A DNA stretch of 64,000 nucleotides, taken from contig JBDGSL010000002.1 of NCBI GenBank assembly GCA_042217555.1, forward strand, positions 79,343-143,342. Direction: 5' to 3'. The stretch comes from Candidatus Nanohalobium sp. Its GTDB lineage: Archaea; Nanohalarchaeota; Nanosalinia; Nanosalinales; Nanosalinaceae. The notes under the pieces are model-generated. The model searched no databases and was not told the origin of the DNA. It worked only from the letters and a program-made list of their open reading frames with translations. Below are positions 1 through 64,000 of this stretch, one piece after another (position 1 is the stretch's first letter; each line of letters opens with the position of its first letter). A program made the position numbers and the translations under genes.

Positions 1-1100
1 GAGATCGTAAAGCTGCTCTGTATATTTTTAAAGTTTTTAACTTTTATTGTAGTATTTCTACCATTAAATAAAGCGCTTTTGCTTCCTCCCACTCCGGCAT
101 ATCCTAGTTTAGGATCATACTCATCGCTTGAGGTGTTTGTGCCCAATATACCGTCTCTATTTTTGGAAGAAAGATCCTCTACTATTTGACCTGAGGTTTC
201 GTGCAGCGGCCACCATCCGACCAGGCCTGATTGAAGGGTGTCGCCTGGCCCGATTCTTTGCTCGGTGTTGCGCTGGTAAAGTTTCTGGACTTCTTTGGTG
301 GAGAGGGCGCGGTCGTAGATGCGTACAGAGTCGATGGAGCCGTTGAAGTTGTAACTGTTGTCTTTTAGTGCTCCAATTGTTAAGGGGGTGTCATTCGGTT
401 TCAGATCAAGAGATACTTGATTGTTTTGACTGTCTTTGTTTCCGTCTACGTATACTGTTGTTGTGTTTGTGGCATCGTTGTGTGTCATGGAGATGTGGTG
501 CCATGTGCCGTCAGTTACGTCTGTATCTCCATCTGCTGCTTGGGAAGCGCTCCATGTTGTTCCGTCTCCGATCAGCCCTCTTACTGTTCCATTGGATAGT
601 ATAATCAGCTGGTACGTGAATGTCTTTCTAACTATTTTCATATTGGAGTCTTCTTCGCTTTTCACCCATGCACTGATGCTCACTTCATTTTTAGCATCCA
701 GTGCACTAGTATCGTTTACTTCAACCAAATCATCTGCGCCATCAAAACTAAGTGAGTGACTCCCAATTCTGGAGCTTGTGTTCCATGCCGGGTCGCTGGT
801 TCCGGTAGAGGTGTTGCTTCCTAGTATTCCGTTGTTGTTTAGTGCTGAGTCGTTGGCGTACTGTCCGCGTCCCTCATCAAATTTGTAGTATGCGATTAGG
901 CCTTGTGTTATGCTGCCGTATTTGTAGCCCTGTGTTAGTTTGTTGTCGGGGTGGTCTTGTATGCCGTCCCATGTTACTCCTGAGTGGTCGGCGGCGTTTC
1001 TCCAGCCGTAGCTCTGTCGGTATTCCTGGTTGAGTGCTGTTGCTGTTCCGGTGAGTAGGAGTAGTGCTAGGATTGCTGAGAATGTTTTTCCTTTATTCAT
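1..1100 (-). CDS. Secreted LamG (concanavalin-like) repeat protein, runs off window start
   Basis: Manual translation from ATG at 1100: signal peptide MNKGKTFSAILALLLLTGTATA, then LamG motifs GLIAYYKFDEG, ISAWVK, WHHI, VYVDG, FNGSIDSVRIYDRALS and a second repeat GLVGWWPL. Confidence 0.85.
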   Translation of the reverse strand, partial: MNKGKTFSAILALLLLTGTATALNQEYRQSYGWRNAADHSGVTWDGIQDHPDNKLTQGYKYGSITQGLIAYYKFDEGRGQYANDSALNNNGILGSNTSTGTSDPAWNTSSRIGSHSLSFDGADDLVEVNDTSALDAKNEVSISAWVKSEEDSNMKIVRKTFTYQLIILSNGTVRGLIGDGTTWSASQAADGDTDVTDGTWHHISMTHNDATNTTTVYVDGNKDSQNNQVSLDLKPNDTPLTIGALKDNSYNFNGSIDSVRIYDRALSTKEVQKLYQRNTEQRIGPGDTLQSGLVGWWPLHETSGQIVEDLSSKNRDGILGTNTSSDEYDPKLGYAGVGGSKSALFNGRNTTIKVKNFKNIQSSFTI

Positions 1101-1382
1101 GTATTGAAGTCCTTGTGTTGTTCTACGGTTTCTTTGTTTTTTATCTGGTGTGGTTGAGGGAGAGAGGGTTAGAACTTGTTCACAGGCCGGTGTTTCTTGA
1201 TGTGTTTATGTGTTCTGTCTTGTTTCTTTTTAGTTTTCGGCCCTGAGGTTGCATGTTTTCATTTGGAAGGTGTTCTGGAGTTAGTGTTTCTTGTTAGTTT
1301 GATTTTGGTGCTAAGTGTTCAACCGCTGATAAGTCTTTTGGCTGTTAGCACTAAAACAGCCCTGTTTTGGTGCTTATTTTTT

Positions 1383-1610
1383 ATGGCTAAAGATATGTCG
1401 GAGGAAACTAATGGAATGAGCTACAACACTTCCAATAGAGCTGTCCGACAGCTTATTGAGGACGGTATTATAGATCAGGTAGGGTCTAGGCAGAGAAATA
1501 AGAGGTACAAGTGTCAGGAGCTTCTTGATATACTTGAGGAGGAAGACATGAGGTTTGAGGAAGAAGAGAAAAGACAGATAAGTCTTACCGAGACAGAGGA
1601 AGAGCTTTAA
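1383..1610 (+). pseudogene. Winged-HTH fragment resembling the C-terminus of Fic-family proteins
   Basis: SYNTSNRAVRQLIEDGII...QRNKRYKCQELLDIL; no N-terminal domain. Confidence 0.4.
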
Positions 1611-1614
1611 GCAT

Positions 1615-2043
1615 TTATCGTGTGATCTTGATCGGTTGTGATGGGAAGATGTATTCTCCGTTGGTTGTCATGTAGAGGTTCATGTTTTTCCGGGTTTTGG
1701 TCTGGTTGCCGGGTACTTCGTAGGTTGGGCCGTTGAAGGGGTTGGCTTCGACTGTGTATGTGATGGTCCAGTTGTACATTTGGGTGTTTCCTATCTGTAC
1801 TGTCTGAATGTTTTCTGTTGAAAGGTTGTAGGTGAATGGGTAGCTGAGTGGTCCGTTTTGAAGGTAGTTTTTACCGTTTTCTATGGCTGTTTCCCTGTCT
1901 ACCTTGTCTGTTGGGGTTTCCGGTTTCTGGATGTTCTGTTCCTGTGGTTGGAGTGTCTGTGAGGTTATGAAGCCTGTTGCGAAGAAGGCTGCGAGCAGTG
2001 TGCCGATGATTATCTGTTGCAGGGGTAGTTGTTCGGTTTCCAT
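1615..2043 (-). CDS. Membrane-anchored hypothetical protein
   Basis: N-terminal hydrophobic segment, 142-aa open frame. Confidence 0.65.
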   Translation of the reverse strand: METEQLPLQQIIIGTLLAAFFATGFITSQTLQPQEQNIQKPETPTDKVDRETAIENGKNYLQNGPLSYPFTYNLSTENIQTVQIGNTQMYNWTITYTVEANPFNGPTYEVPGNQTKTRKNMNLYMTTNGEYIFPSQPIKITR

Positions 2044-2098
2044 GTCTGGTTTTTTGTTGGGTATGGTTTTTATTTTGTCCGTGTCTAATTTCTGTGTG

Positions 2099-2581
2099 AT
2101 GGTCGGGAAGGGGCAGTCTTCTATAGAGTATCTTACGACGTATGGATGGATGATACTGGCTGTAGCGGTTGTGGGAGGTGTAGCTTACGATAATATAGGT
2201 TCTAGCTGTACGCGTTCTTTTTCCGGTTTTTACAGTGGTGATGTTGAGGTGAAGAATTTTGGTGTGGATGGGGATGGAAGTTTCAAGGTCTCTCTTGAGA
2301 ACGAGAAGTATTATACCCTGGAGGTGAAAAGGTTTAACGTGAGTTCTGAGGATTCCTCGCGTTACAAGGATTTAAGCGTGTCTATCAGTCCTGGAGGTGT
2401 GGCGCAGTTGAGTGTTCCTGGTTATTCGCATGCTGAGACGTGTAAAACCCTGGATGTTGAGATGGTGTATGATAAAGGGCCTTTGAAGGGTCAGGTGTTG
2501 AGGGGTACTGTACGTGCGCCTATAAGTATTGATGCGGTTGCTGTTCCGGCGGCTCCTTACTCGCTGGGGGCGGAGGCCTGA
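2099..2581 (+). CDS. Class III signal peptide (pilin-like) protein
   Basis: MVGKGQSSIEYLTTYGWMILAVAVVGG prepilin-type motif; start moved to ATG 2099. Confidence 0.8.
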   Translation: MVGKGQSSIEYLTTYGWMILAVAVVGGVAYDNIGSSCTRSFSGFYSGDVEVKNFGVDGDGSFKVSLENEKYYTLEVKRFNVSSEDSSRYKDLSVSISPGGVAQLSVPGYSHAETCKTLDVEMVYDKGPLKGQVLRGTVRAPISIDAVAVPAAPYSLGAEA

Positions 2582-2587
2582 GAAGCT

Positions 2588-2995
2588 ATGTACGAGTTGC
2601 TTGGTCATACGGCGGATGAGAAGTTTAGGGTGAGGGCTGGTTCTCTGGAGGAGGCTTTTTCTGAGGTTACGAGGGCTTTCTCTGAAGTTGTCAAGGGTGA
2701 TAGGGGGAGTGGTGTTCACAGTGTTTCGGTTGAGTCGGAGAGCTTGGAGGCGTTGCTGTTTGATTTTCTGGATCGGCTTATCTTTCTGCAGGATACTGAG
2801 GGTGTTGCTGTTTCACATGCTGAGAGCTTGGATGTGGAGGAGACGGAGAATGGTTACAGGCTTGAGGCGGATGTGGCTGTGGATTCGATCACTTCTGGTA
2901 TGAACTTCACTGATGTTAAGGCTCCTACCTACAACGAGATGAGGGTTGATTATGAGGACGGTCAGTGGGTGCTTGAAGCAGTCCTCGATGTGTAG
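2588..2995 (+). CDS. Archease
   Basis: HTAD and KAPTY motifs, C-terminal VLDV, adjacent to rtcB. Confidence 0.93.
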   Translation: MYELLGHTADEKFRVRAGSLEEAFSEVTRAFSEVVKGDRGSGVHSVSVESESLEALLFDFLDRLIFLQDTEGVAVSHAESLDVEETENGYRLEADVAVDSITSGMNFTDVKAPTYNEMRVDYEDGQWVLEAVLDV

Positions 2996-3037
2996 TCCGA
3001 ACCAAACTTAACCGTTCCGCCCGCCTAGAAACAATAT

Positions 3038-5884
3038 ATGGAGCTCAACAAAGTATCCGAAAACATCTACGAAATACCTCAAAAAGGAGATATGAACAAG
3101 CCAGGAAGGGTTTACGCAAACGAAGAACTCCTGGAAGAAATCAAACAGGACGACACACTACAACAAGTCAAAAACATGGCTACACTGCCCGGACTGGAAA
3201 AATACTCAATCGTCATGCCAGACGGCCACCAGGGCTACGGATTCCCCATCGGGGGAGTCGCAGCAGTAAACAAGGAAAACGGAGTTATAAGCCCGGGAGG
3301 AATCGGCTACGATATAAATTGCTTAACGGAAGATTCGGAAGTTTTACTGGATAATGGGAGGCGAAAAAGCATTTCAGAACTTAAAGACAGTTTTGATGGT
3401 GAGAAAGCAGTGGTAGCTGCGGATAAAACAGTTAAGTCAGATATAATGCTGTTTACAGAGAATGAGGATAAGAAAGTATTTGAAGTGGAGACTGAGACAG
3501 GAGAAACTATCGAGGCTACTGCTGATCATCCTTTTATGACTGAAGAAGGAATGGTTGAACTGGAAGATCTCTCTGAAGGATCACAAATCTTCGTCCGTCC
3601 CTTTAAAGGCGTCCAAGATTCTGAACCTGAAGAGTTCACTATCTTAGATGAAGAAGATTTCCAAGACGAAAACCACCAACTGGTGGCGGCACTAAAGGAA
3701 AGGAATCTACTTCCATTGAAATCAACTGATGAAAAACTAAATACTTTGCTCAAACTAGTCGGATTCCATACGGGCGACGGGTCTTTCAACAACCACGGTG
3801 AGACAACTTTCTATGCTGAAAAAGAAGACTTAGAAGTAATTCAGAAAGATATAAAGAGACTAGGTTTCAAGCCTTCAAAGATTTACTTCAGAGACAGAGA
3901 CCACTCGGTTAAAGACCACGAGTTTTCAAGAACAGAACATTCAGTGAAGTCAACTTCTAGAGCCTTTCAGAAGCTTATGATTAAACTCGGGGCGCCTAAA
4001 GGAAGGAAGACGCAGCAAGAGTTTACTACTCCAAACTATCTGCAAAGACTGGAGAAATGGCAGAAAGCGCTCTACCTATCAGCCTTCTTTGGAGCAGAAA
4101 TGAGTTCTCCTTCAGCGAGCCAACGGAAAAACCTTTACTGTCCGAAAATCTCTCAGAACAAGTCGATTGAAGCACAGGATTCGGGTAGAAAGTTCATGAA
4201 GGAAGTAAAGGAGATGCTGAATGAACTTGATATCAAAACCAATAGCATGGAAGAGTTTGAGACAGAGGAAAATAGCTACGGAAAAGTCAAAAGATTCAGA
4301 CTGGGCATCAAAAATGATTCTGAGAATCTGCTTAACTTCTTCCAGAAGATAGGGTATAGATATAATTTGGAGAAGAGTAAGAAGTCTATCAAAGCCGTTC
4401 AGTATCTCAAAAAGAAGCATAAAGCAATCCAGCGAAGAGAAAAGATAGCACAAGAGAGTATAGAACTCTATGAGTCCGGAGAACAACCCAAGAAAATCAA
4501 GCAAAAATTCGATATCAATGAAAGGTTCATAGAAAGAAGCATCTACAGCGGGCGAAAAACTGTTTCTAGGCCTCCAAAAAGTTTCCCGGATTATGACGAA
4601 TACGTCAAACAGATAGGAGTTCACGACAATCTAGCTGTCAAGACATCAATCAAAAGCATCGAAGAAAAAGGAAGGGAAACTGTCTACGACATAGGAGTAA
4701 AACACGAAGCACACAACTTCATAGCAAACCAATTTATTGTATCTAACTGCGGCGTACGTGTCCTAAAAACAGATTTAAGCTATGAAGAGATAAGAGGAAA
4801 GGAGCAACAGCTCGCAAATATACTATTCAATAAGGTACCGTGTGGTCTTGGGAAAGGAGGGTATATCGACCTTGAAGAAGAGGAACTGGACGAGATACTG
4901 GATAAGGGCATGGAATGGATGCTGGAGAACGGCCATGCAACGGAAGAAGACCTGAAGCACTGCGAGGAGAACGGAAGACTGGAATGTGACGCTTCCAAGG
5001 TTCCTGAAGACGCCAAAAAGAGAGGGATTAAACAGGTAGGCTCTCTAGGTTCAGGAAATCACTTCCTGGAAGTGCAGAGAGTGGAAAACGTGTTTAACGA
5101 GGAGAAAGCAGAGGCCTATGGCCTGGAAGAAGGCCAGATCCTAGTCATGATCCACTCTGGCTCCCGTGGACTCGGACATCAGACATGTACAGAGTACCTG
5201 AGAAAGTTCGAGAAAAACTACCCGGAGATAGTAGAGTCTCTTCCGGAAAAAGAACTTATCTACGCACCGCTCGGCGACGAACTCGCACAGGACTACAAGA
5301 ACGCGATGTTCGCAGCAGCAAACTATGCCTGGGCCAATCGACAGGGCATAACTGAAGCGGTCAGAGAAAGCCTGGACACACTGTTCGGCGATACTGAAAC
5401 AGAGCTGGTCTACGACGTCTGCCATAACATCGCCAAGGAAGAAAAGCATGAAGTCGACGGAGAAGAGAAAGAATTGCTGGTTCATCGAAAAGGAGCGACC
5501 AGAGCCATGCCTTCGGGACGACCAGAAGTACCGGAAGCATACAGCGAGGCAGGGCAACCAGTACTACTTCCTGGAAGCATGGGAACCAGCAGCTACATAC
5601 TCTCAGGCGGACAAAACTCACTGGAACTATCCTTCGGCTCAACTGCTCACGGCGCAGGACGGCTCAAATCAAGGACACAGTCCAAAAAAGACTACAGGGC
5701 AGCCGACGTACAGAGAGAACTCAAAAGAGACCAGATCTTCGTCAAAGCAGCCTCGGGAGAAACCATAGAAGAAGAAGCGCCCGGCAGCTACAAAGACGTC
5801 GACGAAGTAATCAAAGTCTCAGACGAACTTGGAATTGGGGAGAAAGTAGTCCAGATGAAGCCGATAGTGAATGTTAAGGGCTGA
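3038..5884 (+). CDS. rtcB: RtcB tRNA-splicing ligase, intein-containing
   Basis: MPDGHQGYGFPIG, GYDIN/CGVR, GSGNHFLE, HSGSRG, HNIA, HGAGR motifs. Confidence 0.97.
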   Translation: MELNKVSENIYEIPQKGDMNKPGRVYANEELLEEIKQDDTLQQVKNMATLPGLEKYSIVMPDGHQGYGFPIGGVAAVNKENGVISPGGIGYDINCLTEDSEVLLDNGRRKSISELKDSFDGEKAVVAADKTVKSDIMLFTENEDKKVFEVETETGETIEATADHPFMTEEGMVELEDLSEGSQIFVRPFKGVQDSEPEEFTILDEEDFQDENHQLVAALKERNLLPLKSTDEKLNTLLKLVGFHTGDGSFNNHGETTFYAEKEDLEVIQKDIKRLGFKPSKIYFRDRDHSVKDHEFSRTEHSVKSTSRAFQKLMIKLGAPKGRKTQQEFTTPNYLQRLEKWQKALYLSAFFGAEMSSPSASQRKNLYCPKISQNKSIEAQDSGRKFMKEVKEMLNELDIKTNSMEEFETEENSYGKVKRFRLGIKNDSENLLNFFQKIGYRYNLEKSKKSIKAVQYLKKKHKAIQRREKIAQESIELYESGEQPKKIKQKFDINERFIERSIYSGRKTVSRPPKSFPDYDEYVKQIGVHDNLAVKTSIKSIEEKGRETVYDIGVKHEAHNFIANQFIVSNCGVRVLKTDLSYEEIRGKEQQLANILFNKVPCGLGKGGYIDLEEEELDEILDKGMEWMLENGHATEEDLKHCEENGRLECDASKVPEDAKKRGIKQVGSLGSGNHFLEVQRVENVFNEEKAEAYGLEEGQILVMIHSGSRGLGHQTCTEYLRKFEKNYPEIVESLPEKELIYAPLGDELAQDYKNAMFAAANYAWANRQGITEAVRESLDTLFGDTETELVYDVCHNIAKEEKHEVDGEEKELLVHRKGATRAMPSGRPEVPEAYSEAGQPVLLPGSMGTSSYILSGGQNSLELSFGSTAHGAGRLKSRTQSKKDYRAADVQRELKRDQIFVKAASGETIEEEAPGSYKDVDEVIKVSDELGIGEKVVQMKPIVNVKG
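3320..4747 (+). mobile_element. Intein with LAGLIDADG homing endonuclease (476 aa) in RtcB
   Basis: Begins CLTEDS, block B ATADHPF, LAGLIDADG-like LVGFHTGDG and YLSAFFGAE, ends HNFIANQFIVSN before +1 Cys. Confidence 0.95.
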
Positions 5885-6289
5885 AGGCAAAGTAATAAAC
5901 ATCTGGAAGTTTTTTACTCTTGGAAGATTAATTCTACTGTATGTCCAACATTGACAATCCTCTCCAGAATCTGAAGAAATTGAGGAGTGAAATTACTTTT
6001 TCCTCAGAAGAAATTAATCGTATGATTGAAAATTCAAAGAAGGATTGGGGCAGGTAAATCAGTGTTAGAATTTATGATTTGGGGTAGATAACAGCTGTAC
6101 AGAATATACTTCATTAATACGCCTTTCAAGGAGAGTAGGACAAATAGCAATTTGTTTCAGCAGTTTCCGATGGCTTTATGAGGAAACTGAGCTTGTAGAA
6201 AATGAATTGGGTCTCTGAAACTATTATGATCTTCAGATTCTCTATCAGTAATTTCACATTACTATAATGAGATTAACGGAAATTGGTCG

Positions 6290-6391
6290 AAAATCGTATA
6301 CAATCAATCTATAACTCAATCTAAACTTGAGAGACTGAATATCATGAGGGGTGAGGATTGGACGGTTAGTGGTTGTAAGTTGACAGGGTAG
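6290..6391 (+). pseudogene. 3' remnant of a pilin-LamG paralogue
   Basis: Encodes VYNQSITQSKLERL...VSGCKLTG*, matching the C-terminus of 8089..9462. Confidence 0.7.
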
Positions 6392-6435
6392 TGGGAAAGG
6401 TTAGTTTTTAGAAAATTGAATTATAACAAGGTAAC

Positions 6436-6630
6436 ATGGCTACTGATACTTTGAGTGATAGAATCTCGAATATTGAGATGGAGTTGGAGGCTGTGAAGCG
6501 GAAGATTTCTGGCAATAGGAAACGCTTCTTGGAATCTGCTGGTTCTTGGAGTGATTTTGATGCGGAAGAGTTCAAAGAAAGAGTTAGGAAGGAAAGAAAC
6601 AGGTCTGTAAGCGACAAGGTTGAGCTTTAA
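6436..6630 (+). CDS. Putative VapB-type antitoxin
   Basis: Short ORF (FLESAGSWSD) directly upstream of a PIN toxin. Confidence 0.7.
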   Translation: MATDTLSDRISNIEMELEAVKRKISGNRKRFLESAGSWSDFDAEEFKERVRKERNRSVSDKVEL

Positions 6631-7017
6631 ATGGGTTATTTGATTGATACTGATTGGGCTGTAGATTACCTGAAAGGAGTCGATGAAAAAGTAAAGTTCC
6701 TTCAGAGTCATGAAGAACTTTACATCTCCACATTAACAGTTGGAGAGCTTGTCGAAGGGATCGAAGACTCTAGCAGTAGAGAACAGAGAATGAATAGTCT
6801 GGAAGACTTTCTATCAGGAATAACGGTTTTAGCATTTACAAAACAGATTGGAGTAGAGTTCGGAAAGATTAGAAACAAACTACGGAAAGAAGGCGAAATG
6901 ATTGGTGATATAGACACCATGATAGGGGCGACAGGAAAGACACATGACCTTGAAATACTGACCGACAACAAACAACACTTCCAGAAAATAAACGGAATCC
7001 AAATACACGAAGAATGA
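6631..7017 (+). CDS. vapC: VapC PIN-domain toxin
   Basis: YLIDTD, TVGEL, DTMIGAT, LTDNKQHF. Confidence 0.9.
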   Translation: MGYLIDTDWAVDYLKGVDEKVKFLQSHEELYISTLTVGELVEGIEDSSSREQRMNSLEDFLSGITVLAFTKQIGVEFGKIRNKLRKEGEMIGDIDTMIGATGKTHDLEILTDNKQHFQKINGIQIHEE

Positions 7018-7331
7018 CATATTTTGAATACCACGAAGAAGACGACATAGCAGTATTTGAGTGTGGCGACTACGATAATTATGAGAGAAGTATTGATATC
7101 GCTAACTTCGTGGTAGATTTATCTCAAAGTGAAGAATTTCTTGGTCTAGAGGTAATTGGGGCGAGTGAAAGACTACCTCTCACGAAGAAACAGTTATCTC
7201 AGATCGAAGAAGTAAAGATAAACGTTCAGAAAGATGAAGGAAGCAAAATGATAACCATAGTAATGAAGCAAGGTAAGGAGAAAACTTCCCTAAATCTGCC
7301 TGTTACGGGTTTGATGAGCCAACCTGCTTAG
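7014..7331 (+). CDS. DUF2283-like protein
   Basis: YHEEDDI...VVDL...LGLEVIGAS pattern. Confidence 0.7.
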   Translation: MTYFEYHEEDDIAVFECGDYDNYERSIDIANFVVDLSQSEEFLGLEVIGASERLPLTKKQLSQIEEVKINVQKDEGSKMITIVMKQGKEKTSLNLPVTGLMSQPA

Positions 7332-7675
7332 AACTTTTCAGTTTAGGTATTCTACCTGAGTGCAGTGACTGTATCCGAAGAATTAATTTCGATAGAACTT
7401 CAGACTAAGTTCGAATGCCTCAGCCTCAGCCTATTTTTCTCCAAAGACGTTCAAGGCCTCTAAGAAGTTCGAAGTGAGGATTGGGCGGTTAGTGGTTGTA
7501 AGTTGACAGGATAGAGAAAGATTTTTTGTAGTTGCTGCCGTCAAATTGAGGTATGAGTGATGAGTTTTTCAGTAAAATTGTTTTGGATGAAGATGTTCGG
7601 ATTCAGATAGGATATAAGCTGGAAGGTTCCGAGATATTGAAGAAGTAGAGACAGAGATAGTCTGATTATTACAAG

Positions 7676-7939
7676 CTAGCTACTTCTCTCCTCAGCTTCT
7701 TCCAGCATTTTTCTTCCGTAGTCTGTTATTTGGTAGAATCTCCATTTTCTGTCTTCCGGATTCACTACGTTAACCATTTCTCGCTCTTTCAGTTCACCGA
7801 GCTTCGTGCTTACATTCGACTTGTCGATTTCTGTTTCTTCTGCTATCTGGACTGGGGCCATAGGTTCATCCAGCAATGCGTTCAAAATTTTTCTTCGGAG
7901 AGGGCTCCGCAACAAAAAACTCAAATCTTCCCAATCCAT
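7676..7939 (-). CDS. ArsR-like winged-HTH regulator
   Basis: RRKILNAL...SNVSTKLGELKE...YQITDYG. Confidence 0.85.
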   Translation of the reverse strand: MDWEDLSFLLRSPLRRKILNALLDEPMAPVQIAEETEIDKSNVSTKLGELKEREMVNVVNPEDRKWRFYQITDYGRKMLEEAEERSS

Positions 7940-8088
7940 CAGTCAAGAATTAGACATCTACCCAACACATGCATTGCAGTAAGCTCAAAGGTAAGTTATA
8001 CATACGCTTTAAAAATAAGGCTGGTTTTACAACAAACTGTGAACGCCAAAATCCGCCAACAATTTAAGCCAAAAAAAAAGAACAAGTT

Positions 8089-9462
8089 ATGGTGTCTTGG
8101 AAGGGACAGTCGGCAATCGAGTATCTGACTACCTACGGCTGGATGTTGCTGGTTATCGCTATTGTCGGAGGCAGTATTTTTACGACTGTTATGGGTTCTA
8201 CCGGCATCCAAAGTGTCTCCGGTTTAACTAATGCTGATGTTCGGGTCTCAGACTTTGGGCTGAATCAAAATGGGTTACAACTGAGCTTGAGGAGTGCTGC
8301 AGTAGAACAAGTAGAAATACAGAAAGTAACAATAACCGACCCAAGAACAGGAATATCAGCTGACATACAAGTCTCCAAAACAGTTCCAATAGGTGAAACA
8401 ACAACCGTTAATTTACAAGATGTTCAAACCACAGATACTTCCGACACTTATGACTTGGATATAACCTACAACACTGGCAGTTTGAATGGGTTAGTAGCAG
8501 AAGGTAAAATAACAGGAAACTTCGGAGTATTCAACCGGATTTCACTGGAAAACGCCAAATTCAACCGTTCCACCAACACACTACAGATAGATGTGAAGAA
8601 TACGGGTGACAACACAACAAACTCAATTTCTTACACTGTTGAAGCCAACAATACTGACTACACAGGCAGTTTACCCAACCTAGACGCAGGAGAAACCAGT
8701 CAGATAAACATTACAACAGACAGAACATACCCGCTACAATCAGTCTCTCTAAATACAGAAGGAACACAGTTCGTCGACTCCAGTTCAGGGCTCAAATGCA
8801 CACCAACAAAAGGACTAGTCGGATACTGGACATTCAACCAAGAACAAACCCAGAATGGTTGGTTAGAGGACTTGTCAGATTTAGGTGTTAACGGAAGTTT
8901 AAATGGAAATCCTGAATTAGTCGAAGGAGAAGTTGGAGAGGCATATAATTTTGATGGAAGTGATGATTTCTTGGATAATTTTAACTCTGTAGAGGCTCAT
9001 AAGTGGGGAGGAGAGGATGAATGGGCAATATATACTAAAGCAGAATTTGAATCAACTGGTTCTAATGAAAGATTAATTGACTTCGGAGGCTACCAAATAG
9101 AAATATGGATTAGAAATGGAGATATTAAAGGAGGTTATTATAATGATGCCGGTAATTGGAAATGGACAACCACTTCCAGTTCAAAGAAAGGACTTATAGA
9201 TTTAGTTTATTGGAGAAAGGGAGACACTCAAAGACTGTATATTGATGGAGAGAAAGTAGCAGAAAGTAGTTATACCTCGACTCCGAACACTTCCCGAGAC
9301 GGAGGGCTAAAGCGTATAGGTATGCAGAATAATGATTATTGGACTGGGAAAGTAGACGAAATCAGGGTTTACAACAATTCCATTAGTGAAAGTGCCATCA
9401 AAAACTTAGACTCTATAAAAAGCGAGAAAGTAGCAGTTAGTGGTTGCAAGTTGACAGGGTAG
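8089..9462 (+). CDS. Class III signal peptide protein with C-terminal LamG domain
   Basis: KGQSAIEYLTTYGW; GLVGYWTF...LYIDG...GKVDEIRVYN. Confidence 0.88.
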   Translation: MVSWKGQSAIEYLTTYGWMLLVIAIVGGSIFTTVMGSTGIQSVSGLTNADVRVSDFGLNQNGLQLSLRSAAVEQVEIQKVTITDPRTGISADIQVSKTVPIGETTTVNLQDVQTTDTSDTYDLDITYNTGSLNGLVAEGKITGNFGVFNRISLENAKFNRSTNTLQIDVKNTGDNTTNSISYTVEANNTDYTGSLPNLDAGETSQINITTDRTYPLQSVSLNTEGTQFVDSSSGLKCTPTKGLVGYWTFNQEQTQNGWLEDLSDLGVNGSLNGNPELVEGEVGEAYNFDGSDDFLDNFNSVEAHKWGGEDEWAIYTKAEFESTGSNERLIDFGGYQIEIWIRNGDIKGGYYNDAGNWKWTTTSSSKKGLIDLVYWRKGDTQRLYIDGEKVAESSYTSTPNTSRDGGLKRIGMQNNDYWTGKVDEIRVYNNSISESAIKNLDSIKSEKVAVSGCKLTG

Positions 9463-9498
9463 GAAGGATTTTTGTAGTTGCTGTTCTCAAGTTTTAGC

Positions 9499-9858
9499 AT
9501 GGCGAGTGATGAGTTTTTCGATAGTTTGATTTTGGATGAGAATGTTGATTATTTGGTTGAGAAGAAGCTGGAGAACAACGGTTTTGAGTGTATCCGCTTC
9601 TTAGAAGGTGCTGAGGACAGGGATTTGATGGATTTCTGTATCGAGAAGGAGTTGCCTTTACTGACTGAGGATGATGATTTCAAGACAGATATTATTACGA
9701 TAGAACATTCAGGTATCTTGTTTGACCGTTACCTGTCGAGAAGAGATACTGACATGGTTGTTGATACTTTGGAAGAAGTTCTCTCAACTTATAACAAGGA
9801 AACTTTAAGCAACGAAATATGGCATTTATCCGACTTTTATGGCAGAGATAGTTTTTAA
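9499..9858 (+). CDS. DUF5615 PIN-like protein
   Basis: LILDENV...LLTEDDDF...HSGIL. Confidence 0.8.
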   Translation: MASDEFFDSLILDENVDYLVEKKLENNGFECIRFLEGAEDRDLMDFCIEKELPLLTEDDDFKTDIITIEHSGILFDRYLSRRDTDMVVDTLEEVLSTYNKETLSNEIWHLSDFYGRDSF

Positions 9859-10070
9859 GCGGTGACGCCTGTTTCGTTTTCTTCCTGTTTCTGTCTGTAT
9901 CGGATTGCTTCTTCTACATCTTCTGTGTCGATTGAAGGGTATCTACTGGCAATTTCTTCCGGTTCAACTCCATCCTTGTAGAGTCCGTAGAGTGTTCTGA
10001 CAGGTATCCGTGTGCCTTCGACTCGTGGTTTGCCGTGAAGCGTATCCTCTGTTTTGACAATCTTTGACAT
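9855..10070 (-). CDS. DUF433 protein
   Basis: LHGKPRVEGTRIPV...EAIRY. Confidence 0.9.
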   Translation of the reverse strand: MSKIVKTEDTLHGKPRVEGTRIPVRTLYGLYKDGVEPEEIASRYPSIDTEDVEEAIRYRQKQEENETGVTA

Positions 10071-10174
10071 GAACAAGTGAGATTCCTGAATTGTTTTATC
10101 AGTTATGGTTGTTGGAAGGGTGTTAGTTCGAAGTCTCTGTATGAGAGGATTCTCCTGAAGACTATTTCAACCCA

Positions 10175-10364
10175 TTTATAAAGTTTTCTTCCCTTTTCCA
10201 GTAATACCCGACACGAGTTTTCTCGGTTGGGACAAGCCGGCTCTTGTGGAGTGGGCCTCTGGTGATTGAATTCAGCGGCTAGACAAAGTTACGTCGTTGA
10301 ATTATACTTAAACTGGCTATGCCTCTGACTTCAGTTGGAGGCCTATAGGAGTTGAATCAACACA
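10175..10364 (+). promoter_or_regulatory. TATA box and structured ~160-nt leader of the rpl3 operon
   Basis: TTTATAAA at 10175-10182; several hairpins before the ATG. Confidence 0.6.
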
Positions 10365-11336
10365 ATGGCAGACAAGAATAGATCAAGAAGCGGTTCACTG
10401 GCGTACAAGCCCAAGACACGGGCTGAAAGAATCTACCCAGACGTAAGTACGTGGGAAGACACAGACAAACAAAAACCATTAGGATACGCAGGATACAAGG
10501 TCGGAATGACCCGGGTACTGCGAATAGATGATACAGAAGGAGCAACACAGGGACAGGAAATCGCAACACCTGTAACAATTCTCGAAGCTCCGCCACTGAG
10601 AGTTTACGGAGCACGTTTCTACGTTGAAGATATCAACTCTGGAAAACAGGTCTTCACAGAGGCCTGGACAGAAAGCCCTTCGAAGGAACTCCAGAGAGCA
10701 ACAGACATCCCGAAAGAAGGAAACATGGACAACCTGGAGAAAGCAAAGGAAAACTCAGGGAATATTACGGATGTCAAGCTGTTGGTTCACACTCAGCCTT
10801 CTCGTGCAGGAATCAGTAAGAAGAAACCTGCCAACTTTGAACTCGGCCTAGGTGGCTCAGTTGAAGATCAGCTTGAGTACGCAGAAGAGATGATCGGAAA
10901 AGAAATCGAGTTCTCGGACGTATTCGAGGAAGGAGAGTACTCGGACGTTATCGGTGTTACGAAAGGAAAGGGAATGGAAGGTCCTGTACAGCGTTACGGA
11001 ATCAAGAAGCTGGACCACAAGACGCAGAAGAAAAGAAGAAAGGCTGGAAACGTCGGTCCATGGCATCCGGACCAGCTTTCATGGAGAATTCCTCTTCCAG
11101 GACAGCAGGGTTACAACAACAGGACAGAGGAAAACAAGAGGATCCTCGCACATGGTGAAGACCCAGAGGAAGTTCAGAGGGATGGAGGATTCAAGAACTA
11201 CGGAGAAGTCAAGTCCAACTACATTTTAGTTAAGGGAAGCGTACCAGGACCGGCAGAAAGACTGGTCCGACTTAGAACAGCACTGAGAAAGGATGAAAAA
11301 CCAGGAAATCCAGAGATCACGCACATCGAAAAATAA
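10365..11336 (+). CDS. rpl3: 50S ribosomal protein L3
   Basis: RSGSLAYKP, GYKVGMT, TKGKG, KGSVPG. Confidence 0.98.
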   Translation: MADKNRSRSGSLAYKPKTRAERIYPDVSTWEDTDKQKPLGYAGYKVGMTRVLRIDDTEGATQGQEIATPVTILEAPPLRVYGARFYVEDINSGKQVFTEAWTESPSKELQRATDIPKEGNMDNLEKAKENSGNITDVKLLVHTQPSRAGISKKKPANFELGLGGSVEDQLEYAEEMIGKEIEFSDVFEEGEYSDVIGVTKGKGMEGPVQRYGIKKLDHKTQKKRRKAGNVGPWHPDQLSWRIPLPGQQGYNNRTEENKRILAHGEDPEEVQRDGGFKNYGEVKSNYILVKGSVPGPAERLVRLRTALRKDEKPGNPEITHIEK

Positions 11337-11347
11337 GGTGAATTAAA

Positions 11348-12103
11348 ATGGAGCTACCAAACCAGTTCGACGAGAGGATAAGGCCAGACATCATCAAGAG
11401 AGCCAACCTTTCAATCAAGAGCAAGAAAAGACAGGACTACGGGTCAGACCCGGAAGCAGGACTGCGACACGTAGTATACTGGAAAAAACAGCAAAACGCA
11501 TACAGAGGGCAGAAAGGAAAGGGAATGTCTCGTACTCCTCGAAAGATCCGTGTCAGAAGAGGAAGTCAGATCTATGGAGACGGAGCAGAAGCACCGAACA
11601 CGATCGGTGGCAGAACCGCCCATCCTCCAAAAGCAGAGAAAAACTTTGAAGAAGAGATCAACGACAAGGAAAGAAGAAAGGCAATCAGGTCAGCAATCGC
11701 AGCAACAGCAGACCGGGAACTTGTCTCAGAGAAACATGAGTATGAAGGAGAAGTCCCGATTATCGAGGAAGGAATCTCAGGGATTGAAAAGACACAGGAA
11801 CTCAAGGAGAAGCTCGAAGACCTTGGACTTGAAGACGAACTTGACAGAGTGTCCGAGAAGAAAGTTAGAGGAGGTAAAGGAGCCAATCGTGGAAGAAAGT
11901 ACGTTAGAAAGGTTGGCCCGCTTGTAGTAACAGCGGAAGACGAAGGAATCTCAGATGCGGCAAGCAACCTGGCAGGTGTAGACCACTCCCAGGTAGATCA
12001 GCTGAACGCCGAAAAACTTGCTCCAGGAGCAGAACCAGGAAGACTGGTTGTATGGAGCAAAAAAGCAGTAGAGAAACTTGAAGAAGACGGTATGTACCAA
12101 TGA
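11348..12103 (+). CDS. rpl4: 50S ribosomal protein L4
   Basis: IRPDII, LAPGAEPGRL; operon order. Confidence 0.97.
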   Translation: MELPNQFDERIRPDIIKRANLSIKSKKRQDYGSDPEAGLRHVVYWKKQQNAYRGQKGKGMSRTPRKIRVRRGSQIYGDGAEAPNTIGGRTAHPPKAEKNFEEEINDKERRKAIRSAIAATADRELVSEKHEYEGEVPIIEEGISGIEKTQELKEKLEDLGLEDELDRVSEKKVRGGKGANRGRKYVRKVGPLVVTAEDEGISDAASNLAGVDHSQVDQLNAEKLAPGAEPGRLVVWSKKAVEKLEEDGMYQ

Positions 12104-12159
12104 AAACGAAAACACAAGGTTTTCTAAGATTCAGCAACACGCGAGGTGTAACTGAATAA
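12100..12159 (+). CDS. Bridging mini-ORF (19 aa, MKTKTQGFLRFSNTRGVTE)
   Basis: ATGA overlap with rpl4 stop; TAATG overlap with rpl23 start. Confidence 0.6.
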   Translation: MKTKTQGFLRFSNTRGVTE

Positions 12160-12428
12160 TGGAAGTTGACAGAGCATGGGAAGTTATCGAAAATCCACAC
12201 ATGACAGAACAGGCGATGGACATGATCGACGAAGAAAACAAACTCGTCCTCATGGTGGATCTGGAAGCAGACAAAGGCCAGGTAGAGGACGCAGTAGAGA
12301 CTCTGTTCGATGTGGATGTTGAGAAGGTCAATACTAACATCACGTCTTCCGCAAAGAAAAAAGCATACGTAAGACTAAGTCCAAGTGACAGCGCGATGGA
12401 CGTCGCGACTGAGCTTGGCATGATGTGA
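12159..12428 (+). CDS. rpl23: 50S ribosomal protein L23
   Basis: ENKLVLMV...KVNT...KKAYVRL. Confidence 0.97.
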   Translation: MEVDRAWEVIENPHMTEQAMDMIDEENKLVLMVDLEADKGQVEDAVETLFDVDVEKVNTNITSSAKKKAYVRLSPSDSAMDVATELGMM

Positions 12429-12438
12429 GGTAGGTAAT

Positions 12439-12492
12439 ATGACTAAAATCGAAGATTTTATGGGTTACCAGAAACTCGGTGAGTTTCGATAA
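12439..12492 (+). CDS. Bridging mini-ORF (17 aa, MTKIEDFMGYQKLGEFR)
   Basis: Own SD (GAGGT); TAATG overlap with rpl2 start. Confidence 0.6.
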   Translation: MTKIEDFMGYQKLGEFR

Positions 12493-13193
12493 TGGGATCG
12501 CCACTAAAACAGCAGAGAAGAGGAAAGGGAAGTCCAAACTTCCAGGCCAATAAGAAAGGCAAGGGAGTAACGGATCACAAAAACGCAGAAGTAACGGGAA
12601 CAGTAGTAGACCTGGTCCACGACCCGGCCAGGACAGCACCGGTAGCAAAAGTAGAGTTCGAAGACGGAGAAGTCAGAAACATTCTTGCACCGGAAGGCCT
12701 ACAGACAGGAGACGAAATTCAGGTCGGAGTATCAGCACCTGTAGAACCCGGAAACGTACTTCCACTAGGAGAAATCCCGGAAGGAGTACCAATCAACAAC
12801 ATCGAACTACAGCCAAACGACGGAGGAAAAATGGTTAAGGCATCAGGAACATACGCATTCGTCGTAACACAGGAGCAGGACGGAGTAAGAATCAAGCTTC
12901 CAAGCGGTGACTTCAAGAAACTCGATACTGAATGCAGAGCAACAGTTGGAAAGGTTGCAGCCGGCGGAAGAAAAGACAAGCCGCTTGTCAAGGCCGGAAA
13001 CGCATCCAAGGCTGCAAAGGCTCGTGGAAAACAGTACCCAACTGTCTCCGCAGTAGCCATGAACGCAGTCGACCACCCATTCGGTGGATCAGCAAAACCA
13101 GGACAGCCAAAGACAGTTTCCAAGCACGCTTCACCAGGAAGCAAGGTTGGAAACATCGGAGCCAAACGCTCCGGAAAGAAGAACAACGACTAG
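12492..13193 (+). CDS. rpl2: 50S ribosomal protein L2
   Basis: HDPARTAP, AMNAVDHPFGG. Confidence 0.98.
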   Translation: MGSPLKQQRRGKGSPNFQANKKGKGVTDHKNAEVTGTVVDLVHDPARTAPVAKVEFEDGEVRNILAPEGLQTGDEIQVGVSAPVEPGNVLPLGEIPEGVPINNIELQPNDGGKMVKASGTYAFVVTQEQDGVRIKLPSGDFKKLDTECRATVGKVAAGGRKDKPLVKAGNASKAAKARGKQYPTVSAVAMNAVDHPFGGSAKPGQPKTVSKHASPGSKVGNIGAKRSGKKNND

Positions 13194-13203
13194 GTGAACC
13201 CGC

Positions 13204-13263
13204 ATGACTAAAATCAAAGATTTTATGGCATTGCAGAAAACCACTGAGGTGGTTTTCGAATGA
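13204..13263 (+). CDS. Bridging mini-ORF (19 aa, MTKIKDFMALQKTTEVVFE)
   Basis: SD AGGTGA; ATGA overlap with rps19 start. Confidence 0.6.
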   Translation: MTKIKDFMALQKTTEVVFE

Positions 13264-13637
13264 CAGAAGAATTCACTTACAGAGGAAAAACACTCGAAGA
13301 ACTCCAGGACATGAGCCACGACGAACTAGCACCGCTTATGGATGCCCGGGCTCGCAGAAAACTGGAGAGAGGTCTTCGAGAAAACGAGGAAAAACTACTG
13401 GAAAAACTGGAGGACAAGGACCGTGTCCAGACACATCTCAGAGGAATGATCGTCCTTCCAGAAATGGTAGGAAAGACTATCGAGATCTACAACGGGCAAG
13501 GATTCGAAGAGGTTGATATTGAAGAAGAGATGATTGGCCACTACCTAGGAGAGTTCGCAAAAACCAGGAAAGAAGTATCACACAGCGCACCAGGACTCGG
13601 TGCTACAAGATCTTCAAAGCACGTACCGCTTAAGTGA
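13260..13637 (+). CDS. rps19: 30S ribosomal protein S19
   Basis: FTYRGK, MIGHYLGEFA. Confidence 0.98.
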   Translation: MTEEFTYRGKTLEELQDMSHDELAPLMDARARRKLERGLRENEEKLLEKLEDKDRVQTHLRGMIVLPEMVGKTIEIYNGQGFEEVDIEEEMIGHYLGEFAKTRKEVSHSAPGLGATRSSKHVPLK

Positions 13638-13642
13638 TTCAA

Positions 13643-13750
13643 ATGCGAAAATCAGAGATTCGAAAATTCGGAGAATTTTCTCCAAGAAATTCCTCACGGA
13701 ATTTCGTTTTCAGCCTTCCCAGAAACTCACAAGGTGAGTTTCGGCAATGA
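13643..13750 (+). CDS. Bridging mini-ORF (35 aa)
   Basis: Stop-free frame across the spacer; ATGA overlap with rpl22 start. Confidence 0.55.
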   Translation: MRKSEIRKFGEFSPRNSSRNFVFSLPRNSQGEFRQ

Positions 13751-14169
13751 ACAAGATCGAAACAGAACCACATCAGGCAAGAGCACTCGGCAAGAACATG
13801 CCGATCTCCTGGAAAGACGCAACAGAAATCGGCCGCTTCATCAAGGGAGACACGGTCGAAAAAGCAGAGAGAAAACTGGAAAAGGTAACGGAAGAAGAAC
13901 TCGCCGTACCGTACACAAAGTTCGACAGCGACGCAGGCCACCGAAGCGGAGACGGAGACTCAGGAAAATATCCTGTCAAAGCAGCAGAACACATGCTTGA
14001 AGTCGTACAGGAAGCAGCAAGCAACGCAGAACACCAGGGACTTAACCCGGGATCACTGCATGTAGAAAACGTCATCACAAACAAAGGAAACGAGTACGCA
14101 ACCCCTGGACGGTTTAGGGGAGAGAAAACCAAGGCAGCACATGTCAACGTAATCGTAGGTGAAAAGTAA
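13747..14169 (+). CDS. rpl22: 50S ribosomal protein L22
   Basis: ISWKDATEI, GKYPVKAA, NAEHQGL. Confidence 0.96.
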   Translation: MNKIETEPHQARALGKNMPISWKDATEIGRFIKGDTVEKAERKLEKVTEEELAVPYTKFDSDAGHRSGDGDSGKYPVKAAEHMLEVVQEAASNAEHQGLNPGSLHVENVITNKGNEYATPGRFRGEKTKAAHVNVIVGEK

Positions 14170-14273
14170 TGAATCGAAAACGAAAATTCAGTGAATTTTC
14201 TCAGAGAAAATCCTCAGGGATTTTCGGATCAGAGATTTTCTCAGTGATTTACACGCAAGGTGAAAATCAATAA
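14169..14273 (+). CDS. Bridging mini-ORF (34 aa)
   Basis: TAATG overlaps at both ends. Confidence 0.6.
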   Translation: MNRKRKFSEFSQRKSSGIFGSEIFSVIYTQGENQ

Positions 14274-15427
14274 TGCAAGAGAAACAGTTTATTGAGAAGG
14301 GAGCAAGGAAGGTAAGGCTTGATGAGTTCTTCTCGGATGAGCTTGCAGGAGCAGGTTATTCCAACTGTGAAATTGAGAGGACTCCTACAAGTACCAAAAT
14401 CGTAGTACATGCACAGAAACCAGGACTGGTTATAGGACGTGGTGGAAGCAGGATTCAGGAACTGACTGAAGATCTTGAAAGCGAGTTCGATTTCGAGAAC
14501 CCGCAGATCGAGGTCAGCGAGATCGATGAACCGGATGCAGACGCAAAGGTCGTGGCGAAGAGTATTGCAGACTGGCTTGAGAAAGGAGGCCACGCCAAAC
14601 GTGTAGGATACACATACGTCCGCAGGATGAAAGAAGCAGGTGTTATCGGAGCAGAGATAGAGATTACAGGAAAACTCTCCGGTAACAGAGGAAGAACAGA
14701 GAAGTTCTCCTTCGGATACGTCAAGAGATGTGGAGACACCTCAAAGAAAAACGTTCAGAAAGGATACGAGCTAGCCCGTACCAAACCAGGTGCTATCGGT
14801 GTCAAAGTAAGGATCATGAAGGACATGCCAGGTTTCCTTCACAGAGACGTCGATGTAAGCGGTGAAGTCCTCCATGAAGTCCAGGAAACTGAGGAAGCAA
14901 GAGATAAATCCACGAGGATTGAGGAAGTCGTCAGAGAAGCAGAGAATATGACTTCGGCAGAGCTTGAAAGAGCTATCGAGGAGAAGACAGAGGAAGTCAA
15001 GACAGACGACATCTCCAAGGAGGAAATCAGGGAAGCCTTCGACTCCGCTGACGCAGTAGAGAAACTGGAGGAAGAAGCTGAAGAAGTCGAAGAAGAAGCA
15101 GAGGAAATCATCGAGGAAGAAACAGGTGAAGAACAGGAAGAAGACGTTGAAGCAACTGAAAAGGAAGCTGAAGAAGTCAAAGAAGAGGCAGAGAAAGTTG
15201 CTGAAGAGACAGAGGATGAAGACGTAGAAGAAAAGGCTGAAGAAGTTGAGGAGGAAATGGAAGAAGTAGAAAAAGACCTTGAGGAAATCGTCTCAGGTAC
15301 GATAAGCGATGCCAAAGAGATGATCAACGAACTGGAGAATCCTGACTTCACAGCCCTGCTCGAGGCAGAGAAAGAGAACAAGGACCGTAAAACCTTCAAG
15401 GACTGGCTTGAAACCCGGAAGGATTAA
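14273..15427 (+). CDS. rps3: 30S ribosomal protein S3 with long acidic C-terminal extension
   Basis: KH motif PGLVIGRGG, GAIGVKVRI. Confidence 0.97.
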   Translation: MQEKQFIEKGARKVRLDEFFSDELAGAGYSNCEIERTPTSTKIVVHAQKPGLVIGRGGSRIQELTEDLESEFDFENPQIEVSEIDEPDADAKVVAKSIADWLEKGGHAKRVGYTYVRRMKEAGVIGAEIEITGKLSGNRGRTEKFSFGYVKRCGDTSKKNVQKGYELARTKPGAIGVKVRIMKDMPGFLHRDVDVSGEVLHEVQETEEARDKSTRIEEVVREAENMTSAELERAIEEKTEEVKTDDISKEEIREAFDSADAVEKLEEEAEEVEEEAEEIIEEETGEEQEEDVEATEKEAEEVKEEAEKVAEETEDEDVEEKAEEVEEEMEEVEKDLEEIVSGTISDAKEMINELENPDFTALLEAEKENKDRKTFKDWLETRKD

Positions 15428-15452
15428 AAGAGCTGAGAGGTGAAACCAAACC

Positions 15453-15641
15453 GTGAAAGCAGAAGAACTAAGAGAGAAGAGCGTATCCGAACTGAAGGAA
15501 GAACTTGGAAACCTTCAGAAAGAACTCGTACAGCAGAGAGGACAGATCGAGGCCGGAGGATTCGCTGACAGCCCGGGAGAGATCAAAGAGATGAAGAAAA
15601 CCATTGCAAGAATCAAAACAGTTCTCAACGAACGCAACTAG
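15453..15641 (+). CDS. rpl29: 50S ribosomal protein L29
   Basis: KAEELRE...KKTIARIKT; GTG start. Confidence 0.95.
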   Translation: MKAEELREKSVSELKEELGNLQKELVQQRGQIEAGGFADSPGEIKEMKKTIARIKTVLNERN

Positions 15642-15647
15642 ATACTA

Positions 15648-15755
15648 ATGAACGAAATTCACAGAATTTCTGGAATCAAAGGCCTTTCAGGCCTTCTGCA
15701 ACCTAGAAACCTGAAAGGTTTCGGAACTGCAGAAAATCGGGAGGCCGATTTTTGA
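15648..15755 (+). CDS. Bridging mini-ORF (35 aa)
   Basis: Stop TGA directly abuts the sui1 ATG. Confidence 0.5.
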   Translation: MNEIHRISGIKGLSGLLQPRNLKGFGTAENREADF

Positions 15756-16061
15756 ATGTCAGAGACCTGTCCAAAGTGCGGAATGCCTGAAGATCTTTGC
15801 GTCTGCGACAGCATCGCACGTGAAGATCAACAGATTACAGTAAAACTCGACTCAAGAAGCTACAATAAAGAGATGACAGTAGTTGAAGGCCTTGAAGAAG
15901 GATCAGAAATAGACGAACTGGCCTCGACACTGAAATCCCAACTTGCCTGCGGAGGAACAGCCAAGGAAGGCCACATAGAACTTCAGGGCGACCACAGAAG
16001 AAGAATCGTCGACATACTGGAAGACGAAGGCTTCTCACGAGAAAACATCGAAGTCAAATAA
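15756..16061 (+). CDS. sui1: Translation initiation factor SUI1 (aIF1)
   Basis: CPKCG..DLCVC, LACGGT, IELQGDH. Confidence 0.97.
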   Translation: MSETCPKCGMPEDLCVCDSIAREDQQITVKLDSRSYNKEMTVVEGLEEGSEIDELASTLKSQLACGGTAKEGHIELQGDHRRRIVDILEDEGFSRENIEVK

Positions 16062-16254
16062 ATCTTCGACACATTTTTACTTCTCCATTTTCTCCGTATT
16101 GAGTCTCAGTAGCATGACTTACTGATTGGGGGCAGCGATTTTTAGCTTTTCTAAAATTGGAATATAAGGTTTGAGGACAGGCTTGAGGGAATATTTGATT
16201 ATGTTGAGGTAGTAGATGAAGATAACTTCCTTGTTGTCAGGGCTGTGAAGTAGT

Positions 16255-16578
16255 TTACCTGTTTCTCTCGTGTTTTCTGGCAAACTCTTGCCAGTTGTCT
16301 ACAATTTTCTGGTATGCCGACCAGTAGTCCAGATGCTCTAGAGGAACTTTGTCGTCCTTGAAGGGGTGATCCTGGAACTTTAGGTCGATGTGTACAAATC
16401 CGTGTGCTGTGTCTAAAGTCACTACTTCCTCGTTTTCCTCTGTCTCAGGATTCCTGCAGACAAGAGTTATGCAGAAGTCTTCTTTTTCTTCAACGTCTTC
16501 TAGTTTATAGTCTGGCCTGTAGACGACCTCATATGCTTTGCCTTTAAACTGTCCCAGAGATAAGGAGTCGCTGGTCAT
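16255..16578 (-). CDS. Putative TumE/DUF7718-like toxin (start uncertain)
   Basis: DTAHGFVHID motif; divergent from an HVO_A0114-type HTH gene. Confidence 0.55.
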   Translation of the reverse strand: MTSDSLSLGQFKGKAYEVVYRPDYKLEDVEEKEDFCITLVCRNPETEENEEVVTLDTAHGFVHIDLKFQDHPFKDDKVPLEHLDYWSAYQKIVDNWQEFARKHERNR

Positions 16579-16689
16579 TGCCGATTTTCCCTCTAAATGT
16601 TGTTTGTAATACATCATTGATAAAGTGTTGAGGTCAGACATCATCACTTATTTAAGCTTTCAGCAACCACATTCCATATAGTGGCGGAA

Positions 16690-17061
16690 ATGGAGACTAC
16701 TACTGCAGAATCTGAAATAGATGTGGAAAAAGAGGGGTCGAAATCCTATGTTGGTGAGGACACGCTCGAATTTGTCAAAGAAGTTATTGAGAACAACAAA
16801 GACGTAAGTACTCACGTCATACCTGCTGAACTTGCCAGGAAGATAATGACGGAGAAAAGAATAGAGATTATAGAAACTATCAGAGAAGAGGAAATAGAAT
16901 CCAAAAGAGATCTGGCCAGAAAAGTAGACAGAGACATCAGTGTAGTCTCTAAAGACCTCAAAGTACTCTGGAAATACGGCATCGTCGAGTACAGGGAAGA
17001 AGACAATAACCGGAAGATACCGGAGATCACAGCCGAAAAAATAATAATAGAGCCTCTGTAA
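16690..17061 (+). CDS. HVO_A0114-like HTH DNA-binding protein
   Basis: TEKRIEII...SKRDLARKVDRDISVVSKDLKVL. Confidence 0.75.
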   Translation: METTTAESEIDVEKEGSKSYVGEDTLEFVKEVIENNKDVSTHVIPAELARKIMTEKRIEIIETIREEEIESKRDLARKVDRDISVVSKDLKVLWKYGIVEYREEDNNRKIPEITAEKIIIEPL

Positions 17062-17070
17062 AAACAATGT

Positions 17071-17593
17071 ATGCCGGGCGCAGTATTTCTAGAAGGCGAC
17101 AAAGTCAACCTCAGAACAGTTGAGGAAGAGGATCTGGAATTTATCAGAGATGCCTATAACCATCCTGAGGTTTGGCCTTGGCTAACTCATCAAGGTCCTC
17201 AAAACTTGGAGCAGGAGCGAGAATTCTTCGAAAACGTTATCTGCAGTGATGATCAGATCAACCTGGCGATTTCCGACGAAGAGACTATAACGGGTTTGAT
17301 ATCTCTCGTTCCGAAAGATGAGGACTGTAGCAGAGATAGGTATCTGGATTCATCCTGACTACCACGGAAACGGGTTTGGCACAGAAGCATCTGAACTCTT
17401 GGTAAAGTACGCCTTTGACCACAGGAACTACCACAAAATCGTGGCCCGTGCAATTGAGTCAAACACAGGATCTCAGAAAATCTGGGAGAAACTGGGGTTC
17501 CAGAAAGAAGGAGAACAAAGAGAGGAAATGTACAGAGACGGCAAACACAGAGACGTCTACTACTACGGCCTCATAGAACACGAGAGAAATTAA
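17071..17593 (+). CDS. RimJ/RimL GNAT acetyltransferase, frameshifted near 17320
   Basis: Two ORFs form one protein: VNLRTVEEEDL / EIGIWIHPDYHGNGFGTE...N..SQKIWEKLGF. Confidence 0.85.
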
Positions 17594-18193
17594 ATGAGAA
17601 ACAAAGTGAAGAAAGGCTATGAAGAAGGAGATTATGAATCTGATTACAGGGAAGGCAGGGACGTAAGGCCTGAAGAAAAAGATTTTTTCGACTCCCTTTC
17701 AGACCTGACAGGAGGAGATAAACTACTGGATTTAGGCTGTGGGACTGGAGTTCCTTTCGACAGGTATCTCTCAGAAAAGGGTTGGAAAGTTACAGGCTTT
17801 GATATCGCTGAAACTCACGTGGAAAAAGCCAGGGAAAACGTACCTTCTGGAGAGTTTAGACAGGGAGACTTCTTTCAACTGGACTTTGAAGAAGGCAGCT
17901 TTGACGCTGTAGTCAGCTTCTACGCTATATTCCACATTCCCAGGAAACAGCATTCTAAACTGCTTGATAAGATAAGCAGATGGGTGAAACAAGACGGTGC
18001 TATTTTGATTACCATGGGAGCAGAAAAAATGGATATGATGGAAGGAGACATAGGAGGAGAGAAAATGCTGTGGAGCTCATACTCAGCAGAAAAGAACAAA
18101 GAAATAGTCAAAGAAGCAGGCTTCAACATAGTTAGCTCATATGAGGAAGACTGGAGAGAAGAAACACACCTTTGGATCCTAGCAAAACCATGA
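17594..18193 (+). CDS. Class I SAM-dependent methyltransferase
   Basis: LLDLGCGTG, FDAVVSFYAIFH. Confidence 0.92.
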   Translation: MRNKVKKGYEEGDYESDYREGRDVRPEEKDFFDSLSDLTGGDKLLDLGCGTGVPFDRYLSEKGWKVTGFDIAETHVEKARENVPSGEFRQGDFFQLDFEEGSFDAVVSFYAIFHIPRKQHSKLLDKISRWVKQDGAILITMGAEKMDMMEGDIGGEKMLWSSYSAEKNKEIVKEAGFNIVSSYEEDWREETHLWILAKP

Positions 18194-18227
18194 TAAAAAC
18201 AAAATAATTCTCACATCATTATACTAC

Positions 18228-18506
18228 ATGCCACGAACACCTGAAAACCTGCCAAGACACGAACTGATCGGATTGGAAGCAGAAGTAGAGAAGCATCCTG
18301 ATTCCAACAAAGAAGGTATCTCGGGAGAAGTACTGGATGAAACCCGTGACATGCTGAGGATAGGCGATAAATGGGTGGAGAAAAAAGGCACTACTTTCCT
18401 GTTTGAACTGGGTGAGAAGAAGGTTCGTATCGAAGGCGATATCATCGATAAAAGGCCGGAGGACAGGTTGAAAATGAAGATGCCTGGTAAATGGGAAAGT
18501 GTCTAG
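18228..18506 (+). CDS. rnp1: Ribonuclease P protein component 1 (Rpp29)
   Basis: HELIGL, GEVLDET, RPEDR; conserved position before rps17. Confidence 0.95.
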   Translation: MPRTPENLPRHELIGLEAEVEKHPDSNKEGISGEVLDETRDMLRIGDKWVEKKGTTFLFELGEKKVRIEGDIIDKRPEDRLKMKMPGKWESV

Positions 18507-18551
18507 TCCCTGTCATTACTGATTTAATATTCGGCGAACAAGATTTTTACC

Positions 18552-18827
18552 GTGGCAGAGTCTGAAATTGTCTCGTCTGAGGATACTCTTGGCGGTGAGC
18601 CACGGATTGAAGGCGCTAGAATCGGTGTTTCGCACATCGTCCAGTACTATGAGAGCGAGTGGAGTATCGAAAAGATTTCCCGGGAGCTGGACCTTGAACC
18701 TTTGGGGGTCGTGAAAGCTCTAGAATACTATTACAAGAATCTTCAGGAGATCCGAGGTATAATCAGGGATCGTAAAAGTCGTGGCATTTTGTTTGGAGAT
18801 GAAGAGGCGTTAGTGGAGAAAGCTTAG
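18552..18827 (+). CDS. DUF433 protein
   Basis: LGGEPRIEGARIGV...ALEYY. Confidence 0.85.
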   Translation: MAESEIVSSEDTLGGEPRIEGARIGVSHIVQYYESEWSIEKISRELDLEPLGVVKALEYYYKNLQEIRGIIRDRKSRGILFGDEEALVEKA

Positions 18828-19220
18828 ATGAAGTGATGTTTAGGGAGAGGTTGTGTAACTTGATTTTTCTCTGCAGCTGCTGAAAGATTTATCAGCAGGG
18901 CCGAATTATATTTGTTCGTGGAATTGATTGTAACTCCGCATGGAGAGGAAGATTTAGATTCGCTGGAGAAGACAGGAAGCCTGGGTAGGATAGCGAAAAA
19001 GATTAATGAGATAGAGGGGAAGTTGAGCAAGGTTTCGATCCTGAAAAAGTAGTTGAAAAGCGGACAGGAGGTACGTGGCATCCTATTCTACAGCAAACAG
19101 TAGGAGACTATAGGATATGGTTTATCGAGGGTGGAAAAACCAAGAAAGGTGATGAAGACAAACTATATTTGATCAGGGTATTGACCAAGCCAGAAGCATT
19201 GAAACTACAAGGTGTAGAAG

Positions 19221-19349
19221 TTAATCCAGATATTTATCTTTAATATCGCTCCAGTTCTTACCTTCGCCGCTGCCGACCGACTTCAAGGCCTCGATAGTTT
19301 TCTCTGCCTCTCTTCTCACATCTTCCGCCACCTTCACAGTTTCAGGCAT
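19221..19349 (-). CDS. Small antitoxin-like ORF or remnant (42 aa)
   Basis: MPETVKVAEDV...; SD AGGTGG upstream. Confidence 0.35.
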   Translation of the reverse strand: MPETVKVAEDVRREAEKTIEALKSVGSGEGKNWSDIKDKYLD

Positions 19350-19383
19350 TTCAATCCACCTATGTCCTATTTTGGTATAAAGA

Positions 19384-19614
19384 CTTAAACTTCTTACTGT
19401 CTTCCACCATCAGGGCTTGCACCCTTTTTAAGAGTTGTCTTCTTTTTTGTGTTTACGGCCTTTGGGTCGTGGATTTGGGATTCCTGCTGAAAGTCGCTTT
19501 CGAGCGAAACTGCAGATAGGGGTCCGGCTGAAAGTGGAAAACCTAGTTTTTCCTTGATGGTCGGGTTTCTATGCTTTTTTTCAGCAGGAGTGTTCACGAG
19601 GTGAAAAACGAATA
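19384..19614 (+). promoter_or_regulatory. Promoter and structured leader upstream of rps17
   Basis: TTAAA box at ~19385; 11-bp stem 19482-19492/19579-19589; internal hairpins. Confidence 0.6.
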
Positions 19615-19887
19615 ATGAGCCAAGAATACGAAGTGCGAGGCGGAACTTTCACAGGGACGGTTGTATCTACGAAGATGCAGAAGTCCGCTACGGTGAGATG
19701 GGAGCACACACAGGAAATTCCAAAATACGAGAGAAAAGAAAGAAGAAACACCAAGGTCACGGTTCACGTACCGGAAGACATTGACATAGAGGAAGGTGAC
19801 AGAGTTGAGATAGGGGAGACACGGCCCATCTCAAAGACTAAAAGCCATGTAGTGATTGAAAAAATTGAAAACGGTGGCTCTGAATGA
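19615..19887 (+). CDS. rps17: 30S ribosomal protein S17
   Basis: GTVVSTKM, ETRPISKTK. Confidence 0.98.
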   Translation: MSQEYEVRGGTFTGTVVSTKMQKSATVRWEHTQEIPKYERKERRNTKVTVHVPEDIDIEEGDRVEIGETRPISKTKSHVVIEKIENGGSE

Positions 19888-19994
19888 AGATTTCCGCAGG
19901 AAATACTTCTGGCCACAGATTCGGAGAATCTGTTAATAGAAGTTCTGAGCAGAAGAACTTCGGCAGAAATCACCTCAGAGGTGGTTTCGAATGA
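19884..19994 (+). CDS. Bridging mini-ORF (36 aa)
   Basis: ATGA overlaps at both ends. Confidence 0.6.
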   Translation: MKISAGNTSGHRFGESVNRSSEQKNFGRNHLRGGFE

Positions 19995-20392
19995 AACCTC
20001 TAGGATCGAACATAACACGCTCACTTGACCTGGGAGCAGAACTGACATGTGCAGATAACTCCGGAGCCAAAGAACTAAAGATAATAGGCGTTAAGTCCAG
20101 AAAGGGCAGAAGAAGCAGAAGAGAAAGCGCAGGAGTCGGAGATGTCGTAAAGGTAAAGATACTTAGAGGAGACGAAGAAGTAAGACACCAGGTATTCGAC
20201 GCAGTTATAGTGCGTCAGGCAAAGGAGTTCGAAAGACCTCAGGGCCTCAGCGTAAAGTTCGAAGATAACGCAGCAGTCCTGATCGAGGAAGAGACCGGAA
20301 TGCCGAAAGGAAACGTGACAAAAGGCCCGATCGCAAAGGAAGTAGTACAGAGATTCTCAGCGATCGGAAAAATCGCGTCAAAGGTGGTTTAA
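19991..20392 (+). CDS. rpl14: 50S ribosomal protein L14
   Basis: CADNSGAK, FEDNAAV. Confidence 0.98.
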   Translation: MKPLGSNITRSLDLGAELTCADNSGAKELKIIGVKSRKGRRSRRESAGVGDVVKVKILRGDEEVRHQVFDAVIVRQAKEFERPQGLSVKFEDNAAVLIEEETGMPKGNVTKGPIAKEVVQRFSAIGKIASKVV

Positions 20393-20445
20393 TGAATAAA
20401 ATCGCAGATGTTAAGACTAGCCGGAAACCGGAGGTTTTCAACTAA
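20392..20445 (+). CDS. Bridging mini-ORF (17 aa, MNKIADVKTSRKPEVFN)
   Basis: TAATG overlaps at both ends. Confidence 0.6.
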   Translation: MNKIADVKTSRKPEVFN

Positions 20446-21107
20446 TGGCAGATAAGACACAGAACTGGAGCAAGGAATGGAAGAAAAGCGAGAACCCTCA
20501 GAAACAGAGAAAATACAGGAAAAACGCTCCACAGCACGTAAAGGACAAAATGATATCAGCAAACCTCTCACACGGACTTAGAGACCAACTGGATACAAGA
20601 AACCTTCAGGTTAACCTTGGTGACAGGGTTGAAGTCATGAGAGGAGATTTCAAGGGAAGCAGCGGAATAGTAAGTGCCATAGACAGAAACAGACAGAAGA
20701 TATACATCGACGGCCTTGAAGTAGAGAGACAGGACGGGACGACAAGAGAAAGACCGTTCCAGCCTTCAAACCTTCAGATACAGGCACTTAACCTTGAGGA
20801 CATGGAAAGAATCGAGAAATACGAAGTAGAAGACGCAGAAGAGATCCAGATCGACGAGGAAGAAGTTGAAGAAGTGCTTGAAGAAGACGATGAGAACGAG
20901 ATGATGCAGCAGATGCAGGGAGGCGGCGCACAGCCAGACATGGATATAGATGAGGAAGACATGGAAGAAATCAAGGAGGCCGCAGAAGAAGCAAGCGAAG
21001 ATGAAGGTTCCGAAGACGAATCAGAGGAACCCTCAGAAGATGAAGAAGTTGAGGAACAGGACGAGACAGAAACCTCTGAAGAAGACCAAGAAGGTGAAAA
21101 AGAATGA
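20445..21107 (+). CDS. rpl24: 50S ribosomal protein L24 with acidic tail
   Basis: PQKQRKY, GDRVEVMRGDFKG, PSNL. Confidence 0.96.
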   Translation: MADKTQNWSKEWKKSENPQKQRKYRKNAPQHVKDKMISANLSHGLRDQLDTRNLQVNLGDRVEVMRGDFKGSSGIVSAIDRNRQKIYIDGLEVERQDGTTRERPFQPSNLQIQALNLEDMERIEKYEVEDAEEIQIDEEEVEEVLEEDDENEMMQQMQGGGAQPDMDIDEEDMEEIKEAAEEASEDEGSEDESEEPSEDEEVEEQDETETSEEDQEGEKE

Positions 21108-21763
21108 CACATCAGAAAAGACTTTCAGCACCCAAGCATTATCCCATCTCCAGGAAAGAGAACACTTACATCTCGACGGTTAAGGGAAGCAGAAGTATCG
21201 AAGACGCTATCCCGGCCAATGTTTTCCTGAGAGATGTAACAGGTTACGCAGAGACGGACAAAGAAGCCAAAAAAATAGTGAGAAACGGAGACCTCCTCAG
21301 GAACGGTGAAAGGATCAGGGATGTCAAGCAGGGAATTGGAGTCCTGGACGTAGTAGAGCTTCCAAAGGCAGAAGAAACTTTCAGGGCAATAAGAGATGGA
21401 AAAAACCTTAAATTCATCCCAACAGAGGATAAAAGAACGGCTGCCAAGATCACAGATAAAACTGTTGAAGACGATGAATTTATCTACCATCTTCACAACG
21501 GAGAGAACTTCAGGAGCACTACGGAATATGAAACAGGAAGCACCTTGCTTCTCAAGGAGGGAGAAGAGGAAGTCAAGCTTGAAGACGGAGCAGATGTTCT
21601 TGTTATCTCCGGTCAGCACGCAGGGGAGAAAGCAGAACTTGAAGAGATAAACAGGAGAGGGATGAATCCCGATACCGGAACGGTTTCGGAAGAAGGCACT
21701 GAGTTCGAGACAAAACTTGAAAACCTTGTAGCTCTTGGAGACCTCGAGGTGGTTTTTGAATGA
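21104..21763 (+). CDS. rps4e: 30S ribosomal protein S4e
   Basis: HQKRLSAP, LHNGEN, GQHAG. Confidence 0.96.
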   Translation: MTHQKRLSAPKHYPISRKENTYISTVKGSRSIEDAIPANVFLRDVTGYAETDKEAKKIVRNGDLLRNGERIRDVKQGIGVLDVVELPKAEETFRAIRDGKNLKFIPTEDKRTAAKITDKTVEDDEFIYHLHNGENFRSTTEYETGSTLLLKEGEEEVKLEDGADVLVISGQHAGEKAELEEINRRGMNPDTGTVSEEGTEFETKLENLVALGDLEVVFE

Positions 21764-22272
21764 CAGAGAACCCTATGAAGGAGATCAAGGTGGCAAAGGT
21801 AACAGTGAATATCAGTGAGGAAAACGTAGGAGATCAGGTTGAGGCAGCTTACGATCTGATTGAAAAAATTACAGGTAAAGAGCCTGTCTGGGTAGAGTCA
21901 AAGGAAGGAGCGAAGACTTTTGGAAACCGACAGGGCTTGAACATCGGTGCAATGGTAACACTTAGAGGAGAGGACGCAGTAGATTTCCTCGAAAAAGTTC
22001 GACCAGCTATCGAAGAACTTAACGCTTCAGCTTTCAGCGACGGAAACTTTGCCTTCGGAATCAGTGAATACATCGATGTTCCAGGAGTGGACTACGATGC
22101 AGACATCGGTATGAAAGGTTTCGAGGTGAACGTCGTACTGGAAAGACCTGGATACAGGGTGAAGAAACGGGATCATAAACCCTCCGAGATCGGAGGCAGT
22201 CATAAGGTCTCTAACGATGAAGCAATCGAGTTCGCGGAAAGCAAGCTTGGATTCGAGGTGAATAATCAATGA
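21760..22272 (+). CDS. rpl5: 50S ribosomal protein L5
   Basis: [27 protein letters not shown]. Confidence 0.97.
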
Positions 22273-22493
22273 GTTATGAGAAGGTTTTAGACCAGATCAA
22301 GCACAAGGAGGGTAAGAGAAAGAAGTTTGAGAAGAATAACTCTCCTAAGGAAAGAGACTACGGAAAATCCAAGAAAGAATGCAGAAGATGCGGTAGAACA
22401 GGTAGAGGAGTTATCAGCAAGTACGGACTTAACTACTGCCGTCAATGCTTCAGAGAAGTGGCCGAGGAGATCGGCTTCAAACAGCTTAAATAG
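22269..22493 (+). CDS. rps14: 30S ribosomal protein S14
   Basis: CRRCG...YCRQCFRE. Confidence 0.96.
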
Positions 22494-22505
22494 GTGAGCC
22501 GAAAG

Positions 22506-22568
22506 ATGACAAGAGAATACGGAAACAAGTTTTCTAATCTAGAAAACGCCGGAGGCGATTCCCAGTGA
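22506..22568 (+). CDS. Bridging mini-ORF (20 aa)
   Basis: SD AGGTGA; GTGA overlap with rps8 start. Confidence 0.6.
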   Translation: MTREYGNKFSNLENAGGDSQ

Positions 22569-22954
22569 AACATGATACACTTAGCGATGCACTGAGCGCG
22601 ATTAACAACGCGGCCAGGAACAACAAGGATTACGCAGTGGTCTCTCCAACCAGCAGCCTGCTGAAGAACGTACTGATCGAACTGCAGCAGAACGGTTACA
22701 TAGGAGTATTTGAACTCGTAGAGGACGGAAAGGGAGGTAAGTTCAAGATAGAGGTAACGGACGACATCAATGAATGCAGGCCTGTCAAACCTAACTTTTC
22801 AGTGCAGAACGACGAGTTCGACAAGTGGGCCAAGAGATACCTGCCTGCACAGGGATTCGGCGATCTATTGGTCACGACCTCACACGGAGTAATGACGCAT
22901 GAAGAAGCCCGTGAGGAAAACCTGGGAGGAAAACTGCTTGGATACGTCTACTAA
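22565..22954 (+). CDS. rps8: 30S ribosomal protein S8
   Basis: DTLSDALS, TTSHGVMTH, GGKLLGYVY. Confidence 0.97.
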   Translation: MKHDTLSDALSAINNAARNNKDYAVVSPTSSLLKNVLIELQQNGYIGVFELVEDGKGGKFKIEVTDDINECRPVKPNFSVQNDEFDKWAKRYLPAQGFGDLLVTTSHGVMTHEEAREENLGGKLLGYVY

Positions 22955-22966
22955 GAGGTAGAAAAA

Positions 22967-23497
22967 ATGTCAGAAGAAACAACAATCGAGATTCCGGAGG
23001 ACTTCGACGCAGAATACGAAGAAGGAGTCTTCACTCTTTCAAACGGCGAAGAAGTCAGTAAGAAGATGGAACACGCACTGGTAGACGTAGAGATCAACGG
23101 TCAGGAAGTAACTTTCAGCACTTCCAGCAGTAAGAAAGATGTTCAGAGCATCGTCCATACTTTCAAGAGCCATGTAGAAAACATGATTGAAGGACTGGAA
23201 GACGAGCATGTCTACCGGATGAAGGGTGTTTACGCACACTTCCCTATGACTATCAAACAGCAAGGTGGCCAGGTAGTGATCGAGAACTTCATGGGTGAAA
23301 GAAACCCTAGGAAGGTAGACATTATGGACGGAGTAACTGTAGAGGTAGATGGCGAGGACCTGACACTGAAGGGAGCGGACAAGGACGCCGTAAGCCAGAC
23401 AGCAGCAAGGATCGAACAGGAATGCAAGAAAGGAAACCGTGATCCAAGAACCTTCCAGGACGGAGTATACATCACACAGAAAGGTGATAGTCAATGA
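22967..23497 (+). CDS. rpl6: 50S ribosomal protein L6
   Basis: YAHFPM, NFMGE, DPRTFQDGVY. Confidence 0.97.
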   Translation: MSEETTIEIPEDFDAEYEEGVFTLSNGEEVSKKMEHALVDVEINGQEVTFSTSSSKKDVQSIVHTFKSHVENMIEGLEDEHVYRMKGVYAHFPMTIKQQGGQVVIENFMGERNPRKVDIMDGVTVEVDGEDLTLKGADKDAVSQTAARIEQECKKGNRDPRTFQDGVYITQKGDSQ

Positions 23498-23595
23498 GGC
23501 AGACCAAAGGTTTGCTTGATACAGAAAACAAAGACTCAACCGGTTTTTCCGGGAGAAGATTCAGAGAAGCTTCGAATCAGGTGATTTTCAAATGA
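23494..23595 (+). CDS. Bridging mini-ORF (33 aa)
   Basis: ATGA overlaps at both ends. Confidence 0.6.
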   Translation: MRQTKGLLDTENKDSTGFSGRRFREASNQVIFK

Positions 23596-23927
23596 GTTTT
23601 GAGAGACAGGACAAGCACAAGAACAACAAACTGAAAGATAAATCCTGGAGAAGCCCCGACGGAGGGCATTCCAAGGTAAGACTTGAGAAAAACGGAGCTG
23701 CACCCAAACCCAAGATAGGTTACAGGGCTCCCAGCGAGATAAGAGGAAGACATCCCTCAGGATACGAAGAAGTACTGGTACACAACACCGGCGACCTGGA
23801 AGAGATAGAGGAAGGAGAAGCAGCAAGAATAGCGTCCAAGGTCGGTGGAAGAAAAAGAGAACAGATAATAGAAAAAGCAGACGAAGAAGACATCAAAGTC
23901 CTCAACAGAGGTGAACAGTCAGAATGA
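23592..23927 (+). CDS. rpl32e: 50S ribosomal protein L32e
   Basis: FERQ..WRSP.G.HSK, HPSGY, VLN. Confidence 0.95.
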   Translation: MSFERQDKHKNNKLKDKSWRSPDGGHSKVRLEKNGAAPKPKIGYRAPSEIRGRHPSGYEEVLVHNTGDLEEIEEGEAARIASKVGGRKREQIIEKADEEDIKVLNRGEQSE

Positions 23928-23992
23928 TTGATTCTGACTTTGCAGAAGATTCTCTAAAGAATCTTCGAACCGAGGTGTTTTCGAATGACTGA
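23924..23992 (+). CDS. Bridging mini-ORF (22 aa)
   Basis: ATGA overlap upstream; 8-nt ATGACTGA overlap with rpl19e. Confidence 0.55.
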   Translation: MIDSDFAEDSLKNLRTEVFSND

Positions 23993-24428
23993 TCTAAAGT
24001 CACAGAAGAGAATGGCCGCAGAAGTAATGGACGTAGGAAAGGATCGTGTCTGGATCAACCCTGATGAACAGGAAAAAGTAGAAGAAGCAATCACCAGGAA
24101 AGATATCAGGAACCTTGTAGAAGGAGGTACCATCCAGAAAAAAGACGAGGAAGGAAACAGCAAAGGTAGAAGCAGAGAGAAAAAGAAACAGAAAAAGAAA
24201 GGACGGAGAAAAGGACAGGGAAGCCGGAAAGGAAAGAAATCGGCCAGAAAAGACGATAAACAGAAGTGGATGGAAAAAATCAGATCCATCAGGGAAAGAC
24301 TGAAAGAAATGAAGGAAAACGAGGAAATCACCTCTGAACAGTACAGAGAACTCTACGACATGAGCAAGGGAGGATTCTTCAGAGACACAAAACACCTAGA
24401 AAACCATGTAGAGAACAAACTGGAGTGA
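23985..24428 (+). CDS. rpl19e: 50S ribosomal protein L19e
   Basis: LKSQKRMAA, RVWINP, GSRKG. Confidence 0.97.
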   Translation: MTDLKSQKRMAAEVMDVGKDRVWINPDEQEKVEEAITRKDIRNLVEGGTIQKKDEEGNSKGRSREKKKQKKKGRRKGQGSRKGKKSARKDDKQKWMEKIRSIRERLKEMKENEEITSEQYRELYDMSKGGFFRDTKHLENHVENKLE

Positions 24429-24434
24429 ACAGAC

Positions 24435-24476
24435 ATGAAAATCAGAGACCTACAGAACACAGAAGGTGAACTTTGA
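24435..24476 (+). CDS. Bridging mini-ORF (13 aa, MKIRDLQNTEGEL)
   Basis: SD GGAGTGA; stop 1 nt before rpl18 ATG. Confidence 0.5.
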   Translation: MKIRDLQNTEGEL

Positions 24477-24477
24477 T

Positions 24478-24987
24478 ATGGCAGAAGACTCAAACACTAA
24501 AGTCCCGCACAGAAGACGAAGAGAACAGAAAACAGACTACCAGCAGAGAAGAAAACTGGTGAAGTCAGGAAAACCAAGAGCAGTAGTAAGACTGAGCAAC
24601 AAACACACGAGAACACACCTGGCACACTTCAACAGGGAAGGCGATGAGAACACAGCACAGACACTCAGCAAAGAACTGGAAAACTACGGCTGGGAACACA
24701 ACACAGGTAATCTTCCAGCAGCATACCTGACAGGTTTCCTGACCGGTATGAAAGCTGAAGAAGACGAAGCAGTACTTGATATAGGCCTTAGAGAAAAAAA
24801 GAATGGAGGAAGAGTATTTGCAGCAGTTAAAGGCATGAACGACGCAGGACTCAACGTTCCTGTAGGCGAAGAAGTAATCCCTGAAGAATCAAGGATCAAA
24901 GGAGAACACATTAAAGAAATGATCGACGAAGAAGTCCCGAAAAGCTTTGAAGAAGTCAAAGAAAACATTAAAGGTGATTTCGAATGA
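24478..24987 (+). CDS. rpl18: 50S ribosomal protein L18
   Basis: RRRREQKTDY, NLPAAYLTG; start at ATG 24478. Confidence 0.96.
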   Translation: MAEDSNTKVPHRRRREQKTDYQQRRKLVKSGKPRAVVRLSNKHTRTHLAHFNREGDENTAQTLSKELENYGWEHNTGNLPAAYLTGFLTGMKAEEDEAVLDIGLREKKNGGRVFAAVKGMNDAGLNVPVGEEVIPEESRIKGEHIKEMIDEEVPKSFEEVKENIKGDFE

Positions 24988-25088
24988 TCGAAAATCAGAG
25001 ATTTTCTGGACTCGAAACCGGAACGGTTTCTATGAGTACAGAATCCGTTGGATTCGAACATGCAGAAATTCTAGGTGATTTCGAATGA
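24984..25088 (+). CDS. Bridging mini-ORF (34 aa) flanked by a 16-bp direct repeat
   Basis: ATGA overlaps at both ends; AGGTGATTTCGAATGA at 24972-24987 and 25073-25088. Confidence 0.65.
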   Translation: MIENQRFSGLETGTVSMSTESVGFEHAEILGDFE

Positions 25089-25750
25089 GCGAACAGGAAA
25101 CAGAGGAGATTTGGAAGCCGAAGACAGAACTCGGTGAGATGGTAGCTAACGGACAGATAACAGGAATCCGTGAAGCACTGAACTCCGACAAGAGGATAAT
25201 GGAGCCGGAGATAGTTGATCAACTGGCAGATCTTCAGGAAGAAGTAGTACTGATCGGAGGAACACCTGGAAAGGGAGGGGGCAAGAGAAGAACAGTCTCC
25301 AAACGTACGGCTAGGATGCACAAGTCCGGAGCAAGATACAACAGTAAAGCGATGACAATACTGGGTAACAAGAACGGTATCGTCGGGATCGGCATGGGAG
25401 AATCAGATGACACCCGTGCAGCGATCGACGACGCCAACAGGAGAGCAAAACTCAACCTGATAGAAGTGCCGCTTGGAAACGGAAGCTGGGAGGACCAGGG
25501 AGAAAACAACACTTCCATCCCTCTCGCAGTAGAAGGAAAGTCCGGAAGCGTAACCGTAGAAGTCAAGCCAGCGCCGAGAGGAACAGGTTTAGCTGCCAGT
25601 GACGAGGTAAAGAAGATACTTGAACTGGCTGGCATCCGGAACGCCTGGGTGCAGGCACGTGGAACAACACGAACACGTGAAAACCTGATAAAGGCAACAT
25701 TCAACGCACTGAAAAAAATCAAACAGTACCAGAGAAGTGATGACAGATGA
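25085..25750 (+). CDS. rps5: 30S ribosomal protein S5
   Basis: WKPKTELG, PAPRGTGL. Confidence 0.97.
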   Translation: MSEQETEEIWKPKTELGEMVANGQITGIREALNSDKRIMEPEIVDQLADLQEEVVLIGGTPGKGGGKRRTVSKRTARMHKSGARYNSKAMTILGNKNGIVGIGMGESDDTRAAIDDANRRAKLNLIEVPLGNGSWEDQGENNTSIPLAVEGKSGSVTVEVKPAPRGTGLAASDEVKKILELAGIRNAWVQARGTTRTRENLIKATFNALKKIKQYQRSDDR

Positions 25751-26082
25751 CACTACTAGTAGCAGTCAAGGTCAGGGGCAGCATCGACGCCTCCGAATCA
25801 ATCAGCAGGACACTGCAGACACTGGGCCTGGAGAAGAAAAACCAGGCAAGAATCATGGAAGACAATGAGTCCAACAGAGGGATGCTGAGAAAGGCCAAGG
25901 ACTACATCGCCTACGGAGAAGTAGACCAGGAAACCGTAGAGCAGCTTGAAGCAGAGACAGGAGAAACAGTCACTCTATCACCTCCAAGTGGAGGATTCAA
26001 AAGCACGAAAAAACAGCGTCACCAGGGAGGAAGTCTCGGAAAAAGGGACGACATGGAAGAACTCCTTGGAAAGATGCTGTAA
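25747..26082 (+). CDS. rpl30: 50S ribosomal protein L30 (short form)
   Basis: VKVRG, YIAYGE, LSPPSGG. Confidence 0.94.
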   Translation: MTLLVAVKVRGSIDASESISRTLQTLGLEKKNQARIMEDNESNRGMLRKAKDYIAYGEVDQETVEQLEAETGETVTLSPPSGGFKSTKKQRHQGGSLGKRDDMEELLGKML

Positions 26083-26130
26083 CCGAAAATCGAGAGATTT
26101 TCTAAAAAATTCAACACACAGTGTTCAACA

Positions 26131-26184
26131 ATGCGAAATTCAAAGAATTTCTGTATTACCAGAAGCACAGAGGTGCTTCGATAA
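26131..26184 (+). CDS. Bridging mini-ORF (17 aa, MRNSKNFCITRSTEVLR)
   Basis: TAATG overlap with rpl15 start; starts 48 nt after the rpl30 stop. Confidence 0.45.
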   Translation: MRNSKNFCITRSTEVLR

Positions 26185-26609
26185 TGACAAAACGAAGATC
26201 AAAGAAGAACAAATCCGGAAGCCACGGATACGGAAGCTCCAAGAAGAACCGTGGAGCAGGAAGCCGCGGTGGAAGAGGAAACGCAGGTTCAGGTAAGAAA
26301 GGACAGTCCCAGAGAATGACAGAAGAAGGCGTCCAGGAGATGGGAGAAACAGGTTTCAACTCCCGACAGCCAGATCAGGACGGCATCAACCTGCGAGACA
26401 TCGACCAGAGAATAGAAGAATTTGTCGAAGCAGGAGTAGCTGAGGAAGAAGACGGAAGCTACGTTTTCCACGCTGAAGAAGCAGGCTACGACAAGGTTCT
26501 CGGCGGTGGAGAACTTAGGAAGGACATCAAGATCCATGCCGGGGAGTTCTCAGATACTGCAGAGGAAAAGATCGAGGAAAGTGAAGGCAAAGCCGTGAAG
26601 CAAGAATAA
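26184..26609 (+). CDS. rpl15: 50S ribosomal protein L15
   Basis: HGYG..KKNRGAGSRGGRGNAG, KVLGGG; ATG 26184 follows an SD. Confidence 0.96.
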   Translation: MTKRRSKKNKSGSHGYGSSKKNRGAGSRGGRGNAGSGKKGQSQRMTEEGVQEMGETGFNSRQPDQDGINLRDIDQRIEEFVEAGVAEEEDGSYVFHAEEAGYDKVLGGGELRKDIKIHAGEFSDTAEEKIEESEGKAVKQE

Positions 26610-26661
26610 ATAAACAGTCTTTCCCAAAATATTTTTTACCAGCACAGAGGTAATCAACCAG

Positions 26662-28050
26662 ATGTCAAAGATAGTTCAGGCAGCACAGTACCTTCCAAGC
26701 ATCAAGGAACCTGAAAAAGAACAGTCACTTAAACAGATGTTGACCTGGACAGGTATAACACTTCTACTGTACTTTACACTGGGATCAATCAACCTGTGGG
26801 CGCCAAGCTGGGCTAATGCATCGTTTACACAGGCTATAGGCCAGCTGGAGACATACCAGACCTTGCTTGGTGCACAGATAGGTTCTATAATAACACTGGG
26901 TATCGGCCCTATAGTTACGTCCTCCATAGTTCTCCAGATGGTGGTAGGATCTGAGATACTTAACTGGAACACTAATACACAGGAAGGTAAACAGAAGTTC
27001 CAGTCAGCACAGAAAGTACTGGCATACGTACTCGCAGTAGTCGAAGGAATAGGATACGTCGCAGCAGGAACATTCGGAAACATAACACATCCTACAGTAT
27101 TCGCGATAGTAGCAGGACAGATAGCACTTGGAGGAATCCTCATCATTCTAATGGACGACCTGATCCAGAGCTGGGGATTCGGAAGTGGAACAGGGTTATT
27201 CATCTCCGCAGGAGTATCCCAGTCGATCTATGTTGCTACAGTCTCGCCTCTGGACGCTTCAGGAGCATTCGTAGGGATAGCTCAGGAAGCAGCAGGAGCA
27301 GTTCCAACGTTCCTCGCAACCTCCGAGATCAGCGCACTTGTACCGGTTTTCTCAACACTGGCAGTTTTCGGAGTAGTAGTCTACCTTCAGGCCATGAGAG
27401 TTGAAGTACCGCTGACGTTTGGAAACGTAAGAGGATTCGGACAGAAATGGCCGCTGAAATTCCTTTACACCTCTGTCACGCCTGTCATCCTGGTATCGGC
27501 ACTGGTCACAAACTTCCAGATAGTAGGTACAAGCCTCGCCGGCCAGAACGGGTGCAGCGTACTTGGATGCGTAAGCCAGGGACAGGCATCTTCAGGGTTC
27601 ATCGCATGGCTGCAGGCACCACAGGGAGTAGTCCAGTCCATGCTCAACGGCACACTGGGCTTGTTCGGAACAGGAAGCATCTTCCACATACTGTTCTACC
27701 TCGGGGTCTACATCGTAGGAAGCACGCTTTTCTCAATCTTCTGGATGAAGACCTCAGGTCAGGACGCAGACAGCGTCGCAGAACAGATACAGTCCACAGG
27801 TATGAAAGTCCCCGGCTTCAGAAAAGACAAGCGGGTTATCAAGAAAGTACTCAACCGTTACATACCCGGCCTAACAGTTCTATCAGGAGCCACCATAGGA
27901 TCACTGGCAGCACTCGCCAACATGACAAACGCAGCAGGAGGAGGAACAGGAATCCTACTGACAGTCATGATAATCTACAAGCTGTACGAAGAACTAGCCC
28001 AGAAACACATGGAAGAACTCCACCCAGCGATGAAAGACTTCTTCCAGTAG
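26662..28050 (+). CDS. secY: Preprotein translocase SecY
   Basis: LGIGPIVT, GFGSG, YPIK-like WPLKFLY, PGFR, GTGILL. Confidence 0.98.
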   Translation: MSKIVQAAQYLPSIKEPEKEQSLKQMLTWTGITLLLYFTLGSINLWAPSWANASFTQAIGQLETYQTLLGAQIGSIITLGIGPIVTSSIVLQMVVGSEILNWNTNTQEGKQKFQSAQKVLAYVLAVVEGIGYVAAGTFGNITHPTVFAIVAGQIALGGILIILMDDLIQSWGFGSGTGLFISAGVSQSIYVATVSPLDASGAFVGIAQEAAGAVPTFLATSEISALVPVFSTLAVFGVVVYLQAMRVEVPLTFGNVRGFGQKWPLKFLYTSVTPVILVSALVTNFQIVGTSLAGQNGCSVLGCVSQGQASSGFIAWLQAPQGVVQSMLNGTLGLFGTGSIFHILFYLGVYIVGSTLFSIFWMKTSGQDADSVAEQIQSTGMKVPGFRKDKRVIKKVLNRYIPGLTVLSGATIGSLAALANMTNAAGGGTGILLTVMIIYKLYEELAQKHMEELHPAMKDFFQ

Positions 28051-28053
28051 AGG

Positions 28054-29451
28054 TTAATCCTCTAACTTCTCTTCTACTTCCTCTTCAGTCTTTTCGATCT
28101 CCTTCTCTCCTTTCCGAATCTCTTTCTCTATCTCTTCTTCCGTTCTTTCCACTTCCTCTTCTATAGGCTTCCTCTCGAAGTACAGGAACTCCACAGCTCC
28201 CAGGACAGCGAATACAAAAGCTACAACTATCAGAACATGGAGCTTGTCGACGTATAGATGCCAGATCAGGAGTACAAAGCTCACCGCAGTTCCGACTAGC
28301 CCTAGACCTGTCAAAATGGAAACTCTGCGGCTTTCCGACTCCTTCAGGGCCAGGTAGTTCACCACCGAGAAGACTGCGATGAAGGATATCGAGGCAAAGG
28401 TTGTGATCTCCTCCAGGCTCCCGATAAAGGTGAACGCTGAGGTCAGAGCTCCGATGATCAGTAGACTTCTTGTGGGAACACCTTCCCTGTTCCTGAAGGA
28501 GAATAGATCCGGAAGCTCGCCATCCGACGCCATCCGATGGCTAAAACGTGCGGTGCCGAAAAGAGTTGCGTTTATGGCGGATGAGGTGGAGAAGAGAGCG
28601 GCGGTCGAAATGAGGAACACGGAAACCTTTTCCACTGCAGGATTACCGAATATCTGGGAGGCTGCGAATGCGAGAACGGTTTCCTTGTGGTGGACTATCT
28701 GTTCCGGAGAGACAAGGCTGGTTGTAACAGCCGCAATCAGCACGTAGATCACGGTGGAAATCCCGACGGATGCGATCACCCCTTTCTTCAACGTTTCTAT
28801 CCCGTTCTCCATCTCCGAGTACTCGTAGGTCAGGAGCTGGAAACCCTCGAAGGAGACAAAGACTGCACCGATACTGACTATCGGTGCCAGCACACCCTTG
28901 TTGAATAGGCCTCCTGAAAAGAAGCTTATCCCCGGTCTGGAGAGAAGGGTCCAGCTACCGGCGGCGCTGAAAAGCAGGAGGATAGCGACCTTTACGTACA
29001 CAAGCAGGTCTTCAGAACTTCCTGTCTCCTCAGCTCCAAGGAAGTTGATGCCTACGAAGACCGCTATCACAGCAACAGATAGAAAGCCCCTGAAAAATGA
29101 ACTGGCAGAGAAACCTAGAAGTTCGGCTCCGAAAGCACCGAACGCATACGCATACATCGCCATCGTCCCGATGTAACCTACGAGAAGCACCCATCCGACC
29201 ATGCCGGCTATGTTATTGTTTGAGACATAGTGCTCGAGGAACGTGAACGAACCGCCCTCTTCATGGACCTGGGCAGTTATCCGGTAGTACGCATAGGCCG
29301 AGATCAACGCGATGACACCTGCTAAAAAGTAGGTTAGAAAAGCTGCATTTCCGGATAGACGGGCAGCGACACCTAGAACGGCGAATATCCCGCCGCCGAT
29401 GATTCCGCCAACACCCATCGCAACTACTTCCTTCAGTCCGAGATCTGCCAC
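28054..29451 (-). CDS. APC family amino acid permease
   Basis: GGIIGGGIF, EGGSF, FEGF, ~12 TM segments. Confidence 0.92.
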   Translation of the reverse strand: MADLGLKEVVAMGVGGIIGGGIFAVLGVAARLSGNAAFLTYFLAGVIALISAYAYYRITAQVHEEGGSFTFLEHYVSNNNIAGMVGWVLLVGYIGTMAMYAYAFGAFGAELLGFSASSFFRGFLSVAVIAVFVGINFLGAEETGSSEDLLVYVKVAILLLFSAAGSWTLLSRPGISFFSGGLFNKGVLAPIVSIGAVFVSFEGFQLLTYEYSEMENGIETLKKGVIASVGISTVIYVLIAAVTTSLVSPEQIVHHKETVLAFAASQIFGNPAVEKVSVFLISTAALFSTSSAINATLFGTARFSHRMASDGELPDLFSFRNREGVPTRSLLIIGALTSAFTFIGSLEEITTFASISFIAVFSVVNYLALKESESRRVSILTGLGLVGTAVSFVLLIWHLYVDKLHVLIVVAFVFAVLGAVEFLYFERKPIEEEVERTEEEIEKEIRKGEKEIEKTEEEVEEKLED

Positions 29452-29538
29452 AGGAAAAACTACCCAAGTCTTGAATAAAAAATTTCTTCCAGAAAGCCTG
29501 CGTTAGTTTAAAAGAATACCAGCAACTTATTGATACGT

Positions 29539-30267
29539 ATGATCGCAGGTTTACTGACAGCACTTTACAGTTTTTACAACGCAGTTTTCCAGCCCCTCCT
29601 CAGCATGGGGCCTTACCTCGCACTGGGGTTCTTCTCGGTATGCCTTGCAGCACTGTTCTCAGGGATCCGTTACTGGCTTCTAGACCATGAAAAAGCAGAA
29701 CAGATACAGGACAAGATAGATGAACACCAGGAAAAGATGAAGGAAGCAAAGGAAAACGACAAACACGAGAAAGCCTCCGAACACACCAAGGAACTGTTCA
29801 GACACAACCAGAAGTTCATGATGCTCAACATGAAACCCATGCTGGGAACCATGGTTTTCGTCTCACTGATCTTTCCCTGGCTCGGAGCAACTTTCGCACC
29901 GACAGTACAGCTACAGCAGACCAGTCCTGGCATGTACAAAGGCAACTTCACATACGCACAGACAGACACTCCTATAACCGTAGACAACACAACGGAGAAA
30001 ACCCGGCTGATCCTGGAAGATCAGAACATCACAGCAGGAGAATCAGCTAAAATAGGCAGCTTCAGATGGACCTTCAAAGGGATAAAAGATAAGACACCAG
30101 GACTGTTCAGCAACACAGAGGGAACAATCGCCAGCTTCAACGGGAAGTTCGTACAGCTACCGTTCAGCATACCACTGGCAGGAGAAGCACTTAACTGGCT
30201 AGGATTCTACACCCTTATCGCCATGCCCCTCACATTCGCGTTAAACAAGGTGCTGGGAGTTCAGTAA
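29539..30267 (+). CDS. DUF106 (EMC3/TMCO1-like) membrane protein
   Basis: TM-coiled coil-KPM..TM...WLGFY; usual position after secY. Confidence 0.85.
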   Translation: MIAGLLTALYSFYNAVFQPLLSMGPYLALGFFSVCLAALFSGIRYWLLDHEKAEQIQDKIDEHQEKMKEAKENDKHEKASEHTKELFRHNQKFMMLNMKPMLGTMVFVSLIFPWLGATFAPTVQLQQTSPGMYKGNFTYAQTDTPITVDNTTEKTRLILEDQNITAGESAKIGSFRWTFKGIKDKTPGLFSNTEGTIASFNGKFVQLPFSIPLAGEALNWLGFYTLIAMPLTFALNKVLGVQ

Positions 30268-30501
30268 ACTTTCCAAAAACCCTTTTCCATCTCTATCTCA
30301 CCTTCACCCAATGAGGATGAAATGTACTTCAAACTCAAGAAAACAAGAAAGGCTTGATCACAGGCCCCTGCTCGATATAATCAACGGGAAAATATACTTC
30401 TCCAACATCTTCAACCAGGGAAAAACTCTCAGAGTACCACGGACTAGAACCCGACTTCAAGAACTGACAATCAGATAAAACTTCACCTCTGAACCTTGAA
30501 C

Positions 30502-31461
30502 ATGGAATGGTACACACGGGAAGAAGCAGAAACAGATCCGGAGTTTGGAGAAATGCCGGAGAAAAGAAACGCTGAAGAACTCTTGAAGAAAGGCTTTGTA
30601 CTTGTTGACAAACCGTTCGGCCCGACAAGCAACCAGGTCAGCCACTGGATAAAAGAAGAACTAGACCTGGAAAAGACAGGACACTTCGGAACACTTGACC
30701 CCAACGCCACAGGAGTCCTCCCCGTCGGCCTCAACTCCGGTACCAGGATACAGGACGCACTAACTCACGCAGACAAAGAATACGTATTCGAAGCAGAACT
30801 GAAAGAAGAAAAACCAGAGGAAGAGATCAAAGACAAACTACAGAGTTTCAAAGGAGTCAACAAACAAGTCCCGCCCGATCACTCAGCTGTAAAACAGGAG
30901 GAACGCGAAAGAAAAGTATACGAAATAGAGTTCCTGGAAAAACAAGGTAGAAACGTTCTCGGCCGTGTAAAATGCGAGTCAGGATTCTACGTAAGAGTAC
31001 TCCTCCAACAACTCGGAGAAAAACTAGGTACAGAAACAGAAATGAAGGAACTTAGGAGAACACAGCAAGACGGATTCACAGAAAAAGACACCAACACCAT
31101 ACAGGACATAGTCGACGCATACAGATTCTACAGAGACAACAACGACGAAGAAAAAATAAGAGAAATACTACACCCGATCGAAGAAGCAGTCAGAAACACC
31201 AGAAAAATCGTCTTAAAAGACAGCGCAGTCAACGCAGTCGCCAACGGCTCCAACCTGGGAACCACAGGCATATCAAAACTACAGGACGGAATCAAAAAAG
31301 GAGAAACCATCGCCATAATGACCCTGAAAGGAGAACTAGTCGCACTCGCAGAAGCAGAAATGACCTCCGAACAAATATACGACCAAGACAGCACCGCAGC
31401 CACCCTCCAAAAAGTCTTCATGAACCCCGAAAAATACCCGCGAAGATGGAAACAGAACTAA
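30502..31461 (+). CDS. truB: H/ACA pseudouridine synthase Cbf5
   Basis: DKPFGPTS, GHFGTLDP, ELRRT, PUA domain. Confidence 0.96.
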   Translation: MEWYTREEAETDPEFGEMPEKRNAEELLKKGFVLVDKPFGPTSNQVSHWIKEELDLEKTGHFGTLDPNATGVLPVGLNSGTRIQDALTHADKEYVFEAELKEEKPEEEIKDKLQSFKGVNKQVPPDHSAVKQEERERKVYEIEFLEKQGRNVLGRVKCESGFYVRVLLQQLGEKLGTETEMKELRRTQQDGFTEKDTNTIQDIVDAYRFYRDNNDEEKIREILHPIEEAVRNTRKIVLKDSAVNAVANGSNLGTTGISKLQDGIKKGETIAIMTLKGELVALAEAEMTSEQIYDQDSTAATLQKVFMNPEKYPRRWKQN

Positions 31462-31513
31462 ACCCTACCTAACAGCGCATAAAAAAATACGGCCAAAACA
31501 AACCATACAGGAA

Positions 31514-31669
31514 GCCGGGGTGACTGAGTCTGGCTAAAAGTGCCAGCCTGGAAAACACCACTTGTCTAAGCGTATGCGAGAAAAGTGGTTTGAGAAAATC
31601 TTTGATTTTCGTACCAGTCAGCTGGTGGCCCATAACCGGGCCTCCTGGGTTCAAATCCCAGCCCCGGCG
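31514..31669 (+). tRNA. tRNA-Ser(GGA) with 66-nt intron (31554-31619)
   Basis: Acceptor GCCGGGG/CCCCGGC, CCAGC/GCTGG anticodon stem, long variable arm, CTGG/CCAG central BHB helix. Confidence 0.93.
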
Positions 31670-31722
31670 CTTTACTATACTTTTGCTGGGATTATAAGAG
31701 AAGCTCCAGTTCTGCGAGCTTC

Positions 31723-31845
31723 GGGTTCAAATCTTGAAATTCTCTATGAGAATTTCTGCTCCACAAGTTCCAGGAAATTGTTATCAGCAACTTGGAAAGT
31801 TGCGTCCAGAAAATCTCAACGAGATTTTCGTGTCCAGCCCCGGCG
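31723..31845 (+). repeat. Duplicated tRNA-Ser 3' end split by a 100-nt hairpin insertion
   Basis: GGGTTCAAATC (31723-31733) plus CCAGCCCCGGCG (31834-31845) rejoin to the 23-nt tRNA 3' end. Confidence 0.8.
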
Positions 31846-31892
31846 AAGTCTTTTCCCTAAACTATTTTAACCAGCTTCTGTCTTTAATTGGT

Positions 31893-32303
31893 ATGGCGAC
31901 TGCCCAAGAGTTGATGGATGAACCGGATTTTATTGATGCTGAGGCAGGTATTGATGAAGTGGTTGATGAGATTCACAGGCAGGAAAATACGTTGATCGTT
32001 CGGAGAGACGGTGATGTTGTCGGTGAGGTACATGAGCAGTCGCTTCTGAAGGTTTTAGTCCCGGAGGGTCGGCTCGACGAAGAGAAAGTAGTCGGTATTT
32101 TAGGCTTGTCGTTCGATGAAAGCTACGTTGCGGAGAAGGCCGAGGATATAATGAACAAGCATGAGGTAACTGTTGCGCCGGACGAGGAAACCAGCGAGAT
32201 AGCCTTTGTTATGGATATGGAAGACCTGAGAGCTGTTCCTGTAGAAGAAGACGGCGAAATCACAGGAGTAATACACGAAGACCGTTTAATAGAGGAGATT
32301 TGA
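31893..32303 (+). CDS. CBS domain pair protein
   Basis: TAQELM...VVGEV...AEDIM...VPV...GVI. Confidence 0.88.
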   Translation: MATAQELMDEPDFIDAEAGIDEVVDEIHRQENTLIVRRDGDVVGEVHEQSLLKVLVPEGRLDEEKVVGILGLSFDESYVAEKAEDIMNKHEVTVAPDEETSEIAFVMDMEDLRAVPVEEDGEITGVIHEDRLIEEI

Positions 32304-32304
32304 G

Positions 32305-33507
32305 GTGGCAGCAAGTCTTTCCGGGGCAACGCTTCTCAACGTTGGGATACTGCTCGGCGCCTCGTTTATAGTCGGGGAACTGTTTGAACGGATAGGCCTT
32401 GAATCGATTCTCGGTTATATCTTCACCGGGTTGTTGATGGGTGCCGGGTTGAAGAACTTTGCCAAACTGACAGGTTTAATCCCGCCGGAGTGGGCGATCT
32501 CTGCATCTTCTGTAACTGCTTTTGCCACTGTCGGAGCGACTTTAATCCTTTTCCAGGCAGGCCTCAGGGAGCAAAACGTCAAGGAAATATTCATGCATAA
32601 ACGTGGCCTCCAGCTCGGCACACTTGTACTCTCAGGATCATTCCTGTTCATTTTCTCCGCTTTAATGCTGACAGGAAGCTCCCTGCTGCCGTATCAAGGG
32701 GTTATGCCGCTGGTATTCCTCGCCCTCGCCTACTCGATCGTTGACATCGGTGTACCTTCCAAAATCATGCTTTCTAGAGGATTGATCCGTGAAGAAATGG
32801 GCAGCTACACCATTAAATCAGCGGTTATCAACGTTACAACCGGCTTCATGGTGATGACCGGCCTTGTAATTCTTTTAACTCCGACGCTTCAGTCACAGGC
32901 GATTAAGACAGCGTCTATACTCGGTTTTGGCCTGGTTTTCTACTTCCTTCACGAGTTCATTCATAGGATCGATGACTACATAGTCATGTTTGAAGAGGCG
33001 GAAGCCCAGTTCGCCATAACCTTCGCCCTGCTTCTCTCCATGAGCTATATGACCCAGACCATCGGCATCTCCAGCGTCCTCGGAGCATTCTTCGCCGGCG
33101 TCCTCGTATCCAGAAGCGAGTTCACGGATTCCCGGGCATTCCAGGAAAAGATCAACGGCATCAGCGAAGGCCTGTTCGTACCGATCTTCTTCGCATGGTT
33201 CGGCCTCTCACTACAGATCTTCGGCAGCCACGGAATACTCGCCAACATCGAAGCCGCAACCTACCTCTTCCTATTATCAACAGTGGCCAAACTCGGAATC
33301 GGCTACGCAGTAACAAAAATCCACAACATGGAAAAACCAGCCATGATCGCCTCATCACTCATCAGCCTGGACATCGAAACACTGGTCGTACTCCTCATCG
33401 CCATCGATCTCGGAGTCCTCACCAACCAGATCCTCCAGATCTTCGCACCAAGCGTCCTATTCTCCACCCTCACAATAATCGGACTCTACACCATCCTCGA
33501 CCGATAA
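32305..33507 (+). CDS. Cation:proton antiporter (CPA2/KefB-like)
   Basis: LFQAGL, LGAFFAGV, FVPIFF. Confidence 0.88.
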   Translation: MAASLSGATLLNVGILLGASFIVGELFERIGLESILGYIFTGLLMGAGLKNFAKLTGLIPPEWAISASSVTAFATVGATLILFQAGLREQNVKEIFMHKRGLQLGTLVLSGSFLFIFSALMLTGSSLLPYQGVMPLVFLALAYSIVDIGVPSKIMLSRGLIREEMGSYTIKSAVINVTTGFMVMTGLVILLTPTLQSQAIKTASILGFGLVFYFLHEFIHRIDDYIVMFEEAEAQFAITFALLLSMSYMTQTIGISSVLGAFFAGVLVSRSEFTDSRAFQEKINGISEGLFVPIFFAWFGLSLQIFGSHGILANIEAATYLFLLSTVAKLGIGYAVTKIHNMEKPAMIASSLISLDIETLVVLLIAIDLGVLTNQILQIFAPSVLFSTLTIIGLYTILDR

Positions 33508-33547
33508 AAAAGGGAAAAACTAAAAGAAGAACCTATAACAGTTCCTT

Positions 33548-34682
33548 ATGGATCCTGACGAAATGCAGGAAAAATAGACGAACTGGAAGAGCAGTTTAAA
33601 GAAGGAGAGAGCCAGGTGAAGCAAGATCAGCAAGAGGCTGAGAACCTGGAGCAAGACGCCGAACAACACGAAGAAAAAGCCGGAAAAGAAGCCAAAGAAG
33701 CCGCTGCCGAGACAGAAGAAGCAGAAGAAACAGGGAACTCCCAGGAACTGGAAGACGCTGAAAAAGAAGAGGAAGCCGCCGAAGAAGAAACAGAAGAAGC
33801 AGAAGAAGAGATGGACCAGGCAGAGAAAGACATAGAAGAAGAAATACAGATAGAAGAAAAACAGGAACAGATGATAGAAGGCCTGGAAGAAGAAGCACAG
33901 GAAATGTCCAAGAAGCACTGAACAGCCTTCAACAAGAATACAGCCGGCTTCAAACAGTTAAACAGTCAGAAAACGCCCAGCTCACGAGAGAAGACTACCA
34001 GAACGTGGAAGAAATACTTGAAGAGTTCCAAGACGCGGTCTCACTTGTCAACGAGTCAACCCAGATGCTCTCCGAACTAATGGACGAAATAATGGAGACA
34101 GAGAAAGAGGAAAACCAGGTTGAACAGTTAACAGCCCAGCTTACGCAAGAATTCGAGTTTATGGAGCGAGAGGTAGCAGAACTCGAGAAAGACTACGCAC
34201 AACTCCAAGACCAGAAACATGAACAAATGGCGCAGAAAGAGGGACAAGAACTGAAACAGGAAGAAAAACATGAAAAACAGGAAGATCAAGAAGAACAAAA
34301 AATCGACGCCGAAATACAGAACGAAGTAAAGACTTCCGAACAGTTAATCAAGGAAGATGAACAATTGCTCAAACTTGTAGACCAATCCATAGACGATTTG
34401 AGAAGCCTCTACCAGCTACTTCAAAGCGAGAAAAGCATCTGGAACTTCGCACTCAACACTAATCCTCCTCTCGGAGACATAGAAGAGACAATCAACATGA
34501 TGCAGGACGCCATGAACAGCGACAAAGACGCGCTCGAGGGAATAGAAAGCGAAGAATCAAAAGCCAGGAACATGATTCCCTCCAGAACAGCAGCTCGAGC
34601 AGGAATCACTGCATCAAAACTAATCCTGCTGGTAGTAGGTGTTGTAGTAGCGGCCTCACTCTACTTCGTCTACGCGCCATGA
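33548..34682 (+). CDS. Acidic coiled-coil protein with C-terminal membrane anchor; two -1 frameshifts (~33570, ~33910)
   Basis: Three frames join if one base is added to an A run and to a C run. Confidence 0.6.
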
Positions 34683-34723
34683 CCTCTCCATAAAAAACTG
34701 TTTCTCCATACAGAAACTGTTGA

Positions 34724-34853
34724 AGTCCCCTGGGGTAGCGGTCAATCCTACCAGCTTCTGGACACCGGCTTCCTCTGTGAAGACGGTTTGAGAAGAGCTT
34801 GGCTCTTCGATTGGAAATGGCTGGTGACCCAGGTTCGAATCCTGGGGGGACTA
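34724..34853 (+). tRNA. tRNA-Gln(CTG) with 57-nt intron (34762-34818)
   Basis: AGTCCCC/GGGGACT acceptor, CCAGC/GCTGG stem, TTCT/GGAA central helix. Confidence 0.92.
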
Positions 34854-34867
34854 AAACACATGTCTTC

Positions 34868-35329
34868 TCAGATTTCCATGCAGTATTCTACCTGTTTCTT
34901 CTTGAATCCTTCTCTCCTGTAAAGTCTTCTGGCCTTCTCGTTTTCTGATTCTACATACAGTTTCAGGTAGTCGCAGTCTTCCTCTACTTCTTTTTTGACA
35001 TGTTCTATAAGTTCTGTGCCGTAGCCCTGTCCTCTAAAGTCTTTTTTGACGTAGAAGCTGAGTATTTCTGCATAACTATCTTTCTTGCGTGTTCTGCGGT
35101 GTCCTTTTTCCACACTGATATAGCCTATTTTCTCTTCCGAGTCTTCAAGGACATATACAGTGTAGTTGTCTTCACTGAATTTTTCTCTTATGGCTTCCCG
35201 GGCCCTGCCTCTTGCATCATCTTTCAGAGAGTTAAAACGAGAGTATCTCTCCATTTCACGGGCTAGAGGCAGCCAGAACTCGTCTACGATGGAATCTGAC
35301 TCCTTTAGAGAGGCTTCACGGATCCTCAT
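34868..35329 (-). CDS. GNAT acetyltransferase
   Basis: YVKKDFRGQGYGTEL, N..ARRLY..EGF. Confidence 0.9.
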   Translation of the reverse strand: MRIREASLKESDSIVDEFWLPLAREMERYSRFNSLKDDARGRAREAIREKFSEDNYTVYVLEDSEEKIGYISVEKGHRRTRKKDSYAEILSFYVKKDFRGQGYGTELIEHVKKEVEEDCDYLKLYVESENEKARRLYRREGFKKKQVEYCMEI

Positions 35330-35390
35330 GAACCAGAAACTACTTTTCCAATAACTTAAACCCTGTTGTCGTGAACCCTGTCCTTCTATA

Positions 35391-35762
35391 ATGTTGGACA
35401 TGGTTCTTGAAACTATGAAGTCAAGAGAGGACTATCTGAGAGCAATATATGAACTTGGAGATGAGGAAGGGACCACTACTTCAGAACTGGCAGAACACCT
35501 GGACGTGTCCGATGCCAGTGCCTCGGAAGCCATACAGAAACTGGAGGAGGATAACCTGGTATGCCGCGCACCGTACAGAGGATTCACCCTGTCACCTATA
35601 GGAAAAGCTGAAGCACAGAAAGTGGCCAGAAAACACCAAGTACTCAGAGAGTTCCTTGAGAAAACACTGGAAGTAGAGAAAGCGGAGGAACAGGCCGACG
35701 CCATCGAACACAGCATAACGGAAGAGACAGCGGAGAAGATCAAGGAACTCAATCAAGGTTAA
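35391..35762 (+). CDS. DtxR/MntR-family metal-dependent regulator
   Basis: EDYLRAIY, RKHQVL, IEH. Confidence 0.92.
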   Translation: MLDMVLETMKSREDYLRAIYELGDEEGTTTSELAEHLDVSDASASEAIQKLEEDNLVCRAPYRGFTLSPIGKAEAQKVARKHQVLREFLEKTLEVEKAEEQADAIEHSITEETAEKIKELNQG

Positions 35763-35807
35763 CCTGTTTTCTTAAGTATTGGCTTCGTTCATTAAAACAC
35801 AGCGTAC

Positions 35808-35978
35808 AGCCCCCTGGTGTAGTGGTCAAATAACTTGAGAACACCTCAGGTTAGGCAATTCATATCGGCCTTTGGAGCCTCAAGTTCTCTCCGCCTGGAG
35901 AGAACGAGGATTAAAGGAAACAACTGAACGTTTCCCCAAAGTTAGCCGGTGACCCAGGTTCGAATCCTGGGGGGGCTA
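35808..35978 (+). tRNA. tRNA-Gln(TTG) with two introns (D-loop 35830-35859; anticodon loop 35876-35943)
   Basis: Removing both introns gives a sequence colinear with tRNA-Gln(CTG); CTTT/AAAG BHB helix. Confidence 0.9.
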
Positions 35979-36189
35979 AACACCTATCATTAATCAATCT
36001 GGGCAAAAACCAGTTACAGCCCGAAAACTGTTTAGCCAATACCTAACACTTTCTCTCAGGAACTCAACACGGCAGGTCAATAACGGAAGCACAGTAGCCC
36101 GTCACATATTCACATCGAACCGTTAATGACCGATGACGGAAACCGTCACCGCCTCCACCAACACAATAAGGTGGGCGGAGTTCATTACA

Positions 36190-37491
36190 ATGACAAACGA
36201 AAACGAACAGAACTCTGCACGCAAAGGCGGAGACCCTAACCGGATGAACGACAAACTCAAGAGCTCACTACAAAAAATCAAAAACTCCAACCAACTCACC
36301 GACCACAACAAAGAAACCTTGCTCGACTTCTACGACTACCTGGACAGAGTAGAAGACATATCAGTCGGCAGAGTAGAAAGACCGCTCACCATCTGGCGAA
36401 TCCTCCTGACAAGGACAGAGAAACAGTTCAAGATGGACGAACCCAGCAAGGAAGATATCGTCAGACTTAAGAACGAGATAATGGACAATGAAATCAAAGA
36501 TGTGAAGACAGGGACGAAACGAGAGTACCTGAAAGCGGTCAACAAGTTCTACAACCACTACATGGAGTACAAGCACAAAGACTTCAACGGAGACAAGTAC
36601 ACCGGATTCTACAAACTCCCAGTAGTCAAGGACGACCAGAAAACCGACCCGGATGTACTCCCAAGACCTCATCATGTCCAAGAACTCGTGGAAAACGCAC
36701 CAAACCTCAGGGACAAAACTCTCATCATGTGCCTCTGGAGCACAGGAGCAAGGCGAGAAGAAGTACTCAACATCAAATGGAAACACGTCAAACTCCGAGA
36801 AGACGGAGGAAAAGTCAAGATACAGGAAAAAGACGAAGACGACTCCAAAAGAACAGTACCGCTATACGAAGGCTACCTCTACCTACAAAGACTCAGAGAA
36901 GAAGACAAGATGGGAGGAGACCCAGAATCCTATGTCTTCAGAAGCACCAAAACCAACGAACAACTATCCTGCAACGGCTTATGCGAAGCCATCAAAAGAG
37001 CCAGAAGACGATCAGAACTACCTGAAGAAAAAGAAAACCTGAGAACCAACCCACACGCCTTCAGAAAAGGAAGAGCCGTATACCTCGCAAAGAAAGGCTT
37101 CACCTACACCGATCTCTGCCAACTACAGGGCTGGGAAATCGGCAGCGACATACCCAAACGCTACATCCGAATAGCAGAAGGAGACATAGACAGCAGAGTC
37201 AGAGACAAAAGCAGAAACTTCGAAAGCGAAGACGAAGAACTCGGAGAAGGCTTCTACTTCGAACCACTACGCTGCCACGAATGCCACCACTTCAACCGAT
37301 GGGAAGCAGACAACTGCGAATCATGCGGCCAAGTCCTCACAGAAAGCGAAATCTTCGAACACACCCAGATAGAAGACATGACAGACGAACTAGTCTACGA
37401 AGTAGCACGAAGCGAAGCAGGAATACAACAAGAAGAAATCAAAGAAAAAGCCAAAGAACTAGTCAAGGAAAGACAAGAAGTAGAGGCATAA
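36190..37491 (+). CDS. Tyrosine recombinase/integrase with C-terminal Zn ribbon
   Basis: TGARREE, HAFRKGR, QGW, KRY; CxxC...CxxC. Confidence 0.93.
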   Translation: MTNENEQNSARKGGDPNRMNDKLKSSLQKIKNSNQLTDHNKETLLDFYDYLDRVEDISVGRVERPLTIWRILLTRTEKQFKMDEPSKEDIVRLKNEIMDNEIKDVKTGTKREYLKAVNKFYNHYMEYKHKDFNGDKYTGFYKLPVVKDDQKTDPDVLPRPHHVQELVENAPNLRDKTLIMCLWSTGARREEVLNIKWKHVKLREDGGKVKIQEKDEDDSKRTVPLYEGYLYLQRLREEDKMGGDPESYVFRSTKTNEQLSCNGLCEAIKRARRRSELPEEKENLRTNPHAFRKGRAVYLAKKGFTYTDLCQLQGWEIGSDIPKRYIRIAEGDIDSRVRDKSRNFESEDEELGEGFYFEPLRCHECHHFNRWEADNCESCGQVLTESEIFEHTQIEDMTDELVYEVARSEAGIQQEEIKEKAKELVKERQEVEA

Positions 37492-37601
37492 AGCCTCTTC
37501 TTTTCCTCAAATTTTTATTCTAGTGGCCTCCTAGGCAAATTACAGAACAAACACCTAAACCAGACGAAACCTTTATATTATTACTTGAAAGTCATAACAG
37601 T

Positions 37602-37868
37602 ATGGCTGCAGAGTTTCAAGAACACAAGATACCTCAATTAGAAGAGGGAGAATTAGAAGGAGCGACAGCTTCAGAAGCCATGGAAGAGATAGAGCGACTG
37701 ATGCAGGAAGAAAATGGCCGGATAAGCGAAGATGCAGCCGATTTTAGATATGAAAGAGAGAAAACAGAAGAAGGTTTCAGATATGTTCCGACCCTAATTC
37801 CGGAGTATTCGACACTGAAGAAGGACAGGAAATTAATGAAGAAATCTTTGAGATTGAAACAGAGTTAG
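37602..37868 (+). CDS. Hypothetical protein
   Basis: Acidic ORF with TATA-like upstream element. Confidence 0.5.
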   Translation: MAAEFQEHKIPQLEEGELEGATASEAMEEIERLMQEENGRISEDAADFRYEREKTEEGFRYVPTLIPEYSTLKKDRKLMKKSLRLKQS

Positions 37869-37909
37869 ATTTTGGAGAGGAAATTCTCTACGATGAAGAT
37901 AATCAGAAG

Positions 37910-38473
37910 ATGGTGATAGACATGGGCTGGAACAGCGAAAGAGAAACATACCAAGTCATAACGGAATCTCAAGAAGTATTTGAAAGCCCAGACTCGCCTA
38001 TAATGTTCCGAAACGAAAAAGGCAAACAGGAAGGAATAATTGAATGGTATCCTGTCCAAGACAGAATCATCATGAAGAACTGTGAAGGCGAAAGAGAGAA
38101 CTGGAAAGAGAGTAGCGAATACCAAGAAAAGAAGAAACTTGAGCTTTTCAGAGACCTTCGAAGACAGAGAAACAAGTTTGAATCTGCCGCAGAAGGTGAC
38201 GAATGGGTTCTCCAGAATAGCGACTCAGCCGCCCAGAAGGCAAGAGAATACTTAATCGATAATCTGTGCCCTATGCTCAAAGACAGGGGAAGAGTCAATG
38301 TAGCTCAAGGCGTCAAAAGACTTGGAGAGAAAGGTCCAAAGTACGGGAATCTGCTTCAAGAGTTTGACACAGCGGTAAATAGATTTGAGATTAAAGTCAG
38401 ACAGGAATATGGTATGGACCCAGACAAAATCGAGATAAAGCATAGCAATGATAAGATTGTCTACCAAGAATAA
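37910..38473 (+). CDS. Hypothetical protein
   Basis: 187-aa ORF. Confidence 0.6.
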   Translation: MVIDMGWNSERETYQVITESQEVFESPDSPIMFRNEKGKQEGIIEWYPVQDRIIMKNCEGERENWKESSEYQEKKKLELFRDLRRQRNKFESAAEGDEWVLQNSDSAAQKAREYLIDNLCPMLKDRGRVNVAQGVKRLGEKGPKYGNLLQEFDTAVNRFEIKVRQEYGMDPDKIEIKHSNDKIVYQE

Positions 38474-38484
38474 GGGTAAGAACA

Positions 38485-38982
38485 ATGACTGAAGAAAACC
38501 CTCGAACCGATGGAATACCAGAAGAAATAGACTATGACATAGACCCAGAAGATGTTCCAGAATCTTGGGAGGACATGGTAGATGAAGAAATAGCCGACAT
38601 AGACACAGATTATCTTGATGCAGACTACGTGAATAAGGCAGGTTATGGAGAGCTGCTTGAAGCACTAGGATATGTAGACGGGGCAGTAGAAGGAAGAGAA
38701 GTCGACGTTGAGATAGATGAATACACCACAGACCAACTTAGATGGGGTTCACTAGACGGACCTGTAGTTCTCAACCTTGAGATGGATGCCACTGACATCC
38801 TAGATGATATTGACGACTCCAGACTTACATATAAAGGAAAGTTCGTGGAAGTAGATCACGAACCTCCGATTGTCCTCGGATTTGGAACTTACGAAGGAAG
38901 TTCAGACCATCAGCCGAGATTCTCAACCGAAAGCCTACGTGTCTCAGCCCCTAATAACGATTTCTACGACGGCTTCGAGTAA
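38485..38982 (+). CDS. Hypothetical acidic protein
   Basis: 165-aa ORF with SD. Confidence 0.7.
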   Translation: MTEENPRTDGIPEEIDYDIDPEDVPESWEDMVDEEIADIDTDYLDADYVNKAGYGELLEALGYVDGAVEGREVDVEIDEYTTDQLRWGSLDGPVVLNLEMDATDILDDIDDSRLTYKGKFVEVDHEPPIVLGFGTYEGSSDHQPRFSTESLRVSAPNNDFYDGFE

Positions 38983-39113
38983 CGCAAACCAGTTCAAGAT
39001 TTAAAGTTTGACTTCGATTTTCCTCACCATCCTTTCCTCTTGAGATAATACGAACACGAACATGAAAAGAATTATAAAGTTACTACGATAAGATAACAAC
39101 ATAAGGTGTCAAC

Positions 39114-40583
39114 ATGCAAAAGGTCAATCACGACCCCGAAGATAGAACTACCAGAGACAAGTTTCTGGATGTATATAACGTAGCCAGAAACGTACATCTA
39201 GAAAACGAGTTTATCGATGTCCACGGAAACCAGTTTAACCCAACAGCATACTTCGGAACGCTTTCAGCAGCACTAAACGGAAACGAACTGATTCAAGGAG
39301 ACCCGGGACGTGGTAAAACTACATCTTCAGAAGCAATTTCTTCACTTGCATACGGAGCACCATTGGAGGTCATTCAAGACGCAGAAGTGAGAGGTAACGC
39401 AGAAGCTACAGAAGAAAAGATTAAAGGAACACTCGACCTCGGAGAACTAAACCAAGGTAATGAAGTCGTACAGTGGAACGACACCGTAATGTACGCACCT
39501 AAAATCATAGACGAGATTAACAGGCTAACACCCGGCACACAAGGAACAATCCTCGACGCCGTAGACCGTAACAACTGGATACTGAAAAACGAAACAATCC
39601 GCTCACCAGACGGACCTTTCTATGCTACCGCCAACAGACAGGACGCAGGGAACACAGAAATGCCTCTCGCAATCCGAGACAGATTCGACGTAGCACTTGA
39701 AGTAAACCATCCAGGACACGAGAACCAGGAGATAATTGACGAAGGCGGACCAGATATATTCAACGAAATACTAAACGATCCAGATGTAGCAGACGACATC
39801 CGAGACATCGTAGAGGATAAAGAATACAGAAGCAAACCTCAAGAAGCAGCAAGACAGGTAACAGAAATCGCACAGGACTTCAGAACACAGATAGAAGACG
39901 AACTCACCGCACTCAAAGGAGACGGATACAAAGTACTTCTACCAACCCCTGAAGACCACCAGCAAGCACTTCAAGAAATCGATAACGTGGACTTAGGCGA
40001 CCAGGCAAGCATGTACCTGAAATTCCTTGACAAAGACCTCAACCTCTGTGGATTTGCTGACGGGAAAAGATGCAACGAACAGTGCGAATATACCGATATT
40101 CCAGCACACAGAATAGCACAGCTGGGAGGAAGAGCCACAACCTCCATCAGAGATTACGCAAAAGCCGCAGCATGGCTGGAAGGCTCTGACACTGCAACAG
40201 TAGACCATGTGGACTCCATTATTCCGTACGCACTGAACCACAGGTCAGAGTTCCAGCAAGACCCACGCAGCGTAGATGTGAAATCGCAGTACGACAGCGG
40301 AACTCACCCGATAGAGTTCAACATCTCCGCAATGATTGCTGGGGAGACAAGAGACCGTTTCGAGGAGAAAGAAGAGGGACTGAGAGAAGCACACCAGATT
40401 CAGCAGCAGGCACTTTACCCCGAAAACTTCGAAGATCCTCTTGACCCTGAAGAAGCTGTCAGCGAACTCGAAGACCTTGCAGAACAGTACGATGACGGTT
40501 CAGACGGATTCGTCCACGACTATATGATGACTGTAAGAGATGAACTAAACGAGCTACACGAAGGCTCAGACTACGGATTCTAA
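39114..40583 (+). CDS. MoxR-type AAA+ ATPase
   Basis: Walker A GDPGRGKT, Walker B IIDEINR, ATAN, DRF. Confidence 0.9.
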   Translation: MQKVNHDPEDRTTRDKFLDVYNVARNVHLENEFIDVHGNQFNPTAYFGTLSAALNGNELIQGDPGRGKTTSSEAISSLAYGAPLEVIQDAEVRGNAEATEEKIKGTLDLGELNQGNEVVQWNDTVMYAPKIIDEINRLTPGTQGTILDAVDRNNWILKNETIRSPDGPFYATANRQDAGNTEMPLAIRDRFDVALEVNHPGHENQEIIDEGGPDIFNEILNDPDVADDIRDIVEDKEYRSKPQEAARQVTEIAQDFRTQIEDELTALKGDGYKVLLPTPEDHQQALQEIDNVDLGDQASMYLKFLDKDLNLCGFADGKRCNEQCEYTDIPAHRIAQLGGRATTSIRDYAKAAAWLEGSDTATVDHVDSIIPYALNHRSEFQQDPRSVDVKSQYDSGTHPIEFNISAMIAGETRDRFEEKEEGLREAHQIQQQALYPENFEDPLDPEEAVSELEDLAEQYDDGSDGFVHDYMMTVRDELNELHEGSDYGF

Positions 40584-40604
40584 CAATTTTTGAGGTGACA
40601 AACC

Positions 40605-42248
40605 GTGAGCTGGGAAGAAGAACTGGATGAAGCCTTGGAAGAGGCTAGAGAAGACTTAGGTTTCCCACCTATAGATGACTGGGAGAAAGAGCCAGGTATA
40701 GGAACAGCTGCGGTTGACATGAGTGCAGTAAGAGGCAAAGTAATGGTAGACCCAGAATTTGCACCTCAACTATCCAATACGGCAAAAAAGGGTTTAATGA
40801 GCCACGAACTCGGCCACCCTAAAAAACATCCCAAAGACGCTAAGACAGCTATCCTTGAGAACCACTGGGGCAAAGAATACAACAATTCCGGAACAGTAGT
40901 CAATCTCTTCGATGACCTCGTGGACAACATCAGCCTGATAATGCAGGGACGTGACAGCCAGGCCGAAGAACTCGAAGCACTATACAGAGAAATATCAGAC
41001 AACCAGCACATGGTTGAAGACGTGATAAGAAGAAGATACGAAGAAGTATCAGACATCAGACACGGAACCGAGGGAGAATTTGACTACGGCTCCACGGTTT
41101 ACGACCCTGAAGGAGAACAGAAAGAACTTCTACAGGTACTACAGTCCATAGACTTCCGACGAAATGAAATTATAGAAGACCACGAGTTCTACTTCCACAA
41201 GTTCGCCTCAGCCTTCGACCCTCACCTCGATGACATGCAACAATCTGGAGACGGTCAGGGAGAACCACAGCAAGGAGAAGGTCAAGAACAGCAGCAGGGA
41301 GAAAGCGGCGGACAAGGAGACGAATACGGAGAAGAGCAGCCATCCGACATAGGAGGAGATGTAGGAGTAGACAGCTTCTCGGAAGATGAAATAGAAGACG
41401 CACTTGACGAAATCGCCCGAGACGAAGAAATAGATGCCGATGAATTTGAAGACATACTCGAAGACACGGCTGAAGAAATAGGAGAAGGCGCCGGAGACCA
41501 GCTAAACCAGAAGATGAACCAGGCAATCGCAACATATTACGACAGTCTCTCTCGACAATACAACCTGAAGATAGAAGGAAGCGTAGCCAACAGGGTCGGA
41601 ACAGCACCGAACGGCCACAAGGACTGGGAACTAGGCGATAGAAGTGACATGATAGACCCAGAAAACAGTCTCGGAAAAGTAGGAATGCCAGGGGTCACCA
41701 AGACACGGAAAATGGACGGATACGAGATGCATGGCGGACAAGCAGAAGGAAAACCGGATGCAACAATTATCCTTGACTCGTCAGGTTCGATGCAAGACCC
41801 TGAAGAACAGACCTCCTACGCAGTTCTCGGAGCATTCTGTGCAGCCAATTCATACCTCGGCAATGGTTCAGAAGTAGCAGTCGCCAACTTCAGCAATGAG
41901 ACAGAAATTACCGAGTTCACGAAGGATCAGACAGAAGTTCAAGAAGCTCTGGTAGACTATCAAGCTGGAGGCACAAACCTCGATGTAGAAGCAATACAGG
42001 AATTGGAAGGACAGAAAACCGAAGACACACACTCAATCCTGATCACCGATGCAGGAATAGAAAACTTTGACGACACCGTCGAATACCTGGAAAACAGTCA
42101 CGGCAGGAACACCGTTCTCTGGATAAACGGCGAATACGACGATTTGCCAGAAGAATACAGTGAACTACAAGAAGCACCTCAAACCTCGCTCTACCATATA
42201 CAAGATGAAAGCGACATACCAAACGTCGTCCTCGGTGAAGTAAGATGA
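40605..42248 (+). CDS. HExxH metallopeptidase-like domain + acidic linker + VWA domain
   Basis: SHELGH...NLFDDLVDN; MIDAS DSSGS, GGT, ITD. Confidence 0.88.
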   Translation: MSWEEELDEALEEAREDLGFPPIDDWEKEPGIGTAAVDMSAVRGKVMVDPEFAPQLSNTAKKGLMSHELGHPKKHPKDAKTAILENHWGKEYNNSGTVVNLFDDLVDNISLIMQGRDSQAEELEALYREISDNQHMVEDVIRRRYEEVSDIRHGTEGEFDYGSTVYDPEGEQKELLQVLQSIDFRRNEIIEDHEFYFHKFASAFDPHLDDMQQSGDGQGEPQQGEGQEQQQGESGGQGDEYGEEQPSDIGGDVGVDSFSEDEIEDALDEIARDEEIDADEFEDILEDTAEEIGEGAGDQLNQKMNQAIATYYDSLSRQYNLKIEGSVANRVGTAPNGHKDWELGDRSDMIDPENSLGKVGMPGVTKTRKMDGYEMHGGQAEGKPDATIILDSSGSMQDPEEQTSYAVLGAFCAANSYLGNGSEVAVANFSNETEITEFTKDQTEVQEALVDYQAGGTNLDVEAIQELEGQKTEDTHSILITDAGIENFDDTVEYLENSHGRNTVLWINGEYDDLPEEYSELQEAPQTSLYHIQDESDIPNVVLGEVR

Positions 42249-43099
42249 AACAAAGCAGACTATATAGCGAAATTCTCGAAGAGAGGGATGAAGAGACTCA
42301 TCGACCTAATCCTGTCTCTAATGAAAACCAATCCGATTACTCTATTCATGATGCCTACAACGATTGGCTGGCGCAACTACCTGATCTTAAAAATGAATAT
42401 CAAGATATAGGTAACTTGGGAAATGATATCTACAGAGCTAGAGACAACAAATATAGAGAAGCCCTCTTCCTTGCGGAAAAAGCGACTTACGATAAAGAAG
42501 ATCTTCAAACCTTCCTAAATGGAAACTGGGCTATTGGTTGGAGAGATGAAATGACAACAGAAAGTGCCTCCAGTCATAAAGATTACCTACATCATGAGCA
42601 TAAAATCAAACAGGGAATATTTGCATCGGCATTCATAGAGATTTTAGATAACGAAATAGTTTCTATTCCAAGTGTAGATGTAGAAGGAATTGGATATGGG
42701 AATACCAGTAATATCCGGGTTGAAGGGGATGTCAAGGCCGGTTCCTTCTGTGATAAAATGAGCGGAGGGAACGTTATAGTCGAGGGCGATATCACCGATA
42801 CACTCGGTAATGGAATGACTGGCGGCGAAATAGAGGTAAGAGGTGATGCAGACACAGTTTTGGACAATGAAGATTCTTCTACGATCAAAATTGAGGGGGA
42901 TTTACGAAGATATCTTGGGGTAGGCGGAACAACTAGGGTCTCTGGAAATTTAGAGGAAATTACAGGCCTCGGTATTGCCGGAGAAGTATACGTGGAGGGA
43001 GAAATTAATAATTTAGGAATTGATCTGCCAGAAGATGTAACTATATATCAAAAACAAGACGGAAACTGGACTGAGGTTTTTCCAAGTGATTCTCAGTGA
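42245..43099 (+). CDS. GXGXG/FwdC-like beta-helix protein, paralogue 1
   Basis: MSGGNVIVEGD, GNGMTGGEIEVRGD. Confidence 0.8.
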   Translation: MKQSRLYSEILEERDEETHRPNPVSNENQSDYSIHDAYNDWLAQLPDLKNEYQDIGNLGNDIYRARDNKYREALFLAEKATYDKEDLQTFLNGNWAIGWRDEMTTESASSHKDYLHHEHKIKQGIFASAFIEILDNEIVSIPSVDVEGIGYGNTSNIRVEGDVKAGSFCDKMSGGNVIVEGDITDTLGNGMTGGEIEVRGDADTVLDNEDSSTIKIEGDLRRYLGVGGTTRVSGNLEEITGLGIAGEVYVEGEINNLGIDLPEDVTIYQKQDGNWTEVFPSDSQ

Positions 43100-44343
43100 A
43101 ACAACGCGATATTTACAGAGATATCTTGGATAAAAGCAGCGGAGAACAGAGGAATAGCATGTCTCAGCCAGGCCAAGATTTCAATATAGTCACGAACCCT
43201 ATGCTAGAGCAGTTCAGATTCTTGCAGAATACCTATGAAGAATGGGGAGAGGTTATTGAAGAAGAGGGTATAGATGAGAGTAGAGAAAAATTGGAAGTTG
43301 CTGAAGAACTTTTAGACGAAAATTATTCTGAAGAAGCTATTCACGACCTTTTAAGCGAATTCAAAGACCGAGATTGGAGCATTAATGAACCAAACCAAAG
43401 TATCTACATGTCAGCCGTAATAAATCAAATAGGCGACGAAACTATCTCAATCGAACCAGATAATCTTTCTGAACTAACTGGTTTAGAAGGACTAGGATAC
43501 AGGAATAAAACCGATGTCACTATTGAGGGAGACATATATGAAAACATATTCCGGGAGAACATAGCAGGTAATGTCAATATTGAAGGTGACATTAACTCCC
43601 GAGTTGGGGAGGAAATGATGGGCGGCACCATCAAGGTAAACGGAGACGTCACTGGGACCTTCGGAATAGGACGTCATATGCAGGGAGGACGAATAATAGT
43701 AGAGGGATACGTCGAGAAAGCAGGAACCGGTATGAAAAATGGATTTGTTAGAGTTACAGAAGAAGCCGAAAAACTCGGAAAAAGCATGGAAGGTGGAGAA
43801 ATAGGTTCAGAGCAATCTGTTGAAAAACTTGCGAATTCCGCAAAAGGAGGAATTGCATGGGTCAATGACGATGCTGAAGAAGTTGGAAATTATGCTAAGG
43901 GTGGCCTAATTTACGTAGCAGGGGACGCTGAAGAAATCGGTGAAAGAAGCAGAGATGGAGAGATCTACATAGAAGGAGAAATCGGAAATATTGGAGAAAG
44001 ATGTGGTGCAGACGTATATCAGTGGAGAGACGGCGAATGGGAGTTAGTCCACGAAGGAGAAGACCGACAACCTCGACGCAACCAAGGAAAGAGTAAAAGC
44101 ACCAGCACACCCACTAAAACCTCTAGAAGTTCTTCAGAGATAATGGAACACGAAGAGTCTTATGAAGAACTTGAAGAAATGAACAATATTCTGGAGTATG
44201 ATGACGATGACTTCGGATTCTATGATGAAGAAAGTTACGAGACTAAAACTAAGGAAGCCCCAACTGGACTGGCTGAAAAAGTAGAGGAACTCGATCCACT
44301 TTCTGAAAAACCGATAGAAGAGCAGTTGAGGGATGAGGAATGA
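43096..44343 (+). CDS. GXGXG/FwdC-like beta-helix protein, paralogue 2
   Basis: GEEMMGGTIKVNGD, GRHMQGGRIIVEG. Confidence 0.82.
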   Translation: MKQRDIYRDILDKSSGEQRNSMSQPGQDFNIVTNPMLEQFRFLQNTYEEWGEVIEEEGIDESREKLEVAEELLDENYSEEAIHDLLSEFKDRDWSINEPNQSIYMSAVINQIGDETISIEPDNLSELTGLEGLGYRNKTDVTIEGDIYENIFRENIAGNVNIEGDINSRVGEEMMGGTIKVNGDVTGTFGIGRHMQGGRIIVEGYVEKAGTGMKNGFVRVTEEAEKLGKSMEGGEIGSEQSVEKLANSAKGGIAWVNDDAEEVGNYAKGGLIYVAGDAEEIGERSRDGEIYIEGEIGNIGERCGADVYQWRDGEWELVHEGEDRQPRRNQGKSKSTSTPTKTSRSSSEIMEHEESYEELEEMNNILEYDDDDFGFYDEESYETKTKEAPTGLAEKVEELDPLSEKPIEEQLRDEE

Positions 44344-45148
44344 AACAGAGCGAACTGTATAGTGATATTTTGGAGTCAGAGACAGCAGATAAAATAGTTT
44401 CAGGAGACACTCAGGCAAGCATAAGTCCTGATTATACTGTAAGAGATGCTTACAACGATTGGAAATCTAGCTTGCCTGATATGCCAGAAGATTCTGAAGC
44501 ATTCAAACAGCTTAGTAAAATCAAGGATCAAAAATATGAAGAAGCACTTGAATTAGCTTCTGTAGCCGAATACGACCAAAGCGACCTATTCGCATTTCTT
44601 AAATAGATTGGCGAAAAGGCTGGGAAGACGACATCGGAAATTATGAGAAGAATCCAAGTTCGGTAAGAGACGGAATATTTGCTTCTGCATTTGCTGAAGC
44701 ATTAGAAGCTCAAGAAGTTCGAGTTCCTGATATGTCGGGTGTTTTTGAGTTCGGATACCGTAACAGCAGCGATTTAATAGTTGAAGGAGATGTTGGAGAC
44801 TCCTTTGGCATAATGATGGAAAGTGGGAAAGTAACGGTCAGAGGTGACTCTGATCTCAATCTTGCTCACACCATGAAAGATGGTGAAATAGAAGTCGAAG
44901 GTGATGTTGAAGGGATCTGGAATCCAAGCGGAAGGGTCGTGGTTCAAGGAGATGTAGAAAGTGCCTACCAGATCGAAGGCGAGCTAATTGTGAAGGGAGA
45001 TATTGACGAAATATCTGGAGATGACCGTTTCGAACGAGAAGGAGAGATACGTGTAGAAGGAGAAATAGGCTCAGTTAATGAAGAAGAAATTGAAGGAACA
45101 GAAGTCTATCAAAACCAAAATGGAAACTGGGAGCAAGTTTTTCCCTAG
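44340..45148 (+). CDS. GXGXG beta-helix protein, paralogue 3, -1 frameshift at ~44602
   Basis: Adding one A joins 44340..44606 to 44732..45148; colinear with paralogue 1. Confidence 0.75.
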
Positions 45149-45157
45149 GTGAAAGAA

Positions 45158-45331
45158 ATGAAAATTAGCGACCTATATGAAGATGTATTAGCTTCAGAGC
45201 AAGAAAGAGCTTCAAATAGGACTATCTCTGAGGAAAAAGAATCTGAAGGGCTAATACCTCATTTCCAGCAATTCTATGAAGATCACGAGTTAAACGAACA
45301 CGAAACTGCGACCGAAATATCTGAGGAGTAG
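45158..45331 (+). pseudogene. Truncated paralogue 4 (N-terminal tag only)
   Basis: MKISDLYEDVLA; cut off at the resolvase junction. Confidence 0.6.
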
Positions 45332-45822
45332 CTTTTTTCGGAGTATTTCAGTGCGATGGATTCTTTTTCGCTTTCTGTGAGGCTGGAGGGACGCCCGACC
45401 TTGCCCTCTTGCTTGGCTTTCTCGAACCCTTCTTCCATTCTGCGGCGTATCATCTTCCGCTCTAAGTCGGCGAACAGTGCAAGCTGGTTCAGTAGGAACT
45501 CGCCATACATCTCATCCTCTGTATTGATGGGCTGGTCGAGTGCCTGGAACTCCGCACCGTTCTCACGGACTTTATTGATGCGTTCTAGGAAGTCTTGGAG
45601 TGAGCGGGCGAAACGGTCTATTTTCGTGACAACAACCTTGTCGTAGTCTTCGATGTTCTGCATTATTTTCTCGAACTCAGGGCGTTCTTTGATACTGGAT
45701 GCTTTCTCACTGTAGAGGTCGAAATTCCAGTCCTCCTGTTCAGCGTGTTCACGAAGTTTTTCTTCCTGTGGTTCAAGGTCTTGATTCTGTGTGGATACAC
45801 GGGCATATAATGCGGCTTTCAT
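45283..45822 (-). CDS. Serine recombinase (resolvase/invertase), C-terminal HTH probably truncated
   Basis: YARVST..Q, RPEF, KIDRFARS, GRP. Confidence 0.93.
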   Translation of the reverse strand: MKAALYARVSTQNQDLEPQEEKLREHAEQEDWNFDLYSEKASSIKERPEFEKIMQNIEDYDKVVVTKIDRFARSLQDFLERINKVRENGAEFQALDQPINTEDEMYGEFLLNQLALFADLERKMIRRRMEEGFEKAKQEGKVGRPSSLTESEKESIALKYSEKSYSSDISVAVSCSFNS

Positions 45823-45980
45823 AGCGGTTCTTCAGAAACAACAGTATAATGCAACTTAAAGCCTTCGAAACCTTCCTGCTTCAGAAACATATGGTTTCGG
45901 ATTTATCTCTAATTCTGTATGTCATCACCGACACATTTATAAAGTTACTACTACAATATAACAACATAAGGTGAACAACC

Positions 45981-46631
45981 ATGGGAGAAGACATCATTCA
46001 CGAGAATGCTTCCGAATACATCGAAACTGGAGATGTTCGGGAAGTTCTCAACGACTACGACCACAACTTTGGAAACACTGAATATGGAGCTTACAACGTG
46101 GATGCTCTAGAAGGAAAATTGGATGTAGAAGGAGAAGAACACCCAGTCCACTACCAGATGAAGAAGATGGGAGCGGAGTTCCTCGCCCGTGATATGCTCA
46201 GAGATGGGGTAGTTGAAGTCATAAGATGGGATGGAGGATACTCAGGAAACAGAAAACAACCATCTGGAAGTATTGTAGGCCGGCCCTCGGCTAGCGATAA
46301 AGGTTCTGCCAAACTCAGAGATTTTGATGCAAGAGATTTCGGAGATTTCTACCAAGAAGTTTTAGAGAAAGATGCATCAGAACACGGGTTTGCACGAGAT
46401 AGCGATGCTACAGCAGCAACTGCGGTCGCACTTTCAGCGATTGACAGAGCATTAGAAGACGAATTAGAAGACGAAGTTAACAACTATACCAGAAACGAAG
46501 ACGCTTCTGTTTTTCAGATGCATCAACAGCCAAGCAGTGAGCGCTACATTGGAGAAGTAGCTAATGACGCAGAAGCACAAGCCTTCCAGCCAAAGTCATT
46601 CGGTCAGAGAGTTGTAGAGAAACTCAGCTAA
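45981..46631 (+). CDS. Hypothetical protein sharing its promoter sequence with the MoxR gene
   Basis: 216-aa ORF, SD AGGTGA. Confidence 0.75.
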   Translation: MGEDIIHENASEYIETGDVREVLNDYDHNFGNTEYGAYNVDALEGKLDVEGEEHPVHYQMKKMGAEFLARDMLRDGVVEVIRWDGGYSGNRKQPSGSIVGRPSASDKGSAKLRDFDARDFGDFYQEVLEKDASEHGFARDSDATAATAVALSAIDRALEDELEDEVNNYTRNEDASVFQMHQQPSSERYIGEVANDAEAQAFQPKSFGQRVVEKLS

Positions 46632-46725
46632 ACAGCTTCCATTTAGGAAGCACTCATTTCCTCTTTTTCTTCTATTTTTGAATCAGATAGAAAATCCTTT
46701 TATTTGACCAGTAACACGATAACTT

Positions 46726-47447
46726 ATGGTTTTAGATAACGAGGAGGCTAAATGGGATGAAGAAGAAAGACAGTTTCAGAATCCGAAAGATGTAAAACAT
46801 CAAATCCGTGACTCCTATATCTTCAGAAACCCTGGAGAGTGGGAAGCACAGGTAGAAGCACTTACAAGGAAAGAAGATAAAGCCGCTCACAACTCCTCAA
46901 AGGCGTAGAAAGATTAGAAGCAGAAACTAAAGAAATTTTGGAGGAAGAAGAACACTTTAAGAACTTTCTCAACGGTCTTATGAGAGATATAGAAAAACTT
47001 GAGGAAAGAGAAGGTAAAGTAGATGAAATTCTCGAAGCAGAAAATGAGATGGAGAGAACAAGAAATCAAGCCTTTGAAGGTGCTGGCGAAGATGAACGAG
47101 TAGGTATGAGAAATATTGAAAACGCCTTAAGAGATTCTTTAGAAGATGAAGTAGAGATGCTTCACGTCATTAGACACAAGATTGAACTCGGTCATAAAGT
47201 CTTACAGGATATAAAAGCTAGGCTGGATAGAGAAGAAGGAGATGTGGCGACTGTTGATGATATAGAGGAAAAAATGCTGGAAGGTGAAGAAAAGATAACA
47301 GAGATTCTGCAAGAGATAAGCCATAAATCTGACCTCAACCTCCACGTGGATGCGGGAGATGCAAAAAAGAACATCGCAAATATGAGCAGAGCTAATCTAA
47401 GCGAGGACGCAGAATACCTATTGAACAAAGTTTCAGACACACATTAA
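46726..47447 (+). CDS. Coiled-coil hypothetical protein, probable frameshift near 46890
   Basis: The frame of 46938..47447 extends upstream (QLLKGVERLEAETKEI) into 46726..46908. Confidence 0.55.
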
Positions 47448-48326
47448 TCAAACACAAACTTGTCAAACTGAATCCGACACCCCTCTGTATTCCCCTACGG
47501 ACACGCACACGCCTGAACCCTGCGGAAACAACCCTTCTAATTCCTGAAAACAGGTTCAAACAAGGCACTTTGCAGGGCTTGGCTACATCTGTAGGGAGTT
47601 TTCCGCCATATAATTGTCGGGAATCTCCACTGAGTCGGTTCTGAAGATTTCTCCCCGACGTGGTTGGGGATGCTCTCGGTCATATAATACCAGTGCGAAG
47701 CTATAGTCGTTCTCAGGGTCAAGAGGGAAGTAATCAGGGTTTGTCCAGTCAAGACCGTCCTCTAGCCGCCCCTGAATAAGTTCCCTGTAATCCTTCTTGC
47801 TCCATTCTTCTGGGTTCGAGTTCAGGTCGAATCGTGCTACGGACAGTCGTATATCGCCCTTCAGGAGGCAGAAGACGAGGAAATCTGGGAAAAAGAAAGG
47901 ATAACGGAAGCAGAAATTCTTCTCCGTGTAGAGGATGATAAGCTCCAAGAAATACGGAAGCAACTACAGAAAACCTACCGCAACATCCAGAAACGTTTGA
48001 AAGAGATACACGAGGAAAACGCTAAAACCTACAAAGACATCTCAGATATACAGATTATGGAGCTTCTGACAGGCGAGAAAAACAGGATTTCTGACACTTT
48101 ATTCCAAATGGAAGACAAGGAAGGCGGGCTAGGAGAGGAAGAACAGAAGGAAATTGAAATGCTTCTGCAAGGCAGATACTGAACCGAAAAATGTAAAGTC
48201 CGCCACCACCGATATAGATTTGGGGCATAGTCCTACAAACTCGACACTCCAGACACAGTCCTGGGGGGCTAAACTTTTCCCTGTCTGGAGTAGCTTCTTA
48301 TCGTTTCGGTTGCAGAAACAGTTTTT

Positions 48327-48608
48327 ATGACAGAGGTACGTGCATCACACATCCTGGTAGATAACAAGGAACATGCAAAACAGTTGAAGCTCAAGATCGA
48401 AAGAGATGAAGCCTCGTTTGAGGAACTGGCGGAGGAGCATTCCGAGTGCCCTTCAAGGAGTAAAGGCGGCGATCTCGGATTCTTCGGAAGGGGAAAGATG
48501 GCTAAACCGTTCGAGAAGAAGGCCTTTGAAATGGACATAGGCGAGGTCTCAGATCCGGTGAAGACGGAGTTCGGATGGCATATCATCCGAAAAGACGATG
48601 AACGGTAA
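48327..48608 (+). CDS. ppiC: Parvulin-type peptidyl-prolyl isomerase
   Basis: RASHILV, GGDLGFF, VKTEFGWHII. Confidence 0.95.
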   Translation: MTEVRASHILVDNKEHAKQLKLKIERDEASFEELAEEHSECPSRSKGGDLGFFGRGKMAKPFEKKAFEMDIGEVSDPVKTEFGWHIIRKDDER

Positions 48609-48703
48609 TCCTCTTTTTCCTGTGAAGCAGAAGAATCTTTTTTGAGAGACCGGAAGGGGTTGGCCCGGACATCTTTTATTTCTTCAGACAGGTTAGTCTA
48701 AGC

Positions 48704-49711
48704 ATGAACCGGCAGAAATCCTTCCTTTTTCTTTCCATAGCACTGGTGCTCCTGGTATGTTTCGCAATGGTTCTGCCGTTCCTCGGTTATCTTCTGGCCG
48801 GCCTGATGCTGGCCTTTATACTTGAACCGGTCAAGTCACGCCTGGAGAACTTTACCGGGCCGGGGATTTCATCGGCACTGGTAGTCGTCATGACCGTGCT
48901 GGGCGCAGTACTTCCGGTACTTGCTCTTACAGGTTTCGTCGCTGGAGACGCAAGTGAACTTGTATCAACTATAGAAAGGGACGGCCTGGATCTCTCCAAT
49001 CTGGAGACACAGGTTGAAAAACTGACAGGATTACAGGTATCACTGGAGGATAGAGTGCAGTCCGCAGTGAAAACAATAGGCTCAACTGTTCTATCAGGGA
49101 CTTCACGTATAGTAGGGTTTGCAAGCAGGGTATCCATAGGTATCTCACTGATGCTTTTCACACAGTTCTACGGATTAAAGGAAGGCCGCAAACTGGTGGA
49201 GTGGACAGAAGGATTCGACGTTATGCCAACAGAAGTACAGAGAGATCTGTACAACAGGACAGCCAGAACGATGGATGCGGTTGTCAAGGGGCACATATTT
49301 GTTGCCGTAGCCTCAGCAGCGATCGCAGGCATAGGCCTATTCCTTACAGGAATACCTAACGCAGCCTTCTGGACTTTTGTCATGGTGCTGACAGGGCTTA
49401 TCCCGATGGTAGGAACAGCACTTGTATGGCTGCCTGCAACCGTATACCTTCTCATCCAGGGATCGCTACCTGCCGCAGCCTTCCTCTTCACCTGGGGCGT
49501 GGTAGTCGTAGGAGGCTCTGACAACTTCCTCAGGCCATTCCTTGTCGACCCGGAAGCAGACCTACACCCACTGTACATAATACTTGGAGTCATAGGAGGA
49601 GCAGGAGTATTCGGAGTCATAGGAATATTCGTCGGCCCTGTCATGTTCGGACTTGCCAAATCACTTCTAACCATCTACAGGGAAAACCTGGACATGTTCG
49701 ACACCCGATAA
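48704..49711 (+). CDS. AI-2E family transporter
   Basis: IPMVGTALVWLP, DNFLRP, GIFVGP. Confidence 0.92.
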   Translation: MNRQKSFLFLSIALVLLVCFAMVLPFLGYLLAGLMLAFILEPVKSRLENFTGPGISSALVVVMTVLGAVLPVLALTGFVAGDASELVSTIERDGLDLSNLETQVEKLTGLQVSLEDRVQSAVKTIGSTVLSGTSRIVGFASRVSIGISLMLFTQFYGLKEGRKLVEWTEGFDVMPTEVQRDLYNRTARTMDAVVKGHIFVAVASAAIAGIGLFLTGIPNAAFWTFVMVLTGLIPMVGTALVWLPATVYLLIQGSLPAAAFLFTWGVVVVGGSDNFLRPFLVDPEADLHPLYIILGVIGGAGVFGVIGIFVGPVMFGLAKSLLTIYRENLDMFDTR

Positions 49712-49769
49712 GCAACACAGTCAACCCTTTATAAAATTTAACCGAGGTTTCGTAGTTACGGGTTAATCC

Positions 49770-50252
49770 ATGTCTGAAACCAAAGAAATTGTAAGAATCG
49801 CAAGAACCGGGATCGACGGAACCAAGCCGGTAAGCAAAGCACTGACAGCCCTCAAAGGAGTAGGCGACATGTACGCCAACGCAATCTCCGACGCCATGGG
49901 CTACAGCGGCGAAAAGATAGGAAACCTCTCCGAAGAAAAAATAGACGAAATAGAGGAAACTCTGAAAAACCCGGAGAAAGTAGAGATCCCGGAATGGGTC
50001 AGAAACCGACGTAAAGACAGGGAAACAGGAGAAAACACACACCTGATAGAATCAGACCTGGAACTCAAAGAAGAGTTCGACATAAGAAGATACAAAGAGA
50101 TCAACTCCTACAGAGGATGGAGACACAAGATAGGACTGCCTGTAAGAGGACAGAAAACCAAGTCCTCGTTCAGATCCGGAAGCAAGATCGGAGTAGACAC
50201 GGCATCAATCAAAGAAGAAGCCGCAGGAGGCGGCGACGAAGGTGAAGAATAA
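49770..50252 (+). CDS. rps13: 30S ribosomal protein S13
   Basis: ALTALKGVG, YRGWRH..GLPVRGQ. Confidence 0.98.
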   Translation: MSETKEIVRIARTGIDGTKPVSKALTALKGVGDMYANAISDAMGYSGEKIGNLSEEKIDEIEETLKNPEKVEIPEWVRNRRKDRETGENTHLIESDLELKEEFDIRRYKEINSYRGWRHKIGLPVRGQKTKSSFRSGSKIGVDTASIKEEAAGGGDEGEE

Positions 50253-50305
50253 TGATCAAAAACATCAAACACAAACTGAAAGCTGCACTAGGCAGCCTGA
50301 AGTAG
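50252..50305 (+). CDS. Mini-ORF (17 aa) between rps13 and rps4
   Basis: TAATG overlap with rps13 stop; ends 26 nt before rps4. Confidence 0.4.
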   Translation: MIKNIKHKLKAALGSLK

Positions 50306-50331
50306 ACAACTTTTCCAGGTGATTTTTTGAA

Positions 50332-50877
50332 ATGGTAAAGAAACTGAAGAAACAGTACGAGACACCGAACACAGGATGGAGCGAAGAAAGAATCGAAAGA
50401 GAAGACAACCTGACGGAAGACTACGGCCTGAGAAACAAGAAAGAAATATACAAAGCACAGAGCAAACTGAGAGGTCTCAGAAGACAGGCCAGAAGACTTA
50501 TAGCAGAAGAAGACGAGGAAGGGAAGAAAGACCTTATAAACAAGACGAACAGTCTCGGACTTATCCGAGAGAACGCCGGACTTGAAGACATCCTCACACT
50601 CAACGTCACCGACATACTTGACAGAAGAATACAGAAAGCCGTGGAGAGAAGAGGACACGCAGAGACAGTCTGGGAAGCACGGCAGATGATCGTCCACGGA
50701 CACGTATACATCAACGGAGAAAAAGTCAACGTACCAGGATACCTCCTGACCCAGGAAGAAGAACAAGAACTTGAAGTAAGGATGCCTGAAACCGAAGGCG
50801 AAGAAGAACAGGAAGACACACCTGAAAACGAGACTTCAGAAGAAAACCAGGAAGAAAACCAGAGTGAAGAACAGTAA
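50332..50877 (+). CDS. rps4: 30S ribosomal protein S4
   Basis: YGLRNKKE, ARQMIVHGH. Confidence 0.97.
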   Translation: MVKKLKKQYETPNTGWSEERIEREDNLTEDYGLRNKKEIYKAQSKLRGLRRQARRLIAEEDEEGKKDLINKTNSLGLIRENAGLEDILTLNVTDILDRRIQKAVERRGHAETVWEARQMIVHGHVYINGEKVNVPGYLLTQEEEQELEVRMPETEGEEEQEDTPENETSEENQEENQSEEQ

Positions 50878-50900
50878 AAAAGGATCGAGGTAGATAAAAA

Positions 50901-51281
50901 ATGAAGAAAGGACTTGTACACATCTACTCAAGCTTCAACAACACTATAGTACACCTGACAGACGCAACAGGAGCAGAAACACTTTCCCGCATCACATCAG
51001 GACAGACAACAGACAAAGGCCGGCTACAGGGCTCAGCATTCCCCGCAATGAAAGCAGCAAAGAGAGTAGCTGAAGAAGCAAAAGAGAAAGGTATCGAAAA
51101 AGTCGACATCCGGGTCAGAGCACCTGGAGGACAGAAACAGAAGATGCCAGGCCAGGGAGCACAGCCAGCAATCAGAGCCATCTCACGCTCTGACATCGAA
51201 GTCGGAAACATCGAAGACGTCACACCGGTCCCACACGACGGATGCAGAGAGAAAGGCGGAAAACGTGGCAGAAGAGTCTAA
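50901..51281 (+). CDS. rps11: 30S ribosomal protein S11
   Basis: [17 protein letters not shown]. Confidence 0.98.
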
Positions 51282-51295
51282 AAAAGTGGTTATAA

Positions 51296-51868
51296 GTGAA
51301 ACTTGAAATCCTAAACGAGGAAGACGGCGTTCTGGAAGCACAGCTCAGCCAGGCCAACGACGCTATCGCAAACACACTCAGAAGAGCAATGATGGTCAAA
51401 GTACCAACACTCGCAATAAAAGAACTGCATATAAACCAGAACGAATCAGGTCTCTTCGACGAAGTACTCGCCAACAGGATGGGACAGATACCGTTCACCA
51501 TCCCGGAAAACGTGGACGAAGACGACACAGTCCACATCGCAGTCCAGCAGGAAGGCCCCGGTGTAGTACACGCAGAGGACATAAAGGCCGACAACGACGA
51601 AGCAGAACCGGTCAATCCCGACGCACTCATAGTAGAACTGAAAGAAGACCAGGAACTAACCCTTGAAGGCGAAGCAGTCCTCGGAACAGGAGAACAACAC
51701 GCCAAACACCAGGGAGGGACAGCCGGATACCAGAAAACAGACGACGGACAGTACATCTTCAGGATCGAATCAACATCCGGCTACACCAACGAAGAACTCC
51801 TCAAACAGGGAATCAAACAGGTCCAGAAAGAACTAGATCGTTTCGAAGAAGCAGTAAAAGAACTCTAA
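51296..51868 (+). CDS. rpoD: RNA polymerase subunit D (Rpo3), short form without the Fe-S domain
   Basis: ANTLRR...VPTLAI, G.GEQHAK. Confidence 0.95.
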   Translation: MKLEILNEEDGVLEAQLSQANDAIANTLRRAMMVKVPTLAIKELHINQNESGLFDEVLANRMGQIPFTIPENVDEDDTVHIAVQQEGPGVVHAEDIKADNDEAEPVNPDALIVELKEDQELTLEGEAVLGTGEQHAKHQGGTAGYQKTDDGQYIFRIESTSGYTNEELLKQGIKQVQKELDRFEEAVKEL

Positions 51869-52269
51869 AAAACACGTACACCTACCACACAGTTTCCTTC
51901 TCCCTATGGAAAACACAGTCAATAGAGAACCATTTCAGACAGAAATATACAGACATAGAAATCGACAAACTATACCGCACTACAGTCAGAACACACCCAA
52001 GAAGCAGAAAAACCGGCCGACAAACCAACTTCTAATCACGGGAAAAAGGAAATGTTTTTTCTGATCTTTACTCGTAAACAGAACCTGACCTCTCTCCTCC
52101 CGCCAGTTTGAACACACTAAAAAAACATGGCCGAAAAAACTGAAACAAAAACACACCCTGTACTATACCAGGGTCGAAGACTCTCCGAGTCTTCTCGACA
52201 CCAACAAATCTACGATTCGAAGACACTACAAAGTGTCTTATCCAAGAAGATTCATAGAATCTACGATTT

Positions 52270-52304
52270 GCCGGGGTAGCCAAGTTAAATCTTGCCAACC
52301 CGGC
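52270..52304 (+). repeat. Duplicate of the tRNA-Leu 5' 16 nt folded into a hairpin
   Basis: GCCGGGGTAGCCAAGT at 52270-52285 equals 52333-52348. Confidence 0.8.
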
Positions 52305-52332
52305 CGATCAGAGAAAAAAAATTAACATGCAC

Positions 52333-52482
52333 GCCGGGGTAGCCAAGTGGCCAAAGGCGCAGGACTTAAGAACCGAACTTCTGAAAGTTCGATCATCATA
52401 AACCGCACAAGGCGGCTTTCAGAAGGGAGAATCCGATATCCTGTCCCGCAGGGGTTCAAGAGTTCAAATCTCTTCCCCGGCA
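52333..52482 (+). tRNA. tRNA-Leu (probably TAA) with ~67-nt intron (52371-52437)
   Basis: GCCGGGG/CCCCGGC, CAGGA/TCCTG, variable arm; no clean BHB helix, so intron edges and anticodon are less certain. Confidence 0.82.
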
Positions 52483-52594
52483 TCATATTCTATAACTAGG
52501 AAGAATTTAACACAAAATCAATTCAGCAAGCTCTTTGCTGTCGTCCTGATCTCTAATGTCTTCCCTGGCCTCAGGCAGTAATCTGATCTCCACT

Positions 52595-52828
52595 TCACTC
52601 ACTCAGGTCTTCGATGAAACTGTCAATATCTTCTGTAGTTTCCAGGCCTTCCTTCTGAAGCTTCATATACCGGTAGAGAAGTTCAGGATCAATCTCTTCG
52701 TCTTCCTCAAGCTGATTCCGAATAGCCTGTCTAATATACTCTGAAGCACTCTTGTAGTCCTTCCTCTCAGCAGTCTCCTCAATCCGCTCCTTCAAACCAT
52801 CCGGAACATCAACACTAACCTTCGCCAT
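52595..52828 (-). CDS. RHH/CopG antitoxin followed by a truncated RelE-like remnant
   Basis: VSVDVP...YKSASEYIRQAIR; downstream EIRLLPEAREDI fragment. Confidence 0.8.
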   Translation of the reverse strand: MAKVSVDVPDGLKERIEETAERKDYKSASEYIRQAIRNQLEEDEEIDPELLYRYMKLQKEGLETTEDIDSFIEDLSE

Positions 52829-52933
52829 GATAATAGGTATGTAGGATAAACCTAATATTTCTTTCGCTTTACCTTAGCTCAACTCACTTTTTTCCTGGGG
52901 TTTAACCCCAAATGATTTTCCAGGACAGGAGAG

Positions 52934-53293
52934 TTGAAGAAAAGATTACTATCGAGGCAGTCGTGTACAGGGTTGAGGAAAGTGAAAATTATCCGGACAG
53001 CATCAGATACAGCTTTCAAGCCCACAGAGAAAGAAACACTGCTGAGATATGATAACTACACCAGGGTCGCGGCATCACAAACGGCTATAATGGAGAAAGA
53101 ACCGGACAGCATCACCGAACTAACTGAAATACTTGGCAGAGACATGAAAGAAGTACACAGCGACCTGAAACTGCTTGAGGAAAACAATATAGTTTTCTTC
53201 GAGGAACAAGGCCGAAAGAAACCGGTAATACCCTACAAAGACATAAAAGTCGACTACAGCATCACAAACAGCCTACTGACAGCACGGAGATGA
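52934..53293 (+). pseudogene. Fused remnant of a TumE-like toxin and an HVO_A0114-like HTH
   Basis: LLRYDN joined to PDSITEL...GRDMKEVHSDL. Confidence 0.55.
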
Positions 53294-53377
53294 AGGCGTA
53301 GAAAGCTTTACATTTCCCCATTCTCTGATTTTTCCCTAATCACAAAGTTTAATAGAATACACTGTCAAAGTAAATAC

Positions 53378-53623
53378 ATGCCTACTGTCAGTGTGAACGT
53401 GCCGGAGAAGATGAAGAGGAAAATCGAAGAACTCAGTGAGGAAAACATGTACAGCAACACCTCCGAGTACATCAGGGCTGCATTAAGAAAACAGATTGAG
53501 GAAGACAACGGTTTAACACCTGAAGAAGAGGAGATAGTTCTGGAGAGGATGGAAAGAATGGAGGAGCGTGAAGACAAAGGAAAAACGCTCGAAGAGGTTT
53601 CAGAGGAGTTAGGGATCGAATAG
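53378..53623 (+). CDS. RHH antitoxin
   Basis: TVSVNVP...YSNTSEYIRAALR, TLEEV..ELG. Confidence 0.85.
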   Translation: MPTVSVNVPEKMKRKIEELSEENMYSNTSEYIRAALRKQIEEDNGLTPEEEEIVLERMERMEEREDKGKTLEEVSEELGIE

Positions 53624-53979
53624 ATGGAAATAATCATCGAGCCAGAAGCTGAAGAAGACCTGAAAGAAATAAAAGAAGAACACAGGCCCTACATCAGAAA
53701 CCGGTTACAGGAGCTGAAGCAGAATCCGATAAACCGCGAAGATTCAGCCTATATACGCGTGAAAGGAAGGGAGGTATTCAAGTACGTCATGAAGCAAGGT
53801 TCTAAAGGTGGAAATCCGAAAACTCGCAGAGTTTTCTGGTTTTAAGAAATTCTTTTCCAGAATTTCGGGAAGACTATAGAGCAGTCTACGACATAGAGGG
53901 AGAAAAAGTAGAAGTAAAGGCTATCTTCCACAGAGACCAGGGATACGATAAGGAAGAACTGTCTGATAGAGTACGGTAA
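53624..53979 (+). pseudogene. RelE/ParE toxin interrupted by a ~56-nt hairpin insertion
   Basis: N-half MEIIIEPEAEEDL; C-half DYRAVY...IFHRDQGY in another frame. Confidence 0.8.
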
Positions 53980-54008
53980 TTAAATTCCTAACTCTTCAAA
54001 TATCTCCT

Positions 54009-54257
54009 GTGAAATCGAAAAGTATCGAAAGGTTTCTGGAATTCGTCGTCGTAGGCATAATGTTCGGAACAGTTGAAGACCTTATAGCGGTGAAACTCGC
54101 AACAGGCGAAACAATAACACTTCAGATGATCGGCGTCGTGGTCGCAGTCGCCATACCATTCGCAGCATTCTCAGAACTCTACATCGACCACCCGGAGATA
54201 AGGCCTATGAAGTCACTCGCCCGGAAAATAGAGAAAAAGACAAGAGAAACATTCTAA
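54009..54257 (+). CDS. Small two-TM membrane protein
   Basis: Two hydrophobic segments. Confidence 0.7.
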   Translation: MKSKSIERFLEFVVVGIMFGTVEDLIAVKLATGETITLQMIGVVVAVAIPFAAFSELYIDHPEIRPMKSLARKIEKKTRETF

Positions 54258-54282
54258 GAGAGCCTAAGAAGGCGAAAACTTT

Positions 54283-54513
54283 CTAAGCTATAACCTCTCT
54301 TTCCTGAAACCTCTCCAGAATACGCGGACTAAAACCGTTCTCCGTAACTATATCAACATCACGGCCAATATCCTCTGAGATAACTCTCTCCAACCGTGCA
54401 ACTCCCAACAAACTAACACTCTCACTGAAATCAACCAGGACATCAACATCACTCTCCTCACCTGCATCACCACGGGCAAAACTACCTAAAAGAACTACCT
54501 CAGAGCCCAGCCA
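54283..54513 (-). pseudogene. Minimal nucleotidyltransferase (MNT) fragment
   Basis: LLGSFARGDAGEESDVDVLV; in-frame stop upstream and no start. Confidence 0.75.
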
Positions 54514-54658
54514 CTACTGCTGAATTAGGTATTTTTGCTCCGACACTTTCTCTCAACCTATCATCTTAGACTTTTCACCTTTACTCACAAGACCGGTAAA
54601 AACAGGACTCAGCCCGTTGAACCGAAAAGTTTTAACGCTTCGTCAACAAAAAACATCT

Positions 54659-54856
54659 ATGCCACTGAAAAATGACTTGCCCGAAGATGCCATAGTCATC
54701 AAAGGCGACTCAAAGGTCTTCACACAACCAGTGGAGACCAGTAAAAACGCAAGCCTGGAACAAATAAAGGGCAGTCTAAAAGACTACAACGAAGAATACA
54801 GCAGCGTAGAACTCCAACACAAAGCCTCAGAGTGGCGCAGAAATGTATCTGATTGA
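54659..54856 (+). CDS. Putative antitoxin
   Basis: SSVELQH..SEW; overlaps a PIN gene. Confidence 0.55.
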   Translation: MPLKNDLPEDAIVIKGDSKVFTQPVETSKNASLEQIKGSLKDYNEEYSSVELQHKASEWRRNVSD

Positions 54857-55079
54857 CACAAACATCCTTCTGGAAGTCCTACTCGAACAAGAAAAATCAG
54901 ACGAATGCAGCGAATTCCTGAAGAAAGAAAGAGCCTCAAGAACTCCTGTAAAAAACTCAATCCTGCCGCCGATATACCAAACCAAAAAACACCAAACACA
55001 ATTCTTAACTCCTCAGTCACAAAAACTTAAAGTTTGGAAAATACCGAACAGAAAACCGCTGAAACAAACAACACGTTAA
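54843..55079 (+). pseudogene. Truncated VapC PIN toxin
   Basis: MYLIDTNILLE, then similarity is lost. Confidence 0.65.
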
Positions 55080-55330
55080 AACATCTGAAAAACACTTAGA
55101 AACCTTGCAAATACTTTTAACCAAATATCAGGCCTCTATAAACGTTAAAACCTGTTTAAATAAAACTCTCAGAAAACAACTGCTATACAAAACTCATGTA
55201 GTTCAAAAACCTGGTAAAACAATTCCTGAAGGATATAAAACATTTTAAGCAATTCTATCTGTGTTCGGACATCTGTAGAACGTTCAAAAACGGTTCGTGA
55301 ACGGTTAAAACAGGCCTAGACTACCAAGCA

Positions 55331-55650
55331 TTTAAAAAGGTACTTGACCTTATTAGGCTACAAGGAAGAAACCAGATTCAGCAATACAGCGGACCCCGCT
55401 TTGATTCCCACAGATTGTTAGTACACGCCCAAGAGGAAAACGGGCCAAGGTTTTTTTACGGGAATCGGGATCCCGCGGAGCGAACACAAACCCCACTTAC
55501 AGTCTTCCTCCCTGAGTGACGCTTCGACACCCAAAAACAAACAAAGAAAAAACACGGGAGAAAGAAGACCAGGGGAACACTACGCATCCTCAGGTCTCAA
55601 AAACAAAGACAAAAAACACGCGTAGAAACACACAATAGGTGCAACACACA
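55331..55650 (+). promoter_or_regulatory. Promoter and long structured leader of the S-layer gene
   Basis: TTTAAAAA at 55331; nested stems; SD AGGTG before ATG 55651. Confidence 0.55.
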
Positions 55651-58446
55651 ATGCAATCAATCAAGAAGCTCACCGACAAGGTGGCAAACAACGTATCAAC
55701 CATCGCTGGTTCCGCACTACTCGTAGGCGCAACCCTCACAGGAGGAGCAGCATTCGCTGCAGCCCAGAGTGGGTCCAGTGGAAACAGCATGGATCTCGGA
55801 GACTATCCACAACCATTCGTAACAGAAGACGGACAAGTACAGACAAGCATCGTCCTAGGAAGCGACGCAAAAGTAACCGACGTAGTCGGAGCAACAGAAA
55901 TCGCAGGTTCACTAGGAAACGCAGCATTCAAACAAGAAACAAAATCAGTCTCCGTATCAGGAGCAGGCGGAAGCTGGAGTGCATCCAACGGAGTAACACT
56001 AGACACAGCAAACGACAACCTGTACTTCGGAGACAGCCTAGATACAGTAAGAGACACTCTAACTTCAGAGCAGTTGAGCTCACTGAAGGACACAACATTC
56101 CAGGACGACAACGGAGATGAGACAGACATCGAGAATTATCTCTACCCTGGAAGTCTACAGACAACATTCGGAAAGCCTGACGACAGAAACAACCAGGATC
56201 CGATTCACTACGTAAGCAACCCAGCAGATCCTACATCAAACAACAACCTGTTCACACTACAGGCAAACTTCGAAGACGAGATCGACTTCGCAGCTGACGA
56301 CGTAGAAGACGAAGAGATCCAGCTATTCGGAAACACCTACACAGTTTCCACAGACACAACTTCCGGAGAGCTTGTCCTTTACGGATCACAGGACACAACT
56401 TCAGTAGCTTCTGGAAAATCAACAACCATCACGATCAACGGAAACGAACACACGTTCGAGGTTGTAGGAGTAACAGGAAAGAACACAGCTGCATTCAAAG
56501 TTGACGGAGAACTACAGCAGAAGGATGAAGAAGACACAATAACAGTCGACGGAACAGAAGTCAGACTTTCAGATGTAATCCAGACAAACGCTGACCAGTC
56601 TCAGGGAACCGTAACATTCGCAATCGGAAACAACGAGCTAGTCCTCAAGGAAGGCGAAGCAATTGAAGACGGCGATGGAAACGACATCGACGGAACAAAG
56701 GTCAACTTCCAGGGACTAGACGCACAGGACGACAACAACGACGACAGCAACGAAGCTGACGACAGTGAAGAGATGGCGGCTTCAGGAATCGAGATCTACG
56801 TCGGCGCACAGAACGACGACCACGAGTACATCCAGGCTGGAAACAGCTACAGTCACGAGCTATTCCCAGAATTCACATTCCGCTACGGAGGACTTGCACC
56901 TGACGCAAGCAACGCAGATTCAGAAAACGTTCACCAGGTAGAGTTCTCCACAAGCGGAGACGACACAGTCACAGTCGGAATGACAGCAGACGGTTCAAGC
57001 ACAAGCCTTGAAGCACTGCACAACCCAGACCCTGCAAGCGATAACAGTTACCTACTCGGTGACGACGACGGAGACCAGTACGTAGTAAAGGAAGGAGCAT
57101 CCGTCTACGAAGACGAATACGTCGCAGCTGACGCAGGAGACTTCGCACACATCTGGGAAGTCACCAACATCGACAGAGACACAGCAGGCACAAACCTAAG
57201 TGCAGGCGACGAAGCAGTAGTCACACTTCAGGACGCAGTAACAGGAGACACAGTTGAAGTTGACGTTGACGCAGCTAACCCAACAGCTAACGCAGCTAAC
57301 GCTGATGAAGACTACACCGGTACAGAAGTCATCGACGGACAGACCTACCACATCACAGTTGACGGAACCGCAGATGACGCAAGCACCAATGGACGCGAAG
57401 GTTACGGTGTCCGAATGGCTTACGGTGGAGCAAGCGCAACAGTAGTCAACGATGGTCCAGACACACTGGACACAGGAGATGCAACATCACTTTACGCTCC
57501 TGTAGACACAGCATCTGGCTCAGCAATCGCACTGACAGAAGAGATCACAGGTCTGTCAAACAACACTGTAGTCGAGCTTCCTTCAACAGAATCTACAGAC
57601 GCCAAAACACACAACGTCTCACTTGCCGATGGTAAAGTCAACGAGTTTACAGTTGGACAGACACTCTACCAGGCAGAGAACACTGCAGGCGCTGGAGGCG
57701 TAAAGGTATCTGTAGATCCAGATCAGAGTACAGATACAAATTACGACCCAGCCAACGCTGGAGTTCTGACAGTCCTTCCTGAGGACGACAACGACAACGA
57801 AGAATCTTACTTCGTTGGCGCAGGTTACGATGGACAGGACGATCAGATCACAGTCAACAACGCAGATTACTCAGGTGCGATGAACAACAGACAGTCATCC
57901 ACACTTGAGAGCAACAACGATGTAACTGCGTACGTTGACTACTACGGAGCTTACTCCGAGTTTGACAGTGACGAGCAGAAGAGCTTCACACTGAACATCC
58001 CAGCAGGACAGTCGACCGTTGGAGCTGCTTTCACCACGCAGGCTGGAAGTCTTTCAAGTGAAGGCGGCGGATCTGGTTCAGTTCAGACCCAGATGCCTAC
58101 GTGGCAGCGTGCTGACGGAGTTCTTGCTGACGACGGTAACGTCGGTCAGGTCAAGCAGAACGAGAACGTTATCCTGGTAGGAGGCCCAGCAGCTAACAGC
58201 CTTACACAGGAGCTTGTTGCTGACAACCAGACCATGCCAGCATCCGAGTACACACAGGGACAAGGTATGATCCAGTTGGTTGATGGCTTCAGTGAAGGCC
58301 ACCAGGCTCTTGTAGTTGCCGGTTACAGCGGTAAGGACACGAGAGCTGCTGCAGAGTTCCTGGCTAACTACAGGAACAATCAGGATGCACTGGAAGGTAA
58401 GGAGAAAGTCACAATTTCGACTTCCACCGGTAGTGTAGTCAATTAA
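55651..58446 (+). CDS. S-layer protein
   Basis: Signal peptide, YPQPFV...IVLG N-domain, ILVGGP.AN...LVVAG...T.AAA C-domain; very acidic. Confidence 0.88.
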   Translation: MQSIKKLTDKVANNVSTIAGSALLVGATLTGGAAFAAAQSGSSGNSMDLGDYPQPFVTEDGQVQTSIVLGSDAKVTDVVGATEIAGSLGNAAFKQETKSVSVSGAGGSWSASNGVTLDTANDNLYFGDSLDTVRDTLTSEQLSSLKDTTFQDDNGDETDIENYLYPGSLQTTFGKPDDRNNQDPIHYVSNPADPTSNNNLFTLQANFEDEIDFAADDVEDEEIQLFGNTYTVSTDTTSGELVLYGSQDTTSVASGKSTTITINGNEHTFEVVGVTGKNTAAFKVDGELQQKDEEDTITVDGTEVRLSDVIQTNADQSQGTVTFAIGNNELVLKEGEAIEDGDGNDIDGTKVNFQGLDAQDDNNDDSNEADDSEEMAASGIEIYVGAQNDDHEYIQAGNSYSHELFPEFTFRYGGLAPDASNADSENVHQVEFSTSGDDTVTVGMTADGSSTSLEALHNPDPASDNSYLLGDDDGDQYVVKEGASVYEDEYVAADAGDFAHIWEVTNIDRDTAGTNLSAGDEAVVTLQDAVTGDTVEVDVDAANPTANAANADEDYTGTEVIDGQTYHITVDGTADDASTNGREGYGVRMAYGGASATVVNDGPDTLDTGDATSLYAPVDTASGSAIALTEEITGLSNNTVVELPSTESTDAKTHNVSLADGKVNEFTVGQTLYQAENTAGAGGVKVSVDPDQSTDTNYDPANAGVLTVLPEDDNDNEESYFVGAGYDGQDDQITVNNADYSGAMNNRQSSTLESNNDVTAYVDYYGAYSEFDSDEQKSFTLNIPAGQSTVGAAFTTQAGSLSSEGGGSGSVQTQMPTWQRADGVLADDGNVGQVKQNENVILVGGPAANSLTQELVADNQTMPASEYTQGQGMIQLVDGFSEGHQALVVAGYSGKDTRAAAEFLANYRNNQDALEGKEKVTISTSTGSVVN

Positions 58447-58608
58447 AGGCTGACTACACTTCCCGCTTATCTTTTCCTTTCTTCTTTAATTCCAATTCAT
58501 TAAGCTTTCCAATTCATTAAGCTTTCCAGATTTGTATGATAACCGGTTCCCAGAGAATCCGTTTCGTCGATGGGTAAATATTTAAGATTTATTTCCCCGT
58601 CCATAACT

Positions 58609-59931
58609 ATGGATTCTGAAAGGGTTAAGCAGTATTTGAGGGATTTTCAGGAAAGGGATTTGCCGGGGCTTGTTGAGAGAGATCTTCAAACTCCTGAGAC
58701 TGATAAAATTGTGTCGGTTTACGGTCCTCGGAGAAGTGGTAAGACTTTTTACATGTATCAGAAAATAGTTAATCTGCTTGATTCAGGGGTAGACAAGGAT
58801 CAAGTTCTTTACCTGGATTTTGAGGATACAAGGCTTTCCGGTGTTGGTTACAAGGATTTTGAGGATATTTTGAAGCTTCACTGGGAGTTGAATCCTGAGA
58901 GCAGTGATAAAGAGCTTTACATTTTTCTTGATGAGGTTCAGGTTATTGAGGACTGGGAGAAGGCTGTCAGAACTCTTTATAGTCGGGGATATGACAATAT
59001 TTTCATTACGGGTTCGTCTGCTACTCTTCTAAGCAAAGAAATAGCCACGCAGCTGAGAGGTAGGACTCTTTCTTACATGATGCTGCCTTTATCCTTTAGA
59101 GAATACTTGGAGTTCAAAGATTTCCCTGTACAGAATATACCTGATCTTAGCTCAGAAAATGAAGCCGAGATAAAGAGTCATTTTGAAAACTATGTGGAGT
59201 GGGGAGGGTTCCCTGAAGTAGTTGAAGAGGAAAACGAAATGGTTAAAACCCAGATTCTTCAGGAGTACCGTGAAATGGTTGTTTACAAGGATGTAATCGA
59301 AAGACACAGTATTCAAAACCCGGTTGTCATCAAAACCTTGATTGAACATCTTTACTCATCATTCGCAGCTCCTTTCAGCCCGCATAATCTTTACAACACG
59401 CTTAAGTCACAGGGAATCAAAGTAAGCAAAAAAACCGTTTACAACTACACTGAGTACTTGGAAGAGGCGCTTGGAGTTTTCATGCTGGAGAAATGGAGTC
59501 CATCTTCTAAAAAGAGAAACTTGAGTAAGAAGAAAGCCTATCTGCCTGACACCGGGTTCGGAAACCTTTACACAACTTTTTCAGATAAGAAAGGCCAATT
59601 ACTTGAAAACATTGTTTTCCTGCATCTTAAGAGAAGACAGAACCAGCATCCGCAAGAAGAACTGTACTACTGGCAGAATGAGAATCAGGAGGAAGTTGAT
59701 TTCATGCTGAAGGAGAAGCAAGAGACCAAGGCATTGATACAGGTCAGCCACAGTATAGACGGCTCTGAAACAAGGGAAAGGGAAATTTCAGCACTTCTAA
59801 AGGCTTCGAAACAGTTAGAACCTGAAAAACTTAGAATAGTGACCTGGGATACAGAGAGAACTATTGAAGAAGAGGAAACCCAAATCGAACTGGTGCCGGC
59901 CTGGAAATTCCTTCCAAGCCCAGACCTATGA
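58609..59931 (+). CDS. AAA_14 ATPase with DUF4143 domain
   Basis: GPRRSGKT, FLDEVQ, TGSS, GGFPE, EVDF. Confidence 0.92.
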   Translation: MDSERVKQYLRDFQERDLPGLVERDLQTPETDKIVSVYGPRRSGKTFYMYQKIVNLLDSGVDKDQVLYLDFEDTRLSGVGYKDFEDILKLHWELNPESSDKELYIFLDEVQVIEDWEKAVRTLYSRGYDNIFITGSSATLLSKEIATQLRGRTLSYMMLPLSFREYLEFKDFPVQNIPDLSSENEAEIKSHFENYVEWGGFPEVVEEENEMVKTQILQEYREMVVYKDVIERHSIQNPVVIKTLIEHLYSSFAAPFSPHNLYNTLKSQGIKVSKKTVYNYTEYLEEALGVFMLEKWSPSSKKRNLSKKKAYLPDTGFGNLYTTFSDKKGQLLENIVFLHLKRRQNQHPQEELYYWQNENQEEVDFMLKEKQETKALIQVSHSIDGSETREREISALLKASKQLEPEKLRIVTWDTERTIEEEETQIELVPAWKFLPSPDL

Positions 59932-60051
59932 TCACCTGGTGAAATTTCCCCAAAATGCTTCAGTCCGGCTTTTGGATAGGTTCACGATTTGGATGTTTTC
60001 TGGTTTTGTGGTTTGGTAACCGGTTTAAGTTTTGAGTTCTAACTTGGTTGT

Positions 60052-60356
60052 ATGTCTGAGGTTGATTCTGTTTCTGACATGGTTTTGAAGCGGGCGGAGA
60101 GCCTGGGTTTTGAGGATTCTGATGAGTTGATTGATACGGCCTTGGAGACGTTTTTGGCTTCTCGCCCTGATTTGAGGCTTGACTTGGCTGTAAGTCTTTA
60201 CAGGGAAGGTGAGGTGTCTTTGAGTAGGGCTGTTGAGGTTTCTGGCGTCGGGAGAACCGAGTTTAAGAGGAGTTGTCTGAAAGAGGGGTTGTGAGAAAAA
60301 GCGGTTCTGTAGATGGTTCTGTTGAAAGTTTTGATGATTACGTGGGTCAAAAATGA
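60052..60356 (+). CDS. UPF0175-family antitoxin, frameshifted near 60267
   Basis: AVSLYREGEVSLSRA. Confidence 0.75.
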
Positions 60357-60800
60357 TTGTTGCTGATACTGATTTCCTAAGTGCTTTCCTGAAGATTGAG
60401 GAATTGGACTTGGTTCTTGAAGTTTTTTGAAGAGAGTGAAGTTGTTATTCCTGTTCAGGTTAGAGAAGAGCTTGTTCAAGAGCTTGAAGAAGAGTTAGGT
60501 GAAAAAATTAGAGTGGTTGAAGCTGATCCCGTAACTGATTCCTGTCTTGGTAGAGGTGAGAGAGCTGCCATAGCAGTGGCTGATGAGGAAGACTTGCTTT
60601 TGATGAATGATAGGAAAGCGACTGAGAGGGCGTCTAAGGAAGGGCTGAGAATAGTGACTATCCCTGGATTCCTTGAAGTAGTGAAGAGGGAGAGAGGAGA
60701 AGAAGTTACATCCGATTTGGCGAATCAACTGAGGGAAGAAGATAACTACAGGTTTTCTAAACAGGAAATTGACAGACTAAACCTGGATTCTCACCGATAA
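60353..60800 (+). CDS. PIN-domain protein (DUF3368-like), frameshifted in a T run at ~60425
   Basis: MIVADTDFLS + LGRGERAAI...LLMND. Confidence 0.78.
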
Positions 60801-60849
60801 AAGCTTAATAGACAACTCTTGTGGTTGGAGTCGGCTACAAGTTTCACTT

Positions 60850-61059
60850 TTAGTCTTCACTGAGGAAGTCGTCAGCCATGTCTTTGTTGATCTTGTCGGC
60901 AATTTCTTCTACCTCTTCTTCTGTTAATTCACTGCTTTCGGCGATTTCATCCATTACCTCGAAATCCTTCAATTTTTCAATCGCTTCCAGATCTACTATC
61001 TTCTGTTCAAATGCATCGCGTGCGACCTGGCTCCAGTTGATCTCTTGGTGGTCCGACAT
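60850..61059 (-). CDS. Antitoxin-like protein
   Basis: EINWSQVAR motif. Confidence 0.55.
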   Translation of the reverse strand: MSDHQEINWSQVARDAFEQKIVDLEAIEKLKDFEVMDEIAESSELTEEEVEEIADKINKDMADDFLSED

Positions 61060-61161
61060 CTTATCCTTGAATTCATGTGTTATGGGTAGGAGAGTTTCCT
61101 CAATGCAGGAGGCTTTTAGAGGAGGTAAACTGGTTTAAGTCTTGAAGCCTATTTGTTTGGT

Positions 61162-61377
61162 ATGGTTGATGTTGTTGTTGATGATGATGTTCGGCATGGT
61201 AAGCCCGTTATTGAAGGTACTCGTGTGACGGTGGAGGAGGTTTTAGGTATGCTTGAGGCAGGTATGGATTTTGATGATATTGAAAGTGAGTACGGTGTGG
61301 AGAGGGAAGGTGTTCAGGCTGCTGTAAGATATGCTTCTTCGTTTATGAAGGGGGAGAAGACCGGTTCACTGGCTTGA
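61162..61377 (+). CDS. DUF433 protein
   Basis: RHGKPVIEGTRVTV. Confidence 0.9.
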   Translation: MVDVVVDDDVRHGKPVIEGTRVTVEEVLGMLEAGMDFDDIESEYGVEREGVQAAVRYASSFMKGEKTGSLA

Positions 61378-61383
61378 TGCTTT

Positions 61384-61743
61384 ATGGATTTCTTAATTGA
61401 TGAAAACTTGCCGAATAGTCTTTCCGAAGAACTTAGAGACCATGGTTTTGAAGCAGAAAATATCAGGGAGCTTGATAGGAAAGGAGATCCGGATTCTGAA
61501 GTTTTCAACGTTGCCTTAGAAAATGATGCCGTTCTAATTACAAGGGATTTAGAGTTTGGAAGTCCTGAACACTATGATACAGGGAAGTATGAAGGGTTAC
61601 TGATTGTTAGATTGGGTGTTTCCCTGAAGGCGGAAAAACTTGTGAGTAAAACTGTAGATGCCATTGAGGAGATAGGATTTGAAGACCTGAAGAGCTCTAT
61701 AACTGTTTTAGAAAGCGGCAGGTATAGGACTAGAGAGATATAA
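61384..61743 (+). CDS. DUF5615 PIN-like protein
   Basis: FLIDENLP, LITRDLEFG. Confidence 0.9.
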   Translation: MDFLIDENLPNSLSEELRDHGFEAENIRELDRKGDPDSEVFNVALENDAVLITRDLEFGSPEHYDTGKYEGLLIVRLGVSLKAEKLVSKTVDAIEEIGFEDLKSSITVLESGRYRTREI

Positions 61744-61948
61744 TCTCTCGTTGTTTGTAAACCAGTTATCCGAACACTTTAGCTCTGAAGACTTTCAAAA
61801 CACTGTTTTTGAAGTATCGTTCCGGTGATTCTCCTGAGGAATTAACTGGAAGTTTTGAACGGTTGGAGCTGTCTGATGTCTACGGAGCTATTTCTTTCTA
61901 TCATTCCATGTGGTAACCGGTTTAAGTTTTGAGTTGTAAACCGGTTGT

Positions 61949-62242
61949 ATGTCTGAGGTTGATGTTGAGTCGGTGGCTCGTATTACTGGTGAGTCCGAGG
62001 AAGAGGTTGTTCGGCGTGGTTTGGAGTCTTATGTTGAGTCTGAGCTACGTCAGTGTCGGGCCAGGGTTAAGGAGTTGGAACGTGAGTACGGTGTTGGGTC
62101 TCTTGAAGAGCTTGAGAATGAAGTTGAGTCAGGCGGTGTTGAGGAGCATCCTGCCTGGGAGGCGGTTATTGAATGGAGGAATCTGAAGGACAGGATAGAG
62201 AGACTGGTTTCTCGTCGAAAAGTGATTGAAGACGCCAAGTAG
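61949..62242 (+). CDS. Antitoxin-like hypothetical protein
   Basis: YGV.SLEEL...EHPAWE..IEW. Confidence 0.65.
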   Translation: MSEVDVESVARITGESEEEVVRRGLESYVESELRQCRARVKELEREYGVGSLEELENEVESGGVEEHPAWEAVIEWRNLKDRIERLVSRRKVIEDAK

Positions 62243-62322
62243 GCCTGGAAGAGTTTCTAACTGAAGTAGATGAAAAGTTCTTCAGCTAAACCGGTTTAAG
62301 TTTTGAGTTCTATGTCTTGGTT

Positions 62323-62571
62323 ATGGAGAAGGTTGTGGTTGATGAGGATGTGATGGATGGTCAGCCCAGGGTTAGAGGTACGAGGGTGAGAGTTGTTGAT
62401 GTAGTTGGTTTTTACGAGGTAAGAGGTCTTTCTCCTCAGGAGATCGAGATGCCCGGTGTTGTAAAGATAAACGGCTTTCCTGAGCCTTCAGAGCTTGCTG
62501 ACAGTATTATGGAGAACTTGGAGCCGGTTTCTGAGGAAGACATGAGAAATTTCCTATGTGAAACTGTTTAA
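62323..62571 (+). pseudogene. DUF433 N-half fused to another fragment
   Basis: MDGQPRVRGTRVRV then abrupt change. Confidence 0.55.
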
Positions 62572-62633
62572 GTCTTGGAGTTCTAAACCGGTTGTATGTC
62601 TCGTCATCGTGAGGCTTTTGAGGAGGTGCTTTC

Positions 62634-62960
62634 ATGGATAAGGAAACGGTTGAAAAAGTGAAACAGAAACTGGAGAAAACTGCTGAAGACAAAGACCTGC
62701 AGCTGGATAAAGTTTTAGTTTTCGGTTCTCGCGCAAGCGATGACTACAGAGAAGATAGCGATATCGACTTACTAATCGTTTCCAAGGACTTTGAGGGAGT
62801 GAACTGGAACAAAAGACCGAGACATTTCTACCTCAACTGGGATTATGACAGGCTCCCGGAGCCGGAGTTCATATGCTTAACTCCCCAAGAATTTGAAGAT
62901 AAAAAAGAGGAAAAACCTCATATCGTCCGTACTGCTGTAGATGAAGGAGTCAGCATCTAG
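62634..62960 (+). CDS. Minimal nucleotidyltransferase (MNT)
   Basis: VFGSRA.DD..EDSDIDLL. Confidence 0.9.
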   Translation: MDKETVEKVKQKLEKTAEDKDLQLDKVLVFGSRASDDYREDSDIDLLIVSKDFEGVNWNKRPRHFYLNWDYDRLPEPEFICLTPQEFEDKKEEKPHIVRTAVDEGVSI

Positions 62961-63077
62961 CCGGTTAACTCATATACCTCTCTTTGTATCTAGGCCTTGT
63001 CTGAAAGTTTTACTTCAAAACCCATGCATGCCTTTTAGCATTTTAGTGCTATAAGAGTAGCACTTTAATGTTGCATC

Positions 63078-63308
63078 ATGGCTTCGGTTGATATACCTGC
63101 GGGGCTTGAAAGAGCGATAGACGAGGAAGTTGGGGAAGAAAAGATTTACAAGAACAAAAGCGAGCTTATCAGAGATGCAATCAGAAGGCTCCTAGAGGAA
63201 AAAGGCAAGATCAACAACAAGAAACTATCAGATGAAGTAGTTCAAAACATCAGAGAAGCCAAGAAATCCGACGAATGGAACAACTGGGAAGACCTGAAAG
63301 AACAGTAA
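63078..63308 (+). CDS. RHH antitoxin
   Basis: YKNKSELIRDAIRRL. Confidence 0.8.
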   Translation: MASVDIPAGLERAIDEEVGEEKIYKNKSELIRDAIRRLLEEKGKINNKKLSDEVVQNIREAKKSDEWNNWEDLKEQ

Positions 63309-63876
63309 TTCCCCCCATTCCTATCTTAACAGTTTCCTTCTCCATCGCTTTCACTCCGAACATCTCTTCCTTATCTACAGCAAACAGTCCAAAAACACCT
63401 GTACCCAAAACCTTTCCTTCTGAACTCTTCAATACAAGTTAGTCGACACATACACCACATCGTCCGGAACTACACTCAGCGATCAAAAATATCTTCCCGA
63501 CCCACACACAGATCCAACAAACCTTCTCCCCTTCCTCATCATATTCCAGCAACATACTTCCAACCAGAAAAACAAATCAGAAAAAAATAGCCGGCAGCCA
63601 AAACCTGACAACACAAAAAACACAGAAAAACCCCTCCAAAACCACTGATATCAGGAAAAACACGGCTGAAAACCTTTGAAACCCCAAAAAACCAGCCGAC
63701 ACCAGCCAGAAAACAGAGCCATCAACTAGAAAAACCAGATATAGTCGTCCTCAACCAGTAAAAACCCGGTTACAACAGGGAAACCTTTTAAAGAGTCCTC
63801 CAAGTTAACCATAATATATCTATTCAAAAACAACTACAATCATTCCCCCAACATTACAGGTGATAAACCAAACAAC

Positions 63877-64000
63877 ATGACAACACACAACACAACTTCT
63901 ACGGCCAAATATGCAACCCTCTTATCAGTTTTCCTCCTGGCAACAGGCATGGCGGCGGCTTCCGTCTCAAGCATCACAGGAGACTCTGCCGACAACGTCG
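63877..64000 (+). CDS. Secreted protein, runs off window end
   Basis: SD AGGTGA; signal-peptide-like KYATLLSVFLLATGMAAA. Confidence 0.6.
   Translation, partial: MTTHNTTSTAKYATLLSVFLLATGMAAASVSSITGDSADNV

Follow-up and report, generated by a model that had tools for sequence, protein, structure and literature searches.

The MoxR ATPase gene, the gene of the HExxH/VWA protein and the beta-helix genes which follow them form a real, translationally coupled unit, and as an operon they make up most of the cargo of an integrative mobile element, 12.3 kb long, which is inserted in the tRNA-Gly(CCC) gene (Table 1; coordinates are those of the window, i.e. the whole 64,000-nucleotide stretch of DNA that was analysed). 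A preliminary description of this DNA had called the locus a candidate new system. A literature search found no published description of a MoxR/beta-helix/VWA trio, which is apparently not in print, and the word "new" should be qualified. In the interpretation that we prefer, and to which we would give an even chance, the VWA protein would act as an adaptor presenting beta-helix proteins, held by a short N-terminal handle, to the MoxR motor.

The location of the locus on an integrated element had previously been overlooked. Mobility of the element is indicated by its integrase, the att site at the tRNA gene, the direct repeats (with the 12-mer GGGGGGCTAAAC common to positions 35970 and 48263), element-free metagenome contigs detected in two runs (joints 35978>48334 and 35980>48332), and the matching site of the congener G047, which is empty of the element. 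The target tRNA gene, kept in congeners, was missed by ARAGORN in the default mode and by Rfam. Among 70 genomes of the phylum, a strong match was found only in G000. A sister element, L009, bears the same MoxR and VWA protein, with a core of 96% DNA identity. The first of the core genes downstream of the integrase is split in the window by a 1-nt deletion at 37788 and unbroken in L009; the second, for which family searches gave no match, differs from its L009 counterpart by 13 synonymous and 1 non-synonymous codon changes. The right arm is absent from L009 and nearly uncovered in metagenome runs X3-X5, and no known family was found for its ORFs.

Table 1. Features of the integrated element and its target site
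Feature	Position	Strand	Basis
tRNA-Gly(CCC) gene, 95-nt intron, integration target	35808..35978	+	aragorn, introns allowed
attL, direct repeat CCTGGGGGGGCTAAAC, tRNA 3' end plus 3 nt	35966..35981	.	sequence
Tyrosine integrase, 452 aa, C-terminal Cys-rich tail	36133..37491	+	Pfam Phage_integrase 61.8 bits; PHROG integrase; XerA-like
Element core gene, 290 aa when intact (L009), no assigned function	37602..38473	+	sequence, L009 comparison
Element core gene, 165 aa, strongly acidic	38485..38982	+	L009 comparison
37-nt upstream element (TTATAAAG ... AAGGTG), just 5' of MoxR	39072..39108	+	direct repeat D6
MoxR-class AAA+ ATPase, 489 aa	39114..40583	+	Pfam AAA_5, AAA_lid_2
Putative adaptor: N-terminal HELGH head, acidic disordered linkers, C-terminal VWA with complete MIDAS	40605..42248	+	alignment; structure model pLDDT 74.9
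Beta-helix paralogue 1, 284 aa, intact	42245..43099	+	ORF, motifs, structure model
Beta-helix paralogue 2, 415 aa, intact, long acidic C-terminal tail	43096..44343	+	ORF, motifs
Beta-helix paralogue 3, frameshifted near 44601-44606	44340..45148	+	ORFs
Beta-helix paralogue 4, N-terminal stump, 57 aa	45158..45331	+	L009 comparison
Serine recombinase, resolvase/invertase catalytic domain	45283..45822	-	Pfam Resolvase 130.5 bits, residues 3-141 only; PHROG DNA invertase
Second copy of 37-nt upstream element, 5' of ORF 45981	45937..45973	+	direct repeat D6
Strain-specific right arm, ORFs of 216, 60, 169, 126(-), 61 aa	45981..48182	.	ORF calls
attR, direct repeat CCTGGGGGGCTAAAC	48260..48274	.	direct repeats; element-free contig joints

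Gene positions and overlaps agree with the packed operon of a MoxR ATPase, a HExxH/VWA protein and four paralogues proposed before. Each of the four beta-helix starts overlaps or abuts the preceding stop, and every gene of the operon has a GGTGA-type site of its own. The span 39072..45331, given previously for the locus, does contain all the named genes, but its first base is that of the 37-nt upstream element rather than a gene start. The two copies of this element are 92% identical, and it also precedes MoxR in L009; it is probably a promoter and ribosome-binding region. In both halophile-type loci with visible context (the window and L009), MoxR and VWA genes lie directly upstream of the array.

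The core of the operon is well conserved. MoxR matches Pfam AAA_5 (33.2 bits, cut-off 22) and AAA_lid_2 (31.4 bits, cut-off 22.7), has an intact Walker A motif (GDPGRGKT) and three Cys at 312/320/324, and is identical to the L009 protein (28 synonymous and 0 non-synonymous codon changes). In the VWA protein (75 synonymous and 6 non-synonymous differences), HELGH occupies residues 67-71, and the MIDAS set (DxSxS 391-395, T457, D482) is complete and invariant across 20 aligned homologues, as are H67, H71 and D104. Both genes are under strong purifying selection, and the almost exclusively synonymous changes, together with the intact Walker A and the invariant MIDAS and H67/H71/D104, argue for a functional core. 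The earlier designation "peptidase-VWA" holds for the presence of HExxH and of VWA/MIDAS; the peptidase reading is weak, as it comes from HExxH, the catalytic Glu of which is missing in 7 of the 20 homologues, and a peptidase-family search of the head gave no match. In fold comparisons, the VWA model matched numerous VWA domains, with Z scores reaching 16.3.

Two of the four paralogues, all found where expected, are broken, which had been missed. A one-base frameshift divides paralogue 3 into ORFs 44340-44606 and 44603/44732-45148; in a contig from an independent run (X3), position 44603 is followed by one additional base, and a 269-aa relative, P0088, is unbroken. Paralogue 4 corresponds to no more than the initial 57-60 codons of an L009 gene (8900-9877) whose product has 326 aa. 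Its DNA homology to L009 stops at 45336, within the 3' end of the convergent serine-recombinase gene, which overlaps the stump. The sequence confirms the N-terminal motifs quoted before, and likewise the YQxxxGxW caps at the C-terminus; both were found again in 10 further relatives, so they are not due to chance.

The suggestion of GXGXG/FwdC-like repeats was borne out by fold matches of the beta-helix model to FhcC (6s6y_C, Z 14.7, rmsd 2.9, 169 residues aligned), FwdC (Z 14.5) and glutamate synthase (Z 13.1), and by partial matches to PF01493 and TIGR03122. The likeness to FwdC, FhcC and the glutamate synthase C-terminal domain (a GXGXG right-handed beta-helix) lies in fold and repeat; however, the paralogues score far under the curated cut-offs (34.1 versus 130.65 bits), add an N-terminal helical domain and the handle, and occur in tandem arrays, and the genome has no Fwd, Fhc or GltS partners. 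A search of the entire genome, which is 94% complete, detected neither the glutamate-synthase FMN domain PF01645 nor a molybdopterin domain of the FwdB type (PF00384), extending the same observation made previously for the window. The view of the proteins as sensors or effectors is unsupported; they consist of a helical N-domain and the beta-helix, and nothing else.

The paralogues had been supposed to be interchangeable, and comparison of elements confirmed this: the beta-helix genes are cassettes, swapped next to a conserved core. In L009, an unrelated array of seven other beta-helix genes comes after a core that is 96% identical; between four and eight divergent ones were found per locus. 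Metagenome contigs differ at the cassette level. In runs X3-X5 paralogue 1 is uncovered, and low-depth joints delete whole cassettes, tag to tag. In clustering, the partner of every window paralogue is a protein from another source and not the neighbouring paralogue; paralogue 1 has the orthologues P0002 (75%) and P0003 (59%), and paralogue 2 clusters with P0085, P0086 and P0093. The paralogue subtypes are old, and instead of hypermutating they are conserved from one element to another.

What had been described as a tag is the leaderless, halophilic form of an N-terminal motif common to a large family (5430 profile hits), whose members are arrayed in tandem in other DPANN archaea as well. In the wider family, the motif with which it aligns is LA[MIV][AGS]xRFGRYKPEEEK; of 246 family proteins, 148 showed this motif at i-E <= 0.01, located at residue 15-24 in 118 of these 148 and at 0-4 in 10. 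Residues 1-29 have pLDDT of 33-41 in the monomer model, the disorder that would be expected of a docking peptide. The motif is family-wide and predicted to be disordered, and its proposed role in docking or cleavage stays conjectural. When the halophile and the general family are taken together, none of the acidic residues in the handle is invariant, so there is no residue-level support for MIDAS binding. In a Micrarchaeota MAG the family is spread over at least 6 different contigs, hence many of its members probably do not lie beside a MoxR-VWA pair.

The mechanism that we prefer would involve a three-part machine, composed of a MoxR-class AAA+ motor, an adaptor that joins a head with the HExxH metal site to a VWA domain with MIDAS, and a set of clients, the capped FwdC-like beta-helices with a common short, disordered N-terminal handle (an aromatic and a hydrophobic residue, then an acidic patch). 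The adaptor would grip the handle, either the HExxH head groove or the metal of the MIDAS being the site of contact, and hand the client to the MoxR ring, and ATP hydrolysis would lead to the client being remodelled, assembled or released. Since the beta-helix bodies vary in length and surface and are exchanged between elements as whole-gene cassettes, such a machine would serve a changing client repertoire. An analogy may be drawn with Rea1/Midasin, an AAA_5-type ATPase whose MIDAS grips and pulls an N-terminal UBL module common to its clients Rsa4 and Ytm1. Our VWA model resembles these MIDAS domains (MDN1 Z 13.8, Rea1 Z 13.2), but no better than it does other VWA domains, the handle is a short peptide instead of a UBL domain, and ATPase and MIDAS reside in separate proteins. 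According to a published principle, a peptide of the substrate is captured by vWA domains and released by MoxR in an altered conformation (PMC7159879). A role of the operon in conflict or host interaction is plausible, and, as it rides a patchily distributed mobile element, it most likely serves genomes in competing with one another in some way, or in handling the host cell.

A dedicated defence against viruses or plasmids, or a counter-defence, in which the variable beta-helices would sense or block invaders, is possible but unlikely. The locus shares patchy distribution, mobility and a variable array next to a conserved core with what such a function might be expected to show. Published ternary systems centred on MoxR and vWA, in which the third component varies (VMAP, iSTAND, FtsH or beta-propeller), are proposed conflict systems, also mobile and patchy, and likewise add to MoxR and vWA a third protein, one part of which is conserved for interaction while another is variable (PMC7159879). 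Nevertheless, the third component of the element is none of these four kinds, and the terms GXGXG, beta-helix and FwdC are absent from the same portion of the text; the vWA protein has no C-terminal effector domains of the type marking those systems, no effector-associated, caspase, TIR or cyclase domain accompanies it, and the host is an archaeon, not a multicellular bacterium (PMC7159879, as far as accessible). No domain of an effector type, be it nuclease, TIR, caspase or pore, was found anywhere in the element. When PADLOC was applied as a check on the earlier proposal of defence, 0 of the 13 element proteins gave a credible match, the 2 marginal ones (E 0.0028 and 0.0081) falling on the resolvase and ORF169, and this proposal has no direct support. 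The age and conservation of the paralogue subtypes also disagree with a hypermutating array.

A separate problem is the state of the window copy, which may be decaying, with two frameshifts and one truncated paralogue, so that function may be lost here. It is rather improbable that the operon is just a relic of a once-active element, now inactive, even with three lesions in the element (the deletion at 37788, the frameshift in paralogue 3 and the truncated paralogue 4) and a serine recombinase with no detectable HTH. Paralogues 1 and 2 are intact, like MoxR, VWA and the 165-aa gene, and the core has diverged from L009 almost solely by synonymous change. Moreover, errors of assembly could explain the single-base lesions, which fall within homopolymer runs of a metagenome assembly; contigs of the source run itself show the same sequence as the window, although these are no independent evidence. 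Decay would in any case concern the state of this copy, not the identity of the system.

It is very unlikely that the element is a provirus or satellite and the operon a virion morphogenesis module, with beta-helices as fibre or spike parts, assembly by MoxR-VWA and processing by the HExxH head. Such a possibility is raised by group 2.2 jumbo phages, whose mobile genomes bear, beside MoxR, an N-terminal metallopeptidase-like domain followed by vWA, proposed to act in virion assembly and proteolytic processing, and by the Acidianus two-tailed virus, in which a MoxR-vWA pair is needed for tail assembly (cited in PMC7824862; both as presented in the available part of that paper). The integrating element, the exchange of cassettes, reminiscent of receptor-binding proteins, and the similarity of the beta-helix model to phage tail fibres, at a generic level only (9rkv_M Z 9.7, 8egr_A Z 9.5), would fit as well. 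However, PHROGs revealed neither capsid or portal proteins nor any for packaging or the membrane, the sole match of a beta-helix protein being a family of unknown function (E 3.4e-4), and, compared with these viral pairs, the clients here are FwdC-like and virion genes are lacking. No viral relatives were found in INPHARED (E <= 1e-5) or IMG/VR. In the spindle and pleomorphic viruses of nanohaloarchaea, capsid or membrane proteins are hydrophobic, and MoxR, vWA and beta-helix are not mentioned in the accessible part of their description (10.1101/2025.02.15.638363). The element proteins, on the other hand, contain no hydrophobic segment (maximum 19-residue Kyte-Doolittle mean 1.27), and members of the beta-helix family abound in MAGs of cellular organisms.

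To our knowledge, the only MoxR-VWA pairs with known mechanisms are of the NorQ/NorD and CbbQ/CbbO type, and with these, as with CoxD/CoxE, RavA/ViaA and BchI/BchD, the operon shares a MoxR-type AAA+ gene directly followed by a VWA protein with complete MIDAS. A chaperone of this type, inserting metal into or repairing one enzyme, with the beta-helix as a scaffold or third subunit, would be consistent with the match of the VWA model to the NorD VWA of the NorQ-NorD complex (Z 14.0) and to BchD (Z 13.1), with the weak matches of MoxR to the chelatase families BchD and ChlI, and with the conserved H67, H71 and D104 as a possible metal site, but it is highly improbable: no candidate target enzyme lies in or beside the element, glutamate synthase or Fwd partners are missing from the genome, the adaptor adds an N-terminal HExxH head, and, in place of a single dedicated client, the third, obligatory component is a set of FwdC-like beta-helices in several copies with cassette turnover, the whole being carried by a mobile element, with a strong match in only one (G000) of 70 genomes of the phylum.

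The operon under study is cargo of an integrative mobile element that is polymorphic in natural populations. The integration site, an intron-containing tRNA-Gly(CCC) gene, was missed by ARAGORN at default settings and by Rfam (nothing at E ≤ 0.1 in 35300-48700); the end of this gene is repeated downstream, and the two copies bound the 12.3-kb element. Contigs joined across an empty site were found in two metagenome runs, as 35978>48334 in run X1, at a depth of 4.7 (38.2 for the element-bearing contig), and as 35980>48332 in run X5, at a depth of 7.3. No element occupies the matching site in the complete genome of a congener (G047), where the tRNA segment is 1.3 kb from the PPIase gene, with three small membrane-protein ORFs between them, the same distance being 12.4 kb here. 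Among the 70 species genomes of the phylum, each of about 1 Mb, matches to the beta-helix protein paralogue 1 were confined to two, the source genome itself and, weakly, G038, and those to the VWA protein to three, the source genome, G002 and G059. The last two were rejected as carriers of the system, having only generic VWA domains (E about 1e-6 over 105-183 residues); G038 was rejected as a clear family member, since its protein (locus L008; 26% identity, E 1.5e-4) has no N-terminal tag and its 3.4-kb locus holds neither MoxR nor VWA. A sequence scan of the genome collection returned only a weak Bradyrhizobium match (L010, 33% over 83 residues), and the sole match in the metagenome scan was a contig of 15,963 bp, L009, which bears a sister element. 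All 17 ORFs of the element encode strongly acidic proteins (pI 4.0-5.6), and the runs matching window DNA are labelled as salt-lake metagenomes; with the small genomes of the phylum, this points to a nanosized, halophilic archaeon of DPANN type as the source.

Features of the element and its surroundings (window positions)
Feature	Position	Strand	Remarks
Two concanavalin-A/laminin-G-type lectin-fold proteins and a 935-aa S-layer-like protein	3-1100 (-), 8089-9462, 55639-58446		Candidate surface proteins
RtcB tRNA ligase with intein	3038-5884		Pfam RtcB, Intein_splicing, Hint
tRNA-Gly(CCC) with 95-nt intron	35808-35978		Integration site; aragorn, introns allowed
Direct repeats bounding the 12.3-kb element	35966-35981 and 48260-48274		tRNA end CCTGGGGGGGCTAAAC; again as CCTGGGGGGCTAAAC
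Tyrosine integrase	36133-37491		Upstream of the operon, next to tRNA-Gly(CCC)
Core gene, 290 aa intact in L009	37788 (lesion)		1-nt deletion in C-run splits window copy
37-nt direct repeat	39072-39108 and 45937-45973		92% identical; TATA-like start, GGTG end
MoxR-class AAA+ ATPase	39114-40583		AAA_5 33.2 bits (cut-off 22), AAA_lid_2 31.4 bits (cut-off 22.7)
HExxH and VWA protein, 547 aa	40605-42248		HELGH at residues 67-71; C-terminal VWA domain with MIDAS
Serine recombinase	45283-45822	-	Intact catalytic domain only; no HTH detected

The MoxR gene, the HExxH/VWA gene and the four tagged genes lie where the preliminary description had placed them, and the tight packing reported there was borne out: each start overlaps or abuts the preceding stop, and every gene has a GGTGA-type site of its own. 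The ATPase carries the Walker A motif GDPGRGKT at residue 62, and its stop is followed after 22 nt by the start of the VWA gene, in an arrangement that is alike in L009. The source genome has a second, ordinary MoxR-like gene on another contig (L007, contig C66, 5707-6177; 30% identity over 160 residues). One copy of the 37-nt repeat precedes MoxR and the other an unrelated 216-aa ORF just beyond the recombinase, and L009 has the MoxR copy only. The repeat may be a shared promoter, which is the simpler reading, or a recombination scar. We rejected the two copies as recombinase sites around an excisable block from MoxR to the resolvase, as no contig joint fits and L009 has one copy only, and also the idea that the serine recombinase shuffles the array by inversion, as the paralogues all face one way and notable inverted repeats were not seen.

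In the VWA protein, the MIDAS motif DxSxS...T...D is complete, with D391, S393, S395, T457 and D482 invariant in all 20 aligned homologues. The domain occupies model residues of about 380-547 and scored Z 16.3 to 12.7 (VIA) against 50 VWA chains, including NorD of the NorQ-NorD complex (14.0), the MIDAS domains of MDN1 (13.8) and Rea1 (13.2), and BchD (13.1); Foldseek returned 28 matches at E ≤ 1e-3, and Pfam VWA_2 gave 26.3 bits, slightly below its cut-off of 27. The model of the whole protein (pLDDT 74.9) comprises three short strands, a predicted helix (58-74) within which the HELGH motif falls, further helices, two disordered acidic linkers and the VWA domain, which extends to the C-terminal residue 547 and has no effector domain fused behind it. 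The N-terminal head (residues 1-215) matched no Pfam family even at E ≤ 10, and fold searches with the full-length model were dominated by matches of the VWA domain. H67, H71 and D104 of the head are invariant, and the Glu of HExxH is kept in 13 of 20 homologues and absent from seven. Peptidase activity of the head is thus possible in the window protein, as judged from its residues, and would not be constant across the family. The 70 homologues found bear names from Nitrospirota, Archaeoglobus veneficus, Syntrophobacteria and Thermodesulfobacteriota.

The four paralogues open with MKQSRLYSEILE, MKQRDIYRDILD, MKQSELYSDILE and MKISDLYEDVLA, and the three long ones are closed by a YQxxxGxW cap, as quoted in the preliminary description. 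The model of paralogue 1 (pLDDT 76.1) has a disordered tag at residues 1-29 (pLDDT 33-41), a helical domain at 34-133 and then the beta-helix. Its best structural matches were FhcC (6s6y_C; Z 14.7, rmsd 2.9, 169 residues aligned), an FwdC-type chain (8rja_I, Z 14.5) and the C-domain of glutamate synthase (6s6s_A, Z 13.1), other beta-helices scoring Z ≤ 11; Foldseek agrees, with 5t5i_C and 8rja_C on top. The GXGXG right-handed beta-helix is thus common to these proteins and FwdC. However, the FwdC model TIGR03122 gave paralogue 1 only 34.1 bits against a curated cut-off of 130.65, none of its three matches in the whole genome passed that cut-off, and the partner subunits are missing. The lack of Fwd and glutamate synthase partner genes, claimed earlier for the window, holds for the whole 94%-complete genome: PF00384 (the FwdB-type molybdopterin domain) had no match in it and was found in 11 of 14 reference genomes, and PF01645 (the FMN/synthase domain) had none and was found in all 14. 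Within the source genome, the beta-helix family occurs at the operon locus only. Paralogue 2 (43096-44343) represents a subtype with a tail of about 100 aa past the cap, the ending of which (PLSEKPIEEQLRDEE) recurs in a distant relative, P0124; it may serve as another short motif for docking.

Beyond halophiles, the family is large. Searched against 1.84 billion representatives, a profile built from 13 members matched 5430 proteins at E ≤ 1e-3, of which 470 had E ≤ 1e-30. Most of these are from non-halophiles and about 300 aa long; their sources name them 'formylmethanofuran dehydrogenase subunit C' or 'hypothetical'. They have the same helical N-domain, GXGXG turns that vary in number, the cap GKIYHKGKLIVDK and the N-terminal motif 'LA[MIV][AGS]xRFGRYKPEEEKxVRK'. 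To this general motif the halophile tag can be aligned, with its Tyr7 over an invariant Phe. With a small HMM of the motif (i-E ≤ 0.01), 148 of the 246 family proteins searched gave a match, which falls at residues 15-24 in 118 of them and at residues 0-4 in 10; most relatives have a short basic leader ahead of the handle. The motif being general in the family and mostly preceded by a leader, the window proteins thus follow a general design in an acidic form that lacks the leader. Tandem arrays are common elsewhere as well: in one Micrarchaeota MAG, the locus tags of five members are consecutive (H0O00_03225 to 03245) and further members lie on five other contigs, and of two single contigs, one of 14,464 bp carries at least eight members and one of 23,292 bp at least six. 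A second acidic branch (P0092, P0101, P0126, P0137, P0139, P0150, P0161 and P0219), which may come from other halophiles, has a different handle, MG[LIF]xDE[YF].

Comparison with the sister element separates a selected core from an exchanged array. In L009, another integrase is followed by the common core, and window 37565-42308 corresponds to L009 2359-7094 at 96% identity. Synonymous and non-synonymous codon differences number 28 and 0 in MoxR, 75 and 6 in the VWA protein, and 13 and 1 in a 165-aa gene; such counts show strict purifying selection on the core. Similarity breaks off 64 bases into the first beta-helix gene and returns only at 45104-45336 (81.5%), a stretch made up of the final 45 bases of one gene and the first 180 of the next. 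The L009 array consists of seven tagged beta-helix genes (328, 290, 329, 254, 323, 323 and 658 aa, the last being two fused modules) and has no recombinase. Two complete beta-helix modules in one 650-aa protein, the second without a handle of its own, are seen in L009 (12584-14542) and in the relative P0075. A maximum-likelihood tree (36 rows) places each window paralogue with proteins from elsewhere and not with its neighbours (paralogue 1 with P0002 and P0003, support 100/100; paralogue 3 with P0088, 100/98; paralogue 2 with P0085, P0086 and P0093, 97/95), and the arrays are therefore mixtures of distinct subtypes of old standing, between which entire genes are exchanged. In runs X3-X5, the integrase, the core, MoxR and the VWA gene are covered by contigs, mostly at 95-99% identity, but 42484-43331 (paralogue 1) has zero depth, save for 1.72 in X4 at 42908-43331. 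At two joints, entire cassettes are missing, the break running from one tag to another (42257>43109, depth 2.7; 44019>45151, depth 2.5); at such depths, they are hints of natural cassette deletion and not proof of it.

All four paralogues of the preliminary description are present in the window, though not all intact: paralogue 3 is frameshifted and paralogue 4 is a stump. The N-terminal 88 codons of paralogue 3 end in a stop at 44604-44606 and the remainder lies one base out of register. The reading frame of the relative P0088 (269 aa) is intact, and in run X3, which belongs to a different study, a contig has one added base after 44603 (depth 6.9). The single-base lesions in paralogue 3 and at 37788 both fall in short homopolymers, and as the sequence was assembled from a metagenome, they may be assembly errors. 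Paralogue 4 corresponds to about the first 60 codons of a 326-aa gene of L009, and DNA homology stops at 45336, inside the 3' end of the convergent serine-recombinase gene. As the last codons of the recombinase are antisense of the truncated paralogue, both genes seem to have been cut at one rearrangement junction near 45336. Parts of the window copy are indeed a decayed relic; as an account of the system, we consider this unlikely, as it leaves the system itself unexplained.

How could the conserved pair and the variable array work together? In MoxR-vWA pairs as described in PMC7159879, the vWA domain captures a substrate peptide and MoxR releases the substrate remodelled. By analogy, the VWA protein would serve as an adaptor, the N-terminal motif of the beta-helix proteins as a handle, gripped in one of two places, the groove of the HExxH head or the MIDAS metal, and MoxR would exert force on the client. 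We regard this adaptor-handle-motor scheme as the most likely reading, with its chances evenly balanced. Complex prediction for the VWA protein with paralogue 1, both supplied as alignments, scored 0.00 and carries no weight for or against binding. What the remodelled proteins would serve is suggested by the location of the operon on a patchy mobile element and by the turnover of its cassettes, which point to competition between genomes or to dealings of a symbiont with its host; the element holds no effector-type domain, PADLOC match, or membrane or secretion signal to back such a role. The full proposal, a rather unlikely one, would be a new kind of mobile, cassette-based protein-handling system of DPANN archaea, in which a MoxR motor and a metal-site/MIDAS adaptor read one universal handle and load, activate or assemble exchangeable capped beta-helix proteins for competition between elements or dealings with a haloarchaeal host.

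Known systems resemble this arrangement in part. In the ternary systems of PMC7159879, compared here by description, the third component is VMAP, iSTAND, FtsH or a beta-propeller, in contrast to the FwdC-like beta-helix of the window, and variable effector domains are fused behind the vWA domain, of which the window protein has none; the text of that paper has no mention of GXGXG, beta-helix or FwdC. Pilin and effector systems share a common leader, a peptidase-like module and an ATPase with the proposed one, which differs in being all cytosolic and in using an enzyme-scaffold fold. In the open literature, we found no description of MoxR with GXGXG, of MoxR and vWA with a beta-helix, or, judged by title and opening of the abstract, of a nanohaloarchaeal MoxR system, and a search on FwdC with MoxR or von Willebrand gave no such combination among the matches listed. 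The use in defence proposed earlier found no backing in PADLOC-DB 2.0, where 11 of 13 element proteins had no match and the two others, the resolvase and ORF169, were marginal (E 0.0028 and 0.0081).

Another possibility is that the operon is a module for virion assembly, and the nearest architectural precedents are indeed viral, namely the MoxR and metallopeptidase-vWA pair of jumbo phages and the pair of ATV, as described in PMC7824862. We consider it very improbable, however, as neither a virion gene nor a viral relative came out of searches of PHROGs, IMG/VR and INPHARED. PHROGs revealed no capsid, packaging or membrane morphogenesis gene in the element, five ORFs of which match no family at all; IMG/VR, queried with paralogue 1, the VWA protein, MoxR, the family alignments A6 and A2 and the VWA alignment A4, yielded no relative; and tblastn with the VWA protein gave no match at E ≤ 1e-5 among PLSDB plasmids or INPHARED phages. 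Moreover, the nanohaloarchaeal virus types of preprint 10.1101/2025.02.15.638363 use hydrophobic proteins, and among the element proteins there is no hydrophobic one and no membrane or secretion signal. That the pair is a metal chaperone of NorQD type is just as improbable, there being no target enzyme and the clients being too numerous.

MoxR-VWA pairs are very widespread, and to our knowledge a client is known for a handful of them only. Here the likely clients lie in the same operon, with a recognisable common handle and natural variants, and the grip and action of a MoxR-VWA pair are therefore testable with a few soluble proteins. A mobile element that integrates into a tRNA gene can have this trio of genes as its main cargo; the core is, on the codon evidence, strictly selected, and the beta-helix genes change cassette by cassette. 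New from the window are the mobile carriage, the selected core as against the swapped array, natural presence and absence, and a leaderless halophile handle. If a role in symbiont-host or element-element conflict were true, the system would be among very few such candidates in nanosized archaea. Databases, moreover, mislabel beta-helix proteins of this family as formylmethanofuran dehydrogenase subunit C.

Other genes of the element gave little: the ORFs of 290, 165, 216, 169, 126, 61 and 60 aa have no credible NCBIfam or Pfam match, and the 165-aa core protein, whose own model is poor, had no match above 0.88 in the ESM Atlas. The surrounding sequence is archaeal chromosomal DNA of a 1.3-Mb assembly, with ribosomal-protein operons, SecY, the intein-bearing RtcB and the S-layer-like protein.
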